Shown: positions 1-64,000 of the stretch, one piece after another
Numbering within the stretch: the stretch's first letter is position 1
Layout of the letters: each line of letters begins with the position of its first letter
Source: Escherichia coli
GTDB taxonomy: Bacteria; Pseudomonadota; Gammaproteobacteria; Enterobacterales; Enterobacteriaceae
Reading direction: 5' to 3' (one strand)
Length of the DNA: 64,000 nt
Assembly: GCF_001677475.2 (NCBI RefSeq)
Contig: NZ_CP015229.1
The notes under the pieces: generated by a model
Databases searched by the model: none
Told to the model about the DNA's origin: nothing
Seen by the model: the letters and a program-made list of their open reading frames with translations, nothing else
Program-made: the position numbers and the translations under genes

Positions 1-114
1 GATTACCGGGAAGCCGTATATCGTGAAGATGCCCGGTAAGAGCGATGAAAATGCGCAACCTTTTTTACATACGTTAATTGCGCAGACGGATAAAACAGTG
101 CCTGCGCAATAATC

Positions 115-1026
115 TTAAATCCCTGCCCCCTGGCTAAAATGCTCTTCCCCAAACACCCCGGTAGAAAGGTAGCGATCGCCGCGATCGCAGATGATCGCGA
201 CCACCACCGCGCCGGGGTTAGCTTTTGCCACGCGCAGTGCTCCGGCAACCGCGCCGCCAGAGCTGACGCCACAGAATATTCCTTCCCGCACTGCCAGTTC
301 GCGCATGGTGTTTTCTGCATCGCGCTGATGAATATCCAGCACCTCATCCACCAGCGAAGCGTTGAAAATCCCCGGCAGATATTCCGCAGGCCAGCGGCGA
401 ATGCCGGGAATGCTACTGCCCTCTTCCGGCTGCAGGCCAACAATGGTCACCGGTTTGGATTGTTCGCGCATAAAGCGTGAAACGCCGGTGATAGTGCCGG
501 TTGTTCCCATGCTGGAGACAAAATGGGTAATGCGCCCGCCAGTTTGCTGCCAGATTTCCGGCCCGGTGGTAGTATAATGGGCGTAGGGATTATCAGGATT
601 ATTGAACTGATCGAGCAGCTTTCCTTCACCACGATTCGCCATTTCAAGCGCCAGATCGCGCGCACCTTCCATGCCCTGCTCTTTGGTGACAAGAATCAGT
701 TCCGCACCATAAGCACGCATCGCCGCACGGCGTTCCTGGCTCATGTTGTCGGGCATCAGCAATTTCATGCGATAGCCTTTAAGCGCGGCAATCATTGCCA
801 GCGCAATGCCGGTGTTACCACTGGTGGCTTCGATCAGCACGTCACCCGGTTTAATTTCCCCGCGCTTTTCCGCCTCGACGATCATCGAAAGTGCCGCACG
901 ATCTTTTACCGAACCTGCCGGGTTATTGCCTTCCAGTTTCAACCAGACTTCACTGCCGTTATTCGGCCCCATTCGCTGCAACTTCACCAGAGGCGTATTG
1001 CCAATTGTTTGTTCTAATGTACTCAC
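115..1026 (-). CDS. cysM: Cysteine synthase B (O-acetylserine sulfhydrylase B); GTG start inside the longer six-frame ORF
   Basis: Translation from VSTLEQTIGNTPLVKL matches CysM over the full 303 aa; last gene of the cysPUWAM cluster. Confidence 0.93.
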   Translation of the reverse strand: MSTLEQTIGNTPLVKLQRMGPNNGSEVWLKLEGNNPAGSVKDRAALSMIVEAEKRGEIKPGDVLIEATSGNTGIALAMIAALKGYRMKLLMPDNMSQERRAAMRAYGAELILVTKEQGMEGARDLALEMANRGEGKLLDQFNNPDNPYAHYTTTGPEIWQQTGGRITHFVSSMGTTGTITGVSRFMREQSKPVTIVGLQPEEGSSIPGIRRWPAEYLPGIFNASLVDEVLDIHQRDAENTMRELAVREGIFCGVSSGGAVAGALRVAKANPGAVVVAIICDRGDRYLSTGVFGEEHFSQGAGI

Positions 1027-1049
1027 GATCTCTATCCATACGTGGTGTT

Positions 1050-1088
1050 GCCTGATGCGACGCTTGCGCGTCTTATCAGGCCTACAGG
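1050..1088. repeat. REP (repetitive extragenic palindromic) element
   Basis: gcctgatgcgacg...cgtcttatcaggcctaca matches the enterobacterial REP consensus; lies between cysA and cysM. Confidence 0.65.
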
Positions 1089-1110
1089 TTACAAACCTTG
1101 CCATTAAAAA

Positions 1111-1138
1111 GCCCGGATCGCGGGAAGCGCCTCCGGGC
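1111..1138 (-). terminator. GC-rich hairpin with a U-run after it on the minus strand; possible partial terminator or attenuator between cysA and cysM
   Basis: gcccgga / tccgggc form a 7-bp stem; minus-strand transcript then reads cuuuuuaaugg. Confidence 0.35.
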
Positions 1139-1159
1139 GTTTAACATTCACTCAACCTA

Positions 1160-2257
1160 TCAGGCGCTTTGTGCGAGAGCAAGTTCCTCATCGCGGGTTT
1201 CAATACGCTCGTCGCCGTTATACAGCCGCGCATGTTGCAGACCAACGAATAAACGCTCGCCACGTTGCGGGGCGTCGTCGCCGTGCATCACGACCGTCAG
1301 CGCTTCGTTGTACCACCCCAGCGGCTGCACGACTAATTGGGTGTAGTGGCCTTTCGGGCTGGCTTCCAGTACCTGTACCGGCAGCGGCGAATCGAGGCTG
1401 GTACGGCGGCTGATATCCACTTCCCACGGACGCAGGAAGAGATCCACCGGCCCCTGATACGCAGGTGTATAGCCCAGCGGCCAGCGATGTGCGCCAACAT
1501 GGAACTGCCCGCCGCGAATGGTTCCCTGCAGGCGGTTCACTTCGCCCATAAATTCGAGTACAAAACGGGTCGCTGGTTCGCGCCATACCTGGTCCGGTGC
1601 ATCAGCCTGCTCGATATTGCCCTGGCTCATCACCACTACACGATCGGCTACTTCGGTCGCTTCTTCCTGGTCATGGGTCACAAACACGCTGGTGAATTTC
1701 AGCTCTTCATGTAACTGACGCAGCCAGCGACGCAGCTCTTTACGCACCTGCGCATCCAGCGCGCCAAACGGTTCATCAAGCAGCAGAATTTGCGGTTCTA
1801 CAGCCAGCGCGCGCGCCAGCGCTACACGCTGTTTCTGGCCGCCGGAAAGCTGCGCCGGATAACGATCCGCCAGATGGGCAAGCTGCACCATCTCCAGCAA
1901 TTTTGTCACTTTCGCTTTGATCGCCGCGGCATTCGGGCGCTCGCGACGCGGCAGCACCGTCAGGCCAAAAGCGATATTGTCGAACACCGTCATATGACGG
2001 AATAGCGCGTAATGCTGGAACACGAAACCGACTTTACGGTCCCTCGCGTGCAGACGGCTGACATCGGTACCGTGAAAGCGAATTTGTCCGCTGGTTTGAT
2101 GCTCCAGCCCGGCAATAATGCGCAGCAGCGTGGTTTTCCCGGAACCGGACGGCCCCAGCAACGCGACCATCTGACCAGAAGGAATATCCAGTGAGATATC
2201 GTTCAGCACCTGGGTGCGACCAAACGACTTCTTAATATTGGCAATCTCAATGCTCAT
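1160..2257 (-). CDS. cysA: Sulfate/thiosulfate ABC transporter ATP-binding protein
   Basis: 365 aa with Walker [10 protein letters not shown] and ABC signature LSGGQKQR; matches CysA and its operon position. Confidence 0.95.
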
Positions 2258-3122
2258 GATGCTCCTCCTGCTGCGCGCGTTTTTCCTGATTCTCCAGGCG
2301 CCACTGCAACATACTCTTTAAAAACAAGGTGATAATCGCCATCAGCGTCAACAGCGCGGCGGCGGTAAAGGAGCCGACGGTGTTGTAGTCCTGCTCCAGC
2401 AATTCAATCTGTAACGGCAGCGACAGGGTTTCACCGCGAATCGAGCCGGAAACCACCGATACCGCGCCAAACTCGCCAATCGCGCGGGCGTTGGTCAGCA
2501 CCACGCCGTAAAGCAGCGCCCAGCGAATATTCGGTAATGTGACGCGACGGAACATCTGCCAGCCGGACGCGCCAAGCAAAATCGCCGCTTCGTCCTCCTG
2601 GCTGCCCTGGCTTAACATCACCGGCACCAGCTCGCGCACCACAAATGGACACGTCACGAAGATGGTGACCAGCACCATTCCCGGCCACGAGAACATAATT
2701 TGCAGGTTATGCTCGTCGAGCCAACCGCCCAGCGGGCCATTAGAGCCGTAGAACAGCAGATACACCAGACCGGCAACCACCGGCGATACGGCAAACGGAA
2801 TGTCCAGTAGCGTCAGCAGTAACTGGCGTCCAGGGAAGTTAAAGCGCGTCACCAGCCAGGCCAGCAGAATGCCGAACACCAGGTTCACCGGCACGGCAAT
2901 CAGCGCAATCATCACCGTCAGCCAGATGGCGTGCAGCATGTCCGGGTCAGCCAGATTCTGTATAACTGGCATCAGCCCTTTGCTGAACGCCTGTATGAAG
3001 ATATAAATCATCGGCACCAGCAGGATGAACGCCGATACCAGCATCCCGATGCCAATCAGAAACCATTTGCCCCAGTTAATCGGGCGCGCGTCATAACGCT
3101 TCAATTGTGTCACTTCCGCCAT
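2247..3122 (-). CDS. cysW: Sulfate/thiosulfate ABC transporter permease
   Basis: 291-aa polytopic membrane protein; position and sequence match CysW; overlaps cysA start by 11 nt. Confidence 0.93.
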
Positions 3123-3955
3123 TAATGACCTACCACACGCCGACCAAAGCGACTTTGCAGAGTGTTAATTGAGAACAGCAGCATCAGGGATGCCGCGAGG
3201 ATCACCGAAGCAATCGCGCTCGCCGCCGGGTAATCAAACTCCTGCAAGCGCACAAAAATCATCAGCGACGTAACTTCCGTCTTCCAGGCGATGTTCCCGG
3301 CGATAAATATCACCGCGCCAAACTCACCAAGACTACGGGTAAACGACAGCGCAATACCGGCAATCAGCGCCGGAGAGAGTTCTGGCAGCACCACTTTGCA
3401 GAAGCTCTGCCAGCGCGTTGCACCGAGCGTTTCTGCCGCTTCTTCATATTCCGGCCCTAACTCTTCCAGCACCGGCTGCACGGTACGCACTACAAACGGA
3501 ATGCTGGTAAAGGCCATCGCCACCGCAATCCCCAGCCAGGTATAGGTGACTTTGATATCAAACTTCGCCAGCCATTCACCGTAAAAACCGTTCACGGAAA
3601 AGAGCGAGGCCAGCGTTAAACCGGCCACTGCCGTTGGCAGCGCAAAGGGTAAATCCATCAGCGCATCAAGCAGCGTGCGGCCAGGGAAGCGATAACGGGT
3701 TAAGATCCACGCCATCAGCAGGCCGAAAACACCGTTAAAAATCGACGCGACAAACGCCGACAGCAGCGTCACTTTATAGGCCGCGACCACCTGCGGATTG
3801 GTGATCACCTCCCAGTACTGCGCCCAGCTCATCTCAGAAAGCTGCATCACCAGCGCGGAGAGCGGCAGTAACAAAATCAGGCACACAAACAGCAGACTGG
3901 TGCCGAGGCTCAGGGTAAAGCCCGGCAACACGCGTCGTGAAGAAACTGCAAACAT
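3122..3955 (-). CDS. cysU: Sulfate/thiosulfate ABC transporter permease
   Basis: 277-aa membrane protein matching CysU (CysT); stop/start overlaps with cysW and cysP. Confidence 0.93.
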   Translation of the reverse strand: MFAVSSRRVLPGFTLSLGTSLLFVCLILLLPLSALVMQLSEMSWAQYWEVITNPQVVAAYKVTLLSAFVASIFNGVFGLLMAWILTRYRFPGRTLLDALMDLPFALPTAVAGLTLASLFSVNGFYGEWLAKFDIKVTYTWLGIAVAMAFTSIPFVVRTVQPVLEELGPEYEEAAETLGATRWQSFCKVVLPELSPALIAGIALSFTRSLGEFGAVIFIAGNIAWKTEVTSLMIFVRLQEFDYPAASAIASVILAASLMLLFSINTLQSRFGRRVVGH

Positions 3956-4971
3956 TACTTACGCCCCGCCGCTAACAGCTTGTCTAACTCGCCGCCGCTG
4001 GTGAAGTGGGTTTTCATCACTTCCGGCCAGGAGCCAAATTTGTCTTCCACGCGGAACAGATCGGTCTGCGGGAATTTGTCTTTCAGTTTGTCCATGACTT
4101 CCGGGTTATTTACGCGGTAGTAATAGTCGGTGATGATGGTTTGCGCCTGCGGGCTGTAGAGCCAGTTCAGGTAGGCTTTTGCTGCTTTTTCCGTACCGTT
4201 GGCCTGCACGTTTTTATCGACCCACGCCACCGGGAATTCCGCCAGAATGTTGGTTTTCGGAATCACCACTTCAAAGCCCTGCGCTTCATACTGTTTACGG
4301 ATGTTGTTCACTTCCGACTCGAAGCTGATCAGCACATCGCCCAGGCCGCGCTCGGCAAAAGTGGTGGTCGCGCCACGACCGCCGGTATCGAACACTTCAA
4401 CGTTTTTCAGGAACTGGGTCATAAACTGTTCGGTTTTGGCTTTATCGCCACCGTCAGCTTGATCCGCTACGCCCCATGCCGCCAGATAGGTATAACGCGC
4501 GTTACCCGACGTTTTCGGGTTCGGGAAAATCAGCTTCACGTCGGAGCGCACCAGGTCGTTCCAGTCGTGGATATTCTTCGGGTTGCCCTTACGCACCAGG
4601 AAGCCCATGGTGGAGTAGAACGGCGAGCTATTATTCGGCAGGCGCGACTGCCAGTCTGCCGGGATCAGCTTGCCTTTGTCATGCAGGATCTGTACGTCAG
4701 TCACCTGGTTATAAGTGACAACGTCGGCTTTTAAGCCCTGCAAAATTGCCAGCGCCTGTTTTGATGACCCGGCATGAGATTGTTTTATCGTCAGTTTGTC
4801 GCCGCCGTTATCTTTTGCCCACTGCTGTTCAAACGGGATATTCAGGGCGGCAAACAGCTCGCGGGAGACGTCATAAGAACTGTTCAGCAGTTCCGTTGCC
4901 TGTACATGGCCCGCCAGCAGCAGAGAAGCGACCAGCGCGAGTGAGTTCTTTTTCAGTAAGTTAACGGCCAT
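3955..4971 (-). CDS. cysP: Periplasmic thiosulfate-binding protein
   Basis: 338 aa with N-terminal signal peptide; matches CysP; first gene of the operon. Confidence 0.93.
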
Positions 4972-5120
4972 TGCGCACCCTTATAAATTTAATGACTTTC
5001 TAATAGTCATCATATTTATAACGGACGTGAAAGGAGTAACGGTTTTATATACCGTTTGGTGATTTGGAAGTTGAAAAGGGAATAAGAACTTGGTTCAACA
5101 GGCGTAATTGTTGCAGTCAG
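4972..5120 (-). promoter_or_regulatory. cysP promoter region (CysB-activated in E. coli)
   Basis: AT-rich region directly upstream of the first operon gene; assignment is from established cys-regulon knowledge, individual sites not mapped here. Confidence 0.4.
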
Positions 5121-5274
5121 TTTGGACACGGACAGCGCGGAGAAACCGGAGCGTACACATAGTACGTGAGGATTTCGAGCACTGCCCGGGGCAAAAATGA
5201 CAAATAAAATAGCCTGGTGAACTTAGTTCAAGACGAAATCCTCCCCACACATGCAGGGAGGAAACAGAGGTGAA

Positions 5275-6066
5275 TCAGATGCCGACGCTAACCGTCTCCG
5301 GCAGTGTGCTGCCGCCATCAATCACATTCTGTGTACCGGTTAAATAACTTGATTCATCCGATGCGAGGAAGGCTGCCAGTTCGCCGACTTCCAGCGGATC
5401 GGCGAGGCGACGCATCGGGATTGCTTTTGCCATTTCAGTCAGCACCGATTCTGGATCTTCCGGGTTCGACTGGCGGGCAATGCTTTCCGCCATTGGCGTG
5501 CGAACGTATCCCGGGCAGATGGCGTTAACGCGAATACCAGACTGCGCGTACTCCACCGCCAGCGATTTAGTCAGGCCAACAATCGCCGCTTTCGTTAAGG
5601 CGTACGCCGTTTCACCCGGATCGGCCACCATATCGCCAGTGACCGAAGACATCATCACAATGCGACCATCTTTGCGGGCAATCATCTCCGGCAGCACCGC
5701 CTTCGTGACGTTCCATACGCCTTTAATATTGATATCAATATGGAAATCGCGATCTTCATCGCTCATATCGAGGAAACTGCCCAGACGACAAACGCCTGCG
5801 TTATTCACCAGGATATCAATGCGCCCTTCTTTTTCCTTCGCGCGCTTGATAGCTGCGGCTACCGACGCCGGGTCACGCACATCGGCGACAACCGCCGTAC
5901 AGCGATGACCACGACCACACAGTTCGTCCGCCAGTTTTTCGATCTCAGGGGAGATATCCAGCAAGATTAGGTTTGCGCCATGACGCGCAAAAGTTCTGGC
6001 AATTCCTTCGCCAATTCCCTGCAATGCGCCCGTAATCAGTGCTGTCTTGCCCGTGAGTTTACCCAT
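5275..6066 (-). CDS. ucpA: Short-chain dehydrogenase/reductase family oxidoreductase
   Basis: Translation from MGKLTGKTALITGA has the SDR glycine-rich NAD(P)-binding motif; 263 aa matches UcpA. Confidence 0.9.
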   Translation of the reverse strand: MGKLTGKTALITGALQGIGEGIARTFARHGANLILLDISPEIEKLADELCGRGHRCTAVVADVRDPASVAAAIKRAKEKEGRIDILVNNAGVCRLGSFLDMSDEDRDFHIDINIKGVWNVTKAVLPEMIARKDGRIVMMSSVTGDMVADPGETAYALTKAAIVGLTKSLAVEYAQSGIRVNAICPGYVRTPMAESIARQSNPEDPESVLTEMAKAIPMRRLADPLEVGELAAFLASDESSYLTGTQNVIDGGSTLPETVSVGI

Positions 6067-6194
6067 TTTAATGCTCTCCTTGTTAATACAGAGCGTTACA
6101 CTCCATTCCCTCTGAAAATACAGGATAAACAAAATATTGCTGCGGATCAGCTCACTAATTCAGGAAAATCTCAATTCAGTCGCTGCTTTATGCA

Positions 6195-7052
6195 TCATTT
6201 CAGGCGTTGCGTTAGCTCACTGCTGCGCTCAATCATTTTCAATGACTCCACATCATTGAGTTGCACAAGGCCAACAAACAGTAAATCGGTAACAGAATTT
6301 TGCGCCGTGCGGGTGGACATCGACGAGCTGCGCCATTCGGTTTCGCCAGAAACGGTATCGAGGGTGAAATGCGCCAGCCGCCGCAGCGGGGAATCGGTTA
6401 ACGAGGTAATGGCAATCACCGTTGCCCCCTGCTTTCGCGCTGCCTCGGCGCACAGCACAATCTCTTTTTTACTGCCGCTGTAAGAGATAGCGATTTGTAC
6501 ATCGCCTTTTTTTAGCGCCTGGGAAACGGTGGCTTGTACATGTGTGTCGGCTTCGCAGGCCACGCGATAGCCAATTTTCATCAGTTTGAATGAAAGATCG
6601 CGCCCCACCAGCGCCGACCCGCCCAGGCCCGTTATCTGGATAAACGGTGCTTTACTGATGACCTCAATGATTTTTTGCAGCCGCGCGTAGTCGAACAACG
6701 CGCAGGTTTGCTCCAGCGCCAGTTCTTTTTCGCGATTCAGTTTGCGGGCAATCACTTCCAGCGAATCATCACTGGTAATCGAACTGTGCAGGTGCAGCGC
6801 CGTGGCATTCGTTTTCTCCCGGCTGGCACTGTATTCGCCAATTAACGCCATACGCAATTCAGTAAATCCTTGCGCGCCGAGCTTCTGGGCAAACTTCACA
6901 ATACTCGACTGACTGATGCCGAGCTGTTTCGCCATCTTGCGCGAAGAAACGGATTTCAGCTCACTCACGTTGTCCTGCAGAAAGTCAGCAATTTTTTGCT
7001 CGTTCTCGGTAAATTCACTTTCCGCATTGCGTATTTTCGTCAGGTACAACAT
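6195..7052 (-). CDS. murR: RpiR-family transcriptional regulator of MurNAc catabolism
   Basis: Translation from [14 protein letters not shown] (285 aa) matches MurR; divergent from murQP. Confidence 0.9.
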
Positions 7053-7215
7053 CTTCCACTCTCCTGGGCTGGCAGCAAAAATTCCGCTTAAGTTCTTATG
7101 ACGCTCTTCACACTCTGCGAGTGTAGACTCAATGATTCCTTTAAGTCTGTCAATTCGGGATATATGATTCCATACATCTGCAATTATTTGATCGTAAATA
7201 GTAAGGTCACCACCG
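7053..7215. promoter_or_regulatory. murR-murQ divergent promoter/operator region
   Basis: 163-bp region between divergent start codons; holds inverted repeat ACACTC-tgc-GAGTGT at 7110-7124. Confidence 0.45.
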
Positions 7216-8112
7216 ATGCAACTTGAAAAGATGATTACCGAAGGCTCGAACGCCGCCTCGGCTGAAATTGACCGCGTATCAACGCTGGAAATGTGCCGGA
7301 TTATCAACGATGAAGATAAAACCGTGCCGCTTGCCGTTGAGCGCGTACTGCCGGATATCGCCGCAGCGATCGATGTTATCCACGCCCAGGTAAGCGGCGG
7401 CGGGCGTCTGATTTATCTCGGTGCGGGAACATCAGGTCGTCTGGGGATTCTGGATGCCAGCGAATGTCCGCCGACCTACGGCGTGAAACCGGGCCTGGTA
7501 GTTGGTTTGATTGCTGGCGGCGAATATGCTATTCAGCACGCGGTGGAAGGCGCGGAAGATAGCCGGGAAGGTGGTATTAATGATCTGAAAAATATCGGCT
7601 TAACCGCGCAGGATGTGGTGGTTGGTATTGCGGCCAGCGGACGCACGCCGTATGTGATTGCCGGACTGGAATACGCACGCCAGCTTGGCTGCCGCACAGT
7701 GGGAATTTCCTGTAATCCCGGGAGCGCTGTTTCAACTACCGCAGAGTTTGCCATTACGCCGGTAGTTGGGGCCGAAGTGGTCACTGGTTCTTCTCGAATG
7801 AAAGCAGGTACGGCGCAGAAACTGGTGCTCAACATGCTCTCCACCGGGCTGATGATTAAATCCGGCAAAGTGTTCGGCAACCTGATGGTCGATGTGGTCG
7901 CCACCAACGAAAAACTGCATGTGCGCCAGGTCAATATCGTTAAAAACGCCACCGGATGTAATACCGAACAAGCAGAAGCGGCGTTAATTGCCTGCGAACG
8001 CAACTGTAAAACTGCCATTGTGATGGTGCTGAAAAATCTCGATGCCGCAGAAGCTAAAAAACGCCTGGATCAACACGGCGGCTTTATTCGTCAGGTTTTA
8101 GACAAGGAATAA
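7216..8112 (+). CDS. murQ: N-acetylmuramic acid 6-phosphate etherase
   Basis: 298 aa SIS-domain protein matching MurQ. Confidence 0.95.
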
Positions 8113-8115
8113 CCC

Positions 8116-9540
<1,425 letters not shown>

Positions 9541-9543
9541 TAT

Positions 9544-9633
9544 CATGAAACGGACAATGCTCTATCTTTCTCTGCTGGCTGTTAGCTGCAGCGTCAGCGC
9601 CGCAAAATACCCTGTTCTGACAGAAGGTAGTTG
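9544..9633 (+). pseudogene. 29-codon ORF with signal-peptide-like N-terminus; possible remnant of yfeW (PBP4B)
   Basis: MKRTMLYLSLLAVSCSVSAAKYPVLTEGS then stop, in the slot where K-12 (from memory) carries yfeW; only 179 bp separate murP and yfeX. Confidence 0.3.
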
Positions 9634-9663
9634 ATCAAGTATATGCGGCGTTAAAGCAGTAAT

Positions 9664-9700
9664 AAAAAGGCCAGTCAGTAATGTTACTGCCTGGCCTTTA
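9664..9700 (-). terminator. Rho-independent terminator downstream of yfeX (may also serve murP)
   Basis: aaaggccag...ctggccttt 9-bp stem with inner cagtaa/ttactg stem; U-run follows on the minus strand. Confidence 0.65.
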
Positions 9701-9719
9701 ATCAATGAATCAGAAACGC

Positions 9720-10703
<984 letters not shown>

Positions 10704-10714
10704 TCAGACGCAAA

Positions 10715-11290
10715 TTAACGCCGCCAGATAATTTTACTGACTTTCCAGTTTTTCAGGGTATCGTCAGAAGGCATTAACCCTTCAGGACCACTCCATTCCC
10801 CGCTGAACTGGTAGCTAATATGTTGACTGCCTTCGGCTTTACATTCGACGGCACGATTATCATCACTGTCGGCCTTTTGGCAATTGCCAAATGCTTTGCT
10901 GTAAAGGTCGCTAAACGGTGTACCGATTTTAACACCGGTGTCAGCAGCAATATCGCTATCCAGCACATCAATGCGGCTGATCGTGCCTTGATCGCCGTTA
11001 ATCACCATCGCCACGTTGTCGCCTTTCATCACTTCAAAAAAGCGCACCACGTTGCCGTTCGCGGTTTTCATTCCGCTGCGCAGGCGATAATCGCCATCAA
11101 GCGCATCGGCAATGGCTTGTTCTTGCAGTGGTGTGGACGCCGTTAATTCACCCACGCCCTGCTCGCTCACTTTGGTGGACGAACCAAACCAGTTCCACGG
11201 GTTAGCGGCAGACCAGTTAACTGACGACATCGTGGAACAGCCGGCCAGCATCAACGGCATAGCGCATAACATTAAACGCAGCGATTTCAT
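10715..11290 (-). CDS. yfeY: Lipoprotein of unknown function
   Basis: 191 aa with lipobox LAGC; matches YfeY. Confidence 0.9.
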   Translation of the reverse strand: MKSLRLMLCAMPLMLAGCSTMSSVNWSAANPWNWFGSSTKVSEQGVGELTASTPLQEQAIADALDGDYRLRSGMKTANGNVVRFFEVMKGDNVAMVINGDQGTISRIDVLDSDIAADTGVKIGTPFSDLYSKAFGNCQKADSDDNRAVECKAEGSQHISYQFSGEWSGPEGLMPSDDTLKNWKVSKIIWRR

Positions 11291-11350
11291 GTCACTTCCT
11301 TTGGTTATTCAATAACGTTGCTTGGAGTGCAAATTCACCAAAAAGTGCCG

Positions 11351-11800
11351 TTATTCTTTTTCTTCATTAAAACAAGCGCGTAAACGTCGATTGGTCAGCA
11401 GCCAGATTAACGCCACAATATCCGCCACTACCAGCGCCAGACCGATACCGCTAACGGATTCACCGTTCAGCCACAGCCACGGTTGCCAGCAAAGTAAAAC
11501 CACTTGCGCTAACAGCAACAGAAAATAGAGCCCATGCCAGGTGCGAGGAAACGTAGCCCGCCGACCGCTCAACAAAAACGCCAGCACCGCCGGAATGCCA
11601 GGAATCAGCCCCAGCCAGAAATTATCGTGATCGGGATAAAACAGATTTAGCAGCGCAGTACCCTGCTCGCGCGACGCACCGGCAATGACAAACAGCACCC
11701 AGGTTCGCGCCTGAAGCAATAGCACAAGCCAGAAGAGCAAGGGTAAACGCAGGCGACCGTGCGCATCATAATGGACAGGATGAAACTCAGTACTCTTCAT
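11351..11800 (-). CDS. yfeZ: Inner membrane protein of unknown function
   Basis: 149 aa from [15 protein letters not shown], hydrophobic segments; matches YfeZ. Confidence 0.88.
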
Positions 11801-12212
11801 CTTCAATCAAACGCTTACCCAGACTCAGCACGTCGGCGTGTTCATATCCCAGGCGTTCATACATTCCGAGCACCATGTCGTTATCTTCCGGCACATTGAT
11901 CTGAATTTTCGGGCAGCCGCGAGCAATCAGCTTTTTCTCCAGCCGGTTAAGCAACGCATTGGCAATCCCACGCCCACGAAACTCAGGATGCACGCCAAGA
12001 TAATAAGCAGACCCGCGATGCCCGTCATAACCGCCCATCACCGTTCCGACCACTTCACCGTTCACCTCAGCGACCAGAAACAAACTGACGTCATGGTTCA
12101 TCTTACGCTCGATGTCCATTTCCGGATCGTTCCACGGACGCAGCAAGTCGCAACGCTCCCAAAGGGTGATTACCTCTTCGAAATCTTCCTGGCGAAATAC
12201 GCGTATCTCCAT
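11787..12212 (-). CDS. ypeA: GNAT-family acetyltransferase
   Basis: 141 aa from [14 protein letters not shown] matches YpeA; overlaps yfeZ start by 14 nt. Confidence 0.9.
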
Positions 12213-12425
12213 GGTATTCGTTACCTTTTTGCGGGTTAAAAGGCTGATTATGGCGTGAACGGTCGAATTAGCCAATATCTGACGAAAATCGGTTGAAAAA
12301 GTGGCATAATGGGGAGTTGTCAACTATTGAAATGAAAAGTAAAACAATTCTCAACAGCAAACCGTCGTAACGGATTACGCGATACGATATAACATCTGGA
12401 ACTTTATTATTACAACTCAGGCCGT

Positions 12426-13295
12426 ATGAGCACTTTTAAACCACTAAAAACACTCACTTCGCGCCGCCAGGTGCTGAAAGCCGGTTTGGCTGCCCTGACG
12501 TTGTCAGGAATGTCGCAAGCCATCGCCAAAGACGAACCTTTAAAAACCAGCAACGGACACAGCAAGCCGAAAGCCAAAAAATCTGGCAGCAAACGTGTCG
12601 TTGTTCTCGATCCAGGCCACGGTGGGATCGATACCGGAGCGATCGGACGCAACGGTTCGAAAGAAAAACATGTGGTGCTGGCGATTGCTAAAAACGTCCG
12701 TTCCATTTTGCGTAATCATGGGATTGATGCGCGTTTAACGCGTTCTGGCGATACGTTTATCCCACTTTACGATCGCGTTGAAATCGCCCATAAACATGGC
12801 GCAGATCTGTTTATGTCAATTCATGCCGATGGCTTTACCAACCCGAAAGCTGCCGGTGCTTCGGTATTTGCCCTCTCTAACCGTGGGGCAAGTAGCGCAA
12901 TGGCGAAATACCTGTCTGAACGCGAAAACCGCGCCGATGAAGTTGCCGGTAAAAAGGCGACTGACAAGGATCACCTATTGCAGCAAGTGCTGTTTGATCT
13001 GGTGCAAACCGATACTATTAAAAACAGCCTGACGCTTGGCTCGCATATTCTGAAAAAGATTAAGCCGGTGCATAAACTGCACAGCCGCAACACCGAACAA
13101 GCCGCGTTTGTGGTGTTGAAATCGCCGTCGGTTCCTTCGGTGCTGGTGGAAACCTCGTTTATCACCAACCCGGAAGAAGAGCGACTGTTAGGCACGGCGG
13201 CGTTTCGTCAGAAAATCGCCACAGCGATTGCTGAAGGCGTGATCAGTTATTTCCACTGGTTCGACAACCAGAAAGCACATTCGAAAAAGCGATAA
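12426..13295 (+). CDS. amiA: N-acetylmuramoyl-L-alanine amidase A
   Basis: 289 aa with Tat-type signal (SRRQVLK) and amidase_3 domain; matches AmiA. Confidence 0.95.
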   Translation: MSTFKPLKTLTSRRQVLKAGLAALTLSGMSQAIAKDEPLKTSNGHSKPKAKKSGSKRVVVLDPGHGGIDTGAIGRNGSKEKHVVLAIAKNVRSILRNHGIDARLTRSGDTFIPLYDRVEIAHKHGADLFMSIHADGFTNPKAAGASVFALSNRGASSAMAKYLSERENRADEVAGKKATDKDHLLQQVLFDLVQTDTIKNSLTLGSHILKKIKPVHKLHSRNTEQAAFVVLKSPSVPSVLVETSFITNPEEERLLGTAAFRQKIATAIAEGVISYFHWFDNQKAHSKKR

Positions 13296-14198
<903 letters not shown>

Positions 14199-14203
14199 CT
14201 CCC

Positions 14204-15256
14204 TCACCCCCATTCCCGCATCCGCTGATGCAACGTCAACGACGGCTTCTCGGCAAACAGCTGCTGGTAATCCGTGGCAAATTGCCCCAGATGCCAGAAT
14301 CCCCACTGCATGGCGGCGTCTTTTACCGTTGTGCTTTGCGACCACGGGCTTATCAGTTCGCGGCGTACGGCATTCAGGCGAATGCGTTTCAGCCACGCGT
14401 TCGGGCCAATGCCTAAAATAGCGTGAAACGCGTTTTGTAGCGTGCGGCGACTGACATGCAGTTGATTACACAAATCCAGCACCGTCACCGGTTCGGACAT
14501 GTTTTCCAGCACATATTCACGGGCGCGGGAAAGTAATCTACGGTAACTCTGATGACTGATGCTTTCCGCCGTCACCATTGGTTGCGCTTCTTCCAGCATC
14601 GCCCCCATCGCCATTAGCAAATTATCCCCCAGCACTTTTCGCACTGCAGGCTGATGGAGATTTTCCGGGTTCTCGCAAAACGTCGCCAGCGCCTGTTGGA
14701 CAAAGCCCCACAGCGCGGCTTTATGCTGCTCTTTCACTTCCAGCGCCGACTGGCTACGCAGCATATGTAATACCCGATCCGGATTATGCAAAAAGTTAGC
14801 CTGACGGGTGATGACATCTTCAGAAAGCACTACGCCCAGGATCGTGTAATCGTCCGGCGTACTTAATTCAAACTCAGTGCCACCGGGGCGCGTCGCTATT
14901 TCTGCGCTTCCCAGACATTGCGAACCGATAAATCCCTGCTCACCGCGCGTCGCCGGAATGCCAAACCAGAACGAGTTCGGCCAGACCAGGCACGACTGAC
15001 GCAGTGCCAGACCGGTGTATTCACGAAAAACCTGAATATCATCGAGTAGAATTTCCGTAAATTCACCATGAAACTTGCCCGGATGCAGCTGATCGTAAAT
15101 CTGCTGCCAGGCGGTAATCGTTAAAGCATGTTCATAGACATCCGTTGTCTGTCGTTGATGAACATTATCCACTTCGACCTTCGGCGTGAGCTTCAGGTTT
15201 TCGGGTAAGGGTTCATGATAAAGATGGTGCAAATTGGCTGTACGGGTCTTTTTCAT
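14204..15256 (-). CDS. eutR: AraC-family activator of the eut operon
   Basis: 350 aa with C-terminal AraC HTH; matches EutR; last gene of the eut operon. Confidence 0.94.
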
Positions 15257-15301
15257 GATGTTAATGCCAGGTGTTGTAGGACACCCGGCACCTCCGACAG
15301 G

Positions 15302-15802
15302 TTAATGGGGCTTGAGACGATAACGACTACTGCGTTTACGTAACGTCCCGGCAGAAAAGAGCTGTTCGAGCGCATTTCTGGCTTTTTCCAGCGGCCAGCC
15401 AAAGTGGGCAGCCACTTCTCCTGCCGTCATTCCCTGACGTACTGATGTTAACAGCGCCAACAACTCGTCAGCAGATTCCGCGACGATAACTGGCGCGTCG
15501 GGTTCCTTTACGGGTTGCTTCGGCTGGCGGTTAAAGCCAGTAACCAGCCACTGGGTGTCATCGTCTGGCCGACCGATCTCCTTACGGCTGATGACACGCC
15601 CGGTACGCATCGCGGCAGCACAACCTGCGTCCAGCGCAGCACGACACGCCGCCAGATCGCCTTCCACCACCAGCGTTAAGCGACCAGGGTCAAGCACTTC
15701 GTGACTGAGCAGACGAACGTTAGCTGCTTTGAGCATGGCATCCGCTGCATCTATCGCGGCGACCATGCCGTCCACTTCCAGCAATCCCAGTGCATTGATC
15801 AT
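15302..15802 (-). CDS. eutK: Microcompartment shell protein EutK
   Basis: BMC domain (MINALGLLEVDG...) plus C-terminal extension; 166 aa from the second Met. Confidence 0.9.
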   Translation of the reverse strand: MINALGLLEVDGMVAAIDAADAMLKAANVRLLSHEVLDPGRLTLVVEGDLAACRAALDAGCAAAMRTGRVISRKEIGRPDDDTQWLVTGFNRQPKQPVKEPDAPVIVAESADELLALLTSVRQGMTAGEVAAHFGWPLEKARNALEQLFSAGTLRKRSSRYRLKPH

Positions 15803-15814
15803 CGGCAACCTCCA

Positions 15815-16474
15815 TTACGCACGCTGGATTGGATTACGCGCGATTTCCAGCACTGCATCGGTAAAGGCGTTACAGGCCGCTTTACACGCTGCCTGGCTAC
15901 CGGTTAAAAATGCTGCCGAGTAGTTAGTTTCAGACGGTGGCGGGACATAGGTCACCAGCTGTACGTCGGCAGATTTCAGGGCTGCATCAATGCCGTAGGT
16001 CGCTTCCAGCGGCGGTGCCACCAGATACGCCATCGGATCGCCAAGCGTGATCCCGGCGGTTGATGAGAGATAAGAACCGGTACGCGAAACTACATGTGCC
16101 AGGAAGGCTGTATTTTCTGCGTCATTAGCCCACTGGAAAGCAGCGCCATTTTCAATATGCGCAACCATCGCATCCAGACCTGCACGCACTTCCGCCGGGT
16201 TTGGCCCACCAAGCATAATCAGCACTTCACCGGCAGTCGGTGACGGTCCGTGTGCAGCGCCCGCATACAGCGAGCGACCATACACCACTTCGACCATCGC
16301 CTGTTTGGTCGCTTCGTCAGCCGCAATGTAGGTTACGTCATCGGAGTCGGCAGAAATCAGCCCGAGGCTACGAATATGCGGCGGCAATTTCAGTTCACGC
16401 GCAAATTCGGCGTTAACGGAGGCAATCACCCGCATGGCGGTGACAGACGGTCGAATCAAATCTAAAGCTGGCAT
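15815..16474 (-). CDS. eutL: Microcompartment shell protein EutL (tandem BMC domains)
   Basis: 219 aa matching EutL. Confidence 0.94.
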
Positions 16475-16483
16475 GATGCCTCC

Positions 16484-17371
16484 TTATCGGGTCATGTTGA
16501 TGCCGGATGCTTTCTGCTCCAGCATACGTTTCGCCAAATCCACAATGACGGCTGCGGCTTCAACCGGCGGTGTGCCGCCCTGGTGAATGTTAGAGATACA
16601 GGTGCGATCGGCCTCAACGGTGGTCGCCATACGCGGCGAGTAAACGGCGTAGCAGGAGAGGCTTTCTGACTGCCCTAATCCCGGGCGTTCGCCCACCAGC
16701 AGGATCACCACTTTCGCGCCGAGGATCTCACCGATCTGATCTTCAATCTTCACGCGACCATAACGAACAAAGAATGGCGTACCGACTTTCAGCCCGGCCT
16801 GTTTCAGGCCCGCCATCAGCGGCGGCAGGATCTCTTCGTAGTTCACGGTGATCGCATCAGTTGACAGGCCATCAGAAATAACGACCTGCACGTCCGGATT
16901 GGCAACACACTGCGCTTTCAGCGCTTCAACAGCTTCTGCACTCAGGCGGCGGCCCATATCCGGGCGAGTCAGGTAGAGATTTTTGTCGCTAATTTCAGAG
17001 CGTACTTCCAGCAAGCCCTGCGCTTTCACCCACTCTTCCGGCACTTCTTTAAGTACGGTATCTTTCGAACGAGAGTGATCGGCCAGGAAACGCAGCAACG
17101 CCTGGGTACGCGGACGCGGACCGGCACGACCGGTACAAACGCGGGCCACGGTGCTGCGACGCAGTTCTGTTAACACATCCGCACGATGTGGGTTTTCAAC
17201 ACCAATCCACGCTTTTGCTTCCGCAGAACCTAAATCCAGCGCGCAGCTTTCCGAGGTCACCGATGCCGCACAGGTGGTGGTGGCGCACTTTGCTTCTGAC
17301 GGCTCGGGGGCCGTTTGTCCCATTGACGCCATCACGCTGCGTACAATTTCTTCAATCTGTTTTTGATCCAT
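16484..17371 (-). CDS. eutC: Ethanolamine ammonia-lyase small subunit
   Basis: 295 aa matching EutC. Confidence 0.95.
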
Positions 17372-17391
17372 GATGTGTTATCTCCGCGTCA

Positions 17392-18753
17392 TCAGAAGAA
17401 CAGTGACGGATCGCCCGCCCGTTTGGTCAGGCGACCGTTTGCCATAATGCCCATGCTTTCCAGCCAGCGCTCAAACTCCGGTGACGGGCGCAGGTTGAGT
17501 AACTGACGCACAGTGGCAGTGTCGTGGAAGGCCGTGGTCTGGTAGTTGAGCATGATGTCATCGCCTAACGGCATCCCCATGATGTAGTTGCAGCCTGCGG
17601 TGGCGAGCAGGATCATCAGGTTTTCGTTGAGGTTCTGGTCAGCGTCAGCGTGGTTGGTGTAACAGCAGTCACAGCCCATAGAGATGCCGCTCAGCTTGCC
17701 CATAAAGTGATCTTCTAAGCCCGCACGGATAATCTGACGGTCATTGTAGAGATACTCCGGCCCAATAAAGCCGACCACGGTGTTGACGATAAACGGATCG
17801 TAATGACGCGCCAGCCCATAGTTACGTGCTTCCATCGTCACCTGGTCTGCGCCGAAGTTAGCGCCAGCGGATAGCGCTGAACCTTGTCCGGTTTCGAAGT
17901 AGAGGCAGTTTTCCCCGGCGATACGGTTGAACTCTGCACCCACTGCGCGCGCTTCGTCGAGCATCGCCAGTTCCACACCAAACTCTTTCAGCCCTTTTTC
18001 ACTGCCACAGATACTCTGGAAAATCAGCCCGCCTGGTGCGCCACGACGAATCGCTTCGATCTGGGTGGTGACGTGCGCCAGTACGCAGCCCTGAGTTGGG
18101 ATGTTGAATTTGTCGATCACGCTATAGATGGTGTCCAGCACGCGGCTTAAGTTTTCCACGTCGTCAGTTACCGGGTTGACGCCGATCACCGCATCGCCCA
18201 CCCCGAAGGAAAGCCCTTCGTAGATTTGCGCGGCGATACTTTGCACGTCGTCACGGGTGTCATTTGGCTGCAAACGGGCGCTGAAGGTGCCCGGAATACC
18301 GATGGTGGTATTGGCCTTTTTGATTACCGGCATTTTCTTCGCGCCGTAGATCAGGTCCGCGTTGGAGCAAATCTTCGCTACCGCCGCGACCACTTCCGAG
18401 GTCAGCCCTTTGCGGGTAAAGGCAATGTCGTCCACGCTGGTTTCATCGCTCAGCACATACTCACGCAGTTCGCTGATGCTCCAGTTTTTAATCTGGTTGT
18501 AGGCCGTTTCGTTAACGTCGTCCTGAATCAGCCGCGTCACGCAGTCATCTTCATAGGCAATCACCGGATTATTGCGGATGTCCGCTACGGTCATTTCCGA
18601 CAACACCTGCTTTGCCGCCACGCGCTCCTGTGAGCTTGCCGCTGCAACGCCTGCCAGCACATCCCCCGAACGCAGTTCGTTGGCTTTAGCCAGCACCTCT
18701 TTTACATCCTTAAACTGATATACATTGCCGAACAATGTGGTCTTTAGTTTCAT
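17392..18753 (-). CDS. eutB: Ethanolamine ammonia-lyase large subunit
   Basis: 453 aa matching EutB. Confidence 0.96.
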   Translation of the reverse strand: MKLKTTLFGNVYQFKDVKEVLAKANELRSGDVLAGVAAASSQERVAAKQVLSEMTVADIRNNPVIAYEDDCVTRLIQDDVNETAYNQIKNWSISELREYVLSDETSVDDIAFTRKGLTSEVVAAVAKICSNADLIYGAKKMPVIKKANTTIGIPGTFSARLQPNDTRDDVQSIAAQIYEGLSFGVGDAVIGVNPVTDDVENLSRVLDTIYSVIDKFNIPTQGCVLAHVTTQIEAIRRGAPGGLIFQSICGSEKGLKEFGVELAMLDEARAVGAEFNRIAGENCLYFETGQGSALSAGANFGADQVTMEARNYGLARHYDPFIVNTVVGFIGPEYLYNDRQIIRAGLEDHFMGKLSGISMGCDCCYTNHADADQNLNENLMILLATAGCNYIMGMPLGDDIMLNYQTTAFHDTATVRQLLNLRPSPEFERWLESMGIMANGRLTKRAGDPSLFF

Positions 18754-18764
18754 AAGTCGTTCCC

Positions 18765-20168
18765 TCAGGAAGGAAATGCGAGTGATTTCACCGTCACCGG
18801 CACAACCGATCCGCCAAAAAGAGGCGTACCAATGTCGATATAGTCCCCCGCGCGGACAATCACTTCGTCAATGACTGCCAACGGGAGTTGTTGTAGCTGT
18901 GGGCGCAATAACATGCCCAGAGCTTTACCAAAGTCCTGCCCGGCCACCACCAGCAGGGGATGCGGATTCGGAAAACGCGCGACGAAATCGACCAGCGCGT
19001 TGATGACCGTCAGTACCGCGGCGTAACGCACAGGCAGCGAGGCGGGAAGCGCCAGCACGTACGCGTCAGTTTTGGGATCAAGATCCAGCTGAATCAGCGC
19101 CTGTTGCCAGGCACTCACCAGATCCGTTTCATCAATCGGGATCGCCACCGGCAAATTGCGCAGCGGCAGTTGTACGCCCTCCAGCCAGATTGTGCTGCCA
19201 GAGAGCGAAAGGGTATGTGCACCCGCGCCAATCACCGTGGCGCGTACGGTTTGCGCCGGAAACTGCACATTCATCTCACGCAGGCGCGGATGGTCATGCA
19301 GCGCCGTTGCCAGAAGTGGGCCAATATCGGCAAAACAGAACGGGTCGGCGGGCTGGTGGCGATAACATTCGCCCACGCCGCCAGAAAGCGTAATGATTTC
19401 GGGCGTAACACCTGTGGGCAGCAAACCGGTTTGCATCAATGCCTGCGCGAGCGGCGAGAGCGTTCCGTCAATCACTTCGACAATCAGTTCTGCCATCCGC
19501 CGGGTAACCTGCACCAGCTGCGCGCCGGTCAGCGAACGGACGTCAGTGCCTGCACCGAAGCACTCATCCACAATCATCTGCCCCGGTTTATGAGCGTAAA
19601 CCACGCGCCCCTGGCTGTCGGTTTCCAGCAGGCGACCACCGACGTTGAGGCAGGCAGTGCCGCTGATTTTTCCGGCATCGAACAGGGCGTAGTTCGCGGT
19701 GCCACCGCCGATGTCGATATTCAGTACCCGACACAGCCGTTGTTCAGAAAGGGTTTGCGCCCCGGCACCGTGACCAGCGATTACGGATTCGAGGTGCGGC
19801 CCGGCGCTGGCGACGACAAAATCGCCCAGCGACTGAGAGAGCGCCATCACCGCCAGGCGAGCATTGCGGGTTTTCGCGCTTTCACCGGTGATGATGATGG
19901 CACCAGAATCAACGCTTTCCGGCGCAATTCCCGCTGCCTGATATTGCTCTAAAATCAGCGATTTCAGTTCCGCTTCTTTTAAACCACCCTGTTTATCGAC
20001 AGGGGTAAAGAACACCGGGCTTTGCCAGCTAATTTCGCGTTTGATGAATTCGTAGCGCGGCACCTGCGACACCGCCGCACGGTTAACCAGCTCCAGGTGG
20101 GAGAAAATCACCTGGGTGGTGGTGGTGCCGATATCGATACCGACGCTCAGTAGCTGGCGAGTGTTCAC
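18765..20168 (-). CDS. eutA: Ethanolamine ammonia-lyase reactivating factor
   Basis: 467 aa matching EutA; ends 11 bp upstream of the eutB start. Confidence 0.95.
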   Translation of the reverse strand: MNTRQLLSVGIDIGTTTTQVIFSHLELVNRAAVSQVPRYEFIKREISWQSPVFFTPVDKQGGLKEAELKSLILEQYQAAGIAPESVDSGAIIITGESAKTRNARLAVMALSQSLGDFVVASAGPHLESVIAGHGAGAQTLSEQRLCRVLNIDIGGGTANYALFDAGKISGTACLNVGGRLLETDSQGRVVYAHKPGQMIVDECFGAGTDVRSLTGAQLVQVTRRMAELIVEVIDGTLSPLAQALMQTGLLPTGVTPEIITLSGGVGECYRHQPADPFCFADIGPLLATALHDHPRLREMNVQFPAQTVRATVIGAGAHTLSLSGSTIWLEGVQLPLRNLPVAIPIDETDLVSAWQQALIQLDLDPKTDAYVLALPASLPVRYAAVLTVINALVDFVARFPNPHPLLVVAGQDFGKALGMLLRPQLQQLPLAVIDEVIVRAGDYIDIGTPLFGGSVVPVTVKSLAFPS

Positions 20169-21391
20169 GATTGTGCCTCCGCTTCGGTTTTAGCCGTTGC
20201 CGCGTCTTCTTTTGGCACCAGCATCATCGCCACGCCAATCGCCGTGACGCCGCCGATAAGCTTGCCGACAATCATCGGGAAGATCATGGCGTTCATGTTG
20301 GCAGCGGCGAAGCCTAAGTGGTCGCCCAGGGCGAAAGCAGCGGAAACGGCGAAGGCGCAGTTGATGACTTTGCCGCGGGTATCCATCTGCTTCATCATGC
20401 CAAACATCGGGATGTTGTTGGCAAGCGTTGCCACCATGCCGGCTGCCGCGATGTTGTTCATATTCAGCACTTTACCGACGCTCATCAGCGGTTTTTCAAA
20501 CCAGCGGGTCAGCAGCAGCACCATCGGATACGCCCCTAACAGAACGCAGGAGATAGAACCGATAACTTCAATGGCGCGCATCACCTCACCGGGTTTATCG
20601 CCAGGGGCCATAAAGATAGGATCCAGACCGGGGATCAGTTCCCAGCCAAGCAGGAATTTCACTACCGCAGCGGCAAGACCGAGGGTGATCAATGCAACGA
20701 GGAATTTGGCAAAGATCTGGAAGCCGTTGATCATTTTTTCCGGGATGAATTTCAGCCCCAGCGCCACCAGAATCGCGACAATGATCACCGGGATCATGTT
20801 CATCAGGATCAGGGCGAAAGTGAAATCCACCGGCTGACCGTTGATCTGTACACCGGAGTACATCGCTACCAGACCACCAGCGATACAACCAATCGGAATG
20901 GTCACAATGCCCGCCAGCACGCCGAGCGCCAGATAACGACGGTCAGAAGGTTCGATAATGCCGAGCGCCACCGGAATGGAAAACACAATCGTTGGCCCCA
21001 TCATCGACCCGAGAATTAACCCAGAGTATAGCCACGCGGCTACGTCGCCGCCCGCCAGCTCTTTGGCGAGGAAGAAGCCGCCCATATCGCACGCCAGCAG
21101 TGTTCCGGCGAACATCGATGGGTTAGCGCCGAGCATTTCGTAAACCGGAATAATTACCGGCCCGAGTACGTGGGCCAGTACCGGTGCCAGCGCGGTCATA
21201 CCGACCATCGCCAGGCCCAGTGCGCCCATTGCCATAAAGCCTTCTTCGAACTGACCGCCTGATCCTTCGATACTTTTACCGAACTTACCGAGGAAACGAG
21301 CAGAACCGCCGAACTGCGACAGGATCCTGTCTACGGCAGCTATCAGCATAAAGAACATCATGATGTACATGATGATTTCGTTAATTCCCAT
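20165..21391 (-). CDS. eutH: Ethanolamine permease
   Basis: 408-aa polytopic membrane protein matching EutH; 4-nt overlap with eutA. Confidence 0.94.
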   Translation of the reverse strand: MGINEIIMYIMMFFMLIAAVDRILSQFGGSARFLGKFGKSIEGSGGQFEEGFMAMGALGLAMVGMTALAPVLAHVLGPVIIPVYEMLGANPSMFAGTLLACDMGGFFLAKELAGGDVAAWLYSGLILGSMMGPTIVFSIPVALGIIEPSDRRYLALGVLAGIVTIPIGCIAGGLVAMYSGVQINGQPVDFTFALILMNMIPVIIVAILVALGLKFIPEKMINGFQIFAKFLVALITLGLAAAVVKFLLGWELIPGLDPIFMAPGDKPGEVMRAIEVIGSISCVLLGAYPMVLLLTRWFEKPLMSVGKVLNMNNIAAAGMVATLANNIPMFGMMKQMDTRGKVINCAFAVSAAFALGDHLGFAAANMNAMIFPMIVGKLIGGVTAIGVAMMLVPKEDAATAKTEAEAQS

Positions 21392-21421
21392 CGCCTTTAC
21401 TCCCTGTTAGTTGTTATTTAT

Positions 21422-21506
<85 letters not shown>

Positions 21507-21507
21507 T

Positions 21508-22695
21508 TTATTGCGCCGCTGCGTACAGACCGACAATCTGTTCCAGGCTGGCGGTACGCGGGTTGCTGCGCAGACAAATATCTTCCTGCGCGGCCTGCGC
21601 CCATGCGCCGTAATGTCCGGTGGTTGCACCCACGTCTGCCAGCCGCTTGTTGATCCCGACTTCCGCAATCAGCTCACTTACCGCGTTAATAGCGTCACGA
21701 TCGTCGGATTTTTTAGTTCGCAGCGCCCGACCAATCTGACTAAACCGATCACGACAAACCATCCGGTTAAATTCCATCACCGTTGGCAGCAACATGGCGT
21801 TCGCCAGACCGTGTGGAATATGCAGCGCCGCCCCTGGCTGATGCGCCATCGCGTGGCACAACCCAAGTCCGGCACTGGAAAACGCCATTCCCGCCATACA
21901 TGAAGCCAGCAACATGCTCTCGCGCGCGGCAAGGTCATGACCGTAGCCCACCGCTTTCGGCAGTGATTTGCCAATCATCGCAATGGCACCAATCGCCAGA
22001 CTGTCGGTAAACGGTGTGGCGTTCAGCGCGCTGTACGCTTCAATGGCATGGGTTAACGCATCAATGCCAGTCATCGCCGTGACATGCGACGGCACACCTT
22101 CGGTCAATGCGGCGTCGAGGATCGCCACATCCGGCATCAGCGAGGCATGGGCTAACACCTGCTTGCGCCCGCTCACCGCGTCAATAATCACCGTTACGTT
22201 GGTGGTTTCAGAGCCGGTTCCGGCGGTCGTTGGAATGGCAATCAGCGGCAAGCGCGGTTGCAGAACGCTGGTTTCTGACATCTCTGCCAGCGTGCTATCC
22301 GGGTTCGTCACCAGCAACGCCACGGCTTTTGCTGCATCCAGCACCGAGCCGCCGCCAAACGCGATCAACCCATCACAGCCTGATTCACGCAACTGCGCCA
22401 CGGCTGCACACACGTCGGTGATGCACGGTTCGCCCACCGGACATGGCCAGAGCGTCATGGCGATACCTTTAACGGCCAGGCTGCGCGTCAGCCCGGCGGT
22501 CATCCCTGCCTGATGCAAAAAGCTGTCTGCCATCACGAACAGATGTTTCAGCCCACGCGTTTGCGCTTGCTGCCCGCAACTGCTCACCGCGCCCGGACCG
22601 CAAAGCGTCACCGGTGGAACGCTAAATGTTTTTACCCGTTGCAGATTCAGGGTATCGAACGCCTGAAAGAGCGCGGTCTGCAATTCATTTTGCAT
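21508..22695 (-). CDS. eutG: Iron-containing alcohol dehydrogenase
   Basis: 395 aa matching EutG. Confidence 0.94.
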   Translation of the reverse strand: MQNELQTALFQAFDTLNLQRVKTFSVPPVTLCGPGAVSSCGQQAQTRGLKHLFVMADSFLHQAGMTAGLTRSLAVKGIAMTLWPCPVGEPCITDVCAAVAQLRESGCDGLIAFGGGSVLDAAKAVALLVTNPDSTLAEMSETSVLQPRLPLIAIPTTAGTGSETTNVTVIIDAVSGRKQVLAHASLMPDVAILDAALTEGVPSHVTAMTGIDALTHAIEAYSALNATPFTDSLAIGAIAMIGKSLPKAVGYGHDLAARESMLLASCMAGMAFSSAGLGLCHAMAHQPGAALHIPHGLANAMLLPTVMEFNRMVCRDRFSQIGRALRTKKSDDRDAINAVSELIAEVGINKRLADVGATTGHYGAWAQAAQEDICLRSNPRTASLEQIVGLYAAAQ

Positions 22696-23521
22696 ATAGC
22701 CCCTCCGCTTTTTCTCGCCCGCTACTGGCGATCGCCAGCGGGGTCATAAACAAACTGTGCTGCGGTAAATGCACCTGTAACGCCGGGAATTGTTTGCGAA
22801 ACAGTTCCGCCACGCCCGGTTGCATACAAGAGCCGCCCGCCAGCCATAAATCAGTAATGCCCTGCCCTTCAATATGCCGGGCAACAATGTCCGCCATTTT
22901 TTCGTACACCGGTTTCACCGCGGGCCAAATCTCTTCACCGTGACCGCGCTTGTACTGCTCTGCCTCTTCCAGCGAAATACGACGATTTCCGGCGAGAGTC
23001 AGAGAGATGTGATGTCCGCCAGTGGCTTCATCCGCCGAGTACGTCACCTTGCCCTTTTTCACGATGGCAATGCCGGTAGTGCCACCGCCGATATCCACTA
23101 CGCCTGCGTTATCCAGTTGCAGCAGATCCGCGACTGCGGTTGGCTCATCCAGCACATGGCTCACTTCCAGTCCGGCAGACTCCAGCACGTTGATGGAAAT
23201 ACGCGGGTCCGTACCTGGAGGAAAAGAGGTCGCCGCATGGCTAAAACGGCGACCGAATTGCTGCTCGAGGGTGTCGAGATGGCGACGAACAATGGTGACC
23301 GCACCGAAGAAATCCCAGACGATGCCGTCGCGGACCACATCAGCCCAGTCGAGGCATACCGCCACCGGCTGACCGTCGCGGTCAACAACCATCGACACCA
23401 CATCGCAGGTGCCCAGATCCACCCCCAGCCACAGCGGAGATTCCGTCGCGGCAGGCGTCTGGTTACACAGCGTTGCCGCTATGTGCAGACGTGGGGTGAG
23501 CCATTGTTCGTCGTGCGCCAT
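22685..23521 (-). CDS. eutJ: DnaK/actin-fold chaperone-like protein
   Basis: 278 aa matching EutJ; 11-nt overlap with eutG. Confidence 0.93.
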   Translation of the reverse strand: MAHDEQWLTPRLHIAATLCNQTPAATESPLWLGVDLGTCDVVSMVVDRDGQPVAVCLDWADVVRDGIVWDFFGAVTIVRRHLDTLEQQFGRRFSHAATSFPPGTDPRISINVLESAGLEVSHVLDEPTAVADLLQLDNAGVVDIGGGTTGIAIVKKGKVTYSADEATGGHHISLTLAGNRRISLEEAEQYKRGHGEEIWPAVKPVYEKMADIVARHIEGQGITDLWLAGGSCMQPGVAELFRKQFPALQVHLPQHSLFMTPLAIASSGREKAEGLYAK

Positions 23522-23531
23522 CTGTTACTCC

Positions 23532-24935
23532 TTAAACAATGCGAAACGCATCGACTAATACACAGCGACGCAGACGGACAAACGTCCGCGCGCTGGTTAC
23601 CCCTTCACCGGTTGGCGTGGTGATGGTCATGGTGGTCCAGCCTTCCCCGCCCAGCCCCAGCCCGGCAATACACGGTCCGTTCTTAACGAAAATGCTGGTA
23701 TCAATGGCATTCGCCATCTGGTTCATGTTCTCGATATTGCGCGAGTGCATTGCCGCCGTGTGGTGGCAACCGCCTTCCAGTTTCACCGCCAGCGCAATGG
23801 CATCCGCCACGTTGGCGACGCGCACGACGGGCAGCACCGGCATCATCAGTTCAGTCACAGCAAACGGATGTTCTGCGGTGGTTTCTACAAACAGCAGTCG
23901 CGTTTGTTCCGGAACTTTAAGGCCGATTGCCGCCGCGATTTTCGCCGCATCGCGACCAACCCAGTCACGGCTGACGGTGCCTTTTCCGCGCTCGTCGATA
24001 TTTTTCAGCAACACCGGTTGCAGCTGCTGCGCCTGCTCTGCGGTCAGTTTCACCGCGTGCTGGCCTTCCATCAGACGCATCAGTTCATCGGCTACGCTAT
24101 CCACAACAATCAGTACCTTTTCGTCGGCACAAATGATGTTGTTATCGAAAGACGCGCCTTTGACGATGGACTGAGCAGCACGGGCGAGGTCAGCGGTTTC
24201 ATCCACCACTACCGGCGGGTTGCCAGCGCCTGCGGCAATCAGACGTTTATTGGTGTGTTTACGCGCCGCTTCTACTACCGCTTCGCCGCCGGTCACCACC
24301 AGAAGGCCGATGCCCGGAAACTTGAACAAACGTTGCGCGGTTTCGATATCCGGATTGGCCACGGTCACCAGTAAGTTTTCCGGCCCGCCTGCAGCAACAA
24401 TTGCCCGGTTGAGCAGCGTAATCGCTCGCTGAGAGACTTTTTTCGCCGCCGGATGCGGGGCAAAAATGACGCTGTTGCCCGCAGCAATCAGGCTGATGGC
24501 GTTATTAATAACGGTCGCCGCCGGGTTAGTGGACGGCGTTACCGAAGCCACCACGCCCCAGGGCGCGTTTTCAATTAGGGTCAGGCCGTTGTCGCCGGTC
24601 AGCACCTGCGGAGAGAGGCACTCAACGCCTGGTGTGCCGCGCGCCTGAGCGACGTTTTTGGCAAATTTATCTTCGACGCGCCCCATGCCGGTTTCACTGA
24701 CGGCAAGTTCCGCTAAATCTCTGGCGTGTTTTTCGCCTGCTTCACGAATGGCAACAATGGCTAACTGGCGCATTGCCACGCTCTTTAACCCTTGCTGGGC
24801 AATTTTGGCTGCCGCAACGGCGTCATCCAGGGACGCGAAAACGCCCATCTCATGAACGGCGGCGGGCGGCGTATCACTGCTTTGCATTTTCAGCAGTACC
24901 GCTTTCACCACCTGTTCAATATCCTGTTGATTCAT
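23532..24935 (-). CDS. eutE: CoA-acylating acetaldehyde dehydrogenase
   Basis: 467 aa aldehyde dehydrogenase-family protein matching EutE. Confidence 0.95.
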   Translation of the reverse strand: MNQQDIEQVVKAVLLKMQSSDTPPAAVHEMGVFASLDDAVAAAKIAQQGLKSVAMRQLAIVAIREAGEKHARDLAELAVSETGMGRVEDKFAKNVAQARGTPGVECLSPQVLTGDNGLTLIENAPWGVVASVTPSTNPAATVINNAISLIAAGNSVIFAPHPAAKKVSQRAITLLNRAIVAAGGPENLLVTVANPDIETAQRLFKFPGIGLLVVTGGEAVVEAARKHTNKRLIAAGAGNPPVVVDETADLARAAQSIVKGASFDNNIICADEKVLIVVDSVADELMRLMEGQHAVKLTAEQAQQLQPVLLKNIDERGKGTVSRDWVGRDAAKIAAAIGLKVPEQTRLLFVETTAEHPFAVTELMMPVLPVVRVANVADAIALAVKLEGGCHHTAAMHSRNIENMNQMANAIDTSIFVKNGPCIAGLGLGGEGWTTMTITTPTGEGVTSARTFVRLRRCVLVDAFRIV

Positions 24936-24946
24936 GATGTTCTGCC

Positions 24947-25234
24947 TTATTTGTGGAAAATTACCTGACCGCCAGACACCACCTCATCGACGATGCCAAT
25001 CACGCACAGATCGACCGGTGACGTTTCGCTTTTATGCGCCTGGCGGGCGGAACTGCCACTCACCAGCAACACCCACTCCCCGGTTCCCGCGCCAATATTG
25101 TCGATGGCGACGGCACATTGCCCGTCAGGATTACCTTGTGGATCAATCATTTCCACCATCAGCAATTTGTCATGCGCCAGTCCGTGATGGCGTACGGTAC
25201 AAACAATTTGTCCAGTGACGACTGCCAGTTTCAT
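24947..25234 (-). CDS. eutN: Microcompartment vertex protein (EutN/CcmL family)
   Basis: 95 aa matching EutN. Confidence 0.93.
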   Translation of the reverse strand: MKLAVVTGQIVCTVRHHGLAHDKLLMVEMIDPQGNPDGQCAVAIDNIGAGTGEWVLLVSGSSARQAHKSETSPVDLCVIGIVDEVVSGGQVIFHK

Positions 25235-25340
25235 ACCCGCCTCCGTGGCGTATTTCAGGTAAAAGCTCCCCCTACCCTCCGCGGAAGGTAAAATGAAAAA
25301 TGAGAGAGCGTGACGCCCGAATCGACGTCACACAGGGTGA

Positions 25341-25634
25341 TTACAGGTTGCTGCTATCGCCTTTCAGGCCGATCGGGAAAACTTCTTCCAGGTCGCCGTG
25401 CGGGCGCGGGATAACATGTACAGATACCAGCTCGCCGATACGCTGTGCCGCTGCGGCACCGGCATCGGTCGCCGCTTTACAGGCTGCAACATCACCACGA
25501 ACCATAGCAGTACACAGGCCGCCGCCAATCTGCTTAACACCAACCAGTTTGACGCGCGCAGCTTTCACCATCGCGTCAGAAGCCTCAATCAGTGCAACCA
25601 GGCCCCGGGTTTCGATCATTCCTAATGCTTCCAT
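25341..25634 (-). CDS. eutM: Major microcompartment shell protein (BMC domain)
   Basis: 97 aa from [26 protein letters not shown]; canonical BMC hexamer sequence. Confidence 0.93.
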
Positions 25635-25672
25635 TGTGCTTTCCTCTTTATCAGGGTCCAGAACGGGACCGT

Positions 25673-26689
25673 TCATTCAACCAGTGTTTGTAAACTGCTT
25701 TCGCGGTTCACTTCTGTCTGACGCGGCACAGCTGCCACCAGCGCCAGCTCGATAATTTCCTGCACGCTACAACCACGAGAGAGATCGTGCATCGGCGCGG
25801 CAAGTCCTTGTATCAATGGCCCGACGGCACGATATCCGCCGAGTCGTTGTGCGATTTTGTAGCCAATATTTCCGGCTTCCAGCGACGGAAAAACCATCAC
25901 ATTGGCCTTGCCTTGTAGCGGGCTGGCAGGCGCTTTTTGCGCCGCCACTTCCGGCACGAAGGCGGCGTCAAACTGCAACTCGCCATCGACTACCAACTGC
26001 GGCGCGCGCTCACGGACGATTTCTGTCGCCTGCTGGACGTTGGCAACGCAGGGGTGACGGGCGCTGCCGTTACTGGAAAACGACAACATCGCCACGCGCG
26101 GCTCTTCTCCGGTGATGGCGCGCCAGGTTTCGGCGCTGGCAAGCGCGATATCCGCCAACTGCGCCGCCGTCGGCTGTGGCACTACGCTGCAATCGGCAAA
26201 GCCCAATGCGGGGCCACTGTACTGTGGCAGCATCAGGAAAATGGAGGAGAGCGTTTTACAGCCTGGCTGTAAGCCAATAATGCGTAATCCGGCACGCAGC
26301 ACATTCGCCGTGGAAGAGAGATTGCCCGCGATACAGACATCCGCTGTCCCGGCGCTGACCATTGCGGCAGCGAACATCAGCGGATCGGTGAGTTTTTCCA
26401 GCGCATCCGGCGGCGTTTTTTCGCCCGCGCGGGCCAGCCAGCGATGAGCAAATTCTTCCCGCATTGCGAGGTTGCCATGCGGATCAATCACCTGTAGCCC
26501 GTCCATCGCCACGCCATGACTGAGCGCAAACTGACGAAGTTCAAACGGATTGGCGACCAGAATGGGCGTTGCCAGACCTTGTTGATGTAAATATTGCGCA
26601 GCTTTCAGCACACGTTGATCTAACGCATCCGGAAAAACTACTCTGGCGGGCGCTCGCAACGCCAGTTCACGACAACGTTCAATAATCAT
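25673..26689 (-). CDS. eutD: Phosphotransacetylase
   Basis: 338 aa Pta-like protein matching EutD. Confidence 0.94.
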
Positions 26690-27489
26690 TGCGTTTCCCC
26701 CAGTCGTTGTTGGATCTGCTTCACCGTTAGCGGCTGCTTCGTTACGCTCAGGATCATCATCACGTAGACCGTGCTCGAAAGGCGGTTCAGTGCCTGCAAG
26801 ATGTCCGGGCGTAATACTTCAAAACTGCGGGTTATAAACACCTGCGCCGCTACGGTTTCGGTTTCCCGCACTTTGGTGCGTAGCAGATTGAGCAACGCAG
26901 CATCGCGCCCGTGGCTGGCTTCCGGCACCAGATGATCGTGGTCGAGATAGCGCAGCGGCTGGTGAGAAAGCCGATGCAGATCTTCGTCAGAAAGCCCGAC
27001 AATCGCTTGTTCGCCCAGCGGTTCCCCCAGCGCATCGGCGCGCATAATGTTGCCAAGACGCGAGCGGATGTCCGCCAGCCACGGCTGCCACGGTTCTGCC
27101 AGTTCAATTTGCAGCCACACTGCCAGCGCAATGGTGCTGTCGAGAACCGCGCGAAAACCCAGGCGCGGATCGCTTTTGGCGACCATTTTTTCCGCCGACA
27201 GGTGAGTCAGCGTATCCGGCTTTTTTGCCACCGGCTGGCGGCACAGTTCGCAGCACGCCTGCGGATGTTCATCGCTACTGGTCAGCCCGTGAACGGGCTG
27301 TGGCTGCTGCTGTTCATCGTCAACAAACAGGCGGCCCTGCTCGTCAATAAACTTGATGCGCAGATGGCGGCTTTCCAGTAACTCCCGGGCAGAGGGCGTC
27401 AGGCGACTGTGCGCAGGGAGATGGATCTCTGCGCCTTCGCTGAGCGTATGGTTCGCTCGTAGCCATGCTTCGGTGATGAAATCTTTCAT
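26686..27489 (-). CDS. eutT: Corrinoid adenosyltransferase
   Basis: 267 aa matching EutT; 4-nt overlap with eutD. Confidence 0.93.
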
Positions 27490-28187
27490 AGGGATTGCCA
27501 GTTAGCCGGCCAGGCGACATACAGGAATTTCACGCTGGATGTCGTGCCAAATTCGATGCTGGAGCCTTTCGGGATAAACATCACGTCGCCTGCTTTGGCG
27601 ATCATGGTTTCGCCTTCGTGGCGAACATGCAGTTCCCCTTCCAGCACCATGTCGATTTCGTCGTAGTTCAGGGTCCATGGGAAGAAGGCGTTCTCCCACT
27701 GCATAAAACCGGCGGCCATGCTACTGCCGTCATCTCCGGTGACCAGATCCGTTAATCCGACGCAGTGTGGCTGTGCGCCGTCGAAACGACCAAACTTGAC
27801 GCTGCTGCCATCAATCACTTTGATGCCGCCTTTGCCGGTCACCGATTTGAAGCTCGGCTGCATTGCCCCCTGCTCCAGCGACTGTTTTTCCTTCATCACT
27901 TTTTCCATCAGCTGCGCGACCAGGCTTTCGGTAAACTGGCCTTCCGGCAACTGGGCAATGATGGTTTCGCGGATGCGCTGGCTTTCGGTTTTATCGGCTG
28001 GCGCGCTGGCGGGAACAGACGCCGTTACCGGAGTCGATTCATCGCATTCGGTGATGGTAAAACCCAGTAGTTCCGCCACTTCACGGGCTTCCGGAGTAAT
28101 AATGCTGGCACGTAGAACCACGGACATTGCCTGTTCGCCGCGCGCGTGTGCTTCACGAATATCATTCGCTGTGATGAGTTTTTTCAC
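27486..28187 (-). CDS. eutQ: Cupin-fold protein EutQ
   Basis: 233 aa matching EutQ; 4-nt overlap with eutT. Confidence 0.93.
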   Translation of the reverse strand: MKKLITANDIREAHARGEQAMSVVLRASIITPEAREVAELLGFTITECDESTPVTASVPASAPADKTESQRIRETIIAQLPEGQFTESLVAQLMEKVMKEKQSLEQGAMQPSFKSVTGKGGIKVIDGSSVKFGRFDGAQPHCVGLTDLVTGDDGSSMAAGFMQWENAFFPWTLNYDEIDMVLEGELHVRHEGETMIAKAGDVMFIPKGSSIEFGTTSSVKFLYVAWPANWQSL

Positions 28188-28641
28188 CTGCTTCCTCCTG
28201 TTTGGTGAGAGATGCCAGATAATCCACCAGTTGCTGCACGCTTTGCGGGTCGTGGCTGTTTAGCTCGAAAATCGGCTCTTCGAAGCCAGTCTCAAGCAAT
28301 AACTTTCGCGTTGCGGCGACGTCAGCATCTGGCATGTCCGTTTTACTGATGACGGCGATTTGCCGTTTGCTGACGCCAATATCCAGCAACCCGGCAGGCA
28401 ACCGACTTTCCGGGTCATTCGCGTCGTGGACATAGATCAGCATGTCCACATCCTGTAGCGTGGTAATTAAGGCGTGATACCAGCGGGGATGGCTAAAATA
28501 TTCACCTGGCGTATCAATATCACCCTTATTATTAAATTCCACAGCCTGCGTTTTTCGCGCGAGGGTATAATCCCCTTGCAACGCATTAAATAACGTTGTC
28601 TTTCCTGCTCCGACAGCACCCACAAACGCAATTCGTTTCAT
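28162..28641 (-). CDS. eutP: P-loop NTPase EutP
   Basis: 159 aa with Walker A GAVGAGKTT; matches EutP; 26-nt overlap with eutQ. Confidence 0.93.
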   Translation of the reverse strand: MKRIAFVGAVGAGKTTLFNALQGDYTLARKTQAVEFNNKGDIDTPGEYFSHPRWYHALITTLQDVDMLIYVHDANDPESRLPAGLLDIGVSKRQIAVISKTDMPDADVAATRKLLLETGFEEPIFELNSHDPQSVQQLVDYLASLTKQEEAGEKTHHSE

Positions 28642-28653
28642 GAATGCCTCGCA

Positions 28654-28989
28654 TTAACTTTTGGTCATTTCACAAAGCGTATAATTTAATAAGCGACCTA
28701 AACCACTGACAGTTTGTGATAACGCTTCTTCTACTGCACCCACCGAGCCATAAATCACCAGCGCGCCGCTAAAACGGTCGAGAAATCCGATATGCACATC
28801 GGCGGCTTTCAGCGCTAAATCACCGGCGATCATCGCCGTTTCGCCGGGAGTTAGCGTCATAATGCCGATTGCACCCGCATCCGGAACGCCGATTTTCTTC
28901 GCCAGTTCCTCGCCGGGATGCGCGATGAGATGCGCCAGTGTGACCTGTTTGCCGGGCACAAATTCTTGAATGATGCGTTCTTTATCCAT
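28654..28989 (-). CDS. eutS: Microcompartment shell protein EutS (permuted BMC domain)
   Basis: 111 aa from [15 protein letters not shown]; matches EutS; first gene of the operon. Confidence 0.9.
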
Positions 28990-29150
28990 GAGTCGCCGCC
29001 TGTGAAAAACTTGCGTGTATCGTGACAATTTTTCGTCAGAGTAAATAACAAAATTCGGCAAGCGCGTTTAAAAGGTGAGGTAGATCACTAAGAATGGAGA
29101 GATATTTACTGTTATGAATAAACTTTCATATGCGACGCATGAATATAAAT
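28990..29150 (-). promoter_or_regulatory. Main eut operon promoter region upstream of eutS
   Basis: AT-rich region directly upstream of the first operon gene; assignment from known eut operon organisation, sites not mapped. Confidence 0.35.
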
Positions 29151-29238
29151 AAAATAATATCGAGATATTTTATATACTGATTTTTTTATTATTCGCAAAC
29201 TCAGTAATAAGCTTTACTAATATATTGCAGCTAAACTG

Positions 29239-29262
29239 CTTACCCTGAATATTCAGGGTAAG
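29239..29262. other. Perfect 24-bp palindrome between the maeB stop and the eut promoter region
   Basis: cttaccctgaa-ta-ttcagggtaag is exactly self-complementary; no U-run follows on either strand. Confidence 0.5.
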
Positions 29263-29280
29263 CGTGAGAGTTAAAAAAAA

Positions 29281-31560
29281 TTACAACGGTTGGGTTTGCG
29301 CTTCAACCACGGCCAGCGCCACCATGTTGACGATACGACGCACCGATGCGATCGGCGTTAACACGTGAACCGGTTTCGCCACGCCCATCAGCACCGGACC
29401 GACAGTCACACCTTCCGAGCTGGAAACGCGCAGTAAGTTGTAACTAATGCGGGCAGCTTCCATGTTTGGCATTACCAGAATATTGGCGGAACCTTTCAAA
29501 GGGCTGTCCGGCATACGGTCATTGCGAATCGCTTCCACCAGCGCTGCATCGCCGTGCATTTCACCATCAATCATCAGTTCTGGCGCTCGTTCCCTGACCA
29601 GTTCCAGCGCCTGACGCATTTTGCTCGACGACGGGCAGTCAGAAGAACCAAAGTTGGAGTGCGACAACAAAGCAACACGCGGCTCAATACCAAAACGACG
29701 GACAGTTTCTGCCGCCATCAAGGTGATCTCCGCCAGCTCTTCTGCGTCTGGTTCGTCATTGACGTATGTATCGGCAATAAAGGTGTTACCACTCGGCAGC
29801 AGCAGCGCGTTCATGGCACCTGCGGTGTGAACGCCATCGCGATAACCAAAGACATTTTTTACCACGCTAAAGTGTTCATGGTAATCACCCACCGTACCGC
29901 AAATCATTGCATCGGCTTCGCCACGCTGAACCATGATCGCGCCGATCACTGTCGGGTTACTGATCAGCGCACGCTGCGCCTGCTCCTGGGTGACACCACG
30001 ACGCTTCATGATCTGGAAGTATTCGGTCCAGTACTCTTTAAAGCGCGGATCGGATTCGTTATTGACGATCTCAAAATCAACACCCGCTTTGATCTGCAAG
30101 CCCAGTTTCTGAATGCGCATTTCGATCACGTTCGGACGACCGATAAGGATCGGTTTCGCCAGTCCCAGCGTTACCAGTTCCTGAGTGGCATGCAGAACGC
30201 GCGCCTCTTCCCCTTCCGGCAGAACAACGCGCTTCGGCGCTTTGCGAGCCTGGGAGAAAATCGGCTTCATAAACAGGTTGGTTTTGTAAACGAACTCAGT
30301 CAGCTTGTCGATGTAGACGTCGAAATCAGCAATCGGACGCGTCGCCACGCCCGACTCCATCGCCGCTTTCGCGACCGCAGGAGCGATCTTAACGATCAAG
30401 CGCGGATCAAACGGTTTTGGAATGATGTATTCCGGACCAAAGCTCAGATCCTGATCGCCATAAGCTGAAGCCACCACTTCACTCTGTTCCGCATGGGCCA
30501 GTTCTGCAATCGCGCGTACTGCCGCCAGTTTCATCTCTTCGTTGATGGCGGTTGCGCCAACGTCCAGCGCGCCACGGAAGATGAACGGGAAGCAAAGAAC
30601 GTTGTTCACCTGGTTCGGGTAGTCGGAACGGCCGGTACAGATGATGGCATCCGGACGCACTTCTTTCGCCAGCGGCGGCAGAATTTCCGGTTCCGGGTTC
30701 GCCAGCGCCAGGATCATTGGCGCACGGGCCATTTTCTTCACCATTTCCTGGGTCAGCACTTTCGGGCCGGAACAGCCGAGGAAAATATCCGCGCCTTCAA
30801 TCACATCATCGAGGGTACGTTTGCCGTCATCCACTACCGCATATGCGGCTTTGGTTTCCGCCATGTTTGGCTCACGGCCCTGATAGATAACACCTTTTGA
30901 ATCGCAAACCACGATGTTATGTTTTTGCAGCCCCAGCGCCACCAGCAGGTTCATACAAGCGATTGCTGCGGCACCCGCGCCGGAAACCACCATCCGCACG
31001 TCGGAGATGTTTTTCTCCACCACGCGCAAGCCGTTGAGGATGGCGGCAGTGCTGATGATTGCCGTGCCGTGCTGATCGTCGTGGAATACCGGAATATTCA
31101 TCCGCTCGCGCAGTTTCTGTTCAATATAGAAACATTCTGGCGCTTTAATGTCTTCGAGGTTGATTCCGCCGAAGGTCGGTTCGAGCGCAGCGACAACTTC
31201 AATAAATTTGTCCGGGTCGAGTTCATCAACTTCAATGTCAAATACATCAATCCCGGCGAATTTCTTAAACAGAACGCCCTTGCCTTCCATCACCGGTTTG
31301 CCTGCCAGCGCTCCAATGTTGCCTAACCCCAGCACCGCCGTACCGTTAGAGATCACCGCCACCAGGTTACCGCGCGCGGTATATTTGTAGGCTTTTAGCG
31401 GGTCTTTTTCGATTTCAAGACAAGGTGCGGCAACGCCTGGTGAGTAGGCCAGCGCCAGATCGCGCTGCGTTGCCAGAGGCTTGGTTGGAGAAACCTGGAT
31501 TTTCCCTGGAACTGGAAATTCATGGAAATCAAGTGCACTTTGTTTTAACTGGTCATCCAT
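29281..31560 (-). CDS. maeB: NADP-dependent malic enzyme (malic enzyme domain plus PTA-like C-terminal domain)
   Basis: 759 aa matching MaeB. Confidence 0.96.
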
Positions 31561-31848
31561 TTGGTTGTTCCTTTCACGTAACGTTCACAAATAAAGTGTG
31601 TGGGCAACAGCCCCTGCCCACAACGTGGCGCACATTATTACCCTGCCGGAGTCTACAGACTTTGAGCAAGTCCAAACTCTCACCATTAATATAATGTTTT
31701 GGTAATAATCCTATAACACTGATGTTACCTGCTTAATCCAGCAATACCATGCCTGTCTGCTATGCTTTTTTGATGCGTTTAGCGAAATTTCTCAGAAGTG
31801 TGAATTAACGCACTCATCTAACACTTTACTTTTCAAGGAGTATTTCCT

Positions 31849-32799
31849 ATGAACGAGTTAGACGGCATCAAACAGTTCACCACTGTCGTGGCAGACAGCG
31901 GCGATATTGAGTCCATTCGCCATTATCATCCCCAGGATGCCACCACCAATCCTTCGCTGTTACTCAAGGCTGCCGGATTATCACAATATGAGCATTTAAT
32001 AGACGATGCTATCGCCTGGGGTAAAAAAAATGGCAAGACCCAGGAACAACAGGTGGTCGCAGCGTGTGACAAACTGGCGGTCAATTTCGGTGCTGAAATT
32101 CTCAAAATCGTACCCGGTCGCGTGTCAACAGAAGTTGATGCACGCCTCTCTTTTGATAAAGAAAAGAGTATTGAGAAGGCGCGCCATCTGGTGGACTTGT
32201 ATCAGCAACAAGGCGTTGAGAAATCACGCATTCTGATCAAACTGGCTTCGACCTGGGAAGGAATTCGCGCGGCAGAAGAGCTGGAAAAAGAAGGTATTAA
32301 CTGCAACCTGACGCTGCTGTTTTCTTTTGCCCAGGCGCGGGCCTGTGCAGAAGCGGGCGTTTTTCTGATTTCGCCGTTTGTCGGGCGTATTTATGACTGG
32401 TATCAGGCACGCAAGCCGATGGACCCGTATGTGGTGGAAGAAGATCCGGGTGTTAAATCGGTGCGCAATATCTACGACTACTATAAGCAACACCACTATG
32501 AAACCATTGTGATGGGCGCGAGCTTCCGTCGCACCGAACAAATCCTCGCCTTAACCGGCTGCGATCGACTGACTATCGCACCGAATTTGCTGAAGGAGCT
32601 GCAGGAAAAAGTTTCGCCAGTGGTACGTAAATTAATCCCACCTTCTCAGACGTTCCCACGCCCAGCTCCCATGAGCGAAGCGGAGTTCCGTTGGGAGCAC
32701 AATCAGGATGCGATGGCGGTAGAAAAACTGTCTGAAGGCATTCGTCTGTTCGCCGTTGATCAACGCAAACTGGAAGATCTTCTTGCCGCCAAACTATAA
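31849..32799 (+). CDS. talA: Transaldolase A
   Basis: 316 aa matching TalA; followed by tktB. Confidence 0.95.
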
Positions 32800-32818
32800 A
32801 CCAGCCACGGAGTGTTAT

Positions 32819-34822
32819 ATGTCCCGAAAAGACCTTGCCAATGCGATTCGCGCACTCAGTATGGATGCGGTACAAAAAGCCAATTCTGGTCATCCCGGCG
32901 CGCCGATGGGCATGGCTGATATTGCCGAAGTGCTGTGGAACGATTTTCTTAAACATAACCCTACCGACCCAACCTGGTATGATCGCGACCGCTTTATTCT
33001 TTCCAACGGTCACGCGTCGATGCTGCTCTACAGTTTGCTACATCTGACCGGTTACGACCTGCCGCTGGAAGAACTGAAGAACTTCCGTCAGTTGCATTCG
33101 AAAACCCCAGGCCACCCGGAAATCGGCTATACGCCAGGTGTTGAAACCACCACCGGTCCACTTGGACAAGGTTTGGCGAACGCCGTCGGGCTGGCGATAG
33201 CAGAGCGTACGCTGGCGGCGCAGTTTAACCAGCCAGATCATGAAATTGTCGATCACTTCACCTATGTGTTTATGGGCGACGGCTGCCTGATGGAAGGTAT
33301 TTCCCACGAAGTCTGTTCGCTGGCGGGCACGCTGGGACTGGGCAAGCTGATTGGTTTTTACGATCACAACGGTATTTCGATTGATGGAGAAACTGAAGGC
33401 TGGTTTACCGACGATACAGCAAAACGTTTTGAAGCCTATCACTGGCATGTGATCCACGAGATCGACGGCCACGATCCGCAGGCGGTGAAGGAAGCGATCC
33501 TTGAAGCGCAAAGCGTGAAAGATAAGCCGTCGCTGATTATCTGCCGTACGGTGATTGGCTTTGGTTCGCCGAATAAAGCAGGTAAGGAAGAGGCGCACGG
33601 CGCACCGCTGGGTGAAGAAGAAGTGGCATTGGCACGGCAAAAACTGGGCTGGCACCATCCGCCATTTGAGATCCCTAAAGAGATTTATCACGCCTGGGAT
33701 GCCCGCGAAAAAGGCGAAAAAGCGCAGCAGAGCTGGAATGAGAAGTTTGCCGCGTATAAAAAGGCCCATCCGCAACTGGCAGAGGAGTTTACCCGTCGGA
33801 TGAGCGGCGGTTTGCCGAAGGACTGGGAGAAAACGACTCAGAAATATATCAATGAGTTACAGGCGAATCCGGCGAAAATCGCTACCCGTAAGGCTTCGCA
33901 AAATACGCTTAACGCTTACGGGCCAATGCTTCCTGAGTTGCTCGGCGGTTCGGCGGATCTGGCTCCCAGCAACCTCACCATCTGGAAAGGTTCTGTGTCG
34001 CTGAAGGAGGATCCGGCGGGCAACTACATTCACTACGGGGTGCGGGAATTTGGCATGACCGCTATCGCCAACGGCATCGCGCACCACGGCGGCTTTGTGC
34101 CGTATACCGCGACGTTCCTGATGTTTGTTGAATACGCCCGTAACGCCGCGCGGATGGCGGCACTGATGAAAGCGCGGCAGATTATGGTTTATACCCACGA
34201 CTCAATTGGTCTGGGCGAAGATGGTCCGACACACCAGGCTGTTGAGCAACTGGCCAGTCTGCGCTTAACGCCAAATTTCAGCACCTGGCGACCGTGCGAT
34301 CAGGTGGAAGCAGCGGTGGGCTGGAAGCTGGCGGTTGAGCGCCACAACGGACCGACGGCACTGATCCTCTCAAGGCAGAATCTGGCCCAGGTGGAACGTA
34401 CGCCGGATCAGGTTAAAGAGATTGCTCGTGGCGGTTATGTGCTGAAAGACAGCGGCGGTAAGCCAGATATTATTTTGATTGCTACCGGTTCAGAGATGGA
34501 AATCACCCTGCAAGCGGCAGAGAAATTAGCAGGAGAAGGTCGCAATGTTCGCGTGGTTTCCCTGCCCTCGACCGATATTTTCGACGCCCAGGATGAGGAA
34601 TATCGGGAGTCGGTGTTGCCTTCTAACGTTGCGGCTCGCGTGGCGGTGGAAGCAGGCATCGCCGATTACTGGTACAAGTATGTTGGTCTGAAAGGGGCAA
34701 TTGTCGGGATGACAGGTTATGGGGAATCTGCTCCGGCGGATAAGCTGTTCCCGTTCTTTGGCTTTACCGCCGAGAATATTGTGGCAAAAGCGCATAAGGT
34801 GCTGGGAGTGAAAGGTGCCTGA
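32819..34822 (+). CDS. tktB: Transketolase 2
   Basis: 667 aa from [27 protein letters not shown]; the six-frame ORF begins 21 codons earlier inside talA. Confidence 0.94.
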
Positions 34823-34844
34823 TGGTGATCGCCTGATGCTGATT

Positions 34845-34900
34845 GCCGGATGCGACGCTGACGCGTCTTATCCGGCCTACAGCGTCTTATCCGGTCTACA
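34845..34900. repeat. REP element(s) between tktB and ypfG
   Basis: gccggatgcgacgctgacgcgtcttatccggcctaca followed by a partial second copy gcgtcttatccggtctaca. Confidence 0.7.
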
Positions 34901-34917
34901 TGTCCCCGCCATTTTGT

Positions 34918-35961
34918 TTAACGGGTGATCCACAACGTGGGCCAGGCGTCTGGCCCATGCCAGTTATCGCAGGTGGGTTCTGCGGCGTAACGCACCAGGC
35001 GAAAACGCTGACCGTCAAAGCGCCAGCGCGCCTGAATGCCACAATCGCTTAATCCGCGCCCTTTCGCTAAGGTCACCAGTTCACGCGATTTCTCATCAAA
35101 TGTTGCGTTCATCAGTTCCAGTTCATTCGTCTCCTGACCGTTGTTGAACGGCAAACGCAACCGAACCGGGCGCGAGGCCAGCGGCTTTTTACGCGACACA
35201 ATCCATGCCAAATCAATGGTGTTATAGGCCCCTGCCTCACAGCTAATCATCATCAGCGCTTTATCATCAGTCAGCGCAGTGACATTCACCTCACGACGCA
35301 ATGGATCAAGCGAGCAGCGCAGACCATTCATCCGCCAGTTTCCATAATCCAGCAAATCGTTGCGTTCTTCGAGTGAGAGTGGCGTCGGCGTTGGGTTAAC
35401 CACCACAACCTCTTTCAGCGCAGGCGCGGGCGGTACGCTGAGCGGCGGTTCGTCCCCTTTCTTGATCCAGGCGGTTTCACTGCCAACGCGCTTTTGCTGA
35501 GCATCAATAAACAACAACGCCGCTTTTAAGCCGCTCAGAGAAATGGTCTGATTGCCGTCGCGTAAGGTGATCGCCTTCCCTTCCTGAATTATCTGCAAAA
35601 ACGCGGTGATGGTTGCCGTATCATCGGTTACTAATAACCATGGTGAAATCCGCCACTTGTCACCACTTAACGCCAACGGCTCACCATCTAACAGCAGCCG
35701 TGGCGCTATCTCCCCTTCAGACGCATCCGGCGACTTCAACCCGCCGCGCTCAATACGTAAAACGGCATCAGTATGCGCCCCGGCGCTGCGGCTCAGGGTC
35801 ATCACCAGTCCATTATGATCGCCCGTATTGCGCGCCACACAAAAATTTTGATTATTACAGGTGACCTGCCAGTCGGAAAACGCCTGTTGCGCTGGTGCCG
35901 CCCACACCAAAGACGTCGGCAACAAAGCGAAAAAAAAGAGAAGGAAAATGCGATAGCGCAT
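34918..35961 (-). CDS. ypfG: DUF1176 family protein with signal peptide, function unknown
   Basis: 347 aa with N-terminal signal sequence (LLFFFALLPTSLVWA); matches YpfG. Confidence 0.88.
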   Translation of the reverse strand: MRYRIFLLFFFALLPTSLVWAAPAQQAFSDWQVTCNNQNFCVARNTGDHNGLVMTLSRSAGAHTDAVLRIERGGLKSPDASEGEIAPRLLLDGEPLALSGDKWRISPWLLVTDDTATITAFLQIIQEGKAITLRDGNQTISLSGLKAALLFIDAQQKRVGSETAWIKKGDEPPLSVPPAPALKEVVVVNPTPTPLSLEERNDLLDYGNWRMNGLRCSLDPLRREVNVTALTDDKALMMISCEAGAYNTIDLAWIVSRKKPLASRPVRLRLPFNNGQETNELELMNATFDEKSRELVTLAKGRGLSDCGIQARWRFDGQRFRLVRYAAEPTCDNWHGPDAWPTLWITR

Positions 35962-36086
35962 GGACGGTACGACCCCAGAAGTTCAAACAAACAGCACAAG
36001 TCGTATCTTCGTTGCGCAGGTAACGTGGCTCAATCGGATTTGTCGGATTGAGCCAATAATAAACAACGAAATATTATTGTTATTTT

Positions 36087-36662
36087 TCAGTCCATTAAAT
36101 GTGACATTTGCAAATAGTTAAGCAATAACACCGTCTTACCGTCACGTATCTCGCCGGTTTTGATCATCTCCAGCGCCTGGCTGAACGGCAGCTCGAGCAC
36201 TTCAATATCTTCATCTTCGACACCGCCACCGGCGTTAGCGCGCTGATTGTCACTGTATTCGGCGATAAAAAAGTGGATTAGCTCAGTCACACCGCCTGGC
36301 GACATATACAGTTCAAATAATTTGCGCACTTCGCCCACTTCATAGCCCGTCTCTTCAATCGCTTCTTTGCGAATGCACACTTCCGGTTCGTCGTTATCCA
36401 GCAGCCCGGCGCAGGTTTCAATCAGCAGCCCGGTTTCATTGCCATTAACCCAGGTAGCGACACGGAACTGGCGAATCAGAACCACCGTCTTTTTCTTCGC
36501 GTTGTACAGGAGGATCGTCGCACCATTACCGCGATCGTAAACTTCACGTTTATGGCGGATAACTTCGCCATCTTTGCGCGTGAGATCGTAAGTAATGTTG
36601 TGCAGGGTGAAATAGTTATCGGAGAGAATTTTGTCTTTAATGAGGGTGATTTGTTGCGTCAT
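36087..36662 (-). CDS. nudK: GDP-mannose pyrophosphatase (Nudix hydrolase)
   Basis: 191 aa from [15 protein letters not shown] with a Nudix box; matches NudK. Confidence 0.9.
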
Positions 36663-36729
36663 ACCGACTCCACAGCGCGAAATGAACAATTATCTTACGC
36701 TGTGAAGTCGGGTTTGTCTGCGCAGGCTA

Positions 36730-38709
36730 TCAGTGAGATTTGACTGATTTTACCCCCAGCCAGTCAATAATCCCCTGTGCCGCATGACGCCCTTCTGCCA
36801 TTGCGGTAACCACCAGATCAGCACCACGCACGGCGTCGCCACCGGCGAAGATTTTCGGATTGGTGGTCTGGTAACGGTACTGGCTTTCCACATCCGCGAT
36901 GATGCGGCCCCATTTGTCTACCGTTACACCGTGCGACTCCAGCCACGGCATCCCGTGTGGATTGAAGCCAAACGCCATAATCACCGCATCGGCTGGCATG
37001 ACAAATTCACTGCCCTCAATCGGTACAGGTCGCCGACGCCCCTGGGCATCCGGCTCGCCAAGACGCGTGCGCAGGAAACGAATCCCGCAAACGTGACCTT
37101 GTTCATTCAGCTCAAGCGCCACCGGCTGGACGTTAAATTCGAAGTTGGCCCCCTCTTCGCGGGCGTTCTTCACCTCTTTCTTCGAGCCTGGCATGTTAGC
37201 TTCATCACGACGATAAGCGCAGGTGACGTTACTCGCGCCGTGGCGCAGCGCAGTACGCACACAGTCCATCGCGGTGTCGCCGCCGCCCAGTACCACGACG
37301 TTAAGTCCGGCGGTATTGATAAACGGCTCTTCCGGTAGCTCTTCGAGCCCCATCACCTGTTTAGTGTTGGCGATGAGGAACGGCAGCGCGTCATAAACGC
37401 CCGGCGCATCTTCATTGGGTAAACCCGCTTTCATGGAACGGTAAGTGCCTACGCCAACGAAGACCGCGTCGTATTGTTCCAAAAGCGAATCCAAAGAGAC
37501 ATCTTTACCCACTTCACAATTGAGTTCGAAGTGAATCCCCATCGCGCTGAAGATTTCCCGACGGCGTGCCAGCAGGGATTTATCCAGTTTGAAAGAAGGA
37601 ATGCCGAAAGTGAGCAAGCCACCGATTTCTGGATGGCGATCGTACACCGTCACCGCCACGCCATTGCGGGTCAGAACATCCGCACAGGCCAGCCCCGCCG
37701 GACCTGCACCGATAATCGCCACCCGCTTGTCCACTTTGGTGACATGGCTTAAGTCAGGACGCCAACCTTTCGCCAACGCCTGATCTGAAATGTAGCGTTC
37801 AATGTTGCCGATAGTTACTGCACCGTGCTCATCGCGAATAGTACAGGCACCTTCACACAAACGGTCTTGCGGACAAACGCGTCCGGTAATTTCCGGCAGG
37901 GTGTTGGTCTGGTGAGAAAGCTCGACGGCGGCGTCGATGTTTCCGGCTTTCACCAGTTCAATCCACTGCGGTATATGATTATGCAGCGGGCAGGTCCATT
38001 CACAAACGCTGTGCTCGCCGCATTTAAGGCAGCGCGAGGCTTCCCGTTGTGCCTGATCGGCACGGAATGGCAGATAAATTTCATCAAAACCGGTTTTGCG
38101 CGCTTCAATCGCCAGTTTATCCGGCTCGCCACGCGCGGGCGTTGCCTGCATTTGTTCGACTTTACTCATTACCGGCATTTCTTGTGCCGCGGTACTGGCA
38201 TGCCACGGTTGATGTTCCTGACGTGCGGTGCGCAAGCGGCGGGATTTCGCCATGCCGGAGAGTGCGGCGTCAGTGACCAGTTGCAGCGCGTCTGCCGGGC
38301 AATTCTCGACACAGGCAGGACCGTTTTCGCGCCCTGCACAAAGATCGCATTTATGCGCCGTGGCTTTTACTTTTCCTGCCGCGACGGGTGTTAGGACGAT
38401 TTGCATCGTACCAAACGGACAGGCCACCACGCAGGATTTACAGCCAATACACTTTTGCTGATTGACCTGAATGCTGTCATCAACGTGGCTGATTGCGCCA
38501 TTAGGGCAGCTACGGGCGCAGGGCGCATCTTCACAATGGTGACAGGTCACTGCACTACGTTGCTGCTGATGTTTGATAACCGTAATTCGGGGATGAAAAT
38601 GGTGTTGGCTCAGGACATGTTGCTCATCATTGTGAGCCATGACACAGGCGATTTCACAAGCATGACAACCCAGACATTGCTGACTGTTGGCCATAATAAA
38701 ACGATTCAT
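36730..38709 (-). CDS. aegA: Fe-S cluster-containing oxidoreductase (ferredoxin-like N-terminus plus GltD-like FAD/NAD(P) domain)
   Basis: 659 aa with multiple CxxCxxCxxxCP motifs; matches AegA. Confidence 0.93.
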   Translation of the reverse strand: MNRFIMANSQQCLGCHACEIACVMAHNDEQHVLSQHHFHPRITVIKHQQQRSAVTCHHCEDAPCARSCPNGAISHVDDSIQVNQQKCIGCKSCVVACPFGTMQIVLTPVAAGKVKATAHKCDLCAGRENGPACVENCPADALQLVTDAALSGMAKSRRLRTARQEHQPWHASTAAQEMPVMSKVEQMQATPARGEPDKLAIEARKTGFDEIYLPFRADQAQREASRCLKCGEHSVCEWTCPLHNHIPQWIELVKAGNIDAAVELSHQTNTLPEITGRVCPQDRLCEGACTIRDEHGAVTIGNIERYISDQALAKGWRPDLSHVTKVDKRVAIIGAGPAGLACADVLTRNGVAVTVYDRHPEIGGLLTFGIPSFKLDKSLLARRREIFSAMGIHFELNCEVGKDVSLDSLLEQYDAVFVGVGTYRSMKAGLPNEDAPGVYDALPFLIANTKQVMGLEELPEEPFINTAGLNVVVLGGGDTAMDCVRTALRHGASNVTCAYRRDEANMPGSKKEVKNAREEGANFEFNVQPVALELNEQGHVCGIRFLRTRLGEPDAQGRRRPVPIEGSEFVMPADAVIMAFGFNPHGMPWLESHGVTVDKWGRIIADVESQYRYQTTNPKIFAGGDAVRGADLVVTAMAEGRHAAQGIIDWLGVKSVKSH

Positions 38710-38914
38710 AACGACCTTCTTTTTTGGTTGTAAAAACCTTATTCTTTATATGAGTGTTGTTATTACCCGACTTACAGGGGAATCGGCAATGTTCATGTGC
38801 CCAGAATAAGTAACTATTTCGCTATAAACTGTGGCAGATCAAATAATCCCATCACTGACTAAATTGTGTTTCAGCGAACTGGAACATTAATGATTTTTTG
38901 TGGAGAAGACGCGT

Positions 38915-40615
38915 GTGATTGTTAAACGACCCGTCTCGGCCAGTCTGGCCCGGGCCTTTTTTTACATTGTGCTGCTGTCGATTCTTTCCACGGGTATCGC
39001 TCTGCTAACTCTGGCGAGCAGTTTGCGCGATGCTGAGGCTATCAATATTGCCGGATCGCTGCGTATGCAGAGTTACCGCCTGGGCTACGACTTGCAAAGT
39101 GGCAGTCCACAACTCAATGCACATCGCCAGTTATTTCAGCAGGCACTGCATTCACCGGTATTAACCAACCTCAACGTCTGGTATGTGCCAGAAGCAGTAA
39201 AAACTCGCTATGCGCATCTGAATGCCAACTGGCTGGAGATGAATAATCGGCTCAGCAAGGGCGATTTGCCGTGGTATCAGGCCAATATTAATAATTATGT
39301 TAATCAGATAGACCTGTTCGTGCTGGCTTTACAGCACTACGCTGAACGCAAAATGCTGCTGGTGGTGGCGATTTCCCTGGCTGGCGGCATCGGTATTTTC
39401 ACGCTGGTCTTTTTTACTTTGCGCCGCATACGCCATCAGGTGGTTGCCCCGCTGAATCAGCTGGTTACCGCCAGTCAGCGTATTGAACACGGGCAGTTCG
39501 ACTCGCCGCCGCTGGATACCAGCCTGCCGAATGAGCTTGGCCTGCTTGCAAAAACCTTTAACCAGATGTCGAGCGAGCTGCATAAATTGTACCGTTCGCT
39601 GGAGGCGTCAGTAGAAGAAAAAACTCGCGATCTCCACGAGGCCAAGCGTCGTCTGGAGGTGTTGTATCAGTGTTCGCAGGCGCTGAACACCAGCCAGATT
39701 GATGTGCATTGTTTCCGCCATATTTTGCAGATTGTTCGCGACAATGAAGCGGCTGAATACCTGGAGTTAAATGTCGGTGAAAACTGGCGGATTAGCGAAG
39801 GGCAACCAAACCCGGAATTGCCGATGCAGATTTTACCGGTGACAATGCAAGAGACGGTTTACGGCGAACTGCACTGGCAAAATAGTCACGTTTCATCATC
39901 AGAACCGCTGCTTAACAGTGTTTCGTCGATGCTGGGACGCGGTTTGTACTTTAATCAGGCGCAGAAGCATTTTCAGCAGTTATTGTTGATGGAAGAACGT
40001 GCGACCATCGCCCGCGAATTGCACGACTCGCTGGCTCAGGTACTTTCTTACTTACGTATCCAGTTGACGTTACTGAAGCGTTCGATACCGGAAGATAATG
40101 CCACCGCACAAAGTATCATGGCCGATTTTTCCCAGGCGCTGAATGATGCTTATCGGCAGTTACGCGAGCTGTTAACTACTTTCCGCCTGACGCTGCAGCA
40201 GGCGGATCTCCCCTCCGCGTTGAGGGAAATGCTGGATACGTTACAAAATCAAACCAGCGCCAAACTGACCCTCGACTGCCGTCTGCCAACCCTGGCGCTG
40301 GATGCGCAAATGCAGGTGCATTTGTTGCAAATTATTCGCGAAGCGGTGCTGAATGCGATGAAGCACGCCAACGCCAGCGAAATCGCCGTTAGCTGCGTCA
40401 CCGCGCCGGATGGCAATCACACAGTCTATATTCGCGACAACGGGATTGGCATCGGTGAACCGAAAGAACCCGAAGGCCATTATGGTCTGAATATCATGCG
40501 CGAACGCGCGGAAAGATTGGGTGGGACGCTGACTTTTTCGCAACCTTCCGGCGGCGGCACGTTAGTGAGTATTAGCTTTCGCTCTGCGGAGGGTGAGGAA
40601 AGTCAGCTGATGTAA
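38915..40615 (+). CDS. narQ: Nitrate/nitrite sensor histidine kinase; GTG start
   Basis: 566 aa from (V)IVKRPVSASLARAFFYIVLL with HAMP and histidine-kinase domains; matches NarQ. Confidence 0.9.
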   Translation: MIVKRPVSASLARAFFYIVLLSILSTGIALLTLASSLRDAEAINIAGSLRMQSYRLGYDLQSGSPQLNAHRQLFQQALHSPVLTNLNVWYVPEAVKTRYAHLNANWLEMNNRLSKGDLPWYQANINNYVNQIDLFVLALQHYAERKMLLVVAISLAGGIGIFTLVFFTLRRIRHQVVAPLNQLVTASQRIEHGQFDSPPLDTSLPNELGLLAKTFNQMSSELHKLYRSLEASVEEKTRDLHEAKRRLEVLYQCSQALNTSQIDVHCFRHILQIVRDNEAAEYLELNVGENWRISEGQPNPELPMQILPVTMQETVYGELHWQNSHVSSSEPLLNSVSSMLGRGLYFNQAQKHFQQLLLMEERATIARELHDSLAQVLSYLRIQLTLLKRSIPEDNATAQSIMADFSQALNDAYRQLRELLTTFRLTLQQADLPSALREMLDTLQNQTSAKLTLDCRLPTLALDAQMQVHLLQIIREAVLNAMKHANASEIAVSCVTAPDGNHTVYIRDNGIGIGEPKEPEGHYGLNIMRERAERLGGTLTFSQPSGGGTLVSISFRSAEGEESQLM

Positions 40616-40690
40616 TGCCTCTTATTGACCAAAGAATAGTGGCACTTAAGGTTCAGTATAAAAGGGCATGATAATTTACATTAACTCCTT

Positions 40691-40708
40691 TTTTTCTCCA
40701 CGATTGGC
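40691..40708 (+). promoter_or_regulatory. BaeR response-regulator binding box in the acrD promoter
   Basis: tttttctccacgattggc matches the published BaeR consensus TTTTTCTCCATDATTGGC; 70 bp upstream of the acrD ATG. Confidence 0.6.
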
Positions 40709-40778
40709 TCGTACCTTGCCGCTACAGTGAAGCAAGTCAAGCCTACAACGATACGCAGAAACACGAGGTCCTCTTTTA

Positions 40779-43700
40779 ATGGCGAATTTCTTTATTGATC
40801 GCCCCATTTTTGCCTGGGTGCTGGCAATCCTGTTGTGTCTGACAGGTACCCTGGCGATTTTTTCATTGCCCGTTGAACAATACCCCGATCTCGCGCCACC
40901 GAATGTGCGAGTGACCGCTAACTATCCCGGCGCATCGGCCCAGACGCTGGAAAACACCGTGACCCAGGTTATCGAGCAAAATATGACCGGCCTCGATAAT
41001 CTGATGTATATGTCGTCTCAGAGCAGTGGTACCGGTCAGGCATCTGTCACTTTAAGTTTTAAAGCAGGCACCGATCCGGACGAAGCCGTGCAGCAAGTAC
41101 AAAACCAGCTGCAATCAGCCATGCGAAAGTTACCGCAGGCGGTGCAAAATCAGGGCGTGACGGTGCGTAAAACCGGCGATACCAACATTCTGACCATTGC
41201 CTTCGTCTCTACCGATGGTTCGATGGATAAACAGGATATTGCTGATTATGTTGCCAGTAATATTCAGGACCCGTTAAGCCGCGTGAATGGCGTCGGGGAT
41301 ATCGATGCCTATGGTTCGCAATATTCCATGCGTATCTGGCTGGACCCGGCGAAACTCAACAGTTTCCAGATGACGGCTAAAGATGTCACTGATGCCATTG
41401 AGTCACAGAACGCGCAGATTGCGGTTGGGCAACTTGGTGGTACACCTTCCGTCGATAAGCAGGCGCTCAACGCCACCATTAACGCCCAGTCACTGCTGCA
41501 AACACCAGAACAGTTCCGCGATATCACCTTGCGGGTGAATCAGGACGGCTCAGAGGTAAGGCTGGGCGATGTCGCCACCGTCGAAATGGGGGCGGAGAAA
41601 TACGATTATCTTAGCCGCTTCAATGGTAAACCAGCCTCCGGGCTGGGGGTAAAACTGGCCTCCGGCGCGAACGAAATGGCGACAGCGGAGCTGGTACTCA
41701 ATCGTCTCGACGAGCTGGCGCAGTATTTTCCACACGGACTGGAATACAAGGTGGCGTATGAAACCACCTCGTTTGTTAAAGCCTCCATTGAAGACGTGGT
41801 GAAAACGCTGCTGGAAGCTATCGCCCTGGTTTTCCTCGTTATGTATCTGTTCCTGCAAAACTTCCGCGCCACGCTGATACCCACTATCGCCGTGCCGGTG
41901 GTGTTGATGGGAACCTTCTCCGTACTATACGCCTTCGGTTACAGCGTCAACACATTAACCATGTTCGCGATGGTGCTGGCGATCGGTCTGCTGGTGGATG
42001 ATGCCATCGTGGTGGTGGAAAACGTCGAACGTATTATGAGTGAGGAAGGACTCACTCCTCGCGAAGCCACACGTAAATCGATGGGGCAGATCCAAGGGGC
42101 ACTAGTCGGGATTGCGATGGTTCTTTCGGCGGTATTTGTACCAATGGCCTTCTTCGGCGGCACCACCGGTGCCATCTATCGCCAGTTCTCTATTACCATT
42201 GTTGCGGCGATGGTGCTGTCTGTACTGGTAGCGATGATCCTCACTCCGGCTCTGTGTGCCACGCTACTTAAGCCACTGAAAAAAGGTGAGCATCACGGGC
42301 AAAAAGGCTTTTTTGCCTGGTTTAACCAGATGTTTAACCGCAACGCCGAACGCTACGAAAAAGGGGTGGCGAAAATTCTCCATCGTAGCCTGCGCTGGAT
42401 TGTGATTTATGTCCTGTTGCTTGGCGGCATGGTGTTCCTGTTCCTGCGTTTGCCGACGTCGTTCTTACCGCTGGAAGACCGGGGCATGTTTACTACCTCG
42501 GTACAATTGCCCAGCGGTTCAACCCAACAACAGACCCTGAAAGTCGTTGAGCAAATCGAGAAATATTACTTCACCCATGAAAAAGACAACATCATGTCGG
42601 TGTTTGCCACCGTTGGCTCTGGCCCTGGGGGCAACGGGCAAAACGTGGCGCGAATGTTTATCCGCCTGAAAGACTGGAGCGAACGCGACAGTAAGACCGG
42701 CACCTCATTTGCCATTATTGAACGTGCAACGAAGGCGTTTAACAAGATTAAAGAAGCTCGCGTTATCGCCAGCAGCCCGCCAGCAATTAGCGGTCTTGGC
42801 AGTTCTGCGGGTTTTGATATGGAGTTGCAGGACCACGCTGGAGCGGGTCACGATGCGCTGATGGCAGCACGTAACCAGTTGCTGGCGCTGGCGGCGGAAA
42901 ACCCGGAGCTAACCCGTGTGCGCCATAACGGCCTCGACGACAGTCCGCAGTTGCAGATTGATATCGACCAGCGTAAAGCTCAGGCGCTGGGCGTTGCTAT
43001 CGACGATATTAACGACACACTGCAAACCGCCTGGGGTTCGAGCTATGTGAATGACTTTATGGATCGCGGTCGCGTGAAGAAAGTCTATGTGCAGGCAGCT
43101 GCGCCGTATCGCATGCTGCCAGATGACATTAATCTCTGGTATGTCCGAAATAAAGATGGCGGCATGGTGCCCTTCTCTGCTTTCGCGACCTCACGCTGGG
43201 AGACAGGCTCACCGCGTCTGGAACGCTATAACGGTTATTCTGCGGTTGAGATTGTTGGGGAAGCCGCACCGGGGGTCAGTACCGGTACGGCGATGGATAT
43301 TATGGAATCGTTAGTGAAGCAGCTGCCAAACGGCTTTGGTCTGGAGTGGACGGCGATGTCGTATCAGGAGCGGCTTTCCGGCGCGCAGGCTCCGGCGCTG
43401 TACGCCATTTCCTTGCTGGTGGTATTCCTGTGTCTGGCGGCGCTGTATGAAAGCTGGTCGGTGCCGTTCTCGGTAATGCTGGTCGTGCCGCTGGGGGTTA
43501 TCGGCGCGCTGCTGGCAACCTGGATGCGCGGGCTGGAAAACGACGTTTACTTCCAGGTGGGCCTGTTAACGGTCATTGGTTTATCGGCGAAAAACGCCAT
43601 CCTGATCGTCGAGTTTGCTAACGAGATGAACCAAAAAGGCCACGACCTGTTTGAAGCGACGCTCCACGCCTGCCGTCAGCGTTTACGCCCGATTCTGATG

Positions 43701-43892
43701 ACCTCGCTGGCATTTATCTTCGGCGTATTGCCAATGGCAACCAGCACGGGTGCCGGTTCCGGTGGTCAGCATGCGGTGGGTACTGGCGTAATGGGCGGGA
43801 TGATTTCGGCCACTATTCTGGCTATTTACTTCGTGCCGCTGTTCTTTGTGCTGGTGCGCCGCCGCTTCCCGCTGAAGCCGCGCCCGGAATAA
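40779..43892 (+). CDS. acrD: RND-family aminoglycoside/multidrug efflux pump
   Basis: 1037 aa, 12-TMS RND transporter; matches AcrD. Confidence 0.96.
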
Positions 43893-43899
43893 GCAATAA

Positions 43900-43931
43900 A
43901 AAAGGCGACATGCCAATGTGTCGCCTTTTTC
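43900..43931. terminator. Bidirectional rho-independent terminator (acrD on plus, ypfM on minus)
   Basis: aaaaaggcgaca-tgccaatg-tgtcgccttttt: perfect stem flanked by an A-run and a T-run. Confidence 0.75.
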
Positions 43932-43990
43932 AACTTTCCGATTAAGAACCTGCTCAGCGGGTTCTTGCTGTTTGTACTTTGTCTCAGGAA

Positions 43991-44050
43991 TTACTTACGA
44001 AGCATAACTTCGATAAAGTCTTTCCAGTTCCCCAGTTCACGTTCAATCAT
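43991..44050 (-). CDS. ypfM: 19-aa small protein
   Basis: Reverse complement reads atgattgaacgtgaactggggaactggaaagactttatcgaagttatgcttcgtaagtaa = MIERELGNWKDFIEVMLRK; below the ORF-track size cut-off. Confidence 0.7.
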   Translation of the reverse strand: MIERELGNWKDFIEVMLRK

Positions 44051-44412
44051 AACAACCTCTCTTATAATTATGGGTATTCTACGGAAACAATATACCGTGG
44101 TGAAGCTAATTTACTCGATTGCTGCGATGACTACCTCCGGGGGACAAACCTTATGTAAATACTATGGTCCTGCGGTGATGATTTGTATGTGATACACAGC
44201 AACATTTCGAGATATTCATACGGCATCTAATACTTATTTAATTCTGGTTAAAATACAGACAGATAACAAGATGAATATTCTTAATGTTTACGTTAAAAAT
44301 GTTTAATATTATTTAATAGTTGTTAATTTGAATACTTCAATAATGTTATATTTCCTGATAATCATTTGCAGGCAAAATGTTTTCACTCTTAAATGAGTAT
44401 TTATTCTCATAA

Positions 44413-44787
<375 letters not shown>

Positions 44788-44790
44788 TCT

Positions 44791-45918
44791 ATGTCGTGCC
44801 CGGTTATTGAGCTGACACAACAGCTTATTCGCCGCCCTTCCCTGAGTCCTGATGACGCAGGATGCCAGGCTTTGTTGATTGAACGTTTGCAGGCGATCGG
44901 TTTTACCGTTGAACGCATGGATTTTGCCGATACGCAGAATTTTTGGGCATGGCGTGGGCAGGGTGAAACGTTAGCCTTTGCCGGGCATACCGATGTGGTG
45001 CCGCCTGGCGACGCCGATCGTTGGATCAATCCGCCGTTTGAACCGACCATTCGTGACGGCATGTTATTCGGGCGCGGTGCGGCAGATATGAAAGGCTCGC
45101 TGGCGGCGATGGTGGTAGCTGCAGAACGCTTTGTCGCACAACATCCCAACCATACGGGACGACTGGCATTTCTGATCACCTCTGATGAAGAAGCCAGTGC
45201 CCACAACGGTACGGTAAAAGTCGTCGAAGCGTTAATGGCGCGTAATGAGCGTCTCGATTACTGCCTGGTCGGCGAACCGTCGAGTATCGAAGTGGTAGGT
45301 GACGTGGTGAAAAATGGTCGTCGCGGATCGTTAACCTGCAACCTTACCATTCATGGCGTTCAGGGGCATGTTGCCTACCCGCATCTGGCTGACAATCCGG
45401 TACATCGCGCAGCACCTTTCCTTAATGAATTAGTGGCTATTGAGTGGGATCAGGGCAATGAATTCTTCCCGGCGACCAGTATGCAGATTGCCAATATTCA
45501 GGCGGGAACGGGCAGTAACAACGTTATTCCGGGTGAACTGTTTGTGCAGTTTAACTTCCGCTTCAGCACCGAACTGACTGATGAGATGATCAAAGCGCAG
45601 GTACTTGCCCTGCTTGAAAAACATCAACTGCGCTATACGGTGGATTGGTGGCTTTCCGGGCAGCCATTTTTGACCGCGCGCGGTAAACTGGTGGATGCGG
45701 TCGTTAACGCGGTTGAGCACTATAATGAAATTAAACCGCAGCTACTGACCACAGGCGGAACGTCCGACGGGCGCTTTATTGCCCGCATGGGGGCGCAGGT
45801 GGTGGAACTCGGGCCGGTCAATGCCACTATTCATAAAATTAATGAATGTGTGAACGCTGCCGACCTGCAGCTACTTGCCCGTATGTATCAACGTATCATG
45901 GAACAGCTCGTCGCCTGA
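44791..45918 (+). CDS. dapE: Succinyl-diaminopimelate desuccinylase
   Basis: 375 aa M20 peptidase matching DapE. Confidence 0.95.
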
Positions 45919-45945
45919 TGGGTGGTTCTGCAAGAGGAAATAAGC

Positions 45946-46146
45946 ATGGACTGGCTGGCTAAATATTGGTGGATTCTGGTGATTGTCTTTTTGGTAGGCG
46001 TCCTGCTGAACGTGATTAAAGATCTCAAGCGCGTCGACCATAAGAAATTTCTCGCCAACAAGCCGGAGCTTCCCCCGCATCGTGATTTCAACGATAAGTG
46101 GGACGATGACGACGACTGGCCGAAAAAGGATCAACCGAAGAAGTAA
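45946..46146 (+). CDS. ypfN: Small membrane protein (UPF0370)
   Basis: 66 aa from [21 protein letters not shown] with an acidic/basic C-terminal tail; matches YpfN. Confidence 0.85.
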
Positions 46147-46149
46147 GCT

Positions 46150-46215
46150 GAGCGGCCGGATAAGGCGTTAACGCCGCATCCGGCCATGATGCCTGATACG
46201 GTCTTATCAGGCCTA
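46150..46215. repeat. REP elements between convergent ypfN and ypfH
   Basis: gcggccggataaggcgttaacgccgcatccggcc and gcctgatacggtcttatcaggcctac match the REP consensus. Confidence 0.7.
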
Positions 46216-46226
46216 CCCGGCTATTA

Positions 46227-46925
46227 TTACATCATTTCAATCACATCATCATCGCCAGGCTTACCGCCACTTAGCGCTTCGTCGAAATAATGTTTCGGAA
46301 TGGTATAACGCAAGTGATCCAGGGCAAATTGCATACTGCGATTGTCGATCGCATGGCCTAAATCCTCCACGATATCCAGCGTCACGTCACCACCGGCACT
46401 GATTAACGCTTCCTGCGCCGCAACCGCATGCGCCAGATCGATAACCGGATCTTCACCACCATGAATCAAGTGAATTGTCGTGGCTGTAGACGCGGTTTCC
46501 GGCAGGCTCGCATAGCGTCCGTTAAAGGCAATGACGCGTGAGGCAAGGCCCGGTTCGGCTTTAATGCTCTCCAGCGCCATAATCGCGCCTTGAGAGAAAC
46601 CGATTAACGCCGTGGCGGTAGCCCCTACTCCGCTCTGTTTCTGCCAGTAGCGCACCGTCTCAATAAACGTCGGCATGATGGCATCCACACGCGCCTGGCG
46701 ATTATCTTCCGTAATACCCTGCACCGAAAACCACTGACGCCCCGCCGGATTACCGCTCGGCTCCGCGCCTCCGACACACACCACCAGCGCATCAGGAAAT
46801 AGCGGCGCAAACCAGCTACCTATTTCCCCCATTGCCACCGGGTTATCCCCGACACCGTGGAAAAGCAGTAACAACTGTTGCGCAGGTTTATCCGGGCTTT
46901 GAACAACAAAATGGTCATGTTTCAT
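46227..46925 (-). CDS. ypfH: Alpha/beta-hydrolase esterase
   Basis: 232 aa from MKHDHFVVQSPDKPAQQLLLLFHGVGD; matches YpfH. Confidence 0.88.
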   Translation of the reverse strand: MKHDHFVVQSPDKPAQQLLLLFHGVGDNPVAMGEIGSWFAPLFPDALVVCVGGAEPSGNPAGRQWFSVQGITEDNRQARVDAIMPTFIETVRYWQKQSGVGATATALIGFSQGAIMALESIKAEPGLASRVIAFNGRYASLPETASTATTIHLIHGGEDPVIDLAHAVAAQEALISAGGDVTLDIVEDLGHAIDNRSMQFALDHLRYTIPKHYFDEALSGGKPGDDDVIEMM

Positions 46926-46998
46926 GGCGAACTCCTTAACTGATGTCATTAATTTTACGCCGCTGACTCACAATGACCATGAGATAAAATTGAAGGAG

Positions 46999-49014
46999 TC
47001 AGTGAAAAAAATGCCATTGCGTTATGCGATCGCGCAGACGCTCAGTGCGAACATCATCAAGTGCGAACAGCGCCTGCGCGGCCTCTTCCCGCTGGCGAAC
47101 CAGTAACATCTTGCGGCCTGAAAGTTTAAGTGTGGTACATAACTGCGCGTCACTGGCGTTTTTCTGTAAACGCCCACGCAGCGCCGGTAATGCCAGTTCG
47201 CTGGTTTGTAACAGACGCATTAAGCAACCTAACGACGTTAATAGCGGACGATGAGCGAAAGCAAAACCGGCCAGTTCAAGCCAGTCGTCGTCAGAAAGGA
47301 CGGCATCGTTTAGTGGATCAACAGGGAGCGTTTCGCCATTCCACTGCGCGATAGTTTGCGCATCACGGCGTAAACGAAAATGCTCACGTTCTGCCAATTG
47401 TTTACCCGCTTCGCTAATCGGTAACAACGCCATCGCCGTATAGCAACCGCTGCTGGCTTCGCGATGATTACCCATTCGCACCAGCACAAAACCACAGCGT
47501 TGCCAGAAACGCCATAATTCCTCGGTGTAGCCAAAGCTTACCGAAAGGTAATCGAGGCCAAGCGTATATTGCAAAGCGCTGGCAATGAGCTGTTGCCCAA
47601 CGCCTTCGCCCTGACGCGCCGGATGGACTGCAATCCGGCTGACCCGCCGTCCGCGCAATGTCGCTGCCAGTGGATTGCTGCCGTGCGCCGCCAGCGACTG
47701 GGCCACCAGATTACCCCGAGGGCGACGAAAACCTGCCCATACCGCCTGACTGAGTTGTTGAGATAATCCCCCCTCATCCACCAGCCACAGCGCCCCGGCA
47801 ATCTCGTTTTCGCCAGCCGCCTGTAAAAAATGTTGCCCTGGTGCATCCATCATCCGGCGTAAATCCAGCGGCGAGGTCCGGTAGTGCGCGCCAGACAATA
47901 ATTGATAAACCTTTAACGGCGTTTCTGGCTCGCTTCGCCATAACGTCTGTTCAAATGCGGAAATGACGATATTGCCTTGTGGTGTGTGGGTGAAGTTTTC
48001 ATCGTCAAAAACCAGTGCCTCACTAACCATTTTTTCCAGCGGGCATCCCTGTGCCCAGCGGATCGGCTGTTGCAGTTCAAAACGGTGTAAATGCGGAAAG
48101 TGAGCGCAAAATTTCAGCAAAAAACCACGTCCTGTACCTTCGTAGCCCTGCACCGTAGTGGTTAACAACGTTCGAGGAAAACGCGATACCAGTTGATGCA
48201 ACAACGGCGCAGGTATGGCTGCGGCTTCATCGACCACCAGCCAGTCGGCTTGCTCATCGCTGGCTAACAAGGCATCCGGTGCAATAAAGCGAAACTTCTC
48301 GCCCGCAAATTGTGCCAGTACATCCGTTGCCGCTTTTGCGGGCGCGGTGACAATCGCACTGCCCGCAATACGAGAAATGAGTTGCCCTGCCAACGCCGAT
48401 TTACCGCGCCCACGCGCAGCCGTTACCGCTGCCACGCCCAATGGCATGGTCAGTAGCTGCTGTAAGAGTTGCTGTTGTTCTGGTTGTGGTGTGCCGGTCG
48501 CGGGGTGCCAGTCAGTACGGGGAGTAAAATGCGCCAACGAGAACGGCTGGTTTTGCCGCCAGAGAATAGCGTCGTTATCCGCCGTAAGTACGCGTTTGAG
48601 ATGCTGGACAAAATGCGGCGTCGCAATAGGGTCAGGGCAATCACTCCAGCGCAGCGAGTCGGCATCAGGTTGGTTTTCCCACTCTTCCCATACAGGGAGT
48701 AACAAAACCAGCCAACTTCCCGCTTTCAACGTTCCGCTAAGTGCCGCAAAGGCAGCGGCATCAAAGCCGTGGCGGGCGTCGAATACCGCATGCCGGAACT
48801 CGCGCCCAAGTAAAGTTTGTAGCGCCGAGGGTGAACTGTGGTTTTCAGCATCTGGCTGCGGCGAAATCCACAGCCAGTCGCCAGGTAAGGCATCACGCAA
48901 CTTAAGCGCATGAGCAAAACACCAACCCTCTTCCCCGCTCAACACCAGCAAGCGGCGGATCCCTTCACGTTTCATTTGCGCTGTTAATGTGTGAAGCGCA
49001 GTCAGTTCAGCCAT
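46999..49014 (-). CDS. tmcA: tRNA(Met) cytidine acetyltransferase (helicase-like domain plus GNAT domain)
   Basis: 671 aa matching TmcA (YpfI). Confidence 0.93.
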   Translation of the reverse strand: MAELTALHTLTAQMKREGIRRLLVLSGEEGWCFAHALKLRDALPGDWLWISPQPDAENHSSPSALQTLLGREFRHAVFDARHGFDAAAFAALSGTLKAGSWLVLLLPVWEEWENQPDADSLRWSDCPDPIATPHFVQHLKRVLTADNDAILWRQNQPFSLAHFTPRTDWHPATGTPQPEQQQLLQQLLTMPLGVAAVTAARGRGKSALAGQLISRIAGSAIVTAPAKAATDVLAQFAGEKFRFIAPDALLASDEQADWLVVDEAAAIPAPLLHQLVSRFPRTLLTTTVQGYEGTGRGFLLKFCAHFPHLHRFELQQPIRWAQGCPLEKMVSEALVFDDENFTHTPQGNIVISAFEQTLWRSEPETPLKVYQLLSGAHYRTSPLDLRRMMDAPGQHFLQAAGENEIAGALWLVDEGGLSQQLSQAVWAGFRRPRGNLVAQSLAAHGSNPLAATLRGRRVSRIAVHPARQGEGVGQQLIASALQYTLGLDYLSVSFGYTEELWRFWQRCGFVLVRMGNHREASSGCYTAMALLPISEAGKQLAEREHFRLRRDAQTIAQWNGETLPVDPLNDAVLSDDDWLELAGFAFAHRPLLTSLGCLMRLLQTSELALPALRGRLQKNASDAQLCTTLKLSGRKMLLVRQREEAAQALFALDDVRTERLRDRITQWHFFH

Positions 49015-49028
49015 CCCTGCCCCGGAAG

Positions 49029-49892
49029 TTAAATGCTTTTACCAAAAGTATTGCATTGTGCCGGATCGCCGCTGTCGAAACCACGTTTAAACCAGCTGTA
49101 GCGTTGCTGAGAAGTACCATGAGTGAAACTGTCTGGTACTACTCGCCCCTGACTTTGCTGTTGTAAACGGTCATCGCCGATGGCCTGCGCCGCGTTCAGC
49201 GCCTCTTCCAGATCGCCGGTTTCCAGAACACCTTGCTGCTGCATACTATGCCCCCAGACACCGGCAAAACAGTCGGCCTGGAGTTCCATACGCACAGATA
49301 AGCGGTTCACTTCCGCCTGCGTCGCGTTTTGTTGCAGTTGACGAACTTTCGGCTCGATGCCTAACAGTTTCTGCACATGATGACCGACTTCATGGGCGAT
49401 AACGTACCCCTGGGCAAAATCGCCATCCGCGCCAAGTTTGTCTTTCATGTCATCATAGAAAGAGAGATCGATATAAACCGTGCCATCCGCCGGGCAATAG
49501 AACGGTCCCATAATGGACTGGCCCGCCCCGCAGCCGGTGCGCGTCATTCCACGGTACATGACCAGCTTCGGTTGCTGATAGGTTTTACCCATCTTCTCGA
49601 ATTGCTGTCCCCAGGTGTCTTCCGTGGTTGCCAGAATCACCGAAGTGAATTTTGCGGCTTCGTCTTCATTAGGACTAATTGACCGTGTTGATTGCTGTTG
49701 GGAAACCGGCTGTCCGGTCATCAACCCGGTTAAATCAACGCCATAGTAGCCTGCAACCAGCACGACTATCAGTAAAATCAGCCCGCCTTTACCGCTTGGC
49801 AGGCGAAAACCGGGACCGCCCATAGACGGACCACCAGAGCTGTTGCGCCTGTCTTCAACATTATCACTTTCACGTCGCCCTTGCCAACGCAT
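49029..49892 (-). CDS. ypfJ: Predicted zinc metallopeptidase (HExxH) with N-terminal membrane anchor
   Basis: 287 aa with HEVGH motif at residues 167-171; matches YpfJ. Confidence 0.9.
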
Positions 49893-50006
49893 AGATACCT
49901 CAACAATATATTCATTATAGAAATGATCGTAGGTGGTTCAGAGGAAGATTACCACAGGAAAGCGGGATGAAATGGCGGAGGAATGAGCGTTCAATGCACA
50001 TCTTCC

Positions 50007-50033
50007 GAGAGCGGTTGTCTTGCCGTGCCAGCT
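50007..50033. other. Perfect 11-bp-stem hairpin just downstream of purC
   Basis: tcttgccgtgc-cagct-gcacggcaaga; no U-run follows on the minus strand, so not a canonical intrinsic terminator. Confidence 0.5.
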
Positions 50034-50059
50034 GCACGGCAAGATGATGAACAGAAAAA

Positions 50060-50773
50060 TCAGTCCAGCTGTACACCCAGGCGGCGGGCGACGGCTTCAT
50101 AGGCTTCGATCAGGCCACCGAGGCTCTGGCGGAAACGGTCTTTGTCCATTTTCTCCAGCGTTTCTTTGTCCCACAGGCGGCTGCCGTCCGGGGAGAACTC
50201 ATCGCCCAGTACCACTTCACCTTTGTACAGGCCAAACTCCAGTTTAAAGTCGACCAAAATCAGACCAGCATCATCGAACAGTTGTTTCAGCACGTCGTTC
50301 GCTTTGTAGGTCAGCTCTTTCATACGCGCCAGGTTCTCTTTGCTCACCCAGCCAAAGGTTTCGCAGTAAGATTCGTTGACCATCGGATCGTGCATGGCGT
50401 CGTTTTTCAGGAACAGATCGAACAGCGGCGGGTTCAGCTCAATACCTTCTTCGATTCCAAGACGTTTCACCAGAGAGCCAGCAGCACGGTTACGCACGAC
50501 ACACTCAACCGGCACCATATCCAGCTTTTTCACCAGACATTCGGTATCGGAGAGCAGACGCTCCATTTGAGTCGGGATACCCGCTTCAGCCAGTTTGCTC
50601 ATAATGAAGTAGTTGAACTTGTTGTTCACCATACCTTTGCGATCAAACTGCTCAATGCGCGCGCCATCCCCTGCTGACGTATCATTGCGGAATTCGAGCA
50701 CCAACAGGTCCGGGTTTTCCGTGCTGTATACGGTTTTCGCTTTACCACGATACAACTCAGCTTGCTTTTGCAT
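50060..50773 (-). CDS. purC: Phosphoribosylaminoimidazole-succinocarboxamide (SAICAR) synthase
   Basis: 237 aa from [22 protein letters not shown]; matches PurC. Confidence 0.95.
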
Positions 50774-50828
50774 CTTTATCACTCCTGGGTGTGAATTAAC
50801 GTTTTAAAATCTTTTGCTGTCTGGTGTG

Positions 50829-50875
50829 CCGGATGTTTTGTCAGATGCGGCAAGAACGCCTTATCCGACCTACGT
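50829..50875. repeat. REP element upstream of purC
   Basis: gccggatgttttgtcagatgcggcaagaacgccttatccgacctacg matches the REP consensus. Confidence 0.6.
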
Positions 50876-50926
50876 CCGACAAACAAATTTCGTGCGAATT
50901 ACCGCTAAAATCGCGTTTTCCTGCCG

Positions 50927-50942
50927 ACGCACACGTTTGCGT
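50927..50942. promoter_or_regulatory. PurR operator (PUR box) in the purC control region
   Basis: acgcacacgtttgcgt; reverse complement ACGCAAACGTGTGCGT fits the PurR consensus ACGCAAACGTTTTCNT. Confidence 0.55.
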
Positions 50943-50952
50943 ATCATATCAG

Positions 50953-50978
50953 AAAAAAGGGCCGGATGACTCCAGCCC
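50953..50978 (-). terminator. Rho-independent terminator downstream of bamC
   Basis: gggccgga-tgac-tccagccc hairpin, followed on the minus strand by a U-run (complement of aaaaaa at 50953-50958). Confidence 0.5.
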
Positions 50979-50985
50979 TATATTT

Positions 50986-52020
50986 TTACTTGCTAAACGC
51001 AGCCTGGAAGACAGCTACCAGCGCGTCGTTCTGACTCTGAGTCAGAGTATGACCTTTCGGATCGATGAACTGTAGGCTGCTGCGGTTATCTAAATCGCCA
51101 ACCTGCAGTTTATAGTCACCGGATGCCAGGCCTGGATCGCTCGCGCCCAGTTCCTGCCAGTCGCTGTCAGACAGCGGCTTATAAGTTACGGCCATGTTGC
51201 CCTGCGAACGGGTGCTGTCGGTCACTTTCATGCCCACTTTTTCCAGCGCCGCTGGCAGACGTCGCCAAACCACATTGAACGGCCCGCGTACGACCAGCAT
51301 TGGTAAACCGGTGTCATCAGCTGCACTTTGTACGTCCATAGTGGTGGAGGCACGATTTTGCGCAGCGTTCGCGGCGTCAGTGGCAGATTTATCCAGACCG
51401 GCGGAAATAACGTTCATCATCTCCGTGCTGTAACGCTGCATGGAAGCCGCGTCTGCAACCGGTTTGCCCGCCTGTTCCAGGTTCAGCAGTTTAACCGTAA
51501 CCGCCTGCTGATAACCCTGCGGCTTAACAGAGATTTGATAACGACCACGATACTGCTCGTCTTCGTCCAGACGGTTCCATTGTACCCAATCGGTGGTCAG
51601 TGTCTGACCAGCATCATCACGTTGGGTGATGGTGTAGCTTTTCGCCTGCAGCACGCTAACCACCTGCGGCCACAGAGTATTGCCACGACCATTTTCCACC
51701 AGCAATGAAGCGGTATCGCCCGTGAACTGGGTACGCGCGCCAGAAACCAGTGCCAGCGGCTGGGCTGGTGGACGAATGTCCAGCGCCTTACCGACAGCAC
51801 CACTACCGTTGGTCACCGGGATTGCATAATCACCGGAGGTCACCGGCAAAATCATTCCAGCCGGGGCATGAAGCTCCGCAAGCGGTGCCGCTTCCAGGTA
51901 GGCTTCATCACCACTGACCTGACGCTTATAGCGTGAGTCAGAACTACAGGCAGCGAGTAATAAAACAAGCGAAACACCCGCAACCTTTGCCAGGCGCGAC
52001 TTTTGAACAGAGTAAGCCAT
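50986..52020 (-). CDS. bamC: Outer membrane protein assembly factor BamC (lipoprotein)
   Basis: 344 aa from [25 protein letters not shown] (lipobox); matches BamC/NlpB. Confidence 0.93.
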
Positions 52021-52036
52021 CAAATCTCCCTAAACT

Positions 52037-52915
52037 TTACAGCAAACCGGCATGCTTAAGCGCCGCTCTGACCGTCTCACGACCACTGTCGGTGATTGGT
52101 GTCATTGGCAGGCGCAGCGTATCGGTCGCCACAAGACCCAGTTCCTTACATGCCCATTTCACCGGGATTGGATTGGGTTCGACAAATAGTTTGTTGTGTA
52201 ATGGCATCAGACGCTGATTAATAACGCGTGCCTCGGCAAAATGCCCTTCTGCTGCCAGTTTGCACATCTGGGCCATATCACGCGCTGCGACGTTAGCCGT
52301 AACGGAAATAACCCCATGACCGCCTAATTGCATGAAGTCCAGCGCGCTCGCATCATCGCCGCTCAGCAGAACAAAATCATCTGAAACCAGCTCTTTGATC
52401 TGGTTTACACGCGTTAAGTTCCCTGTTGCCTCTTTGATTCCGATAATATTTTTTACTTTCGCCAGACGGCCCACCGTTTCCGGGAGCAGATCGCAGCCAG
52501 TACGGGACGGCACATTATACAGAATTTGCGGCAGGTCAGTATGTTCAGCGATGGCTTTGAAATGCTGATACAAACCTTCTTGCGACGGACGATTGTAGTA
52601 AGGGGTTACCGTCAGGCAGCCGACGATACCACTGTCATTGAAGCGCTGCGTCAGGCTAATGGCTTCCGCAGTAGCGTTAGCGCCGGTCCCGGCAATCACC
52701 GGAATGCGCCCGTCAGCCAGCTCCAGCGTCATCATCACCACATCAGCATGTTCGTCATGATTTAAGGTAGCGGACTCGCCAGTGGTGCCAACAGAAACGA
52801 TCGCCGAAGTACCGCTGGCGACATGATAATCAATCAGTTTTTTCAAGCTAGCCCGACAGACATTACCTTTTTCATCCATCGGAGTAACAATCGCGACAAT
52901 ACTTCCCGTGAACAT
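52037..52915 (-). CDS. dapA: 4-hydroxy-tetrahydrodipicolinate synthase
   Basis: 292 aa from [19 protein letters not shown]; matches DapA. Confidence 0.95.
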
Positions 52916-53060
52916 GGGCCATCCTCTGTGCAAACAAGTGTCTCAATGGTACGTTTGGTATGGCATTAAAAGCAAGCAGACAGAACCGTTCTGATTGTTG
53001 TATGCATGTTTTTTTTATGCTTTCCTTAAGAACAACTCACCCATTAAAGGAATAACCAGT

Positions 53061-53633
53061 TTGACACTGTCATCGCAACATTATCTGGTGATCACTGCGT
53101 TGGGTGCCGATCGCCCTGGAATTGTGAACACCATCACCCGTCATGTCAGTAGTTGCGGCTGTAATATTGAAGACAGTCGCCTGGCGATGCTGGGAGAAGA
53201 GTTCACGTTTATTATGCTGCTTTCCGGTTCATGGAATGCCATTACTCTGATTGAATCAACGTTACCGTTGAAAGGTGCCGAGCTGGATCTTTTAATCGTG
53301 ATGAAGCGCACGACGGCGCGTCCGCGTCCGCCAATGCCAGCATCTGTCTGGGTTCAGGTCGATGTGGCAGACTCCCCGCATTTAATTGAACGCTTCACAG
53401 CACTTTTCGACGCGCATCATATGAACATTGCGGAGCTGGTGTCGCGCACGCAACCTGCTGAAAATGAACGGGCTGCGCAGTTGCATATTCAGATAACCGC
53501 CCACAGCCCCGCATCTGCGGACGCAGCAAATATTGAGCAAGCATTCAAAGCCCTATGTACAGAACTCAATGCACAAGGCAGTATTAACGTCGTCAATTAT
53601 TCCCAACATGATGAACAGGATGGAGTTAAGTAA
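53061..53633 (+). CDS. gcvR: Glycine cleavage system transcriptional repressor (tandem ACT domains); TTG start
   Basis: 190 aa from (TTG)TLSSQHYLVITALGADRPGIVN; aagga lies 7 nt upstream of the TTG. Confidence 0.8.
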   Translation: MTLSSQHYLVITALGADRPGIVNTITRHVSSCGCNIEDSRLAMLGEEFTFIMLLSGSWNAITLIESTLPLKGAELDLLIVMKRTTARPRPPMPASVWVQVDVADSPHLIERFTALFDAHHMNIAELVSRTQPAENERAAQLHIQITAHSPASADAANIEQAFKALCTELNAQGSINVVNYSQHDEQDGVK

Positions 53634-54103
53634 TGAATCCACTGAAAGCCGGTGATATCGCACCGAAATTTAGCTTGCCGGATCAAGACGGAGAACAAGT
53701 TAATTTGACCGACTTCCAGGGACAGCGTGTTCTGGTTTATTTCTACCCGAAAGCCATGACCCCCGGCTGTACCGTACAGGCCTGCGGCTTACGCGATAAC
53801 ATGGATGAGTTGAAAAAAGCGGGCGTTGATGTGCTGGGTATCAGCACCGATAAACCCGAAAAACTCTCCCGTTTTGCGGAAAAAGAGCTGCTTAACTTTA
53901 CGCTCCTGTCTGATGAGGACCACCAGGTGTGCGAACAATTCGGCGTCTGGGGTGAAAAGTCCTTCATGGGCAAAACCTACGATGGTATTCATCGCATCAG
54001 CTTCCTGATTGACGCTGATGGCAAAATCGAACATGTCTTTGACGATTTCAAAACCAGCAATCACCACGACGTTGTGCTGAACTGGCTGAAAGAACACGCC
54101 TGA
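53633..54103 (+). CDS. bcp: Thiol peroxidase / bacterioferritin comigratory protein (peroxiredoxin)
   Basis: 156 aa with peroxiredoxin active site (PGCT); matches Bcp; start overlaps the gcvR stop. Confidence 0.95.
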   Translation: MNPLKAGDIAPKFSLPDQDGEQVNLTDFQGQRVLVYFYPKAMTPGCTVQACGLRDNMDELKKAGVDVLGISTDKPEKLSRFAEKELLNFTLLSDEDHQVCEQFGVWGEKSFMGKTYDGIHRISFLIDADGKIEHVFDDFKTSNHHDVVLNWLKEHA

Positions 54104-54298
54104 TTACTTTGCTCCATTCCGTGCTGGCTGCGCTTGCGGTCAGCACACCTCACTTCTCGTGATCAAGATCACATTCTTGCTTTCCCCTGCGACACGGGTG
54201 TCGAATTCATTTTTTGCTGAACGTTAATGACCATCATTTTTGTACCGTTCAGAATACAGTTAATTCATAACTTATTGAATATATTAAATTAATAAGAC

Positions 54299-54314
54299 TG
54301 GCATCCTTTATGCA
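54299..54314 (+). promoter_or_regulatory. Sigma-54 (-24/-12) promoter of the hyf operon
   Basis: TGGCAT-ccttt-ATGCA places GG and GC at the canonical spacing (consensus TGGCAC-N5-TTGCA); about 40 bp upstream of the hyfA ATG. Confidence 0.6.
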
Positions 54315-54355
54315 ATATGAAATGCAATGTTTCATATCATTTTCAAGGAGCCGAC

Positions 54356-54973
54356 ATGAACCGCTTTGTGGTGGCCGAACCACTGTGGTGTACAGGATGT
54401 AATACCTGTCTCGCTGCCTGTTCGGACGTGCATAAAACGCAAGGTTTACAGCAACACCCGCGCCTGGCCCTGGCGAAGACGTCAACACTCACTGCCCCTG
54501 TCGTGTGTCATCACTGTGAGGAAGCCCCTTGCCTGCAGGTCTGCCCGGTCAATGCCATCTCCCAGAGGGATGATGCGATCCAACTCAACGAAAGCCTCTG
54601 TATTGGCTGCAAGCTTTGCGCCGTGGTCTGCCCATTTGGCGCAATCAGCGCTTCAGGAAGCCGTCCGGTGAATGCCCCTGCGCAATATGTTTTTCAGGCT
54701 GACGGCTCACTCAAAGACGGCGAAGAAAACGCGCCGACCCAACATGCTTTGCTGCGCTGGGAACCGGGTGTCCAGACCGTCGCGGTGAAATGCGACCTGT
54801 GTGATTTCTTGCCAGAAGGTCCGGCCTGCGTTCGCGCTTGCCCGAATCATGCGTTACGGCTGATCACCGACGATAGCCTGCAACGTCAGATGAAAGAAAA
54901 ACAGCGCCTTGCCGCAAGCTGGTTTGCCAATGGCGGGGAGGATCCCCTTTCCCTCACTCAGGAGCAACGCTAA
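54356..54973 (+). CDS. hyfA: Hydrogenase 4 ferredoxin-type subunit (4Fe-4S)
   Basis: 205 aa from MNRFVVAEPLWCTGCNTCLAAC with several Cys clusters; matches HyfA. Confidence 0.92.
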   Translation: MNRFVVAEPLWCTGCNTCLAACSDVHKTQGLQQHPRLALAKTSTLTAPVVCHHCEEAPCLQVCPVNAISQRDDAIQLNESLCIGCKLCAVVCPFGAISASGSRPVNAPAQYVFQADGSLKDGEENAPTQHALLRWEPGVQTVAVKCDLCDFLPEGPACVRACPNHALRLITDDSLQRQMKEKQRLAASWFANGGEDPLSLTQEQR

Positions 54974-56991
54974 TGGATGCCCTGCAATTATTAACCTGGT
55001 CGCTGATCCTCTATCTGTTTGCCAGTCTGGCTTCGCTGTTTTTACTCGGTCTGGACAGACTGGCTATTAAGCTTTCCGGCATCACATCGCTGGTGGGTGG
55101 CGTGATTGGCATCATCAGCGGAATTACGCAATTACATGCAGGCGTAACTTTAGTCGCCCGTTTTGCCACGCCTTTTGACTTTGCCGATTTAACCCTGCGA
55201 ATGGATAGCCTCTCGGCATTTATGGTGCTGGTTATCTCCTTGCTGGTGGTGGTTTGTTCGCTCTATTCATTGACTTATATGCGCGAATACGAGGGTAAAG
55301 GCGCGGCGGCGATGGGCTTCTTTATGAATCTTTTCATCGCATCGATGGTTGCCCTGCTGGTGATGGACAACGCTTTTTGGTTCATCGTGCTGTTTGAAAT
55401 GATGTCGCTGTCTTCCTGGTTTTTGGTCATTGCCAGGCAGGATAAAACGTCGATCAACGCTGGCATGCTCTACTTTTTTATCGCCCACGCCGGATCGGTG
55501 CTGATTATGATCGCTTTCTTGCTGATGGGGCGCGAAAGCGGCAGCCTCGATTTTGCCAGTTTCCGCACGCTTTCACTTTCTCCGGGGCTGGCGTCGGCGG
55601 TGTTCCTGCTGGCCTTTTTCGGTTTTGGCGCGAAAGCCGGGATGATGCCGTTGCACAGCTGGTTGCCACGCGCTCACCCTGCCGCACCATCGCACGCTTC
55701 GGCGTTGATGTCTGGCGTAATGGTCAAAATCGGTATTTTCGGCATCCTGAAAGTAGCGATGGATCTGCTGGCGCAAACGGGTTTGCCGCTGTGGTGGGGC
55801 ATTCTGGTGATGGCGATCGGCGCAATCTCCGCGCTCCTGGGCGTGCTGTATGCGCTGGCGGAACAGGATATCAAACGGCTGCTGGCCTGGAGTACCGTCG
55901 AAAACGTCGGCATTATTTTGCTGGCGGTCGGTGTGGCGATGGTCGGTCTGTCACTGCACGACCCGCTGCTCACCGTTGTTGGACTGCTCGGCGCGCTGTT
56001 TCATCTGCTCAACCATGCGCTGTTCAAAGGGCTGCTGTTTCTCGGCGCGGGTGCGATTATTTCGCGTTTGCATACCCACGACATGGAAAAAATGGGGGCA
56101 CTGGCGAAACGGATGCCGTGGACAGCCGCAGCATGCCTGATTGGTTGCCTCGCGATATCAGCCATTCCTCCGCTGAATGGTTTTATCAGCGAATGGTACA
56201 CCTGGCAGTCGCTGTTCTCACTAAGTCGTGTGGAAGCCGTAGCGCTACAACTTGCGGGTCCTATTGCTATGGTGATGCTGGCAGTCACTGGTGGGCTGGC
56301 AGTAATGTGCTTCGTCAAAATGTACGGTATTACTTTCTGTGGAGCGCCGCGCAGTACACACGCTGAAGAGGCACAGGAAGTGCCAAATACGATGATCGTC
56401 GCCATGCTACTGCTCGCGGCACTCTGCGTATTCATTGCGCTTAGTGCCAGTTGGCTGGCACCGAAGATAATGCACATTGCCCATGCGTTTACCAATACCC
56501 CTCCCGTCACTGTCGCCAGCGGAATAGCACTTGTACCCGGCACGTTTCATACACGGGTCACTCCCTCATTACTGTTGCTGTTACTACTGGCGATGCCTTT
56601 GCTGCCTGGCCTTTACTGGCTGTGGTGTCGTTCGCGCCGCGCAGCGTTTCGTCGCACAGGAGATGCCTGGGCATGCGGCTACGGCTGGGATAATGCGATG
56701 GCCCCGTCAGGCAATGGCGTGATGCAGCCGCTGCGTGTGGTCTTTTATGCGCTATTTCGTCTACGACAACAGCTCGACCCTACGCTGAGGCTGAACAAAG
56801 GTCTTGCGCACGTCACCGCCAGGGCTCAGAGCACAGAACCCTTCTGGGATGAGCGGGTGATCCGCCCCATCGTGAGCGCCACCCAACGGCTGGCCAAAGA
56901 AATACAGCATCTGCAAAGCGGCGACTTTCGTCTCTATTGCCTGTATGTGGTCGCCGCACTGGTTGTGCTGCTAATCGCTATTGCCGTCTAA
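54973..56991 (+). CDS. hyfB: Hydrogenase 4 membrane subunit (NuoL/antiporter-like)
   Basis: 672 aa polytopic membrane protein; matches HyfB; ATG overlaps the hyfA stop (taATG). Confidence 0.94.
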   Translation: MDALQLLTWSLILYLFASLASLFLLGLDRLAIKLSGITSLVGGVIGIISGITQLHAGVTLVARFATPFDFADLTLRMDSLSAFMVLVISLLVVVCSLYSLTYMREYEGKGAAAMGFFMNLFIASMVALLVMDNAFWFIVLFEMMSLSSWFLVIARQDKTSINAGMLYFFIAHAGSVLIMIAFLLMGRESGSLDFASFRTLSLSPGLASAVFLLAFFGFGAKAGMMPLHSWLPRAHPAAPSHASALMSGVMVKIGIFGILKVAMDLLAQTGLPLWWGILVMAIGAISALLGVLYALAEQDIKRLLAWSTVENVGIILLAVGVAMVGLSLHDPLLTVVGLLGALFHLLNHALFKGLLFLGAGAIISRLHTHDMEKMGALAKRMPWTAAACLIGCLAISAIPPLNGFISEWYTWQSLFSLSRVEAVALQLAGPIAMVMLAVTGGLAVMCFVKMYGITFCGAPRSTHAEEAQEVPNTMIVAMLLLAALCVFIALSASWLAPKIMHIAHAFTNTPPVTVASGIALVPGTFHTRVTPSLLLLLLLAMPLLPGLYWLWCRSRRAAFRRTGDAWACGYGWDNAMAPSGNGVMQPLRVVFYALFRLRQQLDPTLRLNKGLAHVTARAQSTEPFWDERVIRPIVSATQRLAKEIQHLQSGDFRLYCLYVVAALVVLLIAIAV

Positions 56992-57001
56992 GGAAATCAC
57001 C

Positions 57002-57949
57002 ATGAGACAAACTCTTTGCGACGGATATCTGGTCATTTTTGCGTTAGCACAGGCCGTGATTCTGCTGGTGCTAACCCCGCTTTTTACGGGTATTTCCCGG
57101 CAGATACGCGCGCGAATGCACTCCCGTCGCGGACCGGGGATCTGGCAGGATTATCGCGATATCCACAAACTGTTTAAACGCCAGGAAGTTGCGCCAACAT
57201 CTTCAGGTCTGATGTTCCGCCTGATGCCGTGGGTATTAATCAGCAGCATGCTGGTGCTGGCGATGGCCCTACCACTATTTATTACTGTTTCCCCTTTTGC
57301 GGGCGGCGGCGATCTGATCACCCTTATCTATCTTCTTGCCCTGTTTCGTTTTTTCTTTGCTCTTTCCGGGCTGGATACCGGAAGCCCGTTTGCGGGAGTC
57401 GGTGCCAGTCGCGAGTTGACGCTCGGCATTCTGGTCGAACCCATGCTCATTCTCTCACTGCTGGTATTGGCGCTGATAGCGGATTCCACGCATATCGAGA
57501 TGATCAGCAAGACGCTGGCGACGGGCTGGAACTCGCCGCTAACCACCGTACTGGCGTTACTGGCCTGTGGTTTTGCCTGCTTCATTGAGATGGGAAAAAT
57601 TCCCTTTGATGTTGCTGAAGCAGAACAGGAATTACAGGAAGGCCCGCTGACCGAATATTCCGGTGCCGGGCTGGCGTTGGCGAAATGGGGGCTGGGGCTG
57701 AAACAGGTCGTGATGGCAGCACTGTTTGTGGCCCTGTTTCTGCCCTTTGGGCGCGCGCAAGAACTTTCTCTCGCCTGCCTGCTGACTTCTCTTGTCGTTA
57801 CGCTGCTCAAGGTTTTGCTGATTTTTGTTCTGGCCTCTATCGCAGAAAACACGCTGGCACGCGGGCGTTTTTTACTCATTCACCATGTGACCTGGCTTGG
57901 CTTCAGCCTTGCTGCGCTTGCCTGGGTCTTCTGGTTAACCGGTCTGTAA
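57002..57949 (+). CDS. hyfC: Hydrogenase 4 membrane subunit (NuoH-like)
   Basis: 315 aa from MRQTLCDGYLVIFALAQ; matches HyfC. Confidence 0.92.
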   Translation: MRQTLCDGYLVIFALAQAVILLVLTPLFTGISRQIRARMHSRRGPGIWQDYRDIHKLFKRQEVAPTSSGLMFRLMPWVLISSMLVLAMALPLFITVSPFAGGGDLITLIYLLALFRFFFALSGLDTGSPFAGVGASRELTLGILVEPMLILSLLVLALIADSTHIEMISKTLATGWNSPLTTVLALLACGFACFIEMGKIPFDVAEAEQELQEGPLTEYSGAGLALAKWGLGLKQVVMAALFVALFLPFGRAQELSLACLLTSLVVTLLKVLLIFVLASIAENTLARGRFLLIHHVTWLGFSLAALAWVFWLTGL

Positions 57950-57965
57950 GGAGCACTGACGGAAT

Positions 57966-59405
57966 ATGGAAAATCTTGCTCTGACGACGTTATTGCTGCC
58001 TTTTATCGGCGCACTGGTCGTTTCGTTTTCGCCACAACGTCGGGCCGCCGAATGGGGGATTTTGTTCGCCGCGCTGACCACGCTGTGCATGTTGTCGCTG
58101 ATCTCCGCGTTTTATCAGGCCGATAAAGTTGCCGTCACGTTGACGTTGGTCAACGTGGGGGATGTGGCGTTGTTTGGCCTGGTCATTGATCGCGTGAGTA
58201 CGCTGATTCTGTTTGTGGTGGTGTTCCTCGGTTTGCTGGTCACGATCTACTCCACGGGTTATCTGACGGATAAAAATCGCGAACACCCGCATAACGGCAC
58301 GAATCGTTATTACGCATTTTTGCTGGTGTTTATCGGCGCGATGGCGGGACTGGTACTCTCCTCGACGCTGCTCGGTCAGTTGTTGTTTTTTGAAATTACG
58401 GGCGGCTGCTCCTGGGCGTTGATCAGTTATTACCAGAGCGATAAAGCGCAGCGTTCAGCACTAAAAGCGTTGCTTATCACTCATATCGGTTCGTTGGGGT
58501 TGTATCTTGCCGCCGCCACGCTGTTTTTGCAGACCGGAACGTTTGCGCTCAGCGCGATGAGCGAGTTACACGGCGACGCACGCTATCTGGTTTATGGTGG
58601 CATCCTGTTTGCCGCGTGGGGGAAATCGGCCCAGCTACCGATGCAAGCGTGGCTACCGGATGCAATGGAAGCGCCAACACCGATCAGCGCCTATCTCCAC
58701 GCCGCATCGATGGTGAAAGTGGGCGTTTACATTTTTGCCCGTGCCATTATCGACGGCGGCAATATCCCGCATGTGATTGGCGGCGTTGGCATGGTTATGG
58801 CACTGGTCACCATTCTTTATGGCTTCCTGATGTATTTGCCACAGCAGGATATGAAGCGGTTGCTGGCCTGGTCGACCATCACTCAACTTGGCTGGATGTT
58901 CTTCGGCTTGTCGCTCTCCATCTTCGGCTCGCGGCTGGCGCTGGAGGGTAGCATCGCCTACATCGTCAACCACGCATTCGCTAAAAGCCTGTTTTTCCTT
59001 GTAGCAGGTGCACTGAGTTACAGCTGCGGCACGCGCTTGTTGCCGCGTCTGCGTGGCGTATTGCACACCCTGCCATTGCCTGGCGTGGGTTTCTGCGTGG
59101 CAGCGCTGGCAATTACCGGCGTGCCGCCGTTCAACGGCTTCTTCAGTAAATTCCCGCTGTTTGCTGCCGGTTTTGCGTTGTCAGTGGAGTACTGGATCCT
59201 GCTGCCCGCCATGATTCTGCTGATGACTGAATCGGTCGCTAGTTTCGCCTGGTTTATTCGCTGGTTTGGTCGCGTCGTGCCTGGCAAACCTAGCGAGGCC
59301 GTCGCCGATGCCACACCGCTACCAGGGTCAATGCGCCTGGTGTTGATTGTACTGATTGTGATGTCGCTGATTTCCAGCGTAATCGCCGCGACCTGGTTGC
59401 AGTAA
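57966..59405 (+). CDS. hyfD: Hydrogenase 4 membrane subunit (NuoM/antiporter-like)
   Basis: 479 aa matching HyfD. Confidence 0.93.
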   Translation: MENLALTTLLLPFIGALVVSFSPQRRAAEWGILFAALTTLCMLSLISAFYQADKVAVTLTLVNVGDVALFGLVIDRVSTLILFVVVFLGLLVTIYSTGYLTDKNREHPHNGTNRYYAFLLVFIGAMAGLVLSSTLLGQLLFFEITGGCSWALISYYQSDKAQRSALKALLITHIGSLGLYLAAATLFLQTGTFALSAMSELHGDARYLVYGGILFAAWGKSAQLPMQAWLPDAMEAPTPISAYLHAASMVKVGVYIFARAIIDGGNIPHVIGGVGMVMALVTILYGFLMYLPQQDMKRLLAWSTITQLGWMFFGLSLSIFGSRLALEGSIAYIVNHAFAKSLFFLVAGALSYSCGTRLLPRLRGVLHTLPLPGVGFCVAALAITGVPPFNGFFSKFPLFAAGFALSVEYWILLPAMILLMTESVASFAWFIRWFGRVVPGKPSEAVADATPLPGSMRLVLIVLIVMSLISSVIAATWLQ

Positions 59406-59416
59406 GGAGATGATGA

Positions 59417-60067
59417 ATGACCGGTTCTATGATCGTAAATAATCTGGCGGGACTGATGATGCTGACATCACTGTTTGTGATTAGCGTCAAAAGCTATCGC
59501 CTGTCATGCGGATTTTACGCCTGCCAGTCACTGGTGCTGGTGTCTATTTTCGCCACCCTCTCGTGCCTGTTCGCCGCAGAGCAACTGCTGATCTGGTCCG
59601 CCAGCGCCTTTATCACCAAAGTGCTGCTGGTACCGTTAATCATGACTTACGCTGCACGAAATATTCCCCAGAACATCCCGGAAAAAGCGTTATTCGGTCC
59701 GGCAATGATGGCACTGCTCGCGGCGTTAATTGTCCTGCTTTGCGCATTTGTCGTTCAGCCCGTGAAGCTACCGATGGCTACCGGGCTGAAACCGGCGCTG
59801 GCGGTGGCGTTAGGTCATTTTCTGCTTGGCCTGCTGTGCATTGTCAGCCAGCGCAATATCCTGCGGCAAATTTTTGGTTACTGCCTGATGGAAAACGGCT
59901 CCCATCTGGTGCTGGCGCTTCTAGCCTGGCGTGCACCGGAACTGGTGGAAATTGGTATCGCTACCGACGCCATCTTCGCCGTCATTGTAATGGTGTTACT
60001 GGCAAGAAAAATATGGCGTACCCACGGCACGCTGGACGTGAACAACTTGACCGCGCTGAAGGGATAA
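59417..60067 (+). CDS. hyfE: Hydrogenase 4 membrane subunit
   Basis: 216 aa matching HyfE. Confidence 0.92.
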
Positions 60068-60071
60068 TGAG

Positions 60072-61652
60072 ATGAGTTATTCTGTGATGTTCGCTTTACT
60101 CCTGCTCACGCCGCTACTTTTTTCGCTGCTCTGTTTTGCCTGCCGGAAACGGGGACACTCTGCGACTCGCACGGTGACAGTACTACATGGCTTAGGGATC
60201 ACACTGCTGCTGATTCTGGCACTGTGGGTGGTCCAAACCGCCGCTGATGCGGGAGAAATATTCGCTGCGGGACTGTGGCTTCACATTGATGGCCTGGGCG
60301 GTTTGTTCCTCGCCATTCTTGGTGTGATTGGCTTTCTCACCGGTGTTTACTCGATTGGCTACATGCGTCATGAAGTGGCACACGGCGAGCTTTCACCCGT
60401 TACGCTGTGCGATTACTACGGTTTCTTCCATCTGTTTTTGTTCACCATGCTGCTGGTTGTTACCAGCAATAACCTGATTGTGATGTGGGCGGCAATCGAA
60501 GCCACCACCTTAAGCTCGGCGTTTCTGGTAGGCATTTACGGTCAGCGTTCATCGCTGGAAGCTGCATGGAAGTACATCATTATTTGTACTGTTGGTGTCG
60601 CTTTTGGTCTGTTCGGTACCGTGCTGGTATACGCCAACGCCGCCAGCGTTATGCCGCAGGCAGAAATGGCGATATTCTGGAGCGAGGTTCTTAAGCAATC
60701 GTCCTTGCTTGACCCAACATTAATGCTGTTGGCCTTTGTGTTTGTGCTAATTGGCTTTGGCACCAAAACCGGGCTTTTTCCCATGCACGCCTGGCTGCCG
60801 GATGCTCACAGTGAAGCGCCGAGTCCGGTCAGCGCCCTGCTCTCCGCCGTATTGCTGAACTGCGCGCTGTTGGTGCTTATTCGCTATTACATCATTATTT
60901 GCCAGGCCATCGGCAGCGATTTCCCCAACCGGTTGTTGCTCATCTTCGGCATGTTGTCGGTTGCCGTGGCGGCATTTTTCATTCTGGTACAGCGGGACAT
61001 TAAGCGTCTGCTGGCGTACTCCAGCGTGGAGAACATGGGACTGGTCGCGGTGGCGATAGGCATTGGCGGGCCGCTGGGAATTTTTGCCGCGCTGCTGCAC
61101 ACCTTAAACCACAGTCTGGCAAAAACGCTGTTGTTCTGCGGTTCCGGCAATGTACTGCTCAAGTACGGCACGCGCGATCTCAACGTCGTCTGTGGGATGC
61201 TCAAAATCATGCCATTTACCGCCGTGTTGTTTGGCGGCGGTGCGCTGGCGCTGGCCGGGATGCCGCCCTTCAACATTTTTCTTAGCGAATTTATGACCGT
61301 TACCGCCGGACTGGCGCGTAATCATCTGCTGCTTATCGTCCTGCTGTTATTGCTGTTAACGCTGGTGCTGGCGGGCCTGGTACGGATGGCTGCGCGGGTG
61401 TTAATGGCGAAACCGCCGCAGGCCGTTAACCGGGGTGAACTTGGCTGGTTGACCACCTCGCCAATGGTGATTCTGCTGGTCATGATGCTGGCGATGGGAA
61501 CGCATATTCCACAACCTGTCATCAGGATCCTGGCTGGCGCTTCCACTATAGTCCTCTCAGGGACGCACGACCTGCCTGCACAACGTAGCACCTGGCATGA
61601 TTTTTTGCCTTCAGGCACCGCATCTGTTTCGGAGAAACACAGTGAACGTTAA
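60072..61652 (+). CDS. hyfF: Hydrogenase 4 membrane subunit (NuoN/antiporter-like)
   Basis: 526 aa matching HyfF. Confidence 0.93.
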
Positions 61653-63357
61653 TTCATCGTCAAATCGTGGCGAAGCGATTCTCGCCGCCCTGAAAACGCA
61701 GTTCCCCGGCGCGGTGCTGGATGAAGAGCGACAAACGCCTGAACAGGTCACCATTACGGTGAAAATCAATCTGCTGCCTGACGTTGTGCATTATCTTTAT
61801 TATCAACATGATGGCTGGCTTCCAGTCCTGTTTGGCAACGACGAGCGGACACTTAACGGTCATTACGCAGTTTATTATGCCCTTTCTATGGAAGGGGCCG
61901 AAAAATGCTGGATCGTGGTGAAGGCACTGGTCGATGCCGACAGTCGGGAGTTTCCGTCAGTCACACCGCGCGTCCCTGCCGCGGTCTGGGGCGAGCGAGA
62001 AATTCGCGATATGTACGGGCTGATTCCGGTTGGCCTGCCGGATCAGCGTCGGCTGGTGTTGCCCGATGACTGGCCGGAAGATATGCATCCGCTGCGCAAA
62101 GACGCGATGGATTATCGACTGCGCCCTGAACCGACGACTGATACCGAAACGTATCCGTTTATCAACGAGGGCAACAGCGATGCGCGGGTGATCCCTGTCG
62201 GCCCGCTGCATATCACCTCCGATGAACCAGGTCACTTCCGCTTGTTTGTGGATGGCGAGCAAATTGTCGATGCTGATTACCGCCTGTTTTATGTCCATCG
62301 CGGCATGGAGAAACTGGCAGAAACGCGGATGGGCTACAACGAAGTGACCTTCTTGTCGGACCGCGTGTGTGGGATTTGCGGTTTTGCCCACAGTGTGGCC
62401 TATACCAACTCGGTTGAAAATGCACTGGGGATTGAGGTGCCGCAACGAGCGCATACTATTCGCTCGATTCTGCTGGAAGTCGAACGGCTGCATAGTCATT
62501 TGCTCAACCTTGGCCTCTCCTGCCATTTTGTTGGTTTTGATACCGGCTTTATGCAATTTTTCCGCGTGCGGGAAAAGTCGATGACGATGGCGGAATTGCT
62601 GACCGGGTCGCGTAAAACCTACGGTCTGAATCTGATTGGTGGTGTTCGCCGCGATATTCTCAAAGAGCAACGTCTGCAAACGCTGAAACTGGTGCACGAG
62701 ATGCGCGCCGACGTGTCGGAGCTGGTAGAGATGCTGCTTGCCACGCCGAATATGGAACAACGCACTCAGGGCATTGGCATTCTCGACCGACAAATCGCCC
62801 GTGATTATAGCCCCGTAGGGCCGCTGATCCGCGGCAGTGGCTTTGCCCGTGATTTGCGCTTTGATCACCCCTACGCCGACTACGGCAATATTCCAAAAAC
62901 GCTGTTTACCTTTACCGGCGGCGATGTCTTCTCCCGCGTGATGGTCCGTGTCAAAGAGACGTTTGATTCGCTGGCAATGCTGGAATTTGCCCTCGACAAC
63001 ATGCCAGATACCCCACTGCTGACCGAAGGCTTTAGCTATAAACCTCACGCATTCGCGCTGGGCTTTGTTGAAGCGCCACGTGGTGAAGACGTGCACTGGA
63101 GCATGCTCGGTGATAACCAAAAATTGTTCCGCTGGCGCTGTCGTGCCGCCACCTACGCCAACTGGCCAGTGCTACGTTACATGCTGCGCGGCAATACCGT
63201 TTCTGACGCACCGCTGATTATCGGTAGCCTTGATCCCTGCTACTCCTGTACCGACCGTGTGACGCTGGTTGATGTGCGCAAGCGCCAGTCAAAAACCGTG
63301 CCGTATAAAGAGATCGAACGCTACGGCATTGATCGTAACCGTTCGCCGCTGAAGTAA
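61642..63357 (+). CDS. hyfG: Hydrogenase 4 large catalytic subunit (NuoC-NuoD fusion, NiFe); GTG start
   Basis: HycE-like sequence with C-terminal DPCxSCTDR Ni-binding motif; ggag lies 8 nt upstream of the GTG at 61642; exact start uncertain. Confidence 0.85.
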
Positions 63358-63366
63358 GGACAGAAG

Positions 63367-63912
63367 ATGCTGAAGTTACTGAAAACTATTATGCGCGCCG
63401 GAACCGCGACGGTGAAATATCCCTTCGCGCCACTGGAAGTCAGCCCAGGCTTTCGCGGGAAACCGGACCTGATGCCCAGCCAATGTATTGCCTGCGGTGC
63501 CTGCGCCTGTGCTTGTCCGGCAAATGCGCTGACTATCCAGGCCGACGACCAGCAAAATACGCGCACCTGGCAGCTCTATCTGGGGCGTTGTATTTACTGC
63601 GGACGTTGTGAAGAAGTGTGCCCGACCAGAGCCATTCAGCTTACCAATAACTTTGAACTGACCGTCACCAATAAAGCCGATCTCTATACCCGCGCGACGT
63701 TCCATCTACAACGTTGCAGCCGTTGCGAACGCCCGTTTGCCCCGCAAAAAACCGTCGCACTGGCTGCAGAACTGTTGGCACAGCAACAAAATGCACCACA
63801 AAACCGCGAAATGTTACGGGCGCAAGCGAGCGTCTGCCCGGAATGCAAACAACGCGCGACGCTGATCAACGACGACACAGATGAACCGCTGGTGGCTAAG
63901 GAGCAGCTATGA
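63367..63912 (+). CDS. hyfH: Hydrogenase 4 Fe-S subunit (NuoI-like, 2x 4Fe-4S)
   Basis: 181 aa with [12 protein letters not shown] and [12 protein letters not shown] motifs; matches HyfH. Confidence 0.93.
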
Positions 63913-64000
63913 GTCCAGTGCTTACACAACATGTCAGCCAGCCCATCACGCTGGACGAGCAAACGCAAAAGATGAAGCAGCATTTGTTACAGGATATACG
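63909..64000 (+). CDS. hyfI: Hydrogenase 4 small subunit (NuoB-like), 5' end only; truncated by the window edge
   Basis: ATG at 63909 overlaps the hyfH stop; [30 protein letters not shown] fits the HyfI N-terminus and gene order. Confidence 0.75.

What the first reader, a model, noticed from the sequence alone, without database searches (positions are those of the whole stretch)
1050..1138. REP plus terminator-like hairpin inside the cysPUWAM operon
The 133-bp cysA-cysM spacer holds a REP palindrome and a separate 7-bp GC stem followed by a U-run on the coding strand. This could partially terminate transcription before cysM or protect upstream mRNA from 3' exonucleases, uncoupling cysM expression from the transporter genes.
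Basis: partly seen in the sequence, partly recalled or inferred. Interest (0 to 1): 0.3.

Follow-up and report, generated by a model that had tools for sequence, protein, structure and literature searches.

The report
Promoter, terminator hairpin and REP before cysM
The gap between the E. coli genes cysA and cysM holds a REP repeat and a terminator-like hairpin as reported, plus an overlooked conserved promoter on the cysA stop codon, so cysM appears to be largely its own transcription unit rather than the tail of cysPUWAM.

Summary
The window is E. coli and the genes lie on the minus strand. The 133-nt cysA-cysM spacer (1027-1159) holds a 7-bp GC stem (1138-1132 / 1117-1111) followed by U5 (1110-1106), then a REP (1085-1050).

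- **Hairpin:** It is single-copy in E. coli. A terminator-like hairpin occurs on the coding strand in 42 of 55 Enterobacterales spacers, against 1 on the opposite strand and about 1 in shuffles. Stem sequences differ between genera.
- **REP:** It sits in a roughly 65-nt insertion seen here only in Escherichia and one Pseudocitrobacter. It lies downstream of the hairpin, so it cannot protect transcripts that end there.
A conserved extended -10 promoter overlaps the cysA stop codon (TTGCTC-17 bp-TGaTAGGTT). A published SMRT-Cappable-seq table places a cysM-only start site at K-12 2539704, which is window 1147, the position I predicted from the motif before finding the table. The same table lists cysP-initiated units as cysPUWA without cysM.

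Most likely, the hairpin ends most cysPUWA transcripts, and cysM is made from its own promoter by leaking through the same hairpin. Termination efficiency has not been measured. This is a new member of a known kind and of modest interest.

The parts
1160..2257 (-). cysA coding sequence; the stop codon TGA is at 1162-1160
   Evidence: ORF list; RefSeq annotation of the identical strain GF43
1177..1182 (-). Putative -35 element TTGCTC of the cysM promoter, inside the last codons of cysA, 17 bp from the -10 hexamer
   Evidence: TTG at this exact spacing in 43 of 60 loci. The synonymous third-codon base at -34 is T in 44 of 59 loci, against a 22% background.
1154..1162 (-). Extended -10 element TGaTAGGTT. 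The TG is the first two bases of the cysA stop codon; the hexamer TAGGTT is at 1159-1154.
   Evidence: TGA-TA-N-N-TT is conserved across 59 Enterobacterales loci, while neighbouring spacer positions are not. It is invariant in 8 Escherichia sequences.
1147..1147 (-). Transcription start site of a cysM-only transcript (an A, 7 nt after the -10 hexamer)
   Evidence: The SMRT-Cappable-seq operon table lists b2421 alone with TSS 2539704 reverse, labelled 'novel'. 2539704 - 2538557 = 1147. I predicted this position from the motif before finding the table.
1111..1138 (-). Terminator-type hairpin: 7-bp GC stem (1138-1132 / 1117-1111) enclosing a 3-bp inner stem. It starts 22 nt after the cysA stop and occupies +10 to +37 of the cysM transcript.
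   Evidence: Folds; single copy in 5425 of 5426 E. coli genomes; orthologous to the Citrobacter and Lelliottia hairpin; structural counterpart in 42 of 55 spacers
1106..1110 (-). U5 tract directly after the hairpin (U6 in E. albertii and some B2-type E. coli, through a C-to-T change at the stem base)
   Evidence: Sequence; alignment
1036..1100 (-). Roughly 65-nt segment present in Escherichia (and, with different REP content, in Pseudocitrobacter faecalis) but absent from Citrobacter and Lelliottia. It is flanked by ATGG on both sides and carries the REP and a small AGGTT/AACCT hairpin.
   Evidence: Alignment A2; spacer catalogue
1050..1085 (+). REP element (single unit, GCCTGATG...CAGGCCTAC type). 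On the mRNA it is read as its reverse complement.
115..1026 (-). cysM coding sequence (GTG start at 1026); the predicted 5' UTR is 1147-1027, 121 nt

Best explanation
The cysA-cysM spacer is a compound transcription-unit boundary rather than a passive intercistronic gap.

1. A sigma-70 extended -10 promoter (TTGCTC, 17 bp, TG-a-TAGGTT) is built over the last codons and the TGA stop codon of cysA. It starts a cysM-specific transcript at window 1147.
2. An intrinsic-terminator-type hairpin plus U-run lies 22 nt after the cysA stop, at +10 to +42 of that transcript. It ends most transcripts coming from the CysB-controlled cysP promoter, so the transporter genes and cysM are largely separate units.
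3. cysM is made by polymerases that pass this hairpin. These come mainly from its own promoter, plus whatever fraction reads through from cysP. The hairpin is therefore leaky by necessity.
4. The REP is a later insertion into the cysM 5' UTR in the Escherichia lineage. It has no conserved role, though it may modestly affect stability or translation of the cysM message.

Shown: the sequence elements, their conservation, the mapped TSS, and the cysPUWA-only and cysM-only transcript classes in one dataset. Inferred: that the hairpin actually terminates, how efficiently, and that the REP is functionally minor.
For: **Hairpin.**
- It is real, stable and strand-specific.
- It ranks 4th of 11 terminator-like hits in 128 kb of window sequence.
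- 42 of 55 Enterobacterales cysA-cysM spacers carry a positive-scoring hairpin plus T-run on the coding strand, against 1 on the reverse strand and a mean of 1.0 in dinucleotide shuffles.
- At least six unrelated stem sequences occur across genera.
- Within the Escherichia/Citrobacter/Enterobacter group, all 21 sequences keep the outer 6 bp. Two variants, GCCCGG/CCGGGC and GCCGGG/CCCGGC, differ by a compensatory swap.

**Promoter.**
- Conserved positions after the stop are TGA (55/59), +1 T (51), +2 A (51), +5 T (50) and +6 T (48). Positions +3, +4 and +7 onward are free.
- TTG lies 17 bp upstream in 43 of 60 loci.
- The synonymous site at -34 is T in 44 of 59 loci, against 22% background, while the encoded residue varies between Leu, Val and Ile.
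- Loci that use a TAA or TAG stop also lack the TANNTT motif.
- The motif and hairpin stay with cysM when the upstream gene is replaced (L014, L022).
- Analogous layouts occur after a DyP gene in Dickeya and after cysW in Pectobacterium.

**Transcripts.**
- SMRT-Cappable-seq lists cysM alone from TSS 2539704(-) and cysPUWA from TSS 2543558(-) as 'ShorterEnd'. No cysPUWAM variant is listed.

**Uncoupling.**
- In APEC delta-lsrR, cysUWA rises about 9-fold while cysM is unchanged.
- In Salmonella, cysM is unaffected when cysB, cysK, cysD and cysI rise 3-5-fold.
- One paper already lists cysPUWA and cysM as separate operons.

**No room for a downstream promoter.**
- In relatives without insertions, only 19-41 nt separate the hairpin from the cysM start codon, so cysM transcripts must cross the hairpin.

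**REP.**
- It is absent from Citrobacter, Lelliottia and most other relatives. It is inserted between the T-run and the cysM ribosome-binding region.
- It is more variable than the hairpin among Escherichia sequences.
Against: - No 3' end in or near the spacer appears in the curated Term-seq lists for LB and M63 or in the TRS tables. These tables list no 3' end for the whole operon, so they have little power here.
- 'ShorterEnd' may come from the paper's rule of using the longest read when no TTS is defined. A 4.9-kb cysPUWAM read is also harder to capture than a 1-kb cysM read.
- The U-tract has only 5 U and the hairpin has a large interior loop, so termination may be weak.
- A terminator downstream of the promoter would also cut that promoter's own output, which is an odd design.
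- The -35 and -10 hexamers each match consensus at only 3 of 6 positions, and the tool's promoter scan did not call the site.
- The loci are phylogenetically related, so counts overstate independence.
- From my memory, not verified here: RegulonDB-type annotation and classical genetics treat cysM as CysB-regulated within cysPUWAM.
Confidence: 0.55

Rival explanations
1. There is one cysPUWAM transcript. The hairpin is a partial terminator and the REP is a 3'-exonuclease barrier that stabilises the upstream cysPUWA segment. cysM is expressed only by read-through from the cysP promoter.
For: - The hairpin and REP are present and stable.
- RegulonDB lists the operon as cysPUWAM, as quoted in the SMRT-Cappable-seq table.
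- Most papers use that operon name.
- REP-dependent differential stability is an established mechanism in malEFG (background cited).
Against: - A cysM-only TSS is mapped at 2539704.
- It sits on a conserved extended -10 motif.
- cysM does not follow cysUWA or the CysB regulon in two expression studies. Fixed-fraction read-through would not produce that.
- The REP is downstream of the terminator and missing in most relatives.
Confidence: 0.12
2. The hairpin is mainly a 5'-UTR element of the cysM mRNA and terminates little. It could be a near-5'-terminal stem-loop that protects the message from 5'-end-dependent decay, with the U-rich tract acting as a ribosome-binding enhancer for a GTG-start gene with a weak Shine-Dalgarno sequence.
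For: - The hairpin stays with cysM whatever the upstream gene is.
- It lies only +5 to +19 from the predicted TSS across genera.
- In E. coli the A/U extension leaves just 2 unpaired 5' nucleotides (with the TSS).
- Full-length reads from this TSS cover cysM.
- No 3' ends are reported at the U-run.
Against: - The A/U extension does not form in Citrobacter, judged by eye from the sequences.
- The element has the full intrinsic-terminator signature, a GC stem immediately followed by a T-run, in genus after genus. A pure stabiliser would not need that.
- cysP-initiated units stop before cysM.
Confidence: 0.15
3. The hairpin is a conditional or start-site-selective gate. Either it stops mature elongation complexes arriving from cysP but is passed by complexes that initiated 10 nt upstream (for example, still carrying sigma-70 and lacking NusA), or an unknown factor controls read-through into cysM.
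For: - The promoter-then-terminator-then-gene order is conserved across the order.
- The long-read table shows the short transcript crossing the hairpin and the long one not crossing it.
- The same paper reports TSS-dependent read-through at other loci.
Against: - No alternative antiterminator fold is predicted.
- The leader is only about 42 nt long.
- The 5'-terminal ATG, which would give a leaderless leader peptide, is not conserved: E. albertii has ATC and C. werkmanii has ATA.
- Read-length bias can explain the long-read asymmetry.
- The NusA/sigma idea is my inference only.
Confidence: 0.13
4. The hairpin and U-run have no function. They are a chance palindrome or the decayed remnant of a REP-like element.
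For: - The E. coli hairpin resembles the palindromes seen as inverted pairs in Enterobacter and Pluralibacter spacers.
- Its fold z-score on its own is only -2.1.
Against: - It is strand-specific and present in 42 of 55 spacers with unrelated stems, against about 1 expected.
- It is single-copy and nearly invariant in 5425 E. coli genomes.
- It is among the four best terminator-like sites in 128 kb.
Confidence: 0.03

Closest known systems
Intercistronic REP elements of malE-malF and hisJ-hisQ, which give differential mRNA stability within an operon (Newbury, Higgins and colleagues, 1987; cited from my own knowledge, with malEF mentioned in PMC4705995)
   Same: A REP palindrome lies between a more strongly expressed upstream block and a weakly expressed distal gene of a nominal operon. 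It folds into a stable RNA hairpin.
   Different: Here the REP is a single unit placed downstream of a separate terminator hairpin and of an internal promoter, so it lies in the distal gene's 5' UTR. It is absent from most related genera while the hairpin is kept. No stabilising effect has been tested.
Internal partial terminators combined with internal promoters in complex operons, for example the rplKAJL-rpoBC attenuator and rpsU-dnaG-rpoD (from my own knowledge)
   Same: An intrinsic-terminator-type hairpin inside an annotated operon lowers distal-gene transcription. An internal promoter supplies independent expression.
   Different: Here the internal promoter sits upstream of the terminator, overlapping the preceding stop codon. 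The terminator therefore lies in the first 42 nt of the distal gene's own transcript. Efficiency has not been measured.
Operon variants and TSS-dependent read-through described by SMRT-Cappable-seq (Yan et al. 2018, PMC6131387)
   Same: This locus appears in that paper's supplementary operon table as two variants, cysM alone ('novel') and cysPUWA ('ShorterEnd'). The paper reports that read-through of one terminator can depend on where the transcript started.
   Different: The held main text does not name cysM, cysA or cysP: it was not returned by the full-text search for cysM and cysA. Searches of the held supplements for those gene names also returned nothing, because the operon table uses b-numbers. 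The promoter motif, its conservation and the hairpin are not described there, and no TTS coordinate for the spacer is in the held tables.
REP doublets (BIME/REPIN) of Enterobacteriaceae
   Same: In Enterobacter, Pluralibacter, Pseudescherichia and others, the spacer holds two inverted palindromes with CCTAC/GTAGG tails, and the second is followed by the T-run. The Citrobacter single hairpin and the E. coli hairpin align with the first of these.
   Different: The E. coli hairpin is single-copy in E. coli genomes, lacks the CTAC tail and has a diverged loop. Whether the Enterobacter-type palindrome is a genome-wide repeat was not tested here.

Membership tests
REP (repetitive extragenic palindromic) element | Imperfect palindrome of about 35 nt with GCC(T/G)GATG ... 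CATC(A/C)GGC arms and a CTAC tail | tested here: met
   1050-1085 reads GCCTGATGCGACGCTTGCGCGTCTTATCAGGCCTAC, with 14-nt arms 86% complementary. RNA fold z = -6.4.
REP (repetitive extragenic palindromic) element | Many dispersed copies per genome, in extragenic positions | tested here: met
   A median of 6 and up to 21 megablast places per E. coli genome for a query whose only repeated part is the REP. A second copy lies in the window at 34845-34880. Partial match to the REP-derived Rfam family naRNA4. The element lies between two coding sequences.
BIME (bacterial interspersed mosaic element, paired REPs) | Two or more REPs in alternating orientation with defined linker motifs | tested here: not met
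   There is only one REP unit in the E. coli spacer. Pseudocitrobacter faecalis has two at the same site.
Intrinsic (Rho-independent) terminator | GC-rich stem-loop immediately followed by a U-tract on the transcribed strand, downstream of a stop codon | tested here: met
   A 7-bp stem (6 GC pairs) plus an inner 3-bp stem, then U5, starting 22 nt after the cysA stop. Score d = 14.6, against -17.9 on the other strand. It ranks 4th in the window.
Intrinsic (Rho-independent) terminator | RNA 3' ends at the U-tract in vivo, or termination in vitro | tested here: inconclusive
   There are no 3' ends at 2539xxx in the Term-seq or TRS tables, but none for the whole operon either. The long-read table lists cysPUWA units that do not include cysM, without a TTS coordinate in the held text.
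Sigma-70 extended -10 promoter | TG at -15/-14 and a -10 hexamer with T-12, A-11 and T-7 | tested here: met
   TG-a-TAGGTT at 1162-1154. Exactly these positions are the conserved ones across 59 loci.
Sigma-70 extended -10 promoter | A 5'-triphosphate transcript start about 7 nt downstream of the hexamer | tested here: met
   The published SMRT-Cappable-seq table gives a TSS at 2539704 reverse for a cysM-only unit. This equals window 1147, 7 nt after the hexamer. One dataset only.
Sigma-70 extended -10 promoter | Promoter activity of the isolated fragment, and loss of activity on mutating -10 or TG | not testable with these tools
   This needs reporter fusions or in vitro transcription.
Leader-peptide or antiterminator-type transcription attenuator | Mutually exclusive terminator and antiterminator folds, or a conserved leader ORF overlapping the terminator | tested here: not met
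   The terminator hairpin persists in all context folds, and the one candidate competing pairing (I2) is not favoured. The ATG at the TSS, which would open a 21-codon leaderless ORF, is lost in E. albertii and C. werkmanii.

The most novel reading that the evidence does not exclude
The conserved order 'promoter on the upstream stop codon, then terminator hairpin within the first 40 nt, then cysM' is a start-site-selective gate. The same hairpin stops polymerases arriving from the strongly regulated cysP promoter but is passed by polymerases that initiated about 10 nt upstream of it, or is opened by an unknown factor. This would insulate cysM from CysB control while using a single structure.
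Probability: 0.13. Interest if true: 0.6.

Novelty: new member of a known kind. Interest (0 to 1): 0.35.

Why it matters
cysPUWAM is a textbook operon of the cysteine regulon. If cysM is mostly transcribed from its own constitutive promoter behind a terminator, several things follow:

- It explains why cysM mRNA fails to track cysUWA, cysK, cysD and cysI in expression studies.
- Operon annotations and regulon models should split the unit.
- Strain engineers who want thiosulfate-based cysteine production should not expect cysP-promoter changes to raise CysM.

The locus also shows how a promoter can be encoded across a stop codon and synonymous sites of the preceding gene, and how REPs and other small repeats repeatedly insert next to a terminator without disturbing it. 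None of this is a new kind of mechanism.

Tried and rejected
**Literature and datasets that gave nothing**

- The full-text searches returned no paper that discusses the E. coli cysA-cysM junction or a cysM promoter.
- The original sequence paper (Sirko et al. 1990) is not held. I cannot say whether it already noted the hairpin or the REP.
- The Term-seq tables of Adams 2021 list no 3' end at 2538xxx-2539xxx and do not name cysA or cysM. They list only Rho-dependent regions inside cysP and downstream of cysM.
- The TRS tables contain nothing for this locus.
- Dar & Sorek, Conway 2014 and Melamed 2016 have no held supplements.
- Thomason 2015, Li 2014, Schmidt 2016 and Melamed 2020 are not held.
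- The Cappable-seq TSS file is cut well before 2.5 Mb.

**Tool negatives**

- The built-in promoter/terminator scan found neither element, because of its thresholds: loop of at most 8 nt, and at least 4 of 6 matches per hexamer.
- Rfam has no family here apart from the partial REP match.

**Ideas rejected**

- Bidirectional terminator: the reverse strand scores -17.9.
- Antiterminator pairing between the last cysA codons and the hairpin loop (I2): not favoured in folds.
- Leaderless leader peptide starting at the TSS ATG: the ATG is not conserved.
- Tandem stop codons as the reason for TGA-TA-N-N-TT: 17 of 59 loci have TAT, and positions +5 and +6 lie outside any stop codon.
- 5'-terminal stem-loop as a universal feature: the A/U extension is E. 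coli-specific.

**Technical**

- MAFFT misaligned the 5' arms of the hairpins, so I compared stems directly from the sequences rather than with the pair-counting tool.
Full report
**1. What is in the sequence**

The window is E. coli: 501 nt around the site match strain GF43 at 100% and K-12 at 97.4%. The cys genes are on the minus strand. cysM is at 115-1026 with a GTG start, cysA at 1160-2257, and cysW, cysU and cysP follow upstream. The conversion is K-12 coordinate = window + 2538557.

Reading the coding strand 5' to 3', the elements are:

- the cysA stop codon TGA (1162-1160);
- 21 nt of unstructured sequence;
- a hairpin, GCCCGGA (1138-1132) paired with TCCGGGC (1117-1111), with a 3-bp inner stem;
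- TTTTT (1110-1106);
- a small AGGTT/AACCT hairpin;
- a REP (1085-1050);
- 23 nt, then the GTG of cysM.

**2. Is it more than chance?**

The REP folds at -23.1 kcal/mol, z = -6.4. It is a member of a repeat family. A second copy lies at 34845-34880 in the window against 0.00 expected. There are a median of six megablast places per E. coli genome. It gives a partial match to the REP-derived Rfam family naRNA4.

The hairpin is different in kind. It is single-copy in E. coli, with one place per genome, present in 5425 of 5426 genomes, and at least 99% identical in 4756 of the 5427 matching records. The built-in scan missed it because it allows loops of at most 8 nt.

I scored hairpin plus T-run combinations with the d'Aubenton-Carafa formula using ViennaRNA energies. 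Absolute values are therefore only indicative. The element scores d = 14.6, against -17.9 on the opposite strand. Across both strands of the whole 64-kb window only 11 sites score above 0. This one ranks fourth, and the top four are all intergenic.

**3. Comparative evidence for the hairpin**

A scan of one genome per species with CysM returned 80 loci from Enterobacterales and a few other gammaproteobacteria. In 59 of them cysA lies directly upstream of cysM on the same strand.

- Of the 55 spacers of at most 240 nt (54 of those loci plus the window itself), 42 carry a positive-scoring hairpin plus T-run on the coding strand. One does on the reverse strand. Dinucleotide shuffles give a mean of 1.0 and a maximum of 3.
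- The stems are unrelated between groups:
  - GCCCGG/CCGGGC or GCCGGG/CCCGGC in Escherichia, Citrobacter, Enterobacter and Lelliottia;
  - GCGGCC/GGCCGC in Cedecea, Siccibacter and Shimwellia;
  - GGGCGGG/CCCGCCC in Pantoea;
  - GGCAACCC/GGGTTGCC in Serratia;
  - GCTCATCTC/GAGATGAGC in Photorhabdus;
  - CAGCCTGG/CCAGGCTG in Tatumella.
- Structure and position are kept while sequence turns over, which is the signature of a selected RNA or terminator structure. The loci are related, so the raw counts overstate independence. The diversity of stems argues against simple inheritance.
- In relatives without insertions, the hairpin ends only 19-41 nt before the cysM start codon. That leaves no room for a promoter between them, so every cysM transcript must cross the hairpin. 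It cannot be a complete stop.

**4. The REP is a late addition**

Aligning the spacers shows that the region from the stop codon through the hairpin and T-run is orthologous between Escherichia, Citrobacter and Lelliottia. About 65 nt (window 1100-1036, bounded by ATGG on both sides) is present only in E. coli, E. albertii and Pseudocitrobacter faecalis. This segment carries the REP.

P. faecalis has two REPs at the same site, and the one resembling the E. coli REP is in the opposite orientation. REP content has therefore turned over there.

Other lineages hold other insertions at or next to the hairpin. Several Enterobacter-group genomes have inverted palindrome pairs with CCTAC/GTAGG tails. 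Yersinia and Serratia plymuthica have a longer repeat-like insert, and in S. plymuthica the hairpin sequence appears on both sides of it.

Among eight Escherichia sequences the hairpin stem changes only by a G-C to G-U substitution that also lengthens the U-run. The REP shows several stem and loop changes.

Because the REP lies downstream of the terminator, transcripts that end at the U-run do not contain it. It cannot be what protects their 3' ends.

**5. An overlooked promoter**

I lined up the loci at the cysA stop codon, and the nucleotides just after it proved conserved in a specific pattern:

| Position | Conserved base | Loci |
|---|---|---|
| stop codon | TGA | 55 of 59 |
| +1 | T | 51 |
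| +2 | A | 51 |
| +5 | T | 50 |
| +6 | T | 48 |
| +3, +4, +7 onward | none | unconstrained |

- TG-n-TA-n-n-T-T is the geometry of an extended -10 promoter: TG at -15/-14, T-12, A-11 and T-7.
- The four loci with a TAA or TAG stop also lack the motif.
- Tandem stop codons do not explain the pattern. 17 of 59 loci have TAT, and positions +5 and +6 lie outside any stop codon.
- Seventeen base pairs upstream, inside cysA, TTG occurs in 43 of 60 loci.
- The only free site in that TTG is a third codon position. It is T in 44 of 59 loci, against 22% for comparable codons in the last 60 codons of cysA, while the encoded residue varies between Leu, Val and Ile.
- In E. coli the promoter reads TTGCTC (1182-1177), 17 bp, TG-a-TAGGTT (1162-1154).

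From this I predicted a start site near window 1147, which is K-12 2539704, and recorded it in the notebook.

I then searched the supplementary tables of the SMRT-Cappable-seq study, which captures 5'-triphosphate ends with full-length reads. The search found the row 'b2421, 2539704, reverse, novel', meaning a cysM-only unit starting at exactly that base. The next row is 'b2425|b2424|b2423|b2422, 2543558, reverse, ShorterEnd': cysP-initiated units covering cysPUWA but not cysM. No cysPUWAM variant is listed. The coordinates are in NC_000913.3 numbering, because the neighbouring pdxK and cysP start sites fit that record.

The motif and hairpin also stay with cysM when the upstream gene changes.

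- In two genomes a large unrelated ORF ends on the same ...CTGATAGGTT (or ...GCTT) sequence, with the hairpin intact.
- In Dickeya, TATAAC overlaps the stop codon of a DyP-type gene and is followed by a hairpin and T7.
- In Pectobacterium, TAACTT overlaps the cysW stop codon and is followed by a hairpin and T7, 19 nt before cysM.

**6. How it most likely works**

*Shown:* the elements, their conservation, one mapped TSS, and two transcript classes.

*Inferred:* the hairpin terminates most transcripts from the CysB-activated cysP promoter after cysA. cysM is produced by polymerases that get past the hairpin, mainly those starting at its own promoter 10 nt upstream of the stem. This makes cysM expression low and largely independent of the regulon's main switch.

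This fits two independent expression reports. In an avian pathogenic E. coli lsrR mutant, cysUWA rose about nine-fold while cysM did not change. In Salmonella, cysM did not respond when cysB, cysK, cysD and cysI rose three- to five-fold. A fixed read-through fraction from one promoter would have given equal fold changes. One paper already lists cysPUWA and cysM as separate operons, without evidence.

*Weak points:*

- No 3' end at the U-run has been reported. However, the Term-seq and TRS tables I could read show no 3' end for the entire operon, so they are uninformative.
- The 'ShorterEnd' label may reflect the longest-read rule and length bias.
- The U-tract is short.
- A terminator placed after the promoter also taxes that promoter's own output.

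*Alternatives considered:*

- The hairpin could chiefly be a 5'-UTR stabiliser or translation element of cysM. In E. coli, its A/U-extended form leaves only two unpaired 5' nucleotides.
- It could act as a start-site-selective or factor-controlled gate.
- I found no alternative antiterminator fold. The ATG that happens to sit at the TSS is not conserved. A classical attenuator is therefore unlikely.

**7. Comparison with known systems, and novelty**

The REP meets the definition of a REP but not of a BIME. The hairpin meets the sequence definition of an intrinsic terminator, and the functional criterion is untested. The promoter meets the sequence and TSS criteria of an extended -10 promoter, and reporter activity is untested.

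The nearest analogues are:

- intercistronic REPs of malEFG and hisJQMP, where the REP itself sets differential stability;
- internal terminator-plus-promoter arrangements such as rplKAJL-rpoBC and rpsU-dnaG-rpoD.

The unusual aspect here is the order: the promoter sits across the stop codon, and the terminator lies within the first 42 nt of the new transcript. That order is conserved across the order Enterobacterales.

The start site exists in a 2018 supplementary table. Neither the full-text searches nor the supplement searches by gene name returned anything that discusses this junction or an E. coli cysM promoter.

This is a new, well-supported example of a known kind of sub-operon architecture, not a new mechanism. 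Interest is modest. It corrects a textbook operon and explains stray expression data.

Noticed in passing
window 1-117 (and L002 1845-2216): In this strain yfeS is absent. yfeK and cysM converge with only 2 nt between their stop codons, so cysM has no room for its own terminator. K-12 has yfeS and a 188-nt gap there. Adams et al. list a Rho-dependent termination region antisense to yfeS at K-12 2538040(-), downstream of cysM.
   Followed up: partly
K-12 2543521 (-), about window 4964, start of cysP: The published Rho-dependence table shows a very strong Rho termination signal (score 17, p = 6e-46) a few nucleotides into cysP in LB. This suggests premature Rho termination of the operon when it is poorly translated or repressed.
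   Followed up: no
L053 (Serratia plymuthica) 2268-2500; L035 and L039 (Yersinia) spacers: A repeat-like insert of about 150 nt sits inside the cysA-cysM spacer. In S. plymuthica the terminator stem GGCAACCCCAGGGTTGCC occurs on both sides of it, as if the element had inserted into the hairpin and duplicated it.
   Followed up: no
L022 4-2433 and L014 upstream of cysM: A large ORF of at least 809 aa, unrelated to CysA (no tblastn match) and which I did not identify with any search, replaces cysA directly upstream of cysM. It ends on what looks like the last few codons and stop codon of cysA (...GTAGACCTGACCCACGCAGAC TGA TAGGTT). The putative -35, -10 and hairpin are kept.
   Followed up: partly
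L061 (Pectobacterium) 731-3382; L045 (Dickeya) 1367-3382: cysM follows cysW directly in Pectobacterium and a DyP-type peroxidase gene in Dickeya, not cysA. In both, a -10-like hexamer overlaps the upstream stop codon and a strong hairpin plus T7 precedes cysM by 19-38 nt.
   Followed up: partly
window 1147-1082 (-): The mapped TSS coincides with an ATG (ATG TTA AAC GCC ...). This opens a 21-codon ORF that runs through the hairpin to TAG at 1084-1082, potentially a leaderless mini-ORF. The ATG is not conserved in E. albertii or C. werkmanii, so I treat it as a coincidence.
   Followed up: yes
window 34845-34880 (+): A second REP of the GCCGGATG type, with 2 mismatches to the cysA-cysM REP pattern.
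   Followed up: no
window 43904-43925, both strands: A hairpin scores as a terminator on both strands (d = 18.9 on minus, 6.6 on plus), just past the end of a long + strand ORF (40779-43892). It is a likely bidirectional terminator.
   Followed up: no
L005 (Pseudocitrobacter faecalis) and L004 (Pseudocitrobacter MAG): CysM is 97% identical to the E. coli protein in both. The 5' half of the L005 spacer is almost identical to E. coli, which is closer than expected for another genus. This suggests recent transfer or a taxonomic oddity.
   Followed up: no

What the first reader, a model, noticed from the sequence alone, without database searches (positions are those of the whole stretch)
9541..9719. 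yfeW (PBP4B) slot between murP and yfeX is empty except for a 29-codon signal-peptide ORF
From memory, K-12 carries yfeW (a class C penicillin-binding protein of about 430 aa) between murP and yfeX. Here the two genes are 179 bp apart, and the only ORF (9544-9633) encodes MKRTMLYLSLLAVSCSVSAAKYPVLTEGS then a stop. That looks like the start of a secreted protein cut short, which suggests a deletion removing almost all of yfeW.
Basis: partly seen in the sequence, partly recalled or inferred. Interest (0 to 1): 0.45.

Follow-up and report, generated by a model that had tools for sequence, protein, structure and literature searches.

The report
Common yfeW (PBP4B) deletion remnant
The short gap between murP and yfeX is what is left of the non-essential cell-wall gene yfeW (pbp4B) after a 1,184-bp internal deletion; the same deletion is in about a quarter of sequenced E. 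coli, including BL21, Nissle 1917 and the species type strain, so it is ordinary.

Summary
murP ends at 9540, yfeX (minus strand) ends at 9720, and the gap is 179 bp. Its first 27 codons are identical to K-12 YfeW/PBP4B. At 9625|9626 they join, out of frame, to the last 37 nt of yfeW, which creates the stop. Compared with intact 433-aa alleles, the window differs by one clean 1,184-bp deletion (nt 82-1265 of 1302) between a 2-nt microhomology ((A/G)GT). This removes the whole catalytic domain. The operon's terminator hairpin (9666-9699) is kept. The allele is not private: 1,271 of 5,426 complete E. coli genomes have the same junction, including REL606, BL21(DE3), Nissle 1917, S88 and the type strain ATCC 11775. 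RefSeq already annotates the remnant as a truncated pseudogene. All six deletion alleles I examined share the junction register and a remnant-specific base (A at 9638) that nine intact alleles lack. This favours one old deletion spread by recombination. The remnant peptide shows no sign of selective constraint. Verdict: a real, well-explained and common gene-loss polymorphism of a dispensable, very weakly expressed penicillin-binding protein. Low interest.

The parts
8116..9540 (+). murP, intact (474 aa), upstream gene of the murQ-murP(-yfeW) operon
   Evidence: ORF list. 3 aa and 2.3% nt differences from K-12, no internal stops. The exact protein is common in public assemblies.
9545..9634 (+). 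29-codon remnant ORF plus TGA stop. The ATG lies 4 nt after the murP stop. It encodes the YfeW signal-peptide region plus two out-of-frame codons (G S).
   Evidence: PGAP annotates the equivalent 87 nt in strains C, S88 and ATCC 11775 as 'incomplete; missing C-terminus' pseudogenes.
9545..9625 (+). 5' remnant of yfeW/pbp4B: codons 1-27, protein-identical to K-12 YfeW
   Evidence: Blastn 221/226 over 9400-9625 against K-12. Translations compared.
9625..9626 (+). Deletion junction. 1,184 bp (yfeW nt 82-1265 of 1302) are missing between these two bases. The flanking microhomology is AGT (left) and GGT (right) in intact alleles.
   Evidence: Intact alleles L004, L005 and L009 align without any other gap.
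9626..9662 (+). 3' remnant of yfeW: 1 nt plus the last 11 codons (VVDQVYAALKQ) plus the original TAA stop (9660-9662), now read out of frame. A at 9638 is specific to the deletion alleles.
9666..9699 (.). G+C-rich hairpin shared by the convergent murQP(-yfeW) and yfeX transcription units. It is probably a bidirectional intrinsic terminator. There is one copy here and two in K-12.
   Evidence: RNA fold of 9640-9719: -24.3 kcal/mol, z -3.8, 0 of 200 shuffles fold as well. The K-12 duplication was seen. The simple consensus terminator scan did not flag it.
9720..10619 (-). yfeX (porphyrinogen/Dyp-type peroxidase), intact, convergent downstream neighbour

Best explanation
The 179-bp gap is a pseudogene remnant of yfeW (pbp4B), the third gene of the murQ-murP-yfeW operon. 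One 1,184-bp deletion joined codon 27 to the last 37 nt of the gene, out of frame. It most likely arose by slipped or illegitimate recombination at a 2-nt microhomology, (A/G)GT. The new frame gives Gly-Ser-stop. The entire beta-lactamase-fold catalytic domain is gone, including the SxxK (SNTK), YSD and HTG motifs seen in the K-12 translation, so the strain makes no PBP4B. murQ, murP, murR and yfeX are intact. The murQP transcript should now end at the retained hairpin (9666-9699), about 125 nt after the murP stop. PBP4B is non-essential, redundant with seven other class C PBPs and made at only about 20-30 molecules per generation, so the loss is probably neutral or nearly so. The allele is old and widespread. 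It most likely arose once and has been moved between E. coli backgrounds by homologous recombination. Shown here: the remnant's identity, the breakpoints, the frequency, the shared junction and the shared marker base. Inferred: the deletion mechanism, the termination site, neutrality, single origin.
For: The deletion length of 1,184 is 2 mod 3. Intact alleles encode a 433/434-aa PF00144 beta-lactamase-family protein at this slot. The same contiguous junction is in 1,271-1,272 of 5,426 complete genomes, including REL606, BL21(DE3), Nissle, S88 and ATCC 11775. It is also in L016, which is 99.99% identical to the window. All 6 deletion alleles share the junction register and A at 9638, and 0 of 9 intact alleles have it. 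L008 has a murP flank essentially identical to intact L004 (1 difference in about 1,300 nt) but 4 differences in the 114-nt remnant, which indicates a recombination import. The remnant has 6 nonsynonymous and 4 synonymous segregating sites, against 1 and 2 in intact alleles. Flanking genes are intact. The hairpin folds strongly. Operon structure, non-essentiality and low abundance come from PMC5061867 and PMC4916385.
Against: The junction base 9626 is G in the window and E. coli B type but A in the B2 type and L008. So two independent deletions in the same register cannot be excluded. Single origin rests on only 6 deletion and 9 intact alleles read in detail. No expression, termination or fitness data exist for this allele. 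The consensus terminator scan did not call the hairpin. The dN/dS-type tally is too small to be significant.
Confidence: 0.93

Rival explanations
1. The same 1,184-bp deletion arose independently two or more times at a microhomology hotspot, for example once giving the GAAGGT junction (window, E. coli B) and once giving GAAAGT (B2, L008).
For: Two junction variants differ at the base just 5' of the GT microhomology. This is what two crossover points in an (A/G)GT repeat would give. The flanks of deletion alleles do not cluster together: the window's right flank is 133/133 identical to K-12, and L008's left flank equals intact L004.
Against: A 2-nt microhomology is a weak hotspot. All six deletion alleles share A at 9638, which is absent from nine intact alleles, so recurrence would need a parallel substitution. 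One point mutation after a single event explains the A/G difference more simply.
Confidence: 0.15
2. The 29-codon ORF is a functional small secreted or membrane peptide kept by selection. It would be translationally coupled to murP.
For: The ATG lies 4 nt after the murP stop. The ORF is open and of the same length in all six alleles, and it keeps an n-h-c signal-peptide layout.
Against: The constant length follows automatically from the frameshift stop right at the junction. Among six alleles, amino-acid changes occur at five of the 27 yfeW-derived codons (Y7C, V13I, A20T, P23T, T26I/A) plus G28S at the junction (6 nonsynonymous and 4 synonymous sites in codons 1-27), so there is no sign of constraint. 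PGAP treats it as a pseudogene. The parent gene is translated at only about 20-30 molecules per generation (PMC4916385).
Confidence: 0.03
3. The short form is ancestral, and K-12-type genomes gained yfeW by insertion.
For: None specific. About 23% of genomes, including the type strain, have the short form.
Against: The gap contains both ends of the yfeW reading frame in the correct order, joined out of frame. A signal peptide with no mature domain makes no sense as an ancestral state. The intact gene has no mobile-element boundaries at 9625|9626.
Confidence: 0.01
4. The gap is an assembly or sequencing artefact (a collapsed region).
For: None.
Against: The identical junction is in 1,271 independently finished genomes. 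It is also in an independent assembly that is 99.99% identical to the window.
Confidence: 0.005

Closest known systems
The yfeW/pbp4B pseudogene allele of E. coli B (REL606, BL21(DE3)), Nissle 1917, S88 and the type strain ATCC 11775
   Same: Same 1,184-bp deletion, same junction register, same 29-codon remnant, same single terminator hairpin. The E. coli B/C type is 98.3% identical over the 179-bp gap and has the same G at the junction.
   Different: The window has 3 substitutions relative to the B/C type in the gap. It comes from a lineage 1.4-2.8% diverged from every complete E. coli genome searched. B2-type carriers have A at the junction, a 2-nt indel before the ATG, and also lack murR, whereas the window keeps murR.
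Intact yfeW (pbp4B, b2430) of E. coli K-12: penicillin-binding protein 4B, a class C low-affinity PBP and DD-carboxypeptidase, third gene of the murQ operon
   Same: Same locus between murP and yfeX. The first 27 codons and the last 11 codons plus stop are homologous, and the downstream hairpin is the same.
   Different: The window lacks nt 82-1265, that is the whole PF00144 catalytic domain. K-12 also has one extra Lys codon (434 versus 433 aa) and about 182 bp of REP-like sequence flanked by a duplicated hairpin between yfeW and yfeX.
Microhomology-mediated internal gene deletions that leave two-ended pseudogene remnants (ordinary bacterial gene decay)
   Same: Short (2-nt) microhomology at the breakpoints, an out-of-frame fusion, no mobile element at the junction.
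   Different: Nothing unusual, apart from its high population frequency and its presence in several divergent backgrounds.

Membership tests
yfeW/pbp4B gene (as a locus or remnant) | Position between murP and yfeX, on the same strand as murP | tested here: met
   K-12 annotation. Window gene order and colinear alignment.
yfeW/pbp4B gene (as a locus or remnant) | Sequence homology to yfeW at both ends of the gene | tested here: met
   81-nt 5' part: 27/27 aa identical to K-12. 37-nt 3' part: aligned to the yfeW end and terminator at 66/72.
Functional class C PBP / PF00144 beta-lactamase-fold serine hydrolase | Catalytic domain with the SxxK, Y-x-N/D and K/H-T-G motifs | tested here: not met
   The motifs SNTK, YSD and HTG lie in the K-12 translation, inside the deleted nt 82-1265. 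The remnant encodes only 29 aa. Motif assignment rests on general knowledge of the family.
Functional class C PBP / PF00144 beta-lactamase-fold serine hydrolase | Open reading frame of about 430 aa | tested here: not met
   Stop at 9632-9634 after 29 codons.
Sec-type signal peptide | Basic n-region, hydrophobic h-region, small-x-small cleavage motif | tested here: inconclusive
   By eye: MKR / TMLYLSLLAVSCSV / SA-A. No signal-peptide predictor is available. The sequence is identical to the N-terminus of the periplasmic protein YfeW.
Intrinsic (Rho-independent) terminator | Stable G+C-rich hairpin followed by a U tract | tested here: inconclusive
   Hairpin 9666-9699: the fold of 9640-9719 gives -24.3 kcal/mol, z -3.8. 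It is followed by TTTAAT on the + strand and TTTTTATT on the - strand. The consensus scan reported no terminator. The literature places the K-12 operon terminator after yfeW (PMC5061867).

The most novel reading that the evidence does not exclude
The yfeW deletion is one ancient event that has persisted alongside the intact gene across deep E. coli lineages (B2, part of phylogroup A, the window's own rare lineage). It has been carried between backgrounds by recombination because losing PBP4B is advantageous in some niches. In B2 it is combined with loss of the repressor murR, which would rewire MurNAc recycling.
Probability: 0.1. Interest if true: 0.3.

Novelty: already known. Interest (0 to 1): 0.08.

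Why it matters
It matters little beyond bookkeeping. The strain, like BL21, REL606, Nissle 1917 and the E. coli type strain, lacks PBP4B. Its murQ operon therefore has two genes rather than three. That is worth knowing when K-12 is used as the reference for cell-wall enzymology, beta-lactam target inventories or transcriptomics: a 'yfeW' signal in these strains can only come from the 118-nt remnant. If the single-origin, recombination-spread reading holds, the locus is a convenient small marker of recombination between phylogroups. It does not open any long-standing question.

Tried and rejected
1. Two exact-pattern scans of the species-representative genomes for the junction returned nothing. 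Both patterns do match ATCC 11775, which I recall (from memory) being the GTDB E. coli representative. So these scans say nothing about E. coli and only weakly suggest absence in other species.

2. I tried to name the source organism. The best complete E. coli genomes are only 97.2% (first 24 kb) and 98.6% (36-60 kb) identical.

3. A literature search for a description of the deletion (yfeW, pbp4B, REL606, BL21) found only papers on the intact K-12 gene. Jaeger and Mayer 2008 is not held.

4. An Rfam scan of the whole window found no RNA family at gathering score, so there is no known sRNA or riboswitch in the gap.

5. The consensus promoter/terminator scan found no terminator and only one weak promoter-like site, inside yfeX.

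6. I rejected the functional micro-ORF, insertion-in-K-12 and assembly-artefact readings. The reasons are given under rival explanations.

Full report
**Observation.** murP occupies 8116-9540 (+). yfeX occupies 9720-10619 (-), and the mechanical ORF extends to a GTG at 10646. The gap contains an ORF with ATG at 9545, 4 nt after the murP TGA. The mechanical ORF list also shows a 47-codon TTG ORF on the opposite strand (9562-9705), so "the only ORF" is slightly overstated. I found nothing that supports this antisense ORF.

**Reference order.** In K-12 MG1655 the annotated order is ucpA, murR, murQ, murP, yfeW (b2430, "penicillin binding protein 4B", 434 aa), yfeX, yfeY, yfeZ, ypeA, amiA. The window has the same genes in the same order and orientation, all intact, except yfeW.

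**Anatomy of the gap.**
- Window 9400-9625 aligns to the K-12 murP 3' end plus the first 81 nt of yfeW at 221/226 (E 8e-112). Codons 1-27 are protein-identical.
- Window 9626 onward aligns to the last 37 nt of yfeW and its downstream hairpin at 66/72 (E 2e-23).
- Against intact 433-aa alleles from other genomes (L004, L005, L009), the window aligns as two gap-free blocks separated by exactly 1,184 bp (L004 4511-5694, which is nt 82-1265 of the 1,302-nt gene).
- Since 1,184 is 2 mod 3, the frame shifts and reads GGT AGT TGA.
- In intact alleles the left breakpoint reads GAA|AGTTCG and the right TTG|GGTAGTTG. The only homology is therefore (A/G)GT, with 2 nt exact.
- No mobile-element sequence lies at the junction.
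- The deleted part contains the whole PF00144 beta-lactamase-fold domain (for the Pfam assignment of the intact products). It includes the SNTK, YSD and HTG motifs visible in the K-12 translation. Calling these motifs catalytic rests on general knowledge of the family.

**Extra K-12 differences.** Two further differences from K-12 are peculiarities of K-12, not of the window. One is an extra Lys codon before the stop (434 versus 433 aa). The other is about 182 bp of REP-like palindromic sequence between yfeW and yfeX, flanked by a second copy of the hairpin. Together 1,184 + 3 + 182 = 1,369 bp, which accounts for the K-12 gap of 1,548 bp against 179 bp here.

**Terminator.** Positions 9666-9699 form a strong hairpin: the fold of 9640-9719 gives -24.3 kcal/mol, z -3.8, and none of 200 shuffles folds as well. 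It is flanked by an A-run on one side and TTTAAT on the other, between convergent genes. The literature places the K-12 murQ-operon terminator after yfeW (PMC5061867). I infer that the murQP transcript now ends here, about 125 nt past murP. The simple consensus scan did not call it a terminator, so this remains an inference.

**Population frequency.**
- A 651-nt probe across the gap is contiguous in 1,272 of 5,426 complete E. coli genomes. In the others it splits at the junction, with pbp4b annotated in between.
- The 179-bp gap alone gives 1,271 carriers.
- Carriers include E. coli B strains REL606 and BL21(DE3) and their derivatives, Nissle 1917, S88 and the species type strain ATCC 11775.
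- NCBI's PGAP pipeline already annotates the 87-nt remnant in these records as a pseudogene: "hypothetical protein; incomplete; missing C-terminus".
- An independent assembly (GCA_016118665.1) is 99.99% identical to the window over 8.9 kb and has the identical gap. This excludes an assembly artefact.

**One origin or several?**
- I compared six deletion alleles (window, strain C, S88, L008, L013, L014) and nine intact alleles.
- All deletion alleles share the same junction register. All have A at window position 9638 (GATCAAGT), where every intact allele has G.
- They differ at 9626: G in the window and the B/C type, A in the B2 type and L008. This is either one later substitution or a second crossover point in the imperfect (A/G)GT repeat.
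- L008 has a murP flank essentially identical to intact L004 (1 difference in about 1,300 nt), yet 4 differences in the 114 nt of remnant, and it carries the deletion-specific bases.
- The window's right flank is 133/133 identical to K-12.
- This mosaic pattern fits an old deletion allele moved between backgrounds by homologous recombination. I give about 0.8 to single origin and 0.15 to recurrence.
- Divergence between the window and S88 remnants is about 5%, so the allele is not recent.

**Is the remnant ORF functional?** Its constant length follows automatically from the stop created at the junction. Among the six alleles there are 6 nonsynonymous and 4 synonymous segregating sites in codons 1-27 (Y7C, V13I, A20T, P23T, T26I, T26A), plus G28S at the junction. 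The nine intact alleles have 1 and 2. The sample is too small for a test, but it shows no constraint. The parent protein is made at only about 20-30 molecules per generation (PMC4916385). I treat the ORF as a dead remnant (0.97).

**Consequence.** PBP4B is a low-affinity class C PBP with DD-carboxypeptidase activity. It is not essential and is one of eight class C PBPs (DD-carboxypeptidases and/or DD-endopeptidases) in E. coli (Vega and Ayala 2006 as cited in PMC5061867 and PMC4916385). Its loss is therefore probably neutral or nearly so. That is an inference; I have no fitness data.

**Comparison with what is known.** This is the same allele as in E. coli B, Nissle 1917, S88 and ATCC 11775. 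It is not a functional member of the PBP/beta-lactamase family, because the catalytic domain and the full-length ORF were tested and are absent. It is a member of the yfeW locus by synteny and by homology at both ends. I found no paper in the held library that describes the deletion, but it is visible in public annotation of the best-known E. coli strains. I therefore rate it already known and of low interest (0.08).

**Limits.**
- The source lineage is unnamed. It is 1.4-2.8% diverged from every complete E. coli genome searched.
- The two species-representative scans were uninformative.
- Outgroup polarity was not checked directly.
- The haplotype analysis used 15 alleles, not the whole collection.

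Noticed in passing
L001 (K-12) 5908-6146, against window 9663-9719: K-12 has about 182 bp more than the window and most intact alleles between the yfeW stop and the yfeX stop. The extra sequence is REP-like palindromes flanked by a duplicated copy of the terminator hairpin (L001 5911-5939 and 6095-6126). It looks like a REP/BIME insertion with a roughly 27-bp target duplication, or a loss by recombination between the repeats.
   Followed up: partly
L006 5732-6443 and L010, same slot as window 9663-9665: Some genomes carry an IS200-type Y1 transposase (152 aa) inserted between yfeW and the hairpin. The yfeW-yfeX spacer is therefore a small insertion hotspot: REP in K-12, IS200 in these genomes, and a different downstream rearrangement in L011.
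   Followed up: partly
L003 (S88) 637-917; L015 (ATCC 11775) 4598-4878; L013, L014. Window equivalent 6067-7215.: B2-type genomes lack the repressor gene murR entirely, so ucpA directly abuts murQ. That junction is contiguous in 1,047 of 5,426 genomes, all at least 99% identical. All four such genomes I inspected also carry the yfeW deletion. The window keeps an intact murR. These strains may express murQP without MurR control.
   Followed up: partly
window 6195-8112 (murR, murQ): murR and murQ differ from K-12 by about 6% at the DNA level (7 aa each), against 1.6-2.5% for the neighbouring genes ucpA, murP, yfeX, yfeY, yfeZ and ypeA. This suggests an imported or long-diverged allele block ending near the murQ/murP boundary.
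   Followed up: partly
whole window; L016: No complete E. coli genome in the collection is closer than 97.2% (1-24000) or 98.6% (36000-60000). An NCBI assembly (GCA_016118665.1) is 99.99% identical over 8.9 kb, and the window's exact MurQ protein is rare, found in 51 blocks. The source is a rare Escherichia/Shigella lineage that I could not name.
   Followed up: partly
window 9562-9705, minus strand: A 47-codon TTG-start ORF lies antisense across the remnant and the hairpin. There is no evidence that it is a gene. It is probably a chance ORF.
   Followed up: no
Genome-contig collection: Both junction patterns match ATCC 11775, yet the scans of species-representative genomes returned nothing. 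That collection apparently does not contain this E. coli genome or a deletion-carrying one, so negative scans there should not be read as absence in E. coli.
   Followed up: yes

What the first reader, a model, noticed from the sequence alone, without database searches (positions are those of the whole stretch)
18754..18764. eutB and eutA are directly adjacent, so the eut operon is uninterrupted
In K-12 the eut operon is split by the CPZ-55 cryptic prophage between eutA and eutB. Here the eutA stop (18765) and the eutB start (18753) are 11 bp apart, and all 17 eut genes are intact and collinear. This is the ancestral, unoccupied state of that integration site and shows the window is not from K-12.
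Basis: partly seen in the sequence, partly recalled or inferred. Interest (0 to 1): 0.4.

Follow-up and report, generated by a model that had tools for sequence, protein, structure and literature searches.

The report
Empty CPZ-55 site in eut operon
The ethanolamine-utilisation operon in this window is whole, with eutA and eutB 11 bases apart; this is the ordinary, already documented state of E. coli and its relatives, and only K-12 and about 8% of strains carry a small integrated island at this spot.

Summary
On the minus strand eutA ends with TGA at 18767-18765 and eutB starts with ATG at 18753. The 11 nt between them (18754-18764) carry the eutB ribosome-binding site. All 17 eut genes (eutS to eutR, 28989 to 14204) are collinear and full length.

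K-12 MG1655 has the 6.8-kb CPZ-55 element at this junction. The duplicated crossover core is 8 bp, TCAGGAAG. In the window it is present once, at 18765-18772. That is the eutA stop codon plus 5 nt, not the spacer itself.

The empty state is normal. It is found in 4964 of 5426 complete E. coli genomes and in 35 of 35 species representatives of Citrobacter, Klebsiella, Salmonella, Yokenella and Escherichia. So the "ancestral, unoccupied" reading holds.

The window is not K-12, because its flanks are 97.3% identical to K-12. Absence of CPZ-55 alone does not prove this, since scarless CPZ-55-free K-12 records exist.

The core, the roughly 8% prevalence, the "hot spot" label and the phenotype are all published, so this is already known and of low interest.

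Seen in passing: a 202-nt stretch across the junction (18650-18851) is nearly invariant between genera, 1.9% divergence against 15.4% in the rest of eutA and eutB. The integrase core lies inside it.

The parts
18754..18764 (-). 11-nt eutA-eutB intercistronic spacer (minus strand GGGAACGACTT). With the preceding GA of the stop codon it forms the eutB Shine-Dalgarno sequence GAGGGAA.
   Evidence: Identical in 35/35 loci from other genera.
18765..18772 (.). Single-copy attB crossover core TCAGGAAG of IntZ-family islands (CPZ-55 in K-12). It is the eutA stop codon plus the 5 nt before it in eutA.
   Evidence: The three-way alignment of the window with K-12 attL and attR shows the core duplicated at L001 5692 and 12482, and present once in the window at 18765. 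The PSS-11 island duplicates the same core. Published as an 8-bp target duplication in PMC6379469.
18765..20168 (-). eutA, ethanolamine ammonia-lyase reactivating factor, 467 aa, intact
   Evidence: NF007991, 1068.7 bits, profile 1-467/467
17392..18753 (-). eutB, ethanolamine ammonia-lyase large subunit, 453 aa, intact
   Evidence: NF011649, 665.3 bits
16484..17371 (-). eutC, ethanolamine ammonia-lyase small subunit, 295 aa
   Evidence: NF003971, 340.5 bits
15815..16474 (-). eutL, shell protein, 219 aa
   Evidence: NF011934, 402.1 bits
15302..15802 (-). eutK, shell protein, 166 aa (the profile match begins at residue 3 of the longest ORF)
   Evidence: NF012010, 362.1 bits, profile 1-166/166. 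Same coordinates as the annotation in L006.
14204..15256 (-). eutR, AraC-type activator of the operon, 350 aa
   Evidence: NF007522, 790 bits
20165..21391 (-). eutH, ethanolamine permease, 408 aa
   Evidence: NF011665, 872 bits
21508..22695 (-). eutG, alcohol dehydrogenase, 395 aa
   Evidence: NF011998, 884.6 bits
22685..23521 (-). eutJ, 278 aa
   Evidence: NF011660, 399.8 bits
23532..24935 (-). eutE, acetaldehyde dehydrogenase, 467 aa
   Evidence: NF011927, 736.4 bits
24947..25234 (-). eutN, shell vertex protein, 95 aa
   Evidence: NF011992, 210.1 bits
25341..25634 (-). eutM, shell protein, 97 aa
   Evidence: NF012018, 212.2 bits, profile 1-97/97
25673..26689 (-). eutD, phosphotransacetylase, 338 aa
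   Evidence: NF007233, 409.7 bits
26686..27489 (-). eutT, corrinoid adenosyltransferase, 267 aa
   Evidence: NF011595, 567 bits
27486..28187 (-). eutQ, 233 aa
   Evidence: NF012001, 500.6 bits
28162..28641 (-). eutP, 159 aa
   Evidence: NF012011, 346.4 bits
28654..28989 (-). eutS, shell protein, 111 aa, first gene of the operon
   Evidence: NF012012, 246.2 bits, profile 1-111/111
18650..18851 (-). 202-nt stretch that is nearly invariant at the nucleotide level between genera. It covers the last 87 nt of eutA, the spacer and the first 104 nt of eutB, and it contains the integrase core.
   Evidence: Divergence from the window is 1.9% inside the stretch against 15.4% in the rest of eutA and eutB, over 30 non-Escherichia loci. 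Mean pairwise identity at third codon positions is 0.96-0.99 from -92 to +30, against 0.55-0.75 elsewhere. It is the longest such stretch in 13000-25469.

Best explanation
Window 18754-18764 is the native 11-nt spacer between eutA and eutB in an intact 17-gene ethanolamine-utilisation operon (eutSPQTDMNEJGHABCLKR, minus strand, 28989 to 14204).

The adjacent 8 bp TCAGGAAG (18765-18772: the eutA stop codon plus 5 nt) is the chromosomal attachment core used by a family of small islands. These islands encode an IntZ tyrosine integrase, and CPZ-55 of K-12 is one of them. Integration duplicates the 8 bp, so the eutA C-terminus and stop codon and the eutB ribosome-binding site are all kept. It also places several kilobases of oppositely oriented genes between eutA and eutB.

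In the window the core is present once and nothing is inserted. eutBCLK can therefore be transcribed with the upstream genes from the operon promoter, as in Salmonella and most E. coli.

Shown here: the anatomy, the core, the prevalence and the outgroup state. Inferred from published work: that an intact operon gives ethanolamine-inducible eutB expression and microcompartments, while the K-12 insertion prevents them.
For: - Junction and ORFs.
- All 17 genes are full length and above the curated cut-offs.
- K-12 annotation places CPZ-55 between eutB and eutA.
- The 8-bp core comes from the alignment of the empty site with attL and attR, with one copy in the window and two in K-12.
- The 11.6-kb PSS-11 island, whose intZ region is 86% identical in DNA, duplicates the same core. 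A third island sits between eutB and eutA in strain A23.
- IntZ has the Arm-DNA-bind_3, Phage_int_M and Phage_integrase domains.
- Virtual excision at the core reproduces two real K-12 records exactly, 4011/4011.
- 4964/5426 complete E. coli genomes are uninterrupted, and 412 carry an intZ-type gene.
- 35/35 outgroup species loci have the same 11-nt junction.
- Literature: 8-bp duplication and 8% prevalence (PMC6379469); prophage insertion hot spot (PMC6652756); eutB not induced and no microcompartments in BW25113 (PMC7617246); scarless removal restores eut+ (PMC11334477).
Against: Nothing found contradicts it. The limits are these.

- No expression or growth data exist for the source organism, so function of the intact operon is inferred.
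- The roughly 459 genomes with a split junction were not cross-tabulated one by one with the 412 intZ carriers.
- The source strain is unidentified. The best match among 5426 complete E. coli genomes is 97.7% over the operon.
Confidence: 0.95

Rival explanations
1. The site was once occupied by an IntZ-type island that later excised precisely. The empty state would then be secondary rather than never occupied.
For: Excision is scarless: K-12 records GM4792 and a Brisbane MG1655 stock equal MG1655 minus CPZ-55 exactly. CPZ-55 excises at under 1 in 100,000 cells (PMC3105296). About 4% of non-K-12 genomes carry related islands.
Against: The empty state is by far the commoner one (91.5% of E. coli genomes; 35/35 outgroup loci), so no past occupation needs to be assumed. 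A scarless event leaves nothing to detect.
Confidence: 0.04
2. The window comes from a K-12 derivative that lost, or was cured of, CPZ-55.
For: Such K-12 stocks exist (W3110 eut+ in PMC11334477).
Against: The window differs from K-12 at 109 of 4011 positions around the junction, which is 97.3% identity. It has one copy of a 100-bp unit between eutG and eutH where K-12 has two.
Confidence: 0.005
3. The operon is interrupted or decayed somewhere other than the eutA-eutB junction, so "intact" is wrong.
For: None found. Other strains do show such damage, for example IS1 in eutP of strain A23.
Against: Every one of the 17 products aligns end to end with its NCBIfam profile, above the curated cut-off. 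The region is collinear with an annotated E. coli operon, with no indel in any gene.
Confidence: 0.005

Closest known systems
Empty attB of cryptic prophage CPZ-55 (eutA/eutB junction) as found in non-K-12 E. coli such as Nissle 1917 and UPEC strains
   Same: Same 11-nt spacer, same single 8-bp core TCAGGAAG, same 17-gene order. Flanks are identical to the outer halves of K-12 attL and attR.
   Different: Nothing structural. The window is only 97-98% identical to any of 5426 complete E. coli genomes over the operon.
Salmonella enterica eut operon (17 genes; cited as reference 37 in PMC7617246)
   Same: Same gene content and order. The Salmonella arizonae locus L025 has the same stop-11 nt-start junction and differs at 4 of 202 positions in the junction stretch.
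   Different: About 15% nucleotide divergence elsewhere in eutA and eutB.
E. coli K-12 MG1655 eut locus with CPZ-55 (intZ, yffL to yffS)
   Same: Same flanking genes. The eutA and eutB coding sequences are unaffected by the insertion.
   Different: K-12 carries 6790 bp between two copies of the core. eutB is then not induced and no microcompartments form in BW25113 (PMC7617246).
Tyrosine integrases with an arm-binding domain (the IntS-like group) that insert at the 3' end of conserved genes
   Same: IntZ has the Arm-DNA-bind_3, Phage_int_M and Phage_integrase architecture. It targets a sequence that is invariant between genera and restores the interrupted 3' gene end.
   Different: The target is a protein-gene junction, not a tRNA gene. 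Shared identity between element and chromosome is only 8 bp. The closest integrase in deposited phages is 43% identical.

Membership tests
Enterobacterial 17-gene eut operon (eutSPQTDMNEJGHABCLKR) | All 17 genes are present on one strand in the canonical order. | tested here: met
   ORF map, profile matches and collinearity with an annotated E. coli operon.
Enterobacterial 17-gene eut operon (eutSPQTDMNEJGHABCLKR) | Each product is full length and above the curated family cut-off. | tested here: met
   Every best match covers the profile essentially end to end, with bits above the cut-off. EutD and EutE match subfamily-level models (phosphotransacetylase, aldehyde dehydrogenase), also above the cut-off.
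Enterobacterial 17-gene eut operon (eutSPQTDMNEJGHABCLKR) | Chromosomal context between hemF and maeB. | tested here: met
   hemF at 13299-14198 and maeB at 29281-31560. Same neighbours in K-12 and three other E. coli.
Enterobacterial 17-gene eut operon (eutSPQTDMNEJGHABCLKR) | Expression inducible by ethanolamine plus B12, and growth on ethanolamine. | not testable with these tools
   Needs culture of the source strain. Inferred from PMC7617246 and PMC11334477.
Unoccupied attB of IntZ/CPZ-55-type islands | A single copy of the core TCAGGAAG, flanked by the outer half of attL on the eutB side and the outer half of attR on the eutA side. | tested here: met
   The 25 nt on each side are identical to the K-12 and PSS-11 outer flanks.
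Unoccupied attB of IntZ/CPZ-55-type islands | No integrase gene or element remnant between eutA and eutB. | tested here: met
   Only 11 nt lie between the genes.
Unoccupied attB of IntZ/CPZ-55-type islands | The site is competent for IntZ-mediated recombination. | not testable with these tools
   Supported indirectly by scarless K-12 excisants that equal the predicted attB and by three different islands at the same junction, two of them with the same duplicated core.
E. coli K-12 lineage | Near-identity (above 99.9%) to MG1655 in the flanking genes. | tested here: not met
   97.3% over 4011 nt, and 75 differences in 2777 nt of eutB plus eutA.
E. coli K-12 lineage | CPZ-55 between eutA and eutB (typical of K-12 but not universal). 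| tested here: not met
   Absent here. It is also absent from some genuine K-12 stocks, so this feature alone does not decide the question.

The most novel reading that the evidence does not exclude
The 202-nt stretch across the eutA-eutB junction (18650-18851) may be a discrete cis-acting element. It is eight-fold less diverged between genera than the rest of the two genes, with synonymous sites almost frozen.

It could be an mRNA element that sets EutB translation or processing or stability of the distal eutBCLK part of the transcript. IntZ-family islands would have evolved to integrate at its invariant centre for the same reason that other integrases use tRNA genes.

The evidence does not exclude this. 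It equally fits an unusually long version of the ordinary constraint on translation-initiation regions, which is also seen at the eutB-eutC junction and at the eutH, eutE and eutC starts.
Probability: 0.25. Interest if true: 0.45.

Novelty: already known. Interest (0 to 1): 0.1.

Why it matters
There is little here beyond annotation. An intact eutA-eutB junction predicts that the source strain can induce the whole operon and build ethanolamine microcompartments, unlike standard K-12 stocks such as BW25113. The site, its 8-bp core, its prevalence and its phenotype are all published.

Three practical points are worth keeping:

- The attachment core lies in the last codons of eutA, not in the spacer.
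- Presence or absence of CPZ-55 is not a reliable K-12 marker, because scarless excisants circulate.
- The junction sits in the most conserved nucleotide stretch of the part of the operon that could be compared (window 13000-25469, eutR to eutM). This may explain why it serves as an integration hot spot, and it could be tested as a translational control region.

Tried and rejected
**Homology between element and chromosome beyond 8 bp.** This could have explained the conserved stretch by gene conversion from islands. It is rejected. The inner ends of CPZ-55 and of the PSS-11 island show no similarity to the eutA 3' end or the eutB 5' end beyond TCAGGAAG.

**A known RNA family at the junction.** None found. 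The only Rfam match in 18400-19100 has E = 6.6 and is a chance hit.

**A stable RNA structure.** Not supported. The z-score is -0.73 on the sense strand and -1.08 on the antisense strand for the 202 nt. RNAalifold on the distinct sequences is uninformative, because the stretch hardly varies: one possible compensatory pair and several broken pairs.

**An internal sigma-70 promoter.** No hits in 18400-19100.

**An overlapping antisense ORF (18725-18874, + strand, 49 aa, TTG start).** It is present. It cannot be tested, because the sequence is invariant. It is not favoured.

**Literature on an internal promoter or a conserved element at eutA/eutB.** Nothing found.

**A close phage relative of IntZ.** None. 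The best is 43% amino-acid identity.

**Identifying the source strain.** Not achieved. No complete E. coli genome is closer than 97.7% over the eut region or 98.7% over 44-56 kb. None of the Escherichia species representatives recovered is identical either.

Full report
**1. The observation**

Reading the minus strand of 18600-18900 shows the end of an ORF...GCA TTT CCT TCC TGA. It is followed by GGGAACGACTT and then ATG AAA CTA AAG ACC.

The ORF list gives eutB at 17392-18753 and eutA at 18765-20168, both on the minus strand. The stop codon of eutA occupies 18767-18765 and the A of the eutB ATG is at 18753.

Both products are unambiguous. EutB scores 665 bits against a cut-off of 554. EutA scores 1069 bits against 799, covering profile positions 1-467 of 467.

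The remaining genes were checked the same way:

| Gene | Coordinates (minus strand) |
|---|---|
| eutR | 14204-15256 |
| eutK | 15302-15802 |
| eutL | 15815-16474 |
| eutC | 16484-17371 |
| eutH | 20165-21391 |
| eutG | 21508-22695 |
| eutJ | 22685-23521 |
| eutE | 23532-24935 |
| eutN | 24947-25234 |
| eutM | 25341-25634 |
| eutD | 25673-26689 |
| eutT | 26686-27489 |
| eutQ | 27486-28187 |
| eutP | 28162-28641 |
| eutS | 28654-28989 |

Every one matches its NCBIfam profile essentially end to end and above the curated cut-off. hemF and maeB flank the operon, as in E. coli. So "17 genes, intact and collinear" is correct.

**2. The K-12 comparison and the attachment core**

The RefSeq record of MG1655 annotates "cryptic prophage CPZ-55" at 2558691-2565480. 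It lies between eutB and eutA, with intZ next to eutB and yffL to yffS following, all on the strand opposite to eut.

I aligned the window junction with the two K-12 junctions. Identity with the eutB-side junction runs up to and including TCAGGAAG. Identity with the eutA-side junction starts at the same TCAGGAAG.

The 8-mer occurs at both ends of the element in K-12 (L001 5692 and 12482) and once in the window, at 18765-18772. The crossover core is therefore the eutA stop codon (TCA on the + strand) plus the 5 nt before it in eutA. It is not the 11-nt spacer that the finding's coordinates mark.

Because the 8 bp are duplicated, K-12 keeps the EutA C-terminus and stop codon at one end. At the other end it keeps the eutB ribosome-binding site (CTTCCTGAGGGAACGACTTATG).

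This core is already published: "target site duplication of 8 bp sequence (5'-TCAGGAAG-3')" (PMC6379469).

**3. How common each state is**

A 1011-nt query centred on the junction finds a contiguous match in 4964 of 5426 complete E. coli genomes. That leaves about 8.5% split, in line with the published 8% of 638 strains.

A query made of the K-12 attL region plus intZ finds 412 genomes:

- 216 match at 99% or more. The strains listed are K-12 laboratory derivatives.
- 194 match at 80-90% and 2 at 90-95%. These are wild isolates from humans, livestock and water.

I examined two of the wild islands:

- **PSS-11** (11.6 kb) carries a gadC-like antiporter, murI, a decarboxylase fragment and IS elements.
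- **A23** (8.6 kb) carries a YafO-family toxin and a 726-aa hypothetical protein.

Both start with intZ next to eutB. The PSS-11 island is bounded by the same duplicated TCAGGAAG.

IntZ has the arm-binding, central and catalytic domains of tyrosine integrases. Its closest relative among deposited phages is only 43% identical.

So this is a dedicated attachment site of one integrase family with variable cargo. It has already been described as a "prophage insertion hot spot" (PMC6652756).

**4. Is the empty state ancestral?**

I scanned one genome per species with a degenerate pattern encoding the first 17 codons of EutB. The pattern places no constraint on synonymous positions or on what lies upstream.

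It returned 35 loci: Citrobacter (many species), Klebsiella (5 species), Salmonella enterica subsp. arizonae, Yokenella, Pluralibacter, Intestinirhabdus, Pseudocitrobacter and five Escherichia lineages.

In 34 of them the eutA reading frame ends 11 nt before the eutB ATG. The 35th (C. koseri, L026) has the identical junction sequence but an apparent frame disruption about 100 nt upstream. None is occupied. The ancestral-state claim is supported.

One caveat follows from the next section: excision leaves no scar, so past occupation cannot be excluded for any single genome.

**5. Is "empty" proof of "not K-12"?**

No. Deleting L001 5692-12481 in silico gives a sequence that matches two K-12 records at 4011 of 4011 positions. 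These are GM4792 and a Brisbane "MG1655" stock.

Engineered deletions of the Wang et al. type leave 85 bp of vector sequence. These two records have no such scar, so they look like natural site-specific excisions. The same paper measured spontaneous CPZ-55 excision at under 1 per 100,000 cells.

Jallet et al. list their laboratory W3110 as eut+ and BW25113 as interrupted (PMC11334477).

The window is nonetheless not K-12:

- It differs from the K-12 flanks at 109 of 4011 positions, which is 97.3% identity.
- It has one copy of a 100-bp unit between eutG and eutH where K-12 has 1.9 copies.

The window is also not close to any of the 5426 complete E. coli genomes. The best identity is 97.7% over the operon and 98.7% over 44000-56000.

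**6. Mechanism and consequence**

- **Shown:** the anatomy above.
- **Established elsewhere:** in BW25113 eutS and eutR are induced by ethanolamine, but eutB is not, and no microcompartments form (PMC7617246). Scarless removal of the insertion gives an eut+ strain.
- **Inferred:** with the window's uninterrupted junction, transcription from the promoter upstream of eutS can run through eutA into eutBCLK. The strain should then be able to use ethanolamine when B12 is available.

**7. Something not in the finding: the junction is frozen at the nucleotide level**

The 45 nt upstream of the eutB ATG are identical in almost all 35 loci. I projected all loci onto the window. The stretch 18650-18851 (202 nt) differs from the window at 1.9% of positions in 30 non-Escherichia species. 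The rest of eutA and eutB differs at 15.4%. The per-species binomial P ranges from 2e-5 to 2e-14.

Mean pairwise identity at third codon positions is as follows:

| Region, relative to the eutB ATG | Third-position identity |
|---|---|
| -92 to +30 | 0.96-0.99 |
| +30 to about +98 | 0.85-0.88 |
| Elsewhere in eutA and eutB | 0.55-0.75 |

It is the longest such stretch in the part of the operon with enough sequences, 13000-25469. The next longest are the eutB-eutC junction (38 + 71 nt), the first 50 nt of eutH and the first 42 nt of eutE. Nucleotide conservation at cistron starts is therefore a general feature of this operon. The eutA-eutB stretch is the extreme case, about 1.7 times the length of the next.

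I found no explanation specific to it:

- No Rfam family.
- No significant folding energy on either strand.
- No sigma-70 consensus.
- Too little variation for covariation analysis.
- No paper on it.

One concrete feature is visible. The last eutA codons (UUUCCUU) can pair with the eutB Shine-Dalgarno sequence (GAGGGAA), with the UGA stop codon inside the hairpin. That is the classical layout for translational coupling, and the integrase core CUUCCUGA lies exactly in it.

My reading is as follows. About 55% goes to an extended translation-initiation or coupling constraint on the signature enzyme. About 25% goes to a discrete RNA element. The rest is undetermined. Either way, the invariance gives a plausible reason why an integrase family settled on this site.

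**8. Verdict**

The core is at 18765-18772, and an empty site does not by itself exclude K-12. Everything in the finding is already in the literature. It is an ordinary, correctly annotated locus, so interest is low. The conserved junction stretch is the only item that might merit a separate look.

Noticed in passing
window 18650-18851 (minus strand): A 202-nt stretch across the eutA-eutB junction is nearly invariant between genera: 1.9% divergence against 15.4% in the rest of eutA and eutB, with third codon positions 0.96-0.99 identical from -92 to +30. It is the longest such stretch in 13000-25469, and the integrase core lies inside it. No Rfam hit, no significant fold and no promoter consensus.
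   Followed up: partly
L002 16012-27635; L042 about 20500-29090: Wild E. coli strains PSS-11 and A23 carry different islands (11.6 and 8.6 kb) at the same junction. They share an IntZ integrase about 85% identical in DNA to that of K-12, but the cargo differs: a gadC-like antiporter, murI and IS elements in one, a YafO-family toxin and a 726-aa hypothetical protein in the other. The PSS-11 island is bounded by the same 8-bp core. About 196 non-K-12 genomes have such an intZ.
   Followed up: partly
L003, L004 (K-12 GM4792; a Brisbane 'MG1655' record): Two K-12 records lack CPZ-55 and are 4011/4011 identical to MG1655 with the element removed exactly at the core. This is scarless excision in laboratory stocks. 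A laboratory W3110 is also reported as eut+.
   Followed up: yes
window 9541-9719: pbp4b (yfeW) is almost entirely missing between murP and yfeX. Relative to strain 2018-05-2CC (L006 8440-9625), 1186 bp are replaced by 2 bp, leaving about 81 nt of the 5' end and 38 nt of the 3' end of the gene.
   Followed up: partly
window 21392-21507; L001 15139-15323: The eutG-eutH spacer is 116 nt in the window and 216 nt in K-12. K-12 has 1.9 tandem copies of a 100-bp palindrome-rich unit and the window has one.
   Followed up: partly
whole window: No complete E. coli genome in RefSeq (5426) is closer than 97.7% over the eut operon or 98.7% over 44000-56000, although gene order is that of E. coli. The source appears to be a lineage not represented in that set, or an organism filed under another name.
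   Followed up: partly
window 5088-5229: About 142 nt between cysP and ucpA have no counterpart in strain 2018-05-2CC. Strain PSS-11 also has a longer spacer there.
   Followed up: no
L005 (NZ_CM135829.1, labelled DH5alpha, 4.83 Mb): This record is only 98.0% identical to K-12 around the junction and lacks CPZ-55, so it is probably not a K-12 derivative despite its name.
   Followed up: no
L026 (Citrobacter koseri NCTC10786): The eutA reading frame appears disrupted about 100 nt before its normal stop, although the junction sequence itself is identical. This may be a frameshift or an assembly error.
   Followed up: no
L042 39061-39839 (E. coli A23): IS1 is inserted in eutP of a strain that also carries an island between eutA and eutB, so the operon is hit twice.
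   Followed up: no

What the first reader, a model, noticed from the sequence alone, without database searches (positions are those of the whole stretch)
28162..28187. 26-nt overlap between eutP and eutQ, with 4-nt ATGA overlaps elsewhere in the eut operon
eutA/eutH, eutD/eutT and eutT/eutQ overlap by 4 nt, eutJ/eutG by 11 nt and eutP/eutQ by 26 nt. This indicates tight translational coupling of the accessory enzyme genes, in contrast to the spaced shell genes eutM and eutN.
Basis: seen in the sequence. Interest (0 to 1): 0.15.

Follow-up and report, generated by a model that had tools for sequence, protein, structure and literature searches.

The report
Known eutP–eutQ gene overlap
The 26-base overlap between eutP and eutQ is real, but it is already annotated and mentioned in the literature, and it looks like a harmless by-product of a shifted eutP stop codon, not a device that ties the two proteins' production together.

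Summary
On the minus strand, eutP (28641..28162) and eutQ (28187..27486, GTG start) share 26 nt. eutQ/eutT and eutT/eutD share ATGA, eutH/eutA shares GTGA (not ATGA), and eutJ/eutG share 11 nt. No shell-gene junction overlaps. K-12 and RefSeq annotations show the same junctions, and a 2025 Salmonella paper states the eutP/eutQ overlap.

The eutQ start is secure. It has an AGGAGG 6 nt upstream, the MKKLITANDIR N-terminus is kept at that position in 51 species, and it matches the curated model end to end.

The overlap length is not conserved: 26 nt (Escherichia, Yokenella, Entomohabitans), 23 nt (Salmonella, Citrobacter, Klebsiella), 4 nt ATGA (Pseudomonas, Xenophilus, Buttiauxella), or a 4–15 nt gap (Morganella, Serratia and others). 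Substitutions in the overlap are silent in eutQ (1067:88) and always change EutP (0:756). The EutP tail lies outside its domain.

"Tight coupling" is only partly supported. The -4 junctions are the classic coupling geometry. Published reporter data find no coupling at about -25 nt, and published proteomics give EutQ about 14 times the abundance of EutP. Most likely eutQ initiates on its own strong ribosome-binding site. The finding is ordinary and already known.

The parts
28162..28641 (-). eutP CDS (159 aa, EutP/PduV-family small GTPase-like protein annotated as acetate kinase). The stop codon TGA is at 28164..28162.
   Evidence: The Pfam PduV-EutP domain covers residues 1-143 only. NCBIfam equivalog NF012011 matches 1-159/159.
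27486..28187 (-). eutQ CDS (233 aa). The start is GTG at 28187..28185. It has an N-terminal helical region and a C-terminal cupin domain.
   Evidence: Pfam EutQ covers 85-232. NCBIfam equivalog NF012001 matches 1-233/233. The same start position is used in 51 species.
28162..28187 (-). The 26-nt eutP/eutQ overlap. eutQ codons 1-9 (V/M-K-K-L-I-T-A-N-D) are read in eutP's frame as (G)EKTHHSE-stop.
   Evidence: In 31 species with a 23/26-nt overlap, pairwise codon differences are 1067 synonymous to 88 nonsynonymous in the eutQ frame, and 0 to 756 in the eutP frame.
28194..28199 (-). The eutQ Shine-Dalgarno sequence AGGAGG, 6 nt upstream of the GTG. It is encoded by the Q-E-E codons (CAG GAG GAA) of the EutP tail.
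   Evidence: The computed SD/anti-SD duplex energy is -10.3 kcal/mol in K-12, the third most negative of the 17 eut genes, after eutL (-12.2).
28179..28184 (-). An A6 run inside the overlap (GTG AAA AAA CTC). Loss of one A would fuse the eutP and eutQ frames.
   Evidence: An A5 variant occurs in one draft assembly but in none of 5409 complete E. coli records.
28125..28127 (-). The next in-frame ATG of eutQ (Met21). This is the only start that would remove the overlap, and it is rejected.
   Evidence: Residues 1-20 are conserved at protein level with synonymous DNA change across 51 species.
27486..27489 (-). The eutQ/eutT ATGA stop-start overlap.
   Evidence: It is -4 in Escherichia, Salmonella and Klebsiella, and a +4 to +12 gap in Citrobacter, Buttiauxella, Morganella and Pseudomonas.
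26686..26689 (-). The eutT/eutD ATGA stop-start overlap.
   Evidence: The overlap is -4 or -11 in all 46 loci where both genes could be placed. The -1 values projected for the six Pseudomonas/Xenophilus loci come from alignments that begin at residue 2, and the independent gene call for Pseudomonas gives -4.
22685..22695 (-). The eutJ/eutG 11-nt overlap (ATGCAAAATGA).
   Evidence: It is the same in Salmonella and Morganella, and +1 in Pseudomonas.
20165..20168 (-). The eutH/eutA GTGA stop-start overlap (not ATGA).
   Evidence: It is -4 in Salmonella and Morganella, and +10 in Pseudomonas.
25341..25634 (-). eutM (97 aa, BMC shell protein). It starts 38 nt after eutD and is followed by a 106-nt gap before eutN.
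24947..25234 (-). eutN (95 aa, pentameric vertex shell protein).

Best explanation
The 26-nt eutP/eutQ overlap is a genuine but functionally passive overlap in an ordinary EUT1-type ethanolamine-utilisation operon.

The eutQ start codon and its Shine-Dalgarno sequence sit inside the unconstrained C-terminal tail of eutP. Pseudomonas, Xenophilus and Buttiauxella have a canonical ATGA stop-start junction, with 8 nt between the GAGGA(A/C) motif and the start codon. The Escherichia/Salmonella/Citrobacter/Klebsiella group has 7 or 4 nt there. That puts eutP in the other frame, skips the TGA, and lets eutP run on for 7-8 codons to the first stop that happens to lie in that frame (TAA in GCT-AAC, or TGA in AAT-GAT).

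Selection acts on the EutQ N-terminus, which is reported to bind the shell. The EutP tail is simply whatever the other frame spells.

In this configuration eutQ is translated mainly by independent initiation at its own strong AGGAGG site. Ribosomes finishing eutP contribute little, which fits EutQ being about 14-fold more abundant than EutP.

Shown: coordinates, start-site conservation, variable overlap length, and the substitution pattern. Taken from the literature: protein abundances, the dependence of coupling on spacing, and the EutQ N-terminal function. Inferred: the direction of evolution and the independence of eutQ initiation.
For: - Coordinates and identical reference annotation.
- Full-length equivalog matches.
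- The eutQ start is at the same position in 51 species and is preceded by a Shine-Dalgarno-like sequence. The overlap is 26, 23 or 4 nt, or a gap of 4-15 nt, depending on genus.
- The spacing from GAGGA(A/C) to the start codon is 8 nt in ATGA species and 7 or 4 nt in long-overlap species.
- Substitutions in the overlap are 1067 synonymous to 88 nonsynonymous in the eutQ frame, and 0 to 756 in the eutP frame.
- The EutP domain ends at residue 143-144 of 159.
- Long-overlap species have stronger Shine-Dalgarno pairing (mean -10.2 and -11.3 kcal/mol) than -4 species (-7.7) or gap species (-6.5).
- EutQ = 100 against EutP = 7 +/- 1 by iBAQ in E. coli: PMC11334477.
- No coupling was observed at -25 nt spacing in reporter work, as reviewed in PMC12548453.
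- There is no unusual RNA structure at the junction (z = 0.42).
- There is no promoter-like site in 27400-29400.
Against: - No direct measurement of eutQ translation with and without eutP translation exists in what I could read.
- Protein abundance also reflects stability and mRNA level, so the 14:1 ratio does not by itself prove independent initiation.
- Shine-Dalgarno strength does not predict abundance across the 12 quantified Eut proteins (Spearman rho -0.06).
- The polarity of the evolutionary change (ATGA ancestral) is a parsimony argument without a gene tree, and eut loci can move horizontally.
- The difference in Shine-Dalgarno strength between overlap classes is not corrected for phylogeny.
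- Phage fr shows that reinitiation can occur across a 34-nt overlap (cited in PMC10666635).
Confidence: 0.7

Rival explanations
1. The overlap mediates positive translational coupling. Ribosomes terminating eutP at 28162 move back about 23 nt and reinitiate at the eutQ GTG, as proposed for the phage fr coat/lysis pair. Alternatively, they keep the eutQ ribosome-binding site unfolded.
For: - The genes are co-directional and overlapping.
- A 23-26-nt overlap is kept in 31 species loci.
- The fr precedent with a 34-nt overlap is cited in PMC10666635.
- A Shine-Dalgarno sequence is known to aid reinitiation (PMC12548453).
Against: - Reporter series show coupling falling with increasing overlap, with none observed at -25 nt.
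- EutQ is about 14 times more abundant than EutP, so at most a small part of EutQ could come from reinitiation.
- There is no stable structure to unfold (z = 0.42).
- The overlap is absent or only 4 nt in other genera that have the same proteins.
Confidence: 0.12
2. The overlap causes negative interference. Ribosomes reading the last nine eutP codons cover the eutQ Shine-Dalgarno sequence and start codon, so eutP translation transiently blocks eutQ initiation and the overlap tunes the ratio downward.
For: - The geometry allows it. The eutQ ribosome-binding site (28185..28199) lies wholly inside the eutP coding sequence, within one ribosome footprint of the eutP stop.
Against: - EutP is made at a low level and EutQ is the most abundant Eut protein, so any occlusion is quantitatively minor.
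- The same occlusion applies to any -4 junction.
Confidence: 0.08
3. The overlap is an annotation artefact. eutQ really starts at a downstream codon (Met21, 28127..28125), leaving a 34-nt gap.
For: - GTG is a rarer start codon.
- By my background knowledge, long overlaps in annotations are often mis-called starts.
Against: - There is a perfect AGGAGG 6 nt upstream of the GTG.
- Residues 1-20 are conserved as protein, with synonymous DNA change, in 51 species. In 20 of them the same position is an ATG.
- The full-length equivalog matches 1-233/233.
- The EutQ N-terminal helices H1/H2 are reported to be functional in Salmonella.
Confidence: 0.02
4. The EutQ excess over EutP arises at the RNA level, through an internal promoter or differential mRNA stability. 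In that case coupling at the overlap could still be tight per transcript.
For: - Abundance data alone cannot separate transcription from translation.
- Shine-Dalgarno strength does not track abundance across the operon.
Against: - No sigma-70-like site was found in 27400..29400, against 2.4 expected in shuffles, though this is a crude scan.
- There is no Rfam element in the window.
- A transcript starting inside eutP would itself make eutQ translation independent of eutP.
Confidence: 0.08

Closest known systems
eutP/eutQ junction of the Salmonella enterica and E. coli K-12 eut operons (EUT1 locus)
   Same: The gene order is the same (eutSPQTDMNEJGHABCLKR). The GTG start, AGGAGG Shine-Dalgarno sequence and EutQ N-terminus are the same. 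K-12 has the identical 26-nt overlap. [quoted passage not shown]
   Different: There is nothing of substance. This window is 97.1% identical to the best-matching E. coli genome over 6.7 kb around eutQ and lacks the K-12 CPZ-55 prophage between eutA and eutB. Compared with Escherichia, Salmonella has 3 more nt between the Shine-Dalgarno sequence and the start, and uses a TAA stop one codon earlier.
Canonical -4 (NTGA) termination-reinitiation gene pairs, e.g. trpB/trpA
   Same: eutQ/eutT, eutT/eutD and eutH/eutA have exactly this geometry. eutP/eutQ has it in Pseudomonas, Xenophilus and Buttiauxella.
   Different: The flagged junction in this window is -26, outside the -4 to +3 range where coupling is efficient. 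Its products are not equimolar, and I found no report that they form a heteromeric complex.
Long-overlap coupled pairs of RNA phages (fr coat/lysis 34 nt; MS2 coat/lysis about 50 nt)
   Same: They also have a co-directional overlap of tens of nucleotides, with the downstream start upstream of the upstream stop.
   Different: As I understand those systems, the phage lysis genes lack an efficient ribosome-binding site of their own and depend on coat termination or unfolding of structure. eutQ has a perfect Shine-Dalgarno sequence and no unusual local structure, and it is made in large excess over the upstream product.

Membership tests
EUT1-type ethanolamine utilisation operon | The genes eutS-P-Q-T-D-M-N-E-J-G-H-A-B occur in this order on one strand. 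| tested here: met
   The ORF map matches the RefSeq and K-12 annotations. Pfam and NCBIfam matches are reported.
EUT1-type ethanolamine utilisation operon | EutP and EutQ are full-length orthologues of the characterised proteins. | tested here: met
   NF012011 matches 1-159/159 (346 bits, cut-off 258). NF012001 matches 1-233/233 (501 bits, cut-off 193).
Termination-reinitiation coupled gene pair | The stop and start codons overlap (-4 or -1) or are within a few nucleotides. | tested here: not met
   The eutP/eutQ spacing is -26. The feature is met for eutQ/eutT, eutT/eutD (ATGA) and eutH/eutA (GTGA).
Termination-reinitiation coupled gene pair | Translation of the downstream gene depends on translation of the upstream gene. 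| not testable with these tools
   This needs reporter fusions with upstream stop or start mutations. I found no such experiment for eut genes.
Termination-reinitiation coupled gene pair | The products are made in near-fixed, roughly equimolar ratio, often as subunits of one complex. | tested here: not met
   Published iBAQ values are EutQ 100 and EutP 7 +/- 1 (PMC11334477). EutQ is encapsulated and EutP is cytosolic (PMC12487888).
RNA-unfolding coupled pair (phage MS2 type) | A stable secondary structure sequesters the downstream ribosome-binding site. | tested here: not met
   For the 131-nt junction the MFE is -29.9 kcal/mol against a shuffle mean of -31.3, giving z = +0.42.
Mis-annotated start (artefactual overlap) | There is no Shine-Dalgarno sequence at the annotated start, and the N-terminal extension is not conserved as protein. 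| tested here: not met
   AGGAGG lies 6 nt upstream, and residues 1-20 are conserved in 51 species with synonymous variation. The overlap is therefore not an artefact.
Programmed frameshift or slippage fusion (EutP-EutQ) | There is a conserved slippery site and recurrent, conserved fusion products. | tested here: not met
   The A6 run varies (AAG AAA in 6 of 31 species). The 384-aa database fusions arise from scattered frameshifts in eutP. The A5 allele is absent from 5409 complete E. coli records.

The most novel reading that the evidence does not exclude
The 23-26-nt overlap marks a lineage-specific uncoupling event. In the ancestor of Escherichia, Salmonella, Citrobacter and Klebsiella, a 1-nt loss between the Shine-Dalgarno sequence and the start codon destroyed an ancestral ATGA (coupling-competent) eutP/eutQ junction. 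Together with a stronger AGGAGG site, this freed eutQ to be translated far above eutP, matching EutQ's role as the abundant shell-cargo linker. If so, species that retain ATGA (Pseudomonas, Buttiauxella) should make EutP and EutQ in a much closer ratio.
Probability: 0.3. Interest if true: 0.25.

Novelty: already known. Interest (0 to 1): 0.07.

Why it matters
It matters little. The overlap is practically relevant for anyone making eutP or eutQ deletions or refactoring the operon. A clean eutP deletion must keep the last 40 or so nucleotides of eutP, which hold the eutQ Shine-Dalgarno sequence and start, and an N-terminal eutQ deletion must keep codons 1-9, as the Salmonella authors did. The comparison also gives a tidy example of a longer overlap arising passively from a stop-codon shift, and shows that overlap length alone is not evidence of coupling. 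It opens no long-standing question.

Tried and rejected
- **RNA structure at the junction.** It is no more stable than shuffled sequence, so there is no basis for an unfolding switch.
- **Rfam scan of the whole window.** No hits.
- **Promoter and terminator scan of 27400-29400.** No promoter-like site was found. Two weak terminator-like hits are at chance level.
- **Shine-Dalgarno pairing energy against published abundance for 12 Eut proteins.** There is no correlation (rho -0.06), so Shine-Dalgarno strength alone cannot be offered as the general determinant of Eut stoichiometry.
- **EutP-EutQ fusion proteins in the protein database.**
  - The 384/386/396-aa entries come from different frameshifts inside eutP that enter the eutQ frame, which is open upstream of the GTG. 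Most are single-sequence clusters from read or metagenome assemblies, though one cluster (P0013) has 180 member sequences.
  - I treat them as errors or pseudogenes, not a conserved fusion.
- **Slippage at the A6 run.** An A5 allele exists in a draft assembly but in none of 5409 complete E. coli records. It is rejected as a programmed event.
- **Papers not held.** I could not read the original Salmonella operon paper or the EutQ/EutP acetate-kinase paper. What I say about acetate-kinase activity comes second-hand from PMC11334477 and PMC12487888.
- **Weak NCBIfam hit of EutQ residues 6-92 to a EutA model.** Direct BLASTP of the window's EutQ against EutA shows nothing, so I treat it as a model artefact.

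Full report
**What is there.** The window carries a complete EUT1-type ethanolamine-utilisation operon on the minus strand.

| Gene | Coordinates | Note |
|---|---|---|
| eutP | 28641..28162 | 159 aa, stop TGA at 28164..28162 |
| eutQ | 28187..27486 | 233 aa, start GTG at 28187..28185 |

The two genes share 28162..28187, which is 26 nt. eutQ codon starts lie 1 nt downstream of eutP codon starts.

The junctions along the operon are as follows (the eutM start is).

| Junction | Spacing (nt) |
|---|---|
| eutS-eutP | +12 |
| eutP/eutQ | -26 |
| eutQ/eutT | -4 (ATGA) |
| eutT/eutD | -4 (ATGA) |
| eutD-eutM | +38 |
| eutM-eutN | +106 |
| eutN-eutE | +11 |
| eutE-eutJ | +10 |
| eutJ/eutG | -11 |
| eutG-eutH | +116 |
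| eutH/eutA | -4 (GTGA) |
| eutA-eutB | +11 |

There are two slips. The eutH/eutA tetranucleotide is GTGA, not ATGA. The refutation test should name a downstream start for eutQ, not eutP.

Pfam and NCBIfam confirm the gene identities. All eight proteins tested exceed the curated cut-off of an NCBIfam model. EutP, EutQ, EutT, EutG, EutH and EutA match their equivalog end to end, EutJ nearly so (2-271 of 278), and EutD best matches the phosphotransacetylase subfamily model (3-322 of 338).

**Already annotated and in print.** RefSeq/PGAP annotation of the best-matching E. coli genome has the same junctions. So does the K-12 MG1655 reference, with eutP at 2574978-2575457 and eutQ at 2574302-2575003. 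The junction sequence is present in 5408 of 5426 complete E. coli genomes. [quoted passage not shown]

**Is the eutQ start right?** Yes, on four grounds.
- A perfect AGGAGG (28199..28194) lies 6 nt upstream of the GTG.
- I collected one locus per species for 55 species. In 51 usable loci, from Escherichia to Pseudomonas and Xenophilus, the EutQ protein begins at the homologous position with M/V-K-K-L-I-T-A-N-D-I-R and is preceded by a Shine-Dalgarno-like sequence. The start is ATG in 20 loci and GTG in 31.
- Residues 1-49 contain 14 invariant positions.
- The only alternative, Met21 (28127..28125), would discard this conserved segment. Salmonella experiments assign the N-terminal helices H1/H2 to shell binding.

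The overlap is therefore not an annotation artefact.

**The overlap length is not conserved**.

| eutP/eutQ junction | Taxa |
|---|---|
| 26-nt overlap | Escherichia, Yokenella, Entomohabitans |
| 23-nt overlap | Salmonella, Citrobacter, Klebsiella, Pseudocitrobacter, a Pluralibacter MAG |
| 4-nt ATGA overlap | Pseudomonas, Xenophilus, Buttiauxella |
| Gap of 4-15 nt | Morganella, Serratia, Pluralibacter gergoviae, Intestinirhabdus |

The eutQ start never moves; only the eutP stop does. In ATGA species there are 8 nt between the GAGGA(A/C) motif and the start codon. In long-overlap species there are 7 nt (Salmonella type) or 4 nt (Escherichia type). This puts eutP in the other frame, so the TGA is no longer read. 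eutP then ends at the first stop in that frame, which is TAA formed by GCT-AAC or TGA formed by AAT-GAT of eutQ. The Escherichia 26 against the Salmonella 23 is just a synonymous GCT to GCG change in eutQ Ala7.

**Which frame is under selection?** I compared the 31 species with a 23/26-nt overlap over the shared nucleotides. Pairwise codon differences are 1067 synonymous to 88 nonsynonymous in the eutQ frame. They are 0 synonymous to 756 nonsynonymous in the eutP frame.
- The EutP tail reads ...GEKTHHSE, GEKTYHS, GEETNHS or DENVSHRE, depending on species.
- The tail lies beyond the PduV-EutP domain, which ends at residue 143-144.
- The tail is therefore an unconstrained read-out of eutQ's codons.
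- The Q-E-E residues just upstream are the Shine-Dalgarno sequence (CAG GAG GAA).

**Does the overlap indicate tight coupling?** Not for this junction.
- The review PMC12548453 summarises that coupling is most efficient at -4 to +3 nt. Increasing overlap reduces it more than increasing spacing does, and a systematic series saw no coupling at -25 nt.
- PMC10666635 shows steep distance dependence for native E. coli pairs.
- Label-free proteomics of E. coli W3110 grown on ethanolamine plus B12 gives EutQ = 100 (the most abundant Eut protein), EutP = 7 +/- 1, EutD = 10 and EutG = 7 (PMC11334477). EutQ cannot be made chiefly by ribosomes that have just finished eutP.
- The junction RNA folds no better than shuffles (z = 0.42).
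- I found no promoter-like site and no Rfam element.
- Species with the long overlap have stronger Shine-Dalgarno pairing (-10.2 and -11.3 kcal/mol) than ATGA species (-7.7) or gap species (-6.5). This comparison is not phylogenetically corrected.

The most economical reading is independent initiation at a strong site embedded in a dispensable tail. Two caveats apply. Abundance is not synthesis rate. Shine-Dalgarno energy does not predict abundance across the 12 quantified Eut proteins (rho -0.06).

**The other junctions.** I compared independent gene calls for Salmonella, Pseudomonas and Morganella and 46-51 species loci.
- eutT/eutD overlaps everywhere both genes could be placed, by 4 or 11 nt.
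- eutJ/eutG (-11) and eutH/eutA (-4) hold within Enterobacterales but are +1 and +10 in Pseudomonas.
- eutQ/eutT is -4 only in Escherichia, Salmonella, Klebsiella and close relatives.
- In this operon that is 0 of 7 shell junctions against 5 of 9 others (Fisher one-sided p = 0.029, a post hoc test).

The -4 pairs have the right geometry for termination-reinitiation, but nobody has tested them as far as I could find.

**Verdict.** The feature is real and ordinary. It is already present in reference annotation and noted in the literature. The coupling interpretation is plausible for the -4 pairs and poorly supported for the 26-nt overlap itself.

**Limits.** I could not read the original Salmonella operon paper or the EutP/EutQ kinase paper. 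No ribosome profiling of induced eut operons was available. The evolutionary polarity rests on parsimony only.

Noticed in passing
window 27340..27489 (EutT N-terminus) and 28038..28187 (EutQ N-terminus), minus strand: The first 45 or so residues of EutQ and EutT share a motif, I-T-x4-R...L...(I/L)-T-P-x-A-R-E. BLASTP gives 35% identity over 51 aa, E = 8e-5. A profile-profile comparison gives E = 3e-4 at probability 40%. In EutQ this region (H1/H2) is reported to bind the shell, so EutT might carry a related shell-binding module. The Salmonella paper I read does not mention this.
   Followed up: partly
window 28179..28184 (A6 run in the overlap); locus L061 1533..1540: Protein databases hold EutP-EutQ fusion ORFs of 384-396 aa, caused by various frameshifts in eutP that enter the eutQ frame, which is open upstream of its GTG. 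One draft E. coli assembly has A5 instead of A6, which fuses the frames exactly. None of 5409 complete E. coli records has the A5 allele.
   Followed up: yes
window 25235..25340, minus strand (eutM-eutN spacer): The 106-nt spacer folds into two hairpins. The first (GUGACGUC...GGCGUCAC) lies just after the eutM stop and is followed by a U-rich stretch (z = -1.84). The spacer is not conserved between genera: Salmonella carries a REP-like palindrome there and Morganella a different hairpin. It may bear on the published 96:1 EutM:EutN ratio.
   Followed up: partly
window 21392..21507, minus strand (eutG-eutH spacer): There are two strong palindromes of REP type (GCCGGAUG...UAUCCGGC and GGCGGAU...AUCCGCC), z = -2.36. 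The spacer is 116 nt here, 216 nt in K-12, 316 nt in another E. coli and about 45 nt in Salmonella, Pseudomonas and Morganella. The number of repeat units therefore varies between strains.
   Followed up: partly
window 18754..18764 (eutA-eutB junction): eutA and eutB are adjacent with an 11-nt gap, so this genome lacks the CPZ-55 cryptic prophage that splits the K-12 operon at this point.
   Followed up: yes
window 24486..31187 and 29281..31560: The window is E. coli-like but somewhat divergent. Its best identity to any of 5426 complete E. coli genomes is 96.9% over eutP-eutQ and 98.5% over maeB. Over 6.7 kb it is 97.1% identical to an E. coli locus, against 93-94% for cryptic-clade Escherichia species. 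E. coli itself carries two EutQ length forms (229 and 233 aa) that differ in the linker.
   Followed up: partly
window 27489..28187 (EutQ protein residues 6-92): There is a weak NCBIfam hit of the EutQ N-terminal region to a EutA equivalog model (NF007991, positions 2-88, E = 4.7e-9, far below its cut-off). Direct comparison of the window's EutQ and EutA shows no similarity. It is probably a quirk of that model's seed and remains unexplained.
   Followed up: partly
window 25635..25676, minus strand: The longest ORF for eutM (111 aa) would start at an ATGA overlap with eutD. The accepted 97-aa EutM starts 38 nt downstream of the eutD stop, behind AAAGAGGAA. A purely ORF-based reading would wrongly add a sixth overlap that involves a shell gene.
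   Followed up: yes

What the first reader, a model, noticed from the sequence alone, without database searches (positions are those of the whole stretch)
36034..36061. 28-bp inverted repeat between ypfG and nudK
ggctcaatc-(10 nt)-gattgagcc forms a 9-bp stem in the ypfG upstream / nudK downstream spacer. It is not followed by a U-run, so it is a candidate operator or RNA structure rather than a canonical terminator.
Basis: seen in the sequence. Interest (0 to 1): 0.15.

Follow-up and report, generated by a model that had tools for sequence, protein, structure and literature searches.

The report
Likely RcsB activator site at ypfG promoter
The inverted repeat between nudK and ypfG is real, but it is most likely an ordinary binding site for the envelope-stress regulator RcsB joined to the -35 element of the ypfG promoter, not a terminator or a conserved RNA structure.

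Summary
The repeat exists but lies at 36026-36055, about 7 nt left of the stated coordinates. It has a perfect 10-bp stem, or 13-nt arms with one mismatch. Repeats this good are rare in the window.

A published 5'-end map puts a ypfG transcription start at window 35997 (- strand). The repeat therefore spans -58 to -29, upstream of that start.

Across 66 Enterobacteriaceae upstream regions, three blocks are near-invariant:
- ATCCGA-N4-TCCGA (-51..-37)
- TTGAG (-36..-32)
- GAAGATAC (-13..-6)

The outer stem bases of the E. coli hairpin are not kept outside Escherichia, and nothing covaries.

The 14-mer TCCGACAAATCCGA fits the published RcsB homodimer box TN(G/A)GAN4TC(T/C)NA at 6 of 7 specified positions. 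It abuts the -35 hexamer just as the crystallographically defined RcsB box of rprA does.

ypfG behaves like an Rcs regulon gene:
- 38-44-fold up with a LolCDE inhibitor
- up with colicin M and with complement
- 4.6-fold down in an rcsB-disrupted strain

No direct binding data were found.

Verdict: a probable, ordinary RcsB-activated promoter. It is a new member of a known kind and of low interest. The Escherichia-specific extension of the palindrome remains unexplained.

The parts
36026..36055 (.). Inverted repeat in its full form: 13-nt arms with one mismatch and a 4-nt centre. On the ypfG strand it reads TGGCTCAATCCGA-CAAA-TCCGATTGAGCCA, at -58..-29 relative to the P1 start.
   Evidence: The outer 5 pairs are kept in only 8-34 of 66 species.
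36034..36047 (-). RcsB-box-like 14-mer TCCGACAAATCCGA, at -50..-37 and centred at -43.5. This is the conserved core of the repeat.
   Evidence: Matches TN(G/A)GAN4TC(T/C)NA (PMC7913699) at 6 of 7 specified positions. Those 6 are invariant, or C/T where Y is specified, in 66 species. The architecture is present in 68 of 80 loci.
36028..36033 (-). -35 hexamer TTGAGC of ypfG P1. It is also the inner part of the promoter-proximal arm of the repeat.
   Evidence: TTGAG is invariant in 65-66 of 66 species. It sits 17 nt upstream of GAAGAT and -36..-31 from the mapped TSS.
36003..36010 (-). Conserved block GAAGATAC, holding the weak -10 element of P1 (GAAGAT at -13..-8).
   Evidence: 60-66 of 66 species conserved per column. 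Its distance to the mapped TSS fits a -10 element.
35997..35997 (-). Mapped transcription start of ypfG P1, giving a 36-nt 5' UTR.
   Evidence: PMC3415461 supplementary file 2, NC_000913.2 position 2580835 on the - strand, 14 reads, with the upstream 51-mer printed. A 36-nt distance is also listed in PMC10469882 Table S5.
34918..35961 (-). ypfG coding sequence (DUF1176, signal-peptide protein), the gene controlled.
36087..36662 (-). nudK coding sequence (GDP-mannose pyrophosphatase), the upstream neighbour. Its stop codon lies 32 nt from the repeat.
36064..36076 (-). Second, upstream ypfG start (103-nt UTR, window 36064) with a -10-like TAATAT at 36076..36071. Its transcript would carry the repeat at +10..+39.
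   Evidence: Distances 103 and 116 are listed in PMC10469882 Table S5. The -10 was read from the sequence.
36048..36077 (+). Mirror-image promoter-like site, predicted only: TTGAGC (the distal arm of the repeat), an 18-nt spacer, then TATTAT. It points into the 3' end of nudK on the antisense strand.
   Evidence: Promoter scan, 9 of 12 matches. No TSS evidence was found.

Best explanation
The repeat is the two-fold symmetric footprint of a dimeric activator site joined to a promoter.

Proposed mechanism: when the cell envelope is damaged, the Rcs phosphorelay phosphorylates RcsB. An RcsB dimer binds the 14-bp pseudo-palindrome TCCGACAAATCCGA at -50..-37. This box touches the -35 hexamer TTGAGC of ypfG promoter P1. 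From there RcsB helps sigma-70 RNA polymerase use a promoter with a poor -10 (GAAGAT), switching ypfG on strongly.

The long E. coli palindrome arises because the flank upstream of the box (GGCTCAA) happens to be, or has been selected to be, complementary to the -35 region (TTGAGCC). Only the inner part, ATCCGA-N4-TCCGAT, is conserved.

Shown: the sequence, the start site, the conservation pattern, and the Rcs-like expression of ypfG. Inferred: that RcsB is the protein that binds, and that it acts by recruiting polymerase.
For: 1. Start site. The mapped TSS places the box at -50..-37, TTGAGC at -36..-31 and GAAGAT at -13..-8.

2. Conservation in 66 species.
- Box positions T1, G4, A5, T10, C11 and A14 are invariant.
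- Position 12 is only C or T, matching the consensus Y.
- Three of the four N4 positions and position 13 vary.
- The 17-nt spacer is unconserved, while the -35 and -10 blocks are near-invariant.
- 68 of 80 loci keep the order box, -35, 16-19 nt, -10.

3. Match to the published box. It fits the RcsB homodimer box TN(G/A)GAN4TC(T/C)NA (PMC7913699).

4. Same geometry as rprA. In E. coli, rprA reads TGAGACGAATCTGA|TCGACG|17 nt|TACTAT|6 nt|+1. That 14-mer lies within the DNA co-crystallised with RcsB-P, -33 to -53. The ypfG box matches the rprA box at 10 of 14 positions.

5. An independent left half. In Pluralibacter-type loci the left half is a different sequence (ATGGA, overlapping the end of nudK). 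It still has the RGA of the consensus.

6. Expression of ypfG.
- +37.6 and +44.2-fold with a LolCDE inhibitor, listed among osmB, ycfJ, bdm, wca genes, ypeC, ygaC and rcsA.
- -4.58-fold in an rcsB-disrupted O157:H7 isolate, together with ycfJ and ypeC.
- Induced by colicin M alongside osmB, spy and ygdI.
- Induced by complement together with ycfJ, ygaC and fepE.
Against: - No binding, footprint or ChIP data for RcsB at ypfG were found in the searchable literature.
- Box position 3 is C in nearly all species, where the consensus wants G or A. A strict consensus search would therefore miss the site.
- The relaxed pattern is common by chance: 9.7 expected per 64 kb, 3 found. The match alone proves little; the weight rests on position, conservation and expression.
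- The expression data are not RcsB-specific. The LolCDE inhibitor also induces Cpx genes, and the effect could be indirect.
- The two halves are also a direct repeat (TCCGA...TCCGA), which another type of regulator could read.
- GAAGATAC is more strictly conserved than a weak -10 needs to be.
Confidence: 0.72

Rival explanations
1. It acts as an RNA hairpin. It would sit in the nudK 3' UTR or read-through transcript, or near the 5' end of the longer ypfG mRNA that starts 103-116 nt upstream. There it would act as a stabiliser, a weak or Rho-assisting terminator, or an insulator between nudK and ypfG.
For: - The fold is stable: -17 kcal/mol, z = -4.56.
- TSSs at 103 and 116 nt upstream of the ATG are reported, so some transcripts contain it at about +10..+39.
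- No other terminator lies between nudK and ypfG.
Against: - The outer 5 pairs are kept in only 8-34 of 66 species, with no compensatory change. The inner pairs are invariant on both sides and so carry no information.
- No U-run follows it.
- No Rfam family reaches its threshold.
- The searchable Term-seq tables list no nudK 3' end.
- It lies upstream of the P1 start.
Confidence: 0.1
2. It is the site of a different DNA-binding protein. One option is a repressor operator; another is a regulator that reads the direct repeat ATCCGA-N3-ATCCGA. Fur, which was predicted for ypfG in the literature, is a further candidate.
For: - PMC4145685 predicted a Fur box upstream of ypfG.
- Box position 3 is an invariant C, not the RcsB consensus purine.
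- The two halves form a direct repeat.
Against: - The best match to the 19-bp Fur consensus anywhere in the spacer is 11 of 19. Two of the three tied 11/19 windows lie in the AT-rich, non-conserved segment upstream; the third (36046-36064) overlaps the distal arm of the repeat.
- The genes co-induced with ypfG by complement (ycfJ, ygaC, fepE) are Rcs-type genes in other data sets.
- A site at -50..-37 abutting the -35 is an activator position, not a repressor position.
Confidence: 0.1
3. It is a symmetric, two-way RcsB-dependent promoter specific to Escherichia. The same bound dimer would also fire the mirror promoter on the + strand and produce an antisense RNA over the 3' end of nudK.
For: - The distal arm gives an identical TTGAGC hexamer on the + strand, 18 nt from TATTAT.
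- Eight extra complementary bases flanking the 14-mer box (TGGCTCAA against TTGAGCCA) are unlikely by chance.
- nudK hydrolyses GDP-mannose, a colanic-acid precursor, and colanic acid synthesis is Rcs-induced (annotation; pathway link from general knowledge).
Against: - No + strand TSS is listed near there among the gene-assigned TSSs of PMC3415461.
- The extension is confined to Escherichia, whose members are too closely related for its conservation to be informative.
- The idea rests on sequence alone.
Confidence: 0.08

Closest known systems
RcsB box of the rprA promoter (RcsB-P homodimer site, co-crystallised; PMC7913699)
   Same: - A 14-bp pseudo-palindrome of the form T-N-N-G-A-N4-T-C-Y-N-A.
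- It directly abuts the -35 hexamer, followed by a 17-nt spacer and the -10. The box lies at -49..-36 in rprA and -50..-37 in ypfG.
- 10 of 14 bases are identical.
- The downstream gene is induced by envelope stress.
   Different: - Position 3 is C in ypfG, not a purine.
- The -10 is much weaker (GAAGAT against TACTAT).
- No binding experiment exists for ypfG.
- In E. coli the symmetry extends 8 bp beyond the box on each side, which rprA lacks.
RcsB-dependent promoters of osmB, osmC and bdm
   Same: A GA-N4-(T/C)C-type 14-mer sits immediately upstream of a -35-like hexamer with a 17-nt spacer. Read, the sequences are:
- osmB: TAAGATGATTCCTG|GTTGAT
- bdm: CAGGACTAATCTTA|ACAACG
- osmC: TCGGAATATCCTGC|TTATCC
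osmB and bdm are co-induced with ypfG.
   Different: Which of these 14-mers is the experimentally defined box rests on my recollection of the older literature. It was not checked with the tools.
Rho-independent terminator
   Same: A GC-containing hairpin downstream of a gene (nudK).
   Different: No U-tract follows it, the terminator scan did not detect it, no 3' end has been mapped there, and the stem is not conserved.
Fur box (published prediction for ypfG, PMC4145685)
   Same: An AT-rich, Fur-like sequence lies in the same spacer.
   Different: The best match is 11 of 19. Two of the three tied best windows are upstream of the repeat and one overlaps its distal arm. None lies in a segment conserved between genera for Fur-like sequence.

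Membership tests
RcsB homodimer-activated sigma-70 promoter (RcsB box) | 14-bp box TN(G/A)GAN4TC(T/C)NA | tested here: inconclusive
   TCCGACAAATCCGA meets 6 of 7 specified positions; position 3 is C. The relaxed pattern is frequent by chance, with 9.7 expected per 64 kb.
RcsB homodimer-activated sigma-70 promoter (RcsB box) | Box placed immediately upstream of, and abutting, the -35 hexamer of a mapped promoter, as in rprA | tested here: met
   ypfG box at -50..-37 from the mapped TSS. rprA box at -49..-36 from the annotated 5' end.
RcsB homodimer-activated sigma-70 promoter (RcsB box) | Selective constraint falls on the consensus positions and not on the degenerate ones | tested here: met
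   T1, G4, A5, T10, C11 and A14 are invariant. Position 12 is C or T only. N4 and position 13 vary, and the spacer is unconserved. Exception: positions 2-3 are also conserved.
RcsB homodimer-activated sigma-70 promoter (RcsB box) | The downstream gene is induced by Rcs activation and depends on rcsB | tested here: met
   Literature transcriptomes: +38 to +44-fold with a LolCDE inhibitor, -4.58-fold in an rcsB-disrupted strain, and induced by colicin M. These are correlative and not promoter-specific.
RcsB homodimer-activated sigma-70 promoter (RcsB box) | Direct binding of phosphorylated RcsB (EMSA, footprint or ChIP) | not testable with these tools
   No such data were found in the searchable papers.
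Intrinsic (Rho-independent) terminator | GC-rich hairpin followed directly by a U-run | tested here: not met
   No T-run follows the stem on either strand, and the scan finds no terminator at the repeat.
Conserved structured RNA element | Base pairs maintained across species, with compensatory changes, or a match to a known RNA family | tested here: not met
   The outer pairs are broken in most species and there are no double changes. The only Rfam hit is sau-13 at 20.7 bits against a gathering score of 55, E = 2.2.
Fur box | Close match to the 19-bp consensus GATAATGATAATCATTATC, conserved in orthologous promoters | tested here: not met
   The best match is 11 of 19, and the AT-rich segment upstream of the repeat, which holds two of the three tied best windows, is not conserved between genera.
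Repetitive extragenic palindrome or other dispersed repeat | Many copies per genome | tested here: not met
   One place per genome (median 1) in 5,425 E. coli genomes. The 20-mer core is unique in the window.

The most novel reading that the evidence does not exclude
In Escherichia the RcsB site may have been extended into a perfectly symmetric unit carrying the same -35 hexamer (TTGAGC) on both strands. One bound RcsB dimer would then drive ypfG in one direction. In the other direction it would drive an antisense RNA across the 3' end of nudK, through TTGAGC, an 18-nt spacer and TATTAT on the + strand. Because NudK destroys GDP-mannose, this could spare the precursor for Rcs-induced colanic acid synthesis.
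Probability: 0.08. Interest if true: 0.55.

Novelty: new member of a known kind. Interest (0 to 1): 0.2.

Why it matters
This reading would give a poorly characterised, widely conserved periplasmic protein gene (ypfG, DUF1176) a defined promoter and a direct link to the Rcs envelope-stress response.

It would also correct a published assignment of ypfG to Fur.

It illustrates that a strict consensus search can miss a deeply conserved RcsB-type site whose one half deviates (CGA in place of RGA).

Beyond that, it is an ordinary activator site.

Tried and rejected
- **Rfam scan of the region:** only a sub-threshold chance hit.
- **Terminator scan:** nothing at the repeat.
- **Fur box:** best match 11 of 19; two of the three tied best windows lie in non-conserved DNA upstream of the repeat and one overlaps its distal arm.
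- **Sigma-54 site reported for Salmonella ypfG:** it lies inside the gene and is unrelated to the repeat.
- **Other regulator sites:** I compared the sequence by eye with mar/sox/rob, LacI-type, PdhR and FadR consensus sequences recalled from memory. None fitted the conserved bases. These comparisons were not run with tools.
- **- strand promoter from the scan:** ATAACA/16/TATTAT at 36083..36056 would start inside the box, but none of the listed TSS distances (36, 103, 116, 249) corresponds to it.
- **Cappable-seq supplement for MG1655 (PMC4782308):** no searchable positions.
- **Thomason 2015 and Laubacher & Ades 2008:** not held in the library.
- **Supplement of PMC7913699:** not held, so I could not see whether Salmonella ypfG responds to the RcsB variants.
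- **Megablast of the 38-nt repeat against E. coli genomes:** uninformative for polymorphism because of the 28-nt word requirement. Replaced by direct comparison of six strains.

Full report
**Context.** The window is E. coli chromosome. The 301 bases around the finding match 5,425 of 5,426 complete E. coli genomes at 95-100% identity, between ypfG (DUF1176 protein) and nudK (GDP-mannose pyrophosphatase). Both genes are on the - strand, in the order aegA, nudK, ypfG, with tktB convergent. ypfG is 34918-35961 and nudK is 36087-36662, which leaves a 125-bp spacer. Window position x corresponds to position x + 2,546,816 in a K-12 record with MG1655 (NC_000913.3) numbering.

**The observation.** The repeat is real but sits at 36026-36055, about 7 nt left of the stated coordinates. 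On the ypfG strand it reads TGGCTCAATCCGA CAAA TCCGATTGAGCCA.
- Its perfect stem is 10 bp. Only four loci in the 64-kb window have a perfect stem of at least 10 bp with a loop of 12 nt or less, against about 0.6 hits in block shuffles.
- As RNA it would fold at -17 kcal/mol, z = -4.56.
- No T-run follows it, and the terminator scan is silent there.
- No Rfam family reaches its threshold.
- The element is single-copy in each genome.

**Position relative to transcription.** Kim et al. 2012 (PMC3415461, supplementary file 2) list a ypfG start at NC_000913.2 position 2580835 on the - strand. It has 14 reads and a 36-nt UTR. They print the upstream 51-mer TCCGACAAATCCGATTGAGCCGCGCTACCTGCGCAACGAAGATACGACTTG. 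This corresponds to window 35997. The layout on the - strand is therefore:
- 14-mer TCCGACAAATCCGA at -50..-37
- TTGAGC at -36..-31
- a 17-nt spacer
- GAAGAT at -13..-8

The repeat covers -58..-29, so it is promoter DNA for this start and not part of that mRNA.

A second source is PMC10469882 Table S5, which compares EDL933 Cappable-seq with RegulonDB MG1655 TSSs. It lists ypfG start-to-ATG distances of 36, 103 and 249 in one set and 103 and 116 in the other. I could not establish which set belongs to which strain. An upstream promoter therefore also exists, with its start near 36064 and a -10-like TAATAT at 36076..36071. Its transcript would contain the repeat.

**Conservation.** I aligned the ypfG upstream regions from 65 other Enterobacteriaceae species with the window sequence. 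The genera include Escherichia, Citrobacter, Salmonella, Enterobacter, Leclercia, Kosakonia, Phytobacter and Lelliottia, with YpfG protein identity down to about 65%. Per-column counts show three near-invariant blocks in otherwise free sequence:
- A-51 T C C G A-46 together with T-41 C-40 and A-37
- TTGAG at -36..-32
- GAAGATAC at -13..-6

Inside the 14-mer, three of the four central bases vary. Position -39 is only C or T, and position -38 is G or T. The 17-nt spacer between TTGAGC and GAAGAT is unconserved but constant in length. This is the signature of a protein site plus -35 and -10 elements. A pattern search finds box, -35, 16-19 nt and -10 in 68 of 80 loci. Most of the remaining loci keep the box with a variant -10, and a few are truncated or showed no recognisable box upstream.

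By contrast, the five outer pairs of the E. coli hairpin (-58..-54 with -33..-29) form Watson-Crick pairs in only 8-34 of 66 sequences. They show no compensatory changes, because the 3' partners are the fixed -35 bases. The long palindrome is therefore an Escherichia feature. Within E. coli it is essentially invariant.

**Identity of the site.** Huesa et al. 2021 (PMC7913699) define the RcsB homodimer box as TN(G/A)GAN4TC(T/C)NA, from crystal structures with rprA and flhDC DNA and from EMSA. TCCGACAAATCCGA meets 6 of the 7 specified positions. The exception is position 3, which is C.

The positions that vary among species are the ones the consensus leaves free or degenerate, except that positions 2 and 3 are also fixed.

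The E. coli rprA promoter reads TGAGACGAATCTGA|TCGACG|17 nt|TACTAT|6 nt|+1. This is the same architecture, with the box abutting the -35. The ypfG and rprA boxes share 10 of 14 bases. The osmB, bdm and osmC upstream regions show similar 14-mers directly before a -35-like hexamer. Which of those 14-mers are the published boxes is from my memory of the literature.

In Pluralibacter-type loci the left half of the box is replaced by ATGGA, which overlaps the end of nudK. That sequence restores the consensus purine-G-A and is a small independent sign of what is being selected.

The relaxed pattern alone is not significant: 3 matches in the window against 9.7 expected. The argument rests on where the match lies, how it is conserved and how the gene behaves.

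**Expression.**
- ypfG rises 37.6- and 44.2-fold with a LolCDE inhibitor. It is listed among osmB, ycfJ, bdm, wca genes, ypeC, ygaC and rcsA (PMC5105897).
- It falls 4.58-fold in an O157:H7 isolate with a disrupted rcsB, together with ycfJ and ypeC (PMC5343319).
- It is induced by colicin M alongside osmB, spy and ygdI (PMC3599342 supplement).
- It is induced by complement together with ycfJ, ygaC and fepE (PMC4145685).

The authors of the complement study attributed ypfG to Fur on the basis of a predicted box. The best Fur-consensus match in the spacer is only 11 of 19, and two of the three tied best windows lie in the non-conserved AT-rich part. The co-induced genes point to Rcs instead.

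**Mechanism proposed.** RcsB-P binds as a dimer at -50..-37 and activates sigma-70 RNA polymerase at a promoter with a reasonable -35 and a poor -10. The proximal outer part is the -35 hexamer. The distal outer part is an Escherichia-specific flank complementary to it. RcsB binding and the activation mechanism are inferred, not shown. My confidence is about 0.7.

**Rivals.**
- RNA hairpin. It would be present in nudK read-through transcripts or P2-derived ypfG transcripts. The fold is stable, but the stem is not conserved, lacks a U-run and has no mapped 3' end in the Term-seq tables I could search.
- Another DNA-binding protein. This is possible because position 3 deviates and the halves also form a direct repeat, but no candidate fitted.
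- Two-way promoter. The distal arm gives an identical TTGAGC on the + strand, 18 nt from TATTAT, aimed antisense into nudK. This is attractive because NudK degrades a colanic-acid precursor, but it has no transcript evidence.

**Verdict.** This is a real repeat and an ordinary explanation: a probable RcsB-activated promoter that I could not find described for ypfG. It is a new member of a known kind and of low interest. One loose end remains, the Escherichia-specific extension of the symmetry.

Noticed in passing
window 36064-36089, both strands: The AT-rich stretch between the nudK stop codon and the repeat holds overlapping -10-like hexamers on opposite strands: TAATAT on the - strand at 36076..36071 and TATTAT on the + strand at 36072-36077. 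Reported ypfG starts at 103 and 116 nt upstream of the ATG fall here. It looks like a possible bidirectional promoter.
   Followed up: partly
L020, L025, L029, L031 and others, about 13 nt upstream of the main box (locus positions around 2400-2413): In 16 loci from Enterobacter, Leclercia, Kosakonia and relatives, a second RcsB-like 14-mer (for example TCAGATAAATCTAT) lies in tandem 13 nt upstream of the conserved box. Escherichia lacks it and has the palindromic flank there instead.
   Followed up: partly
L073, L076, L077, locus positions around 2387-2440: In Pluralibacter-type loci the nudK stop codon lies inside the left half of the box (ATGGACTAATCCGA), so the spacer between the genes is almost gone. 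L073 is titled Chryseobacterium, but its sequence in this region is nearly identical to that of the Enterobacteriaceae-labelled loci L076 (Pluralibacter) and L077 (Citrobacter); the record may be mislabelled or contaminated.
   Followed up: no
window 43899-43930: A perfect 12-bp palindrome flanked by A and T runs (AAAAAGGCGACATGCCAATGTGTCGCCTTTTT). It looks like a two-way intrinsic terminator.
   Followed up: no
window 29238-29263 and 50018-50044: Two further perfect 11-bp inverted repeats, GCTTACCCTGAATATTCAGGGTAAGC and TCTTGCCGTGCCAGCTGCACGGCAAGA. Their nature was not examined.
   Followed up: no
window ~34962 (+ strand), inside the 3' end of ypfG: Adams et al. 2021 list an RNA 3' end at MG1655 position 2581778 on the + strand, antisense to ypfG. 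It follows a GGGCCAGGCGTCTGGCCC hairpin and is presumably the tktB terminator lying within the convergent ypfG coding sequence.
   Followed up: no
window 35956-35973 with 36000-36017: A weaker inverted repeat (18-nt arms, 78% complementary) pairs the ypfG start-codon region with the -10 region of P1. Only part of it is transcribed from P1.
   Followed up: no
literature: PMC4145685 Table 3: The 'complement-dependent' up-regulated genes assigned partly to Fur (ypfG, ygaC, ycfJ, fepE) are mostly genes that other data sets tie to Rcs. The complement response may therefore be an Rcs response.
   Followed up: partly
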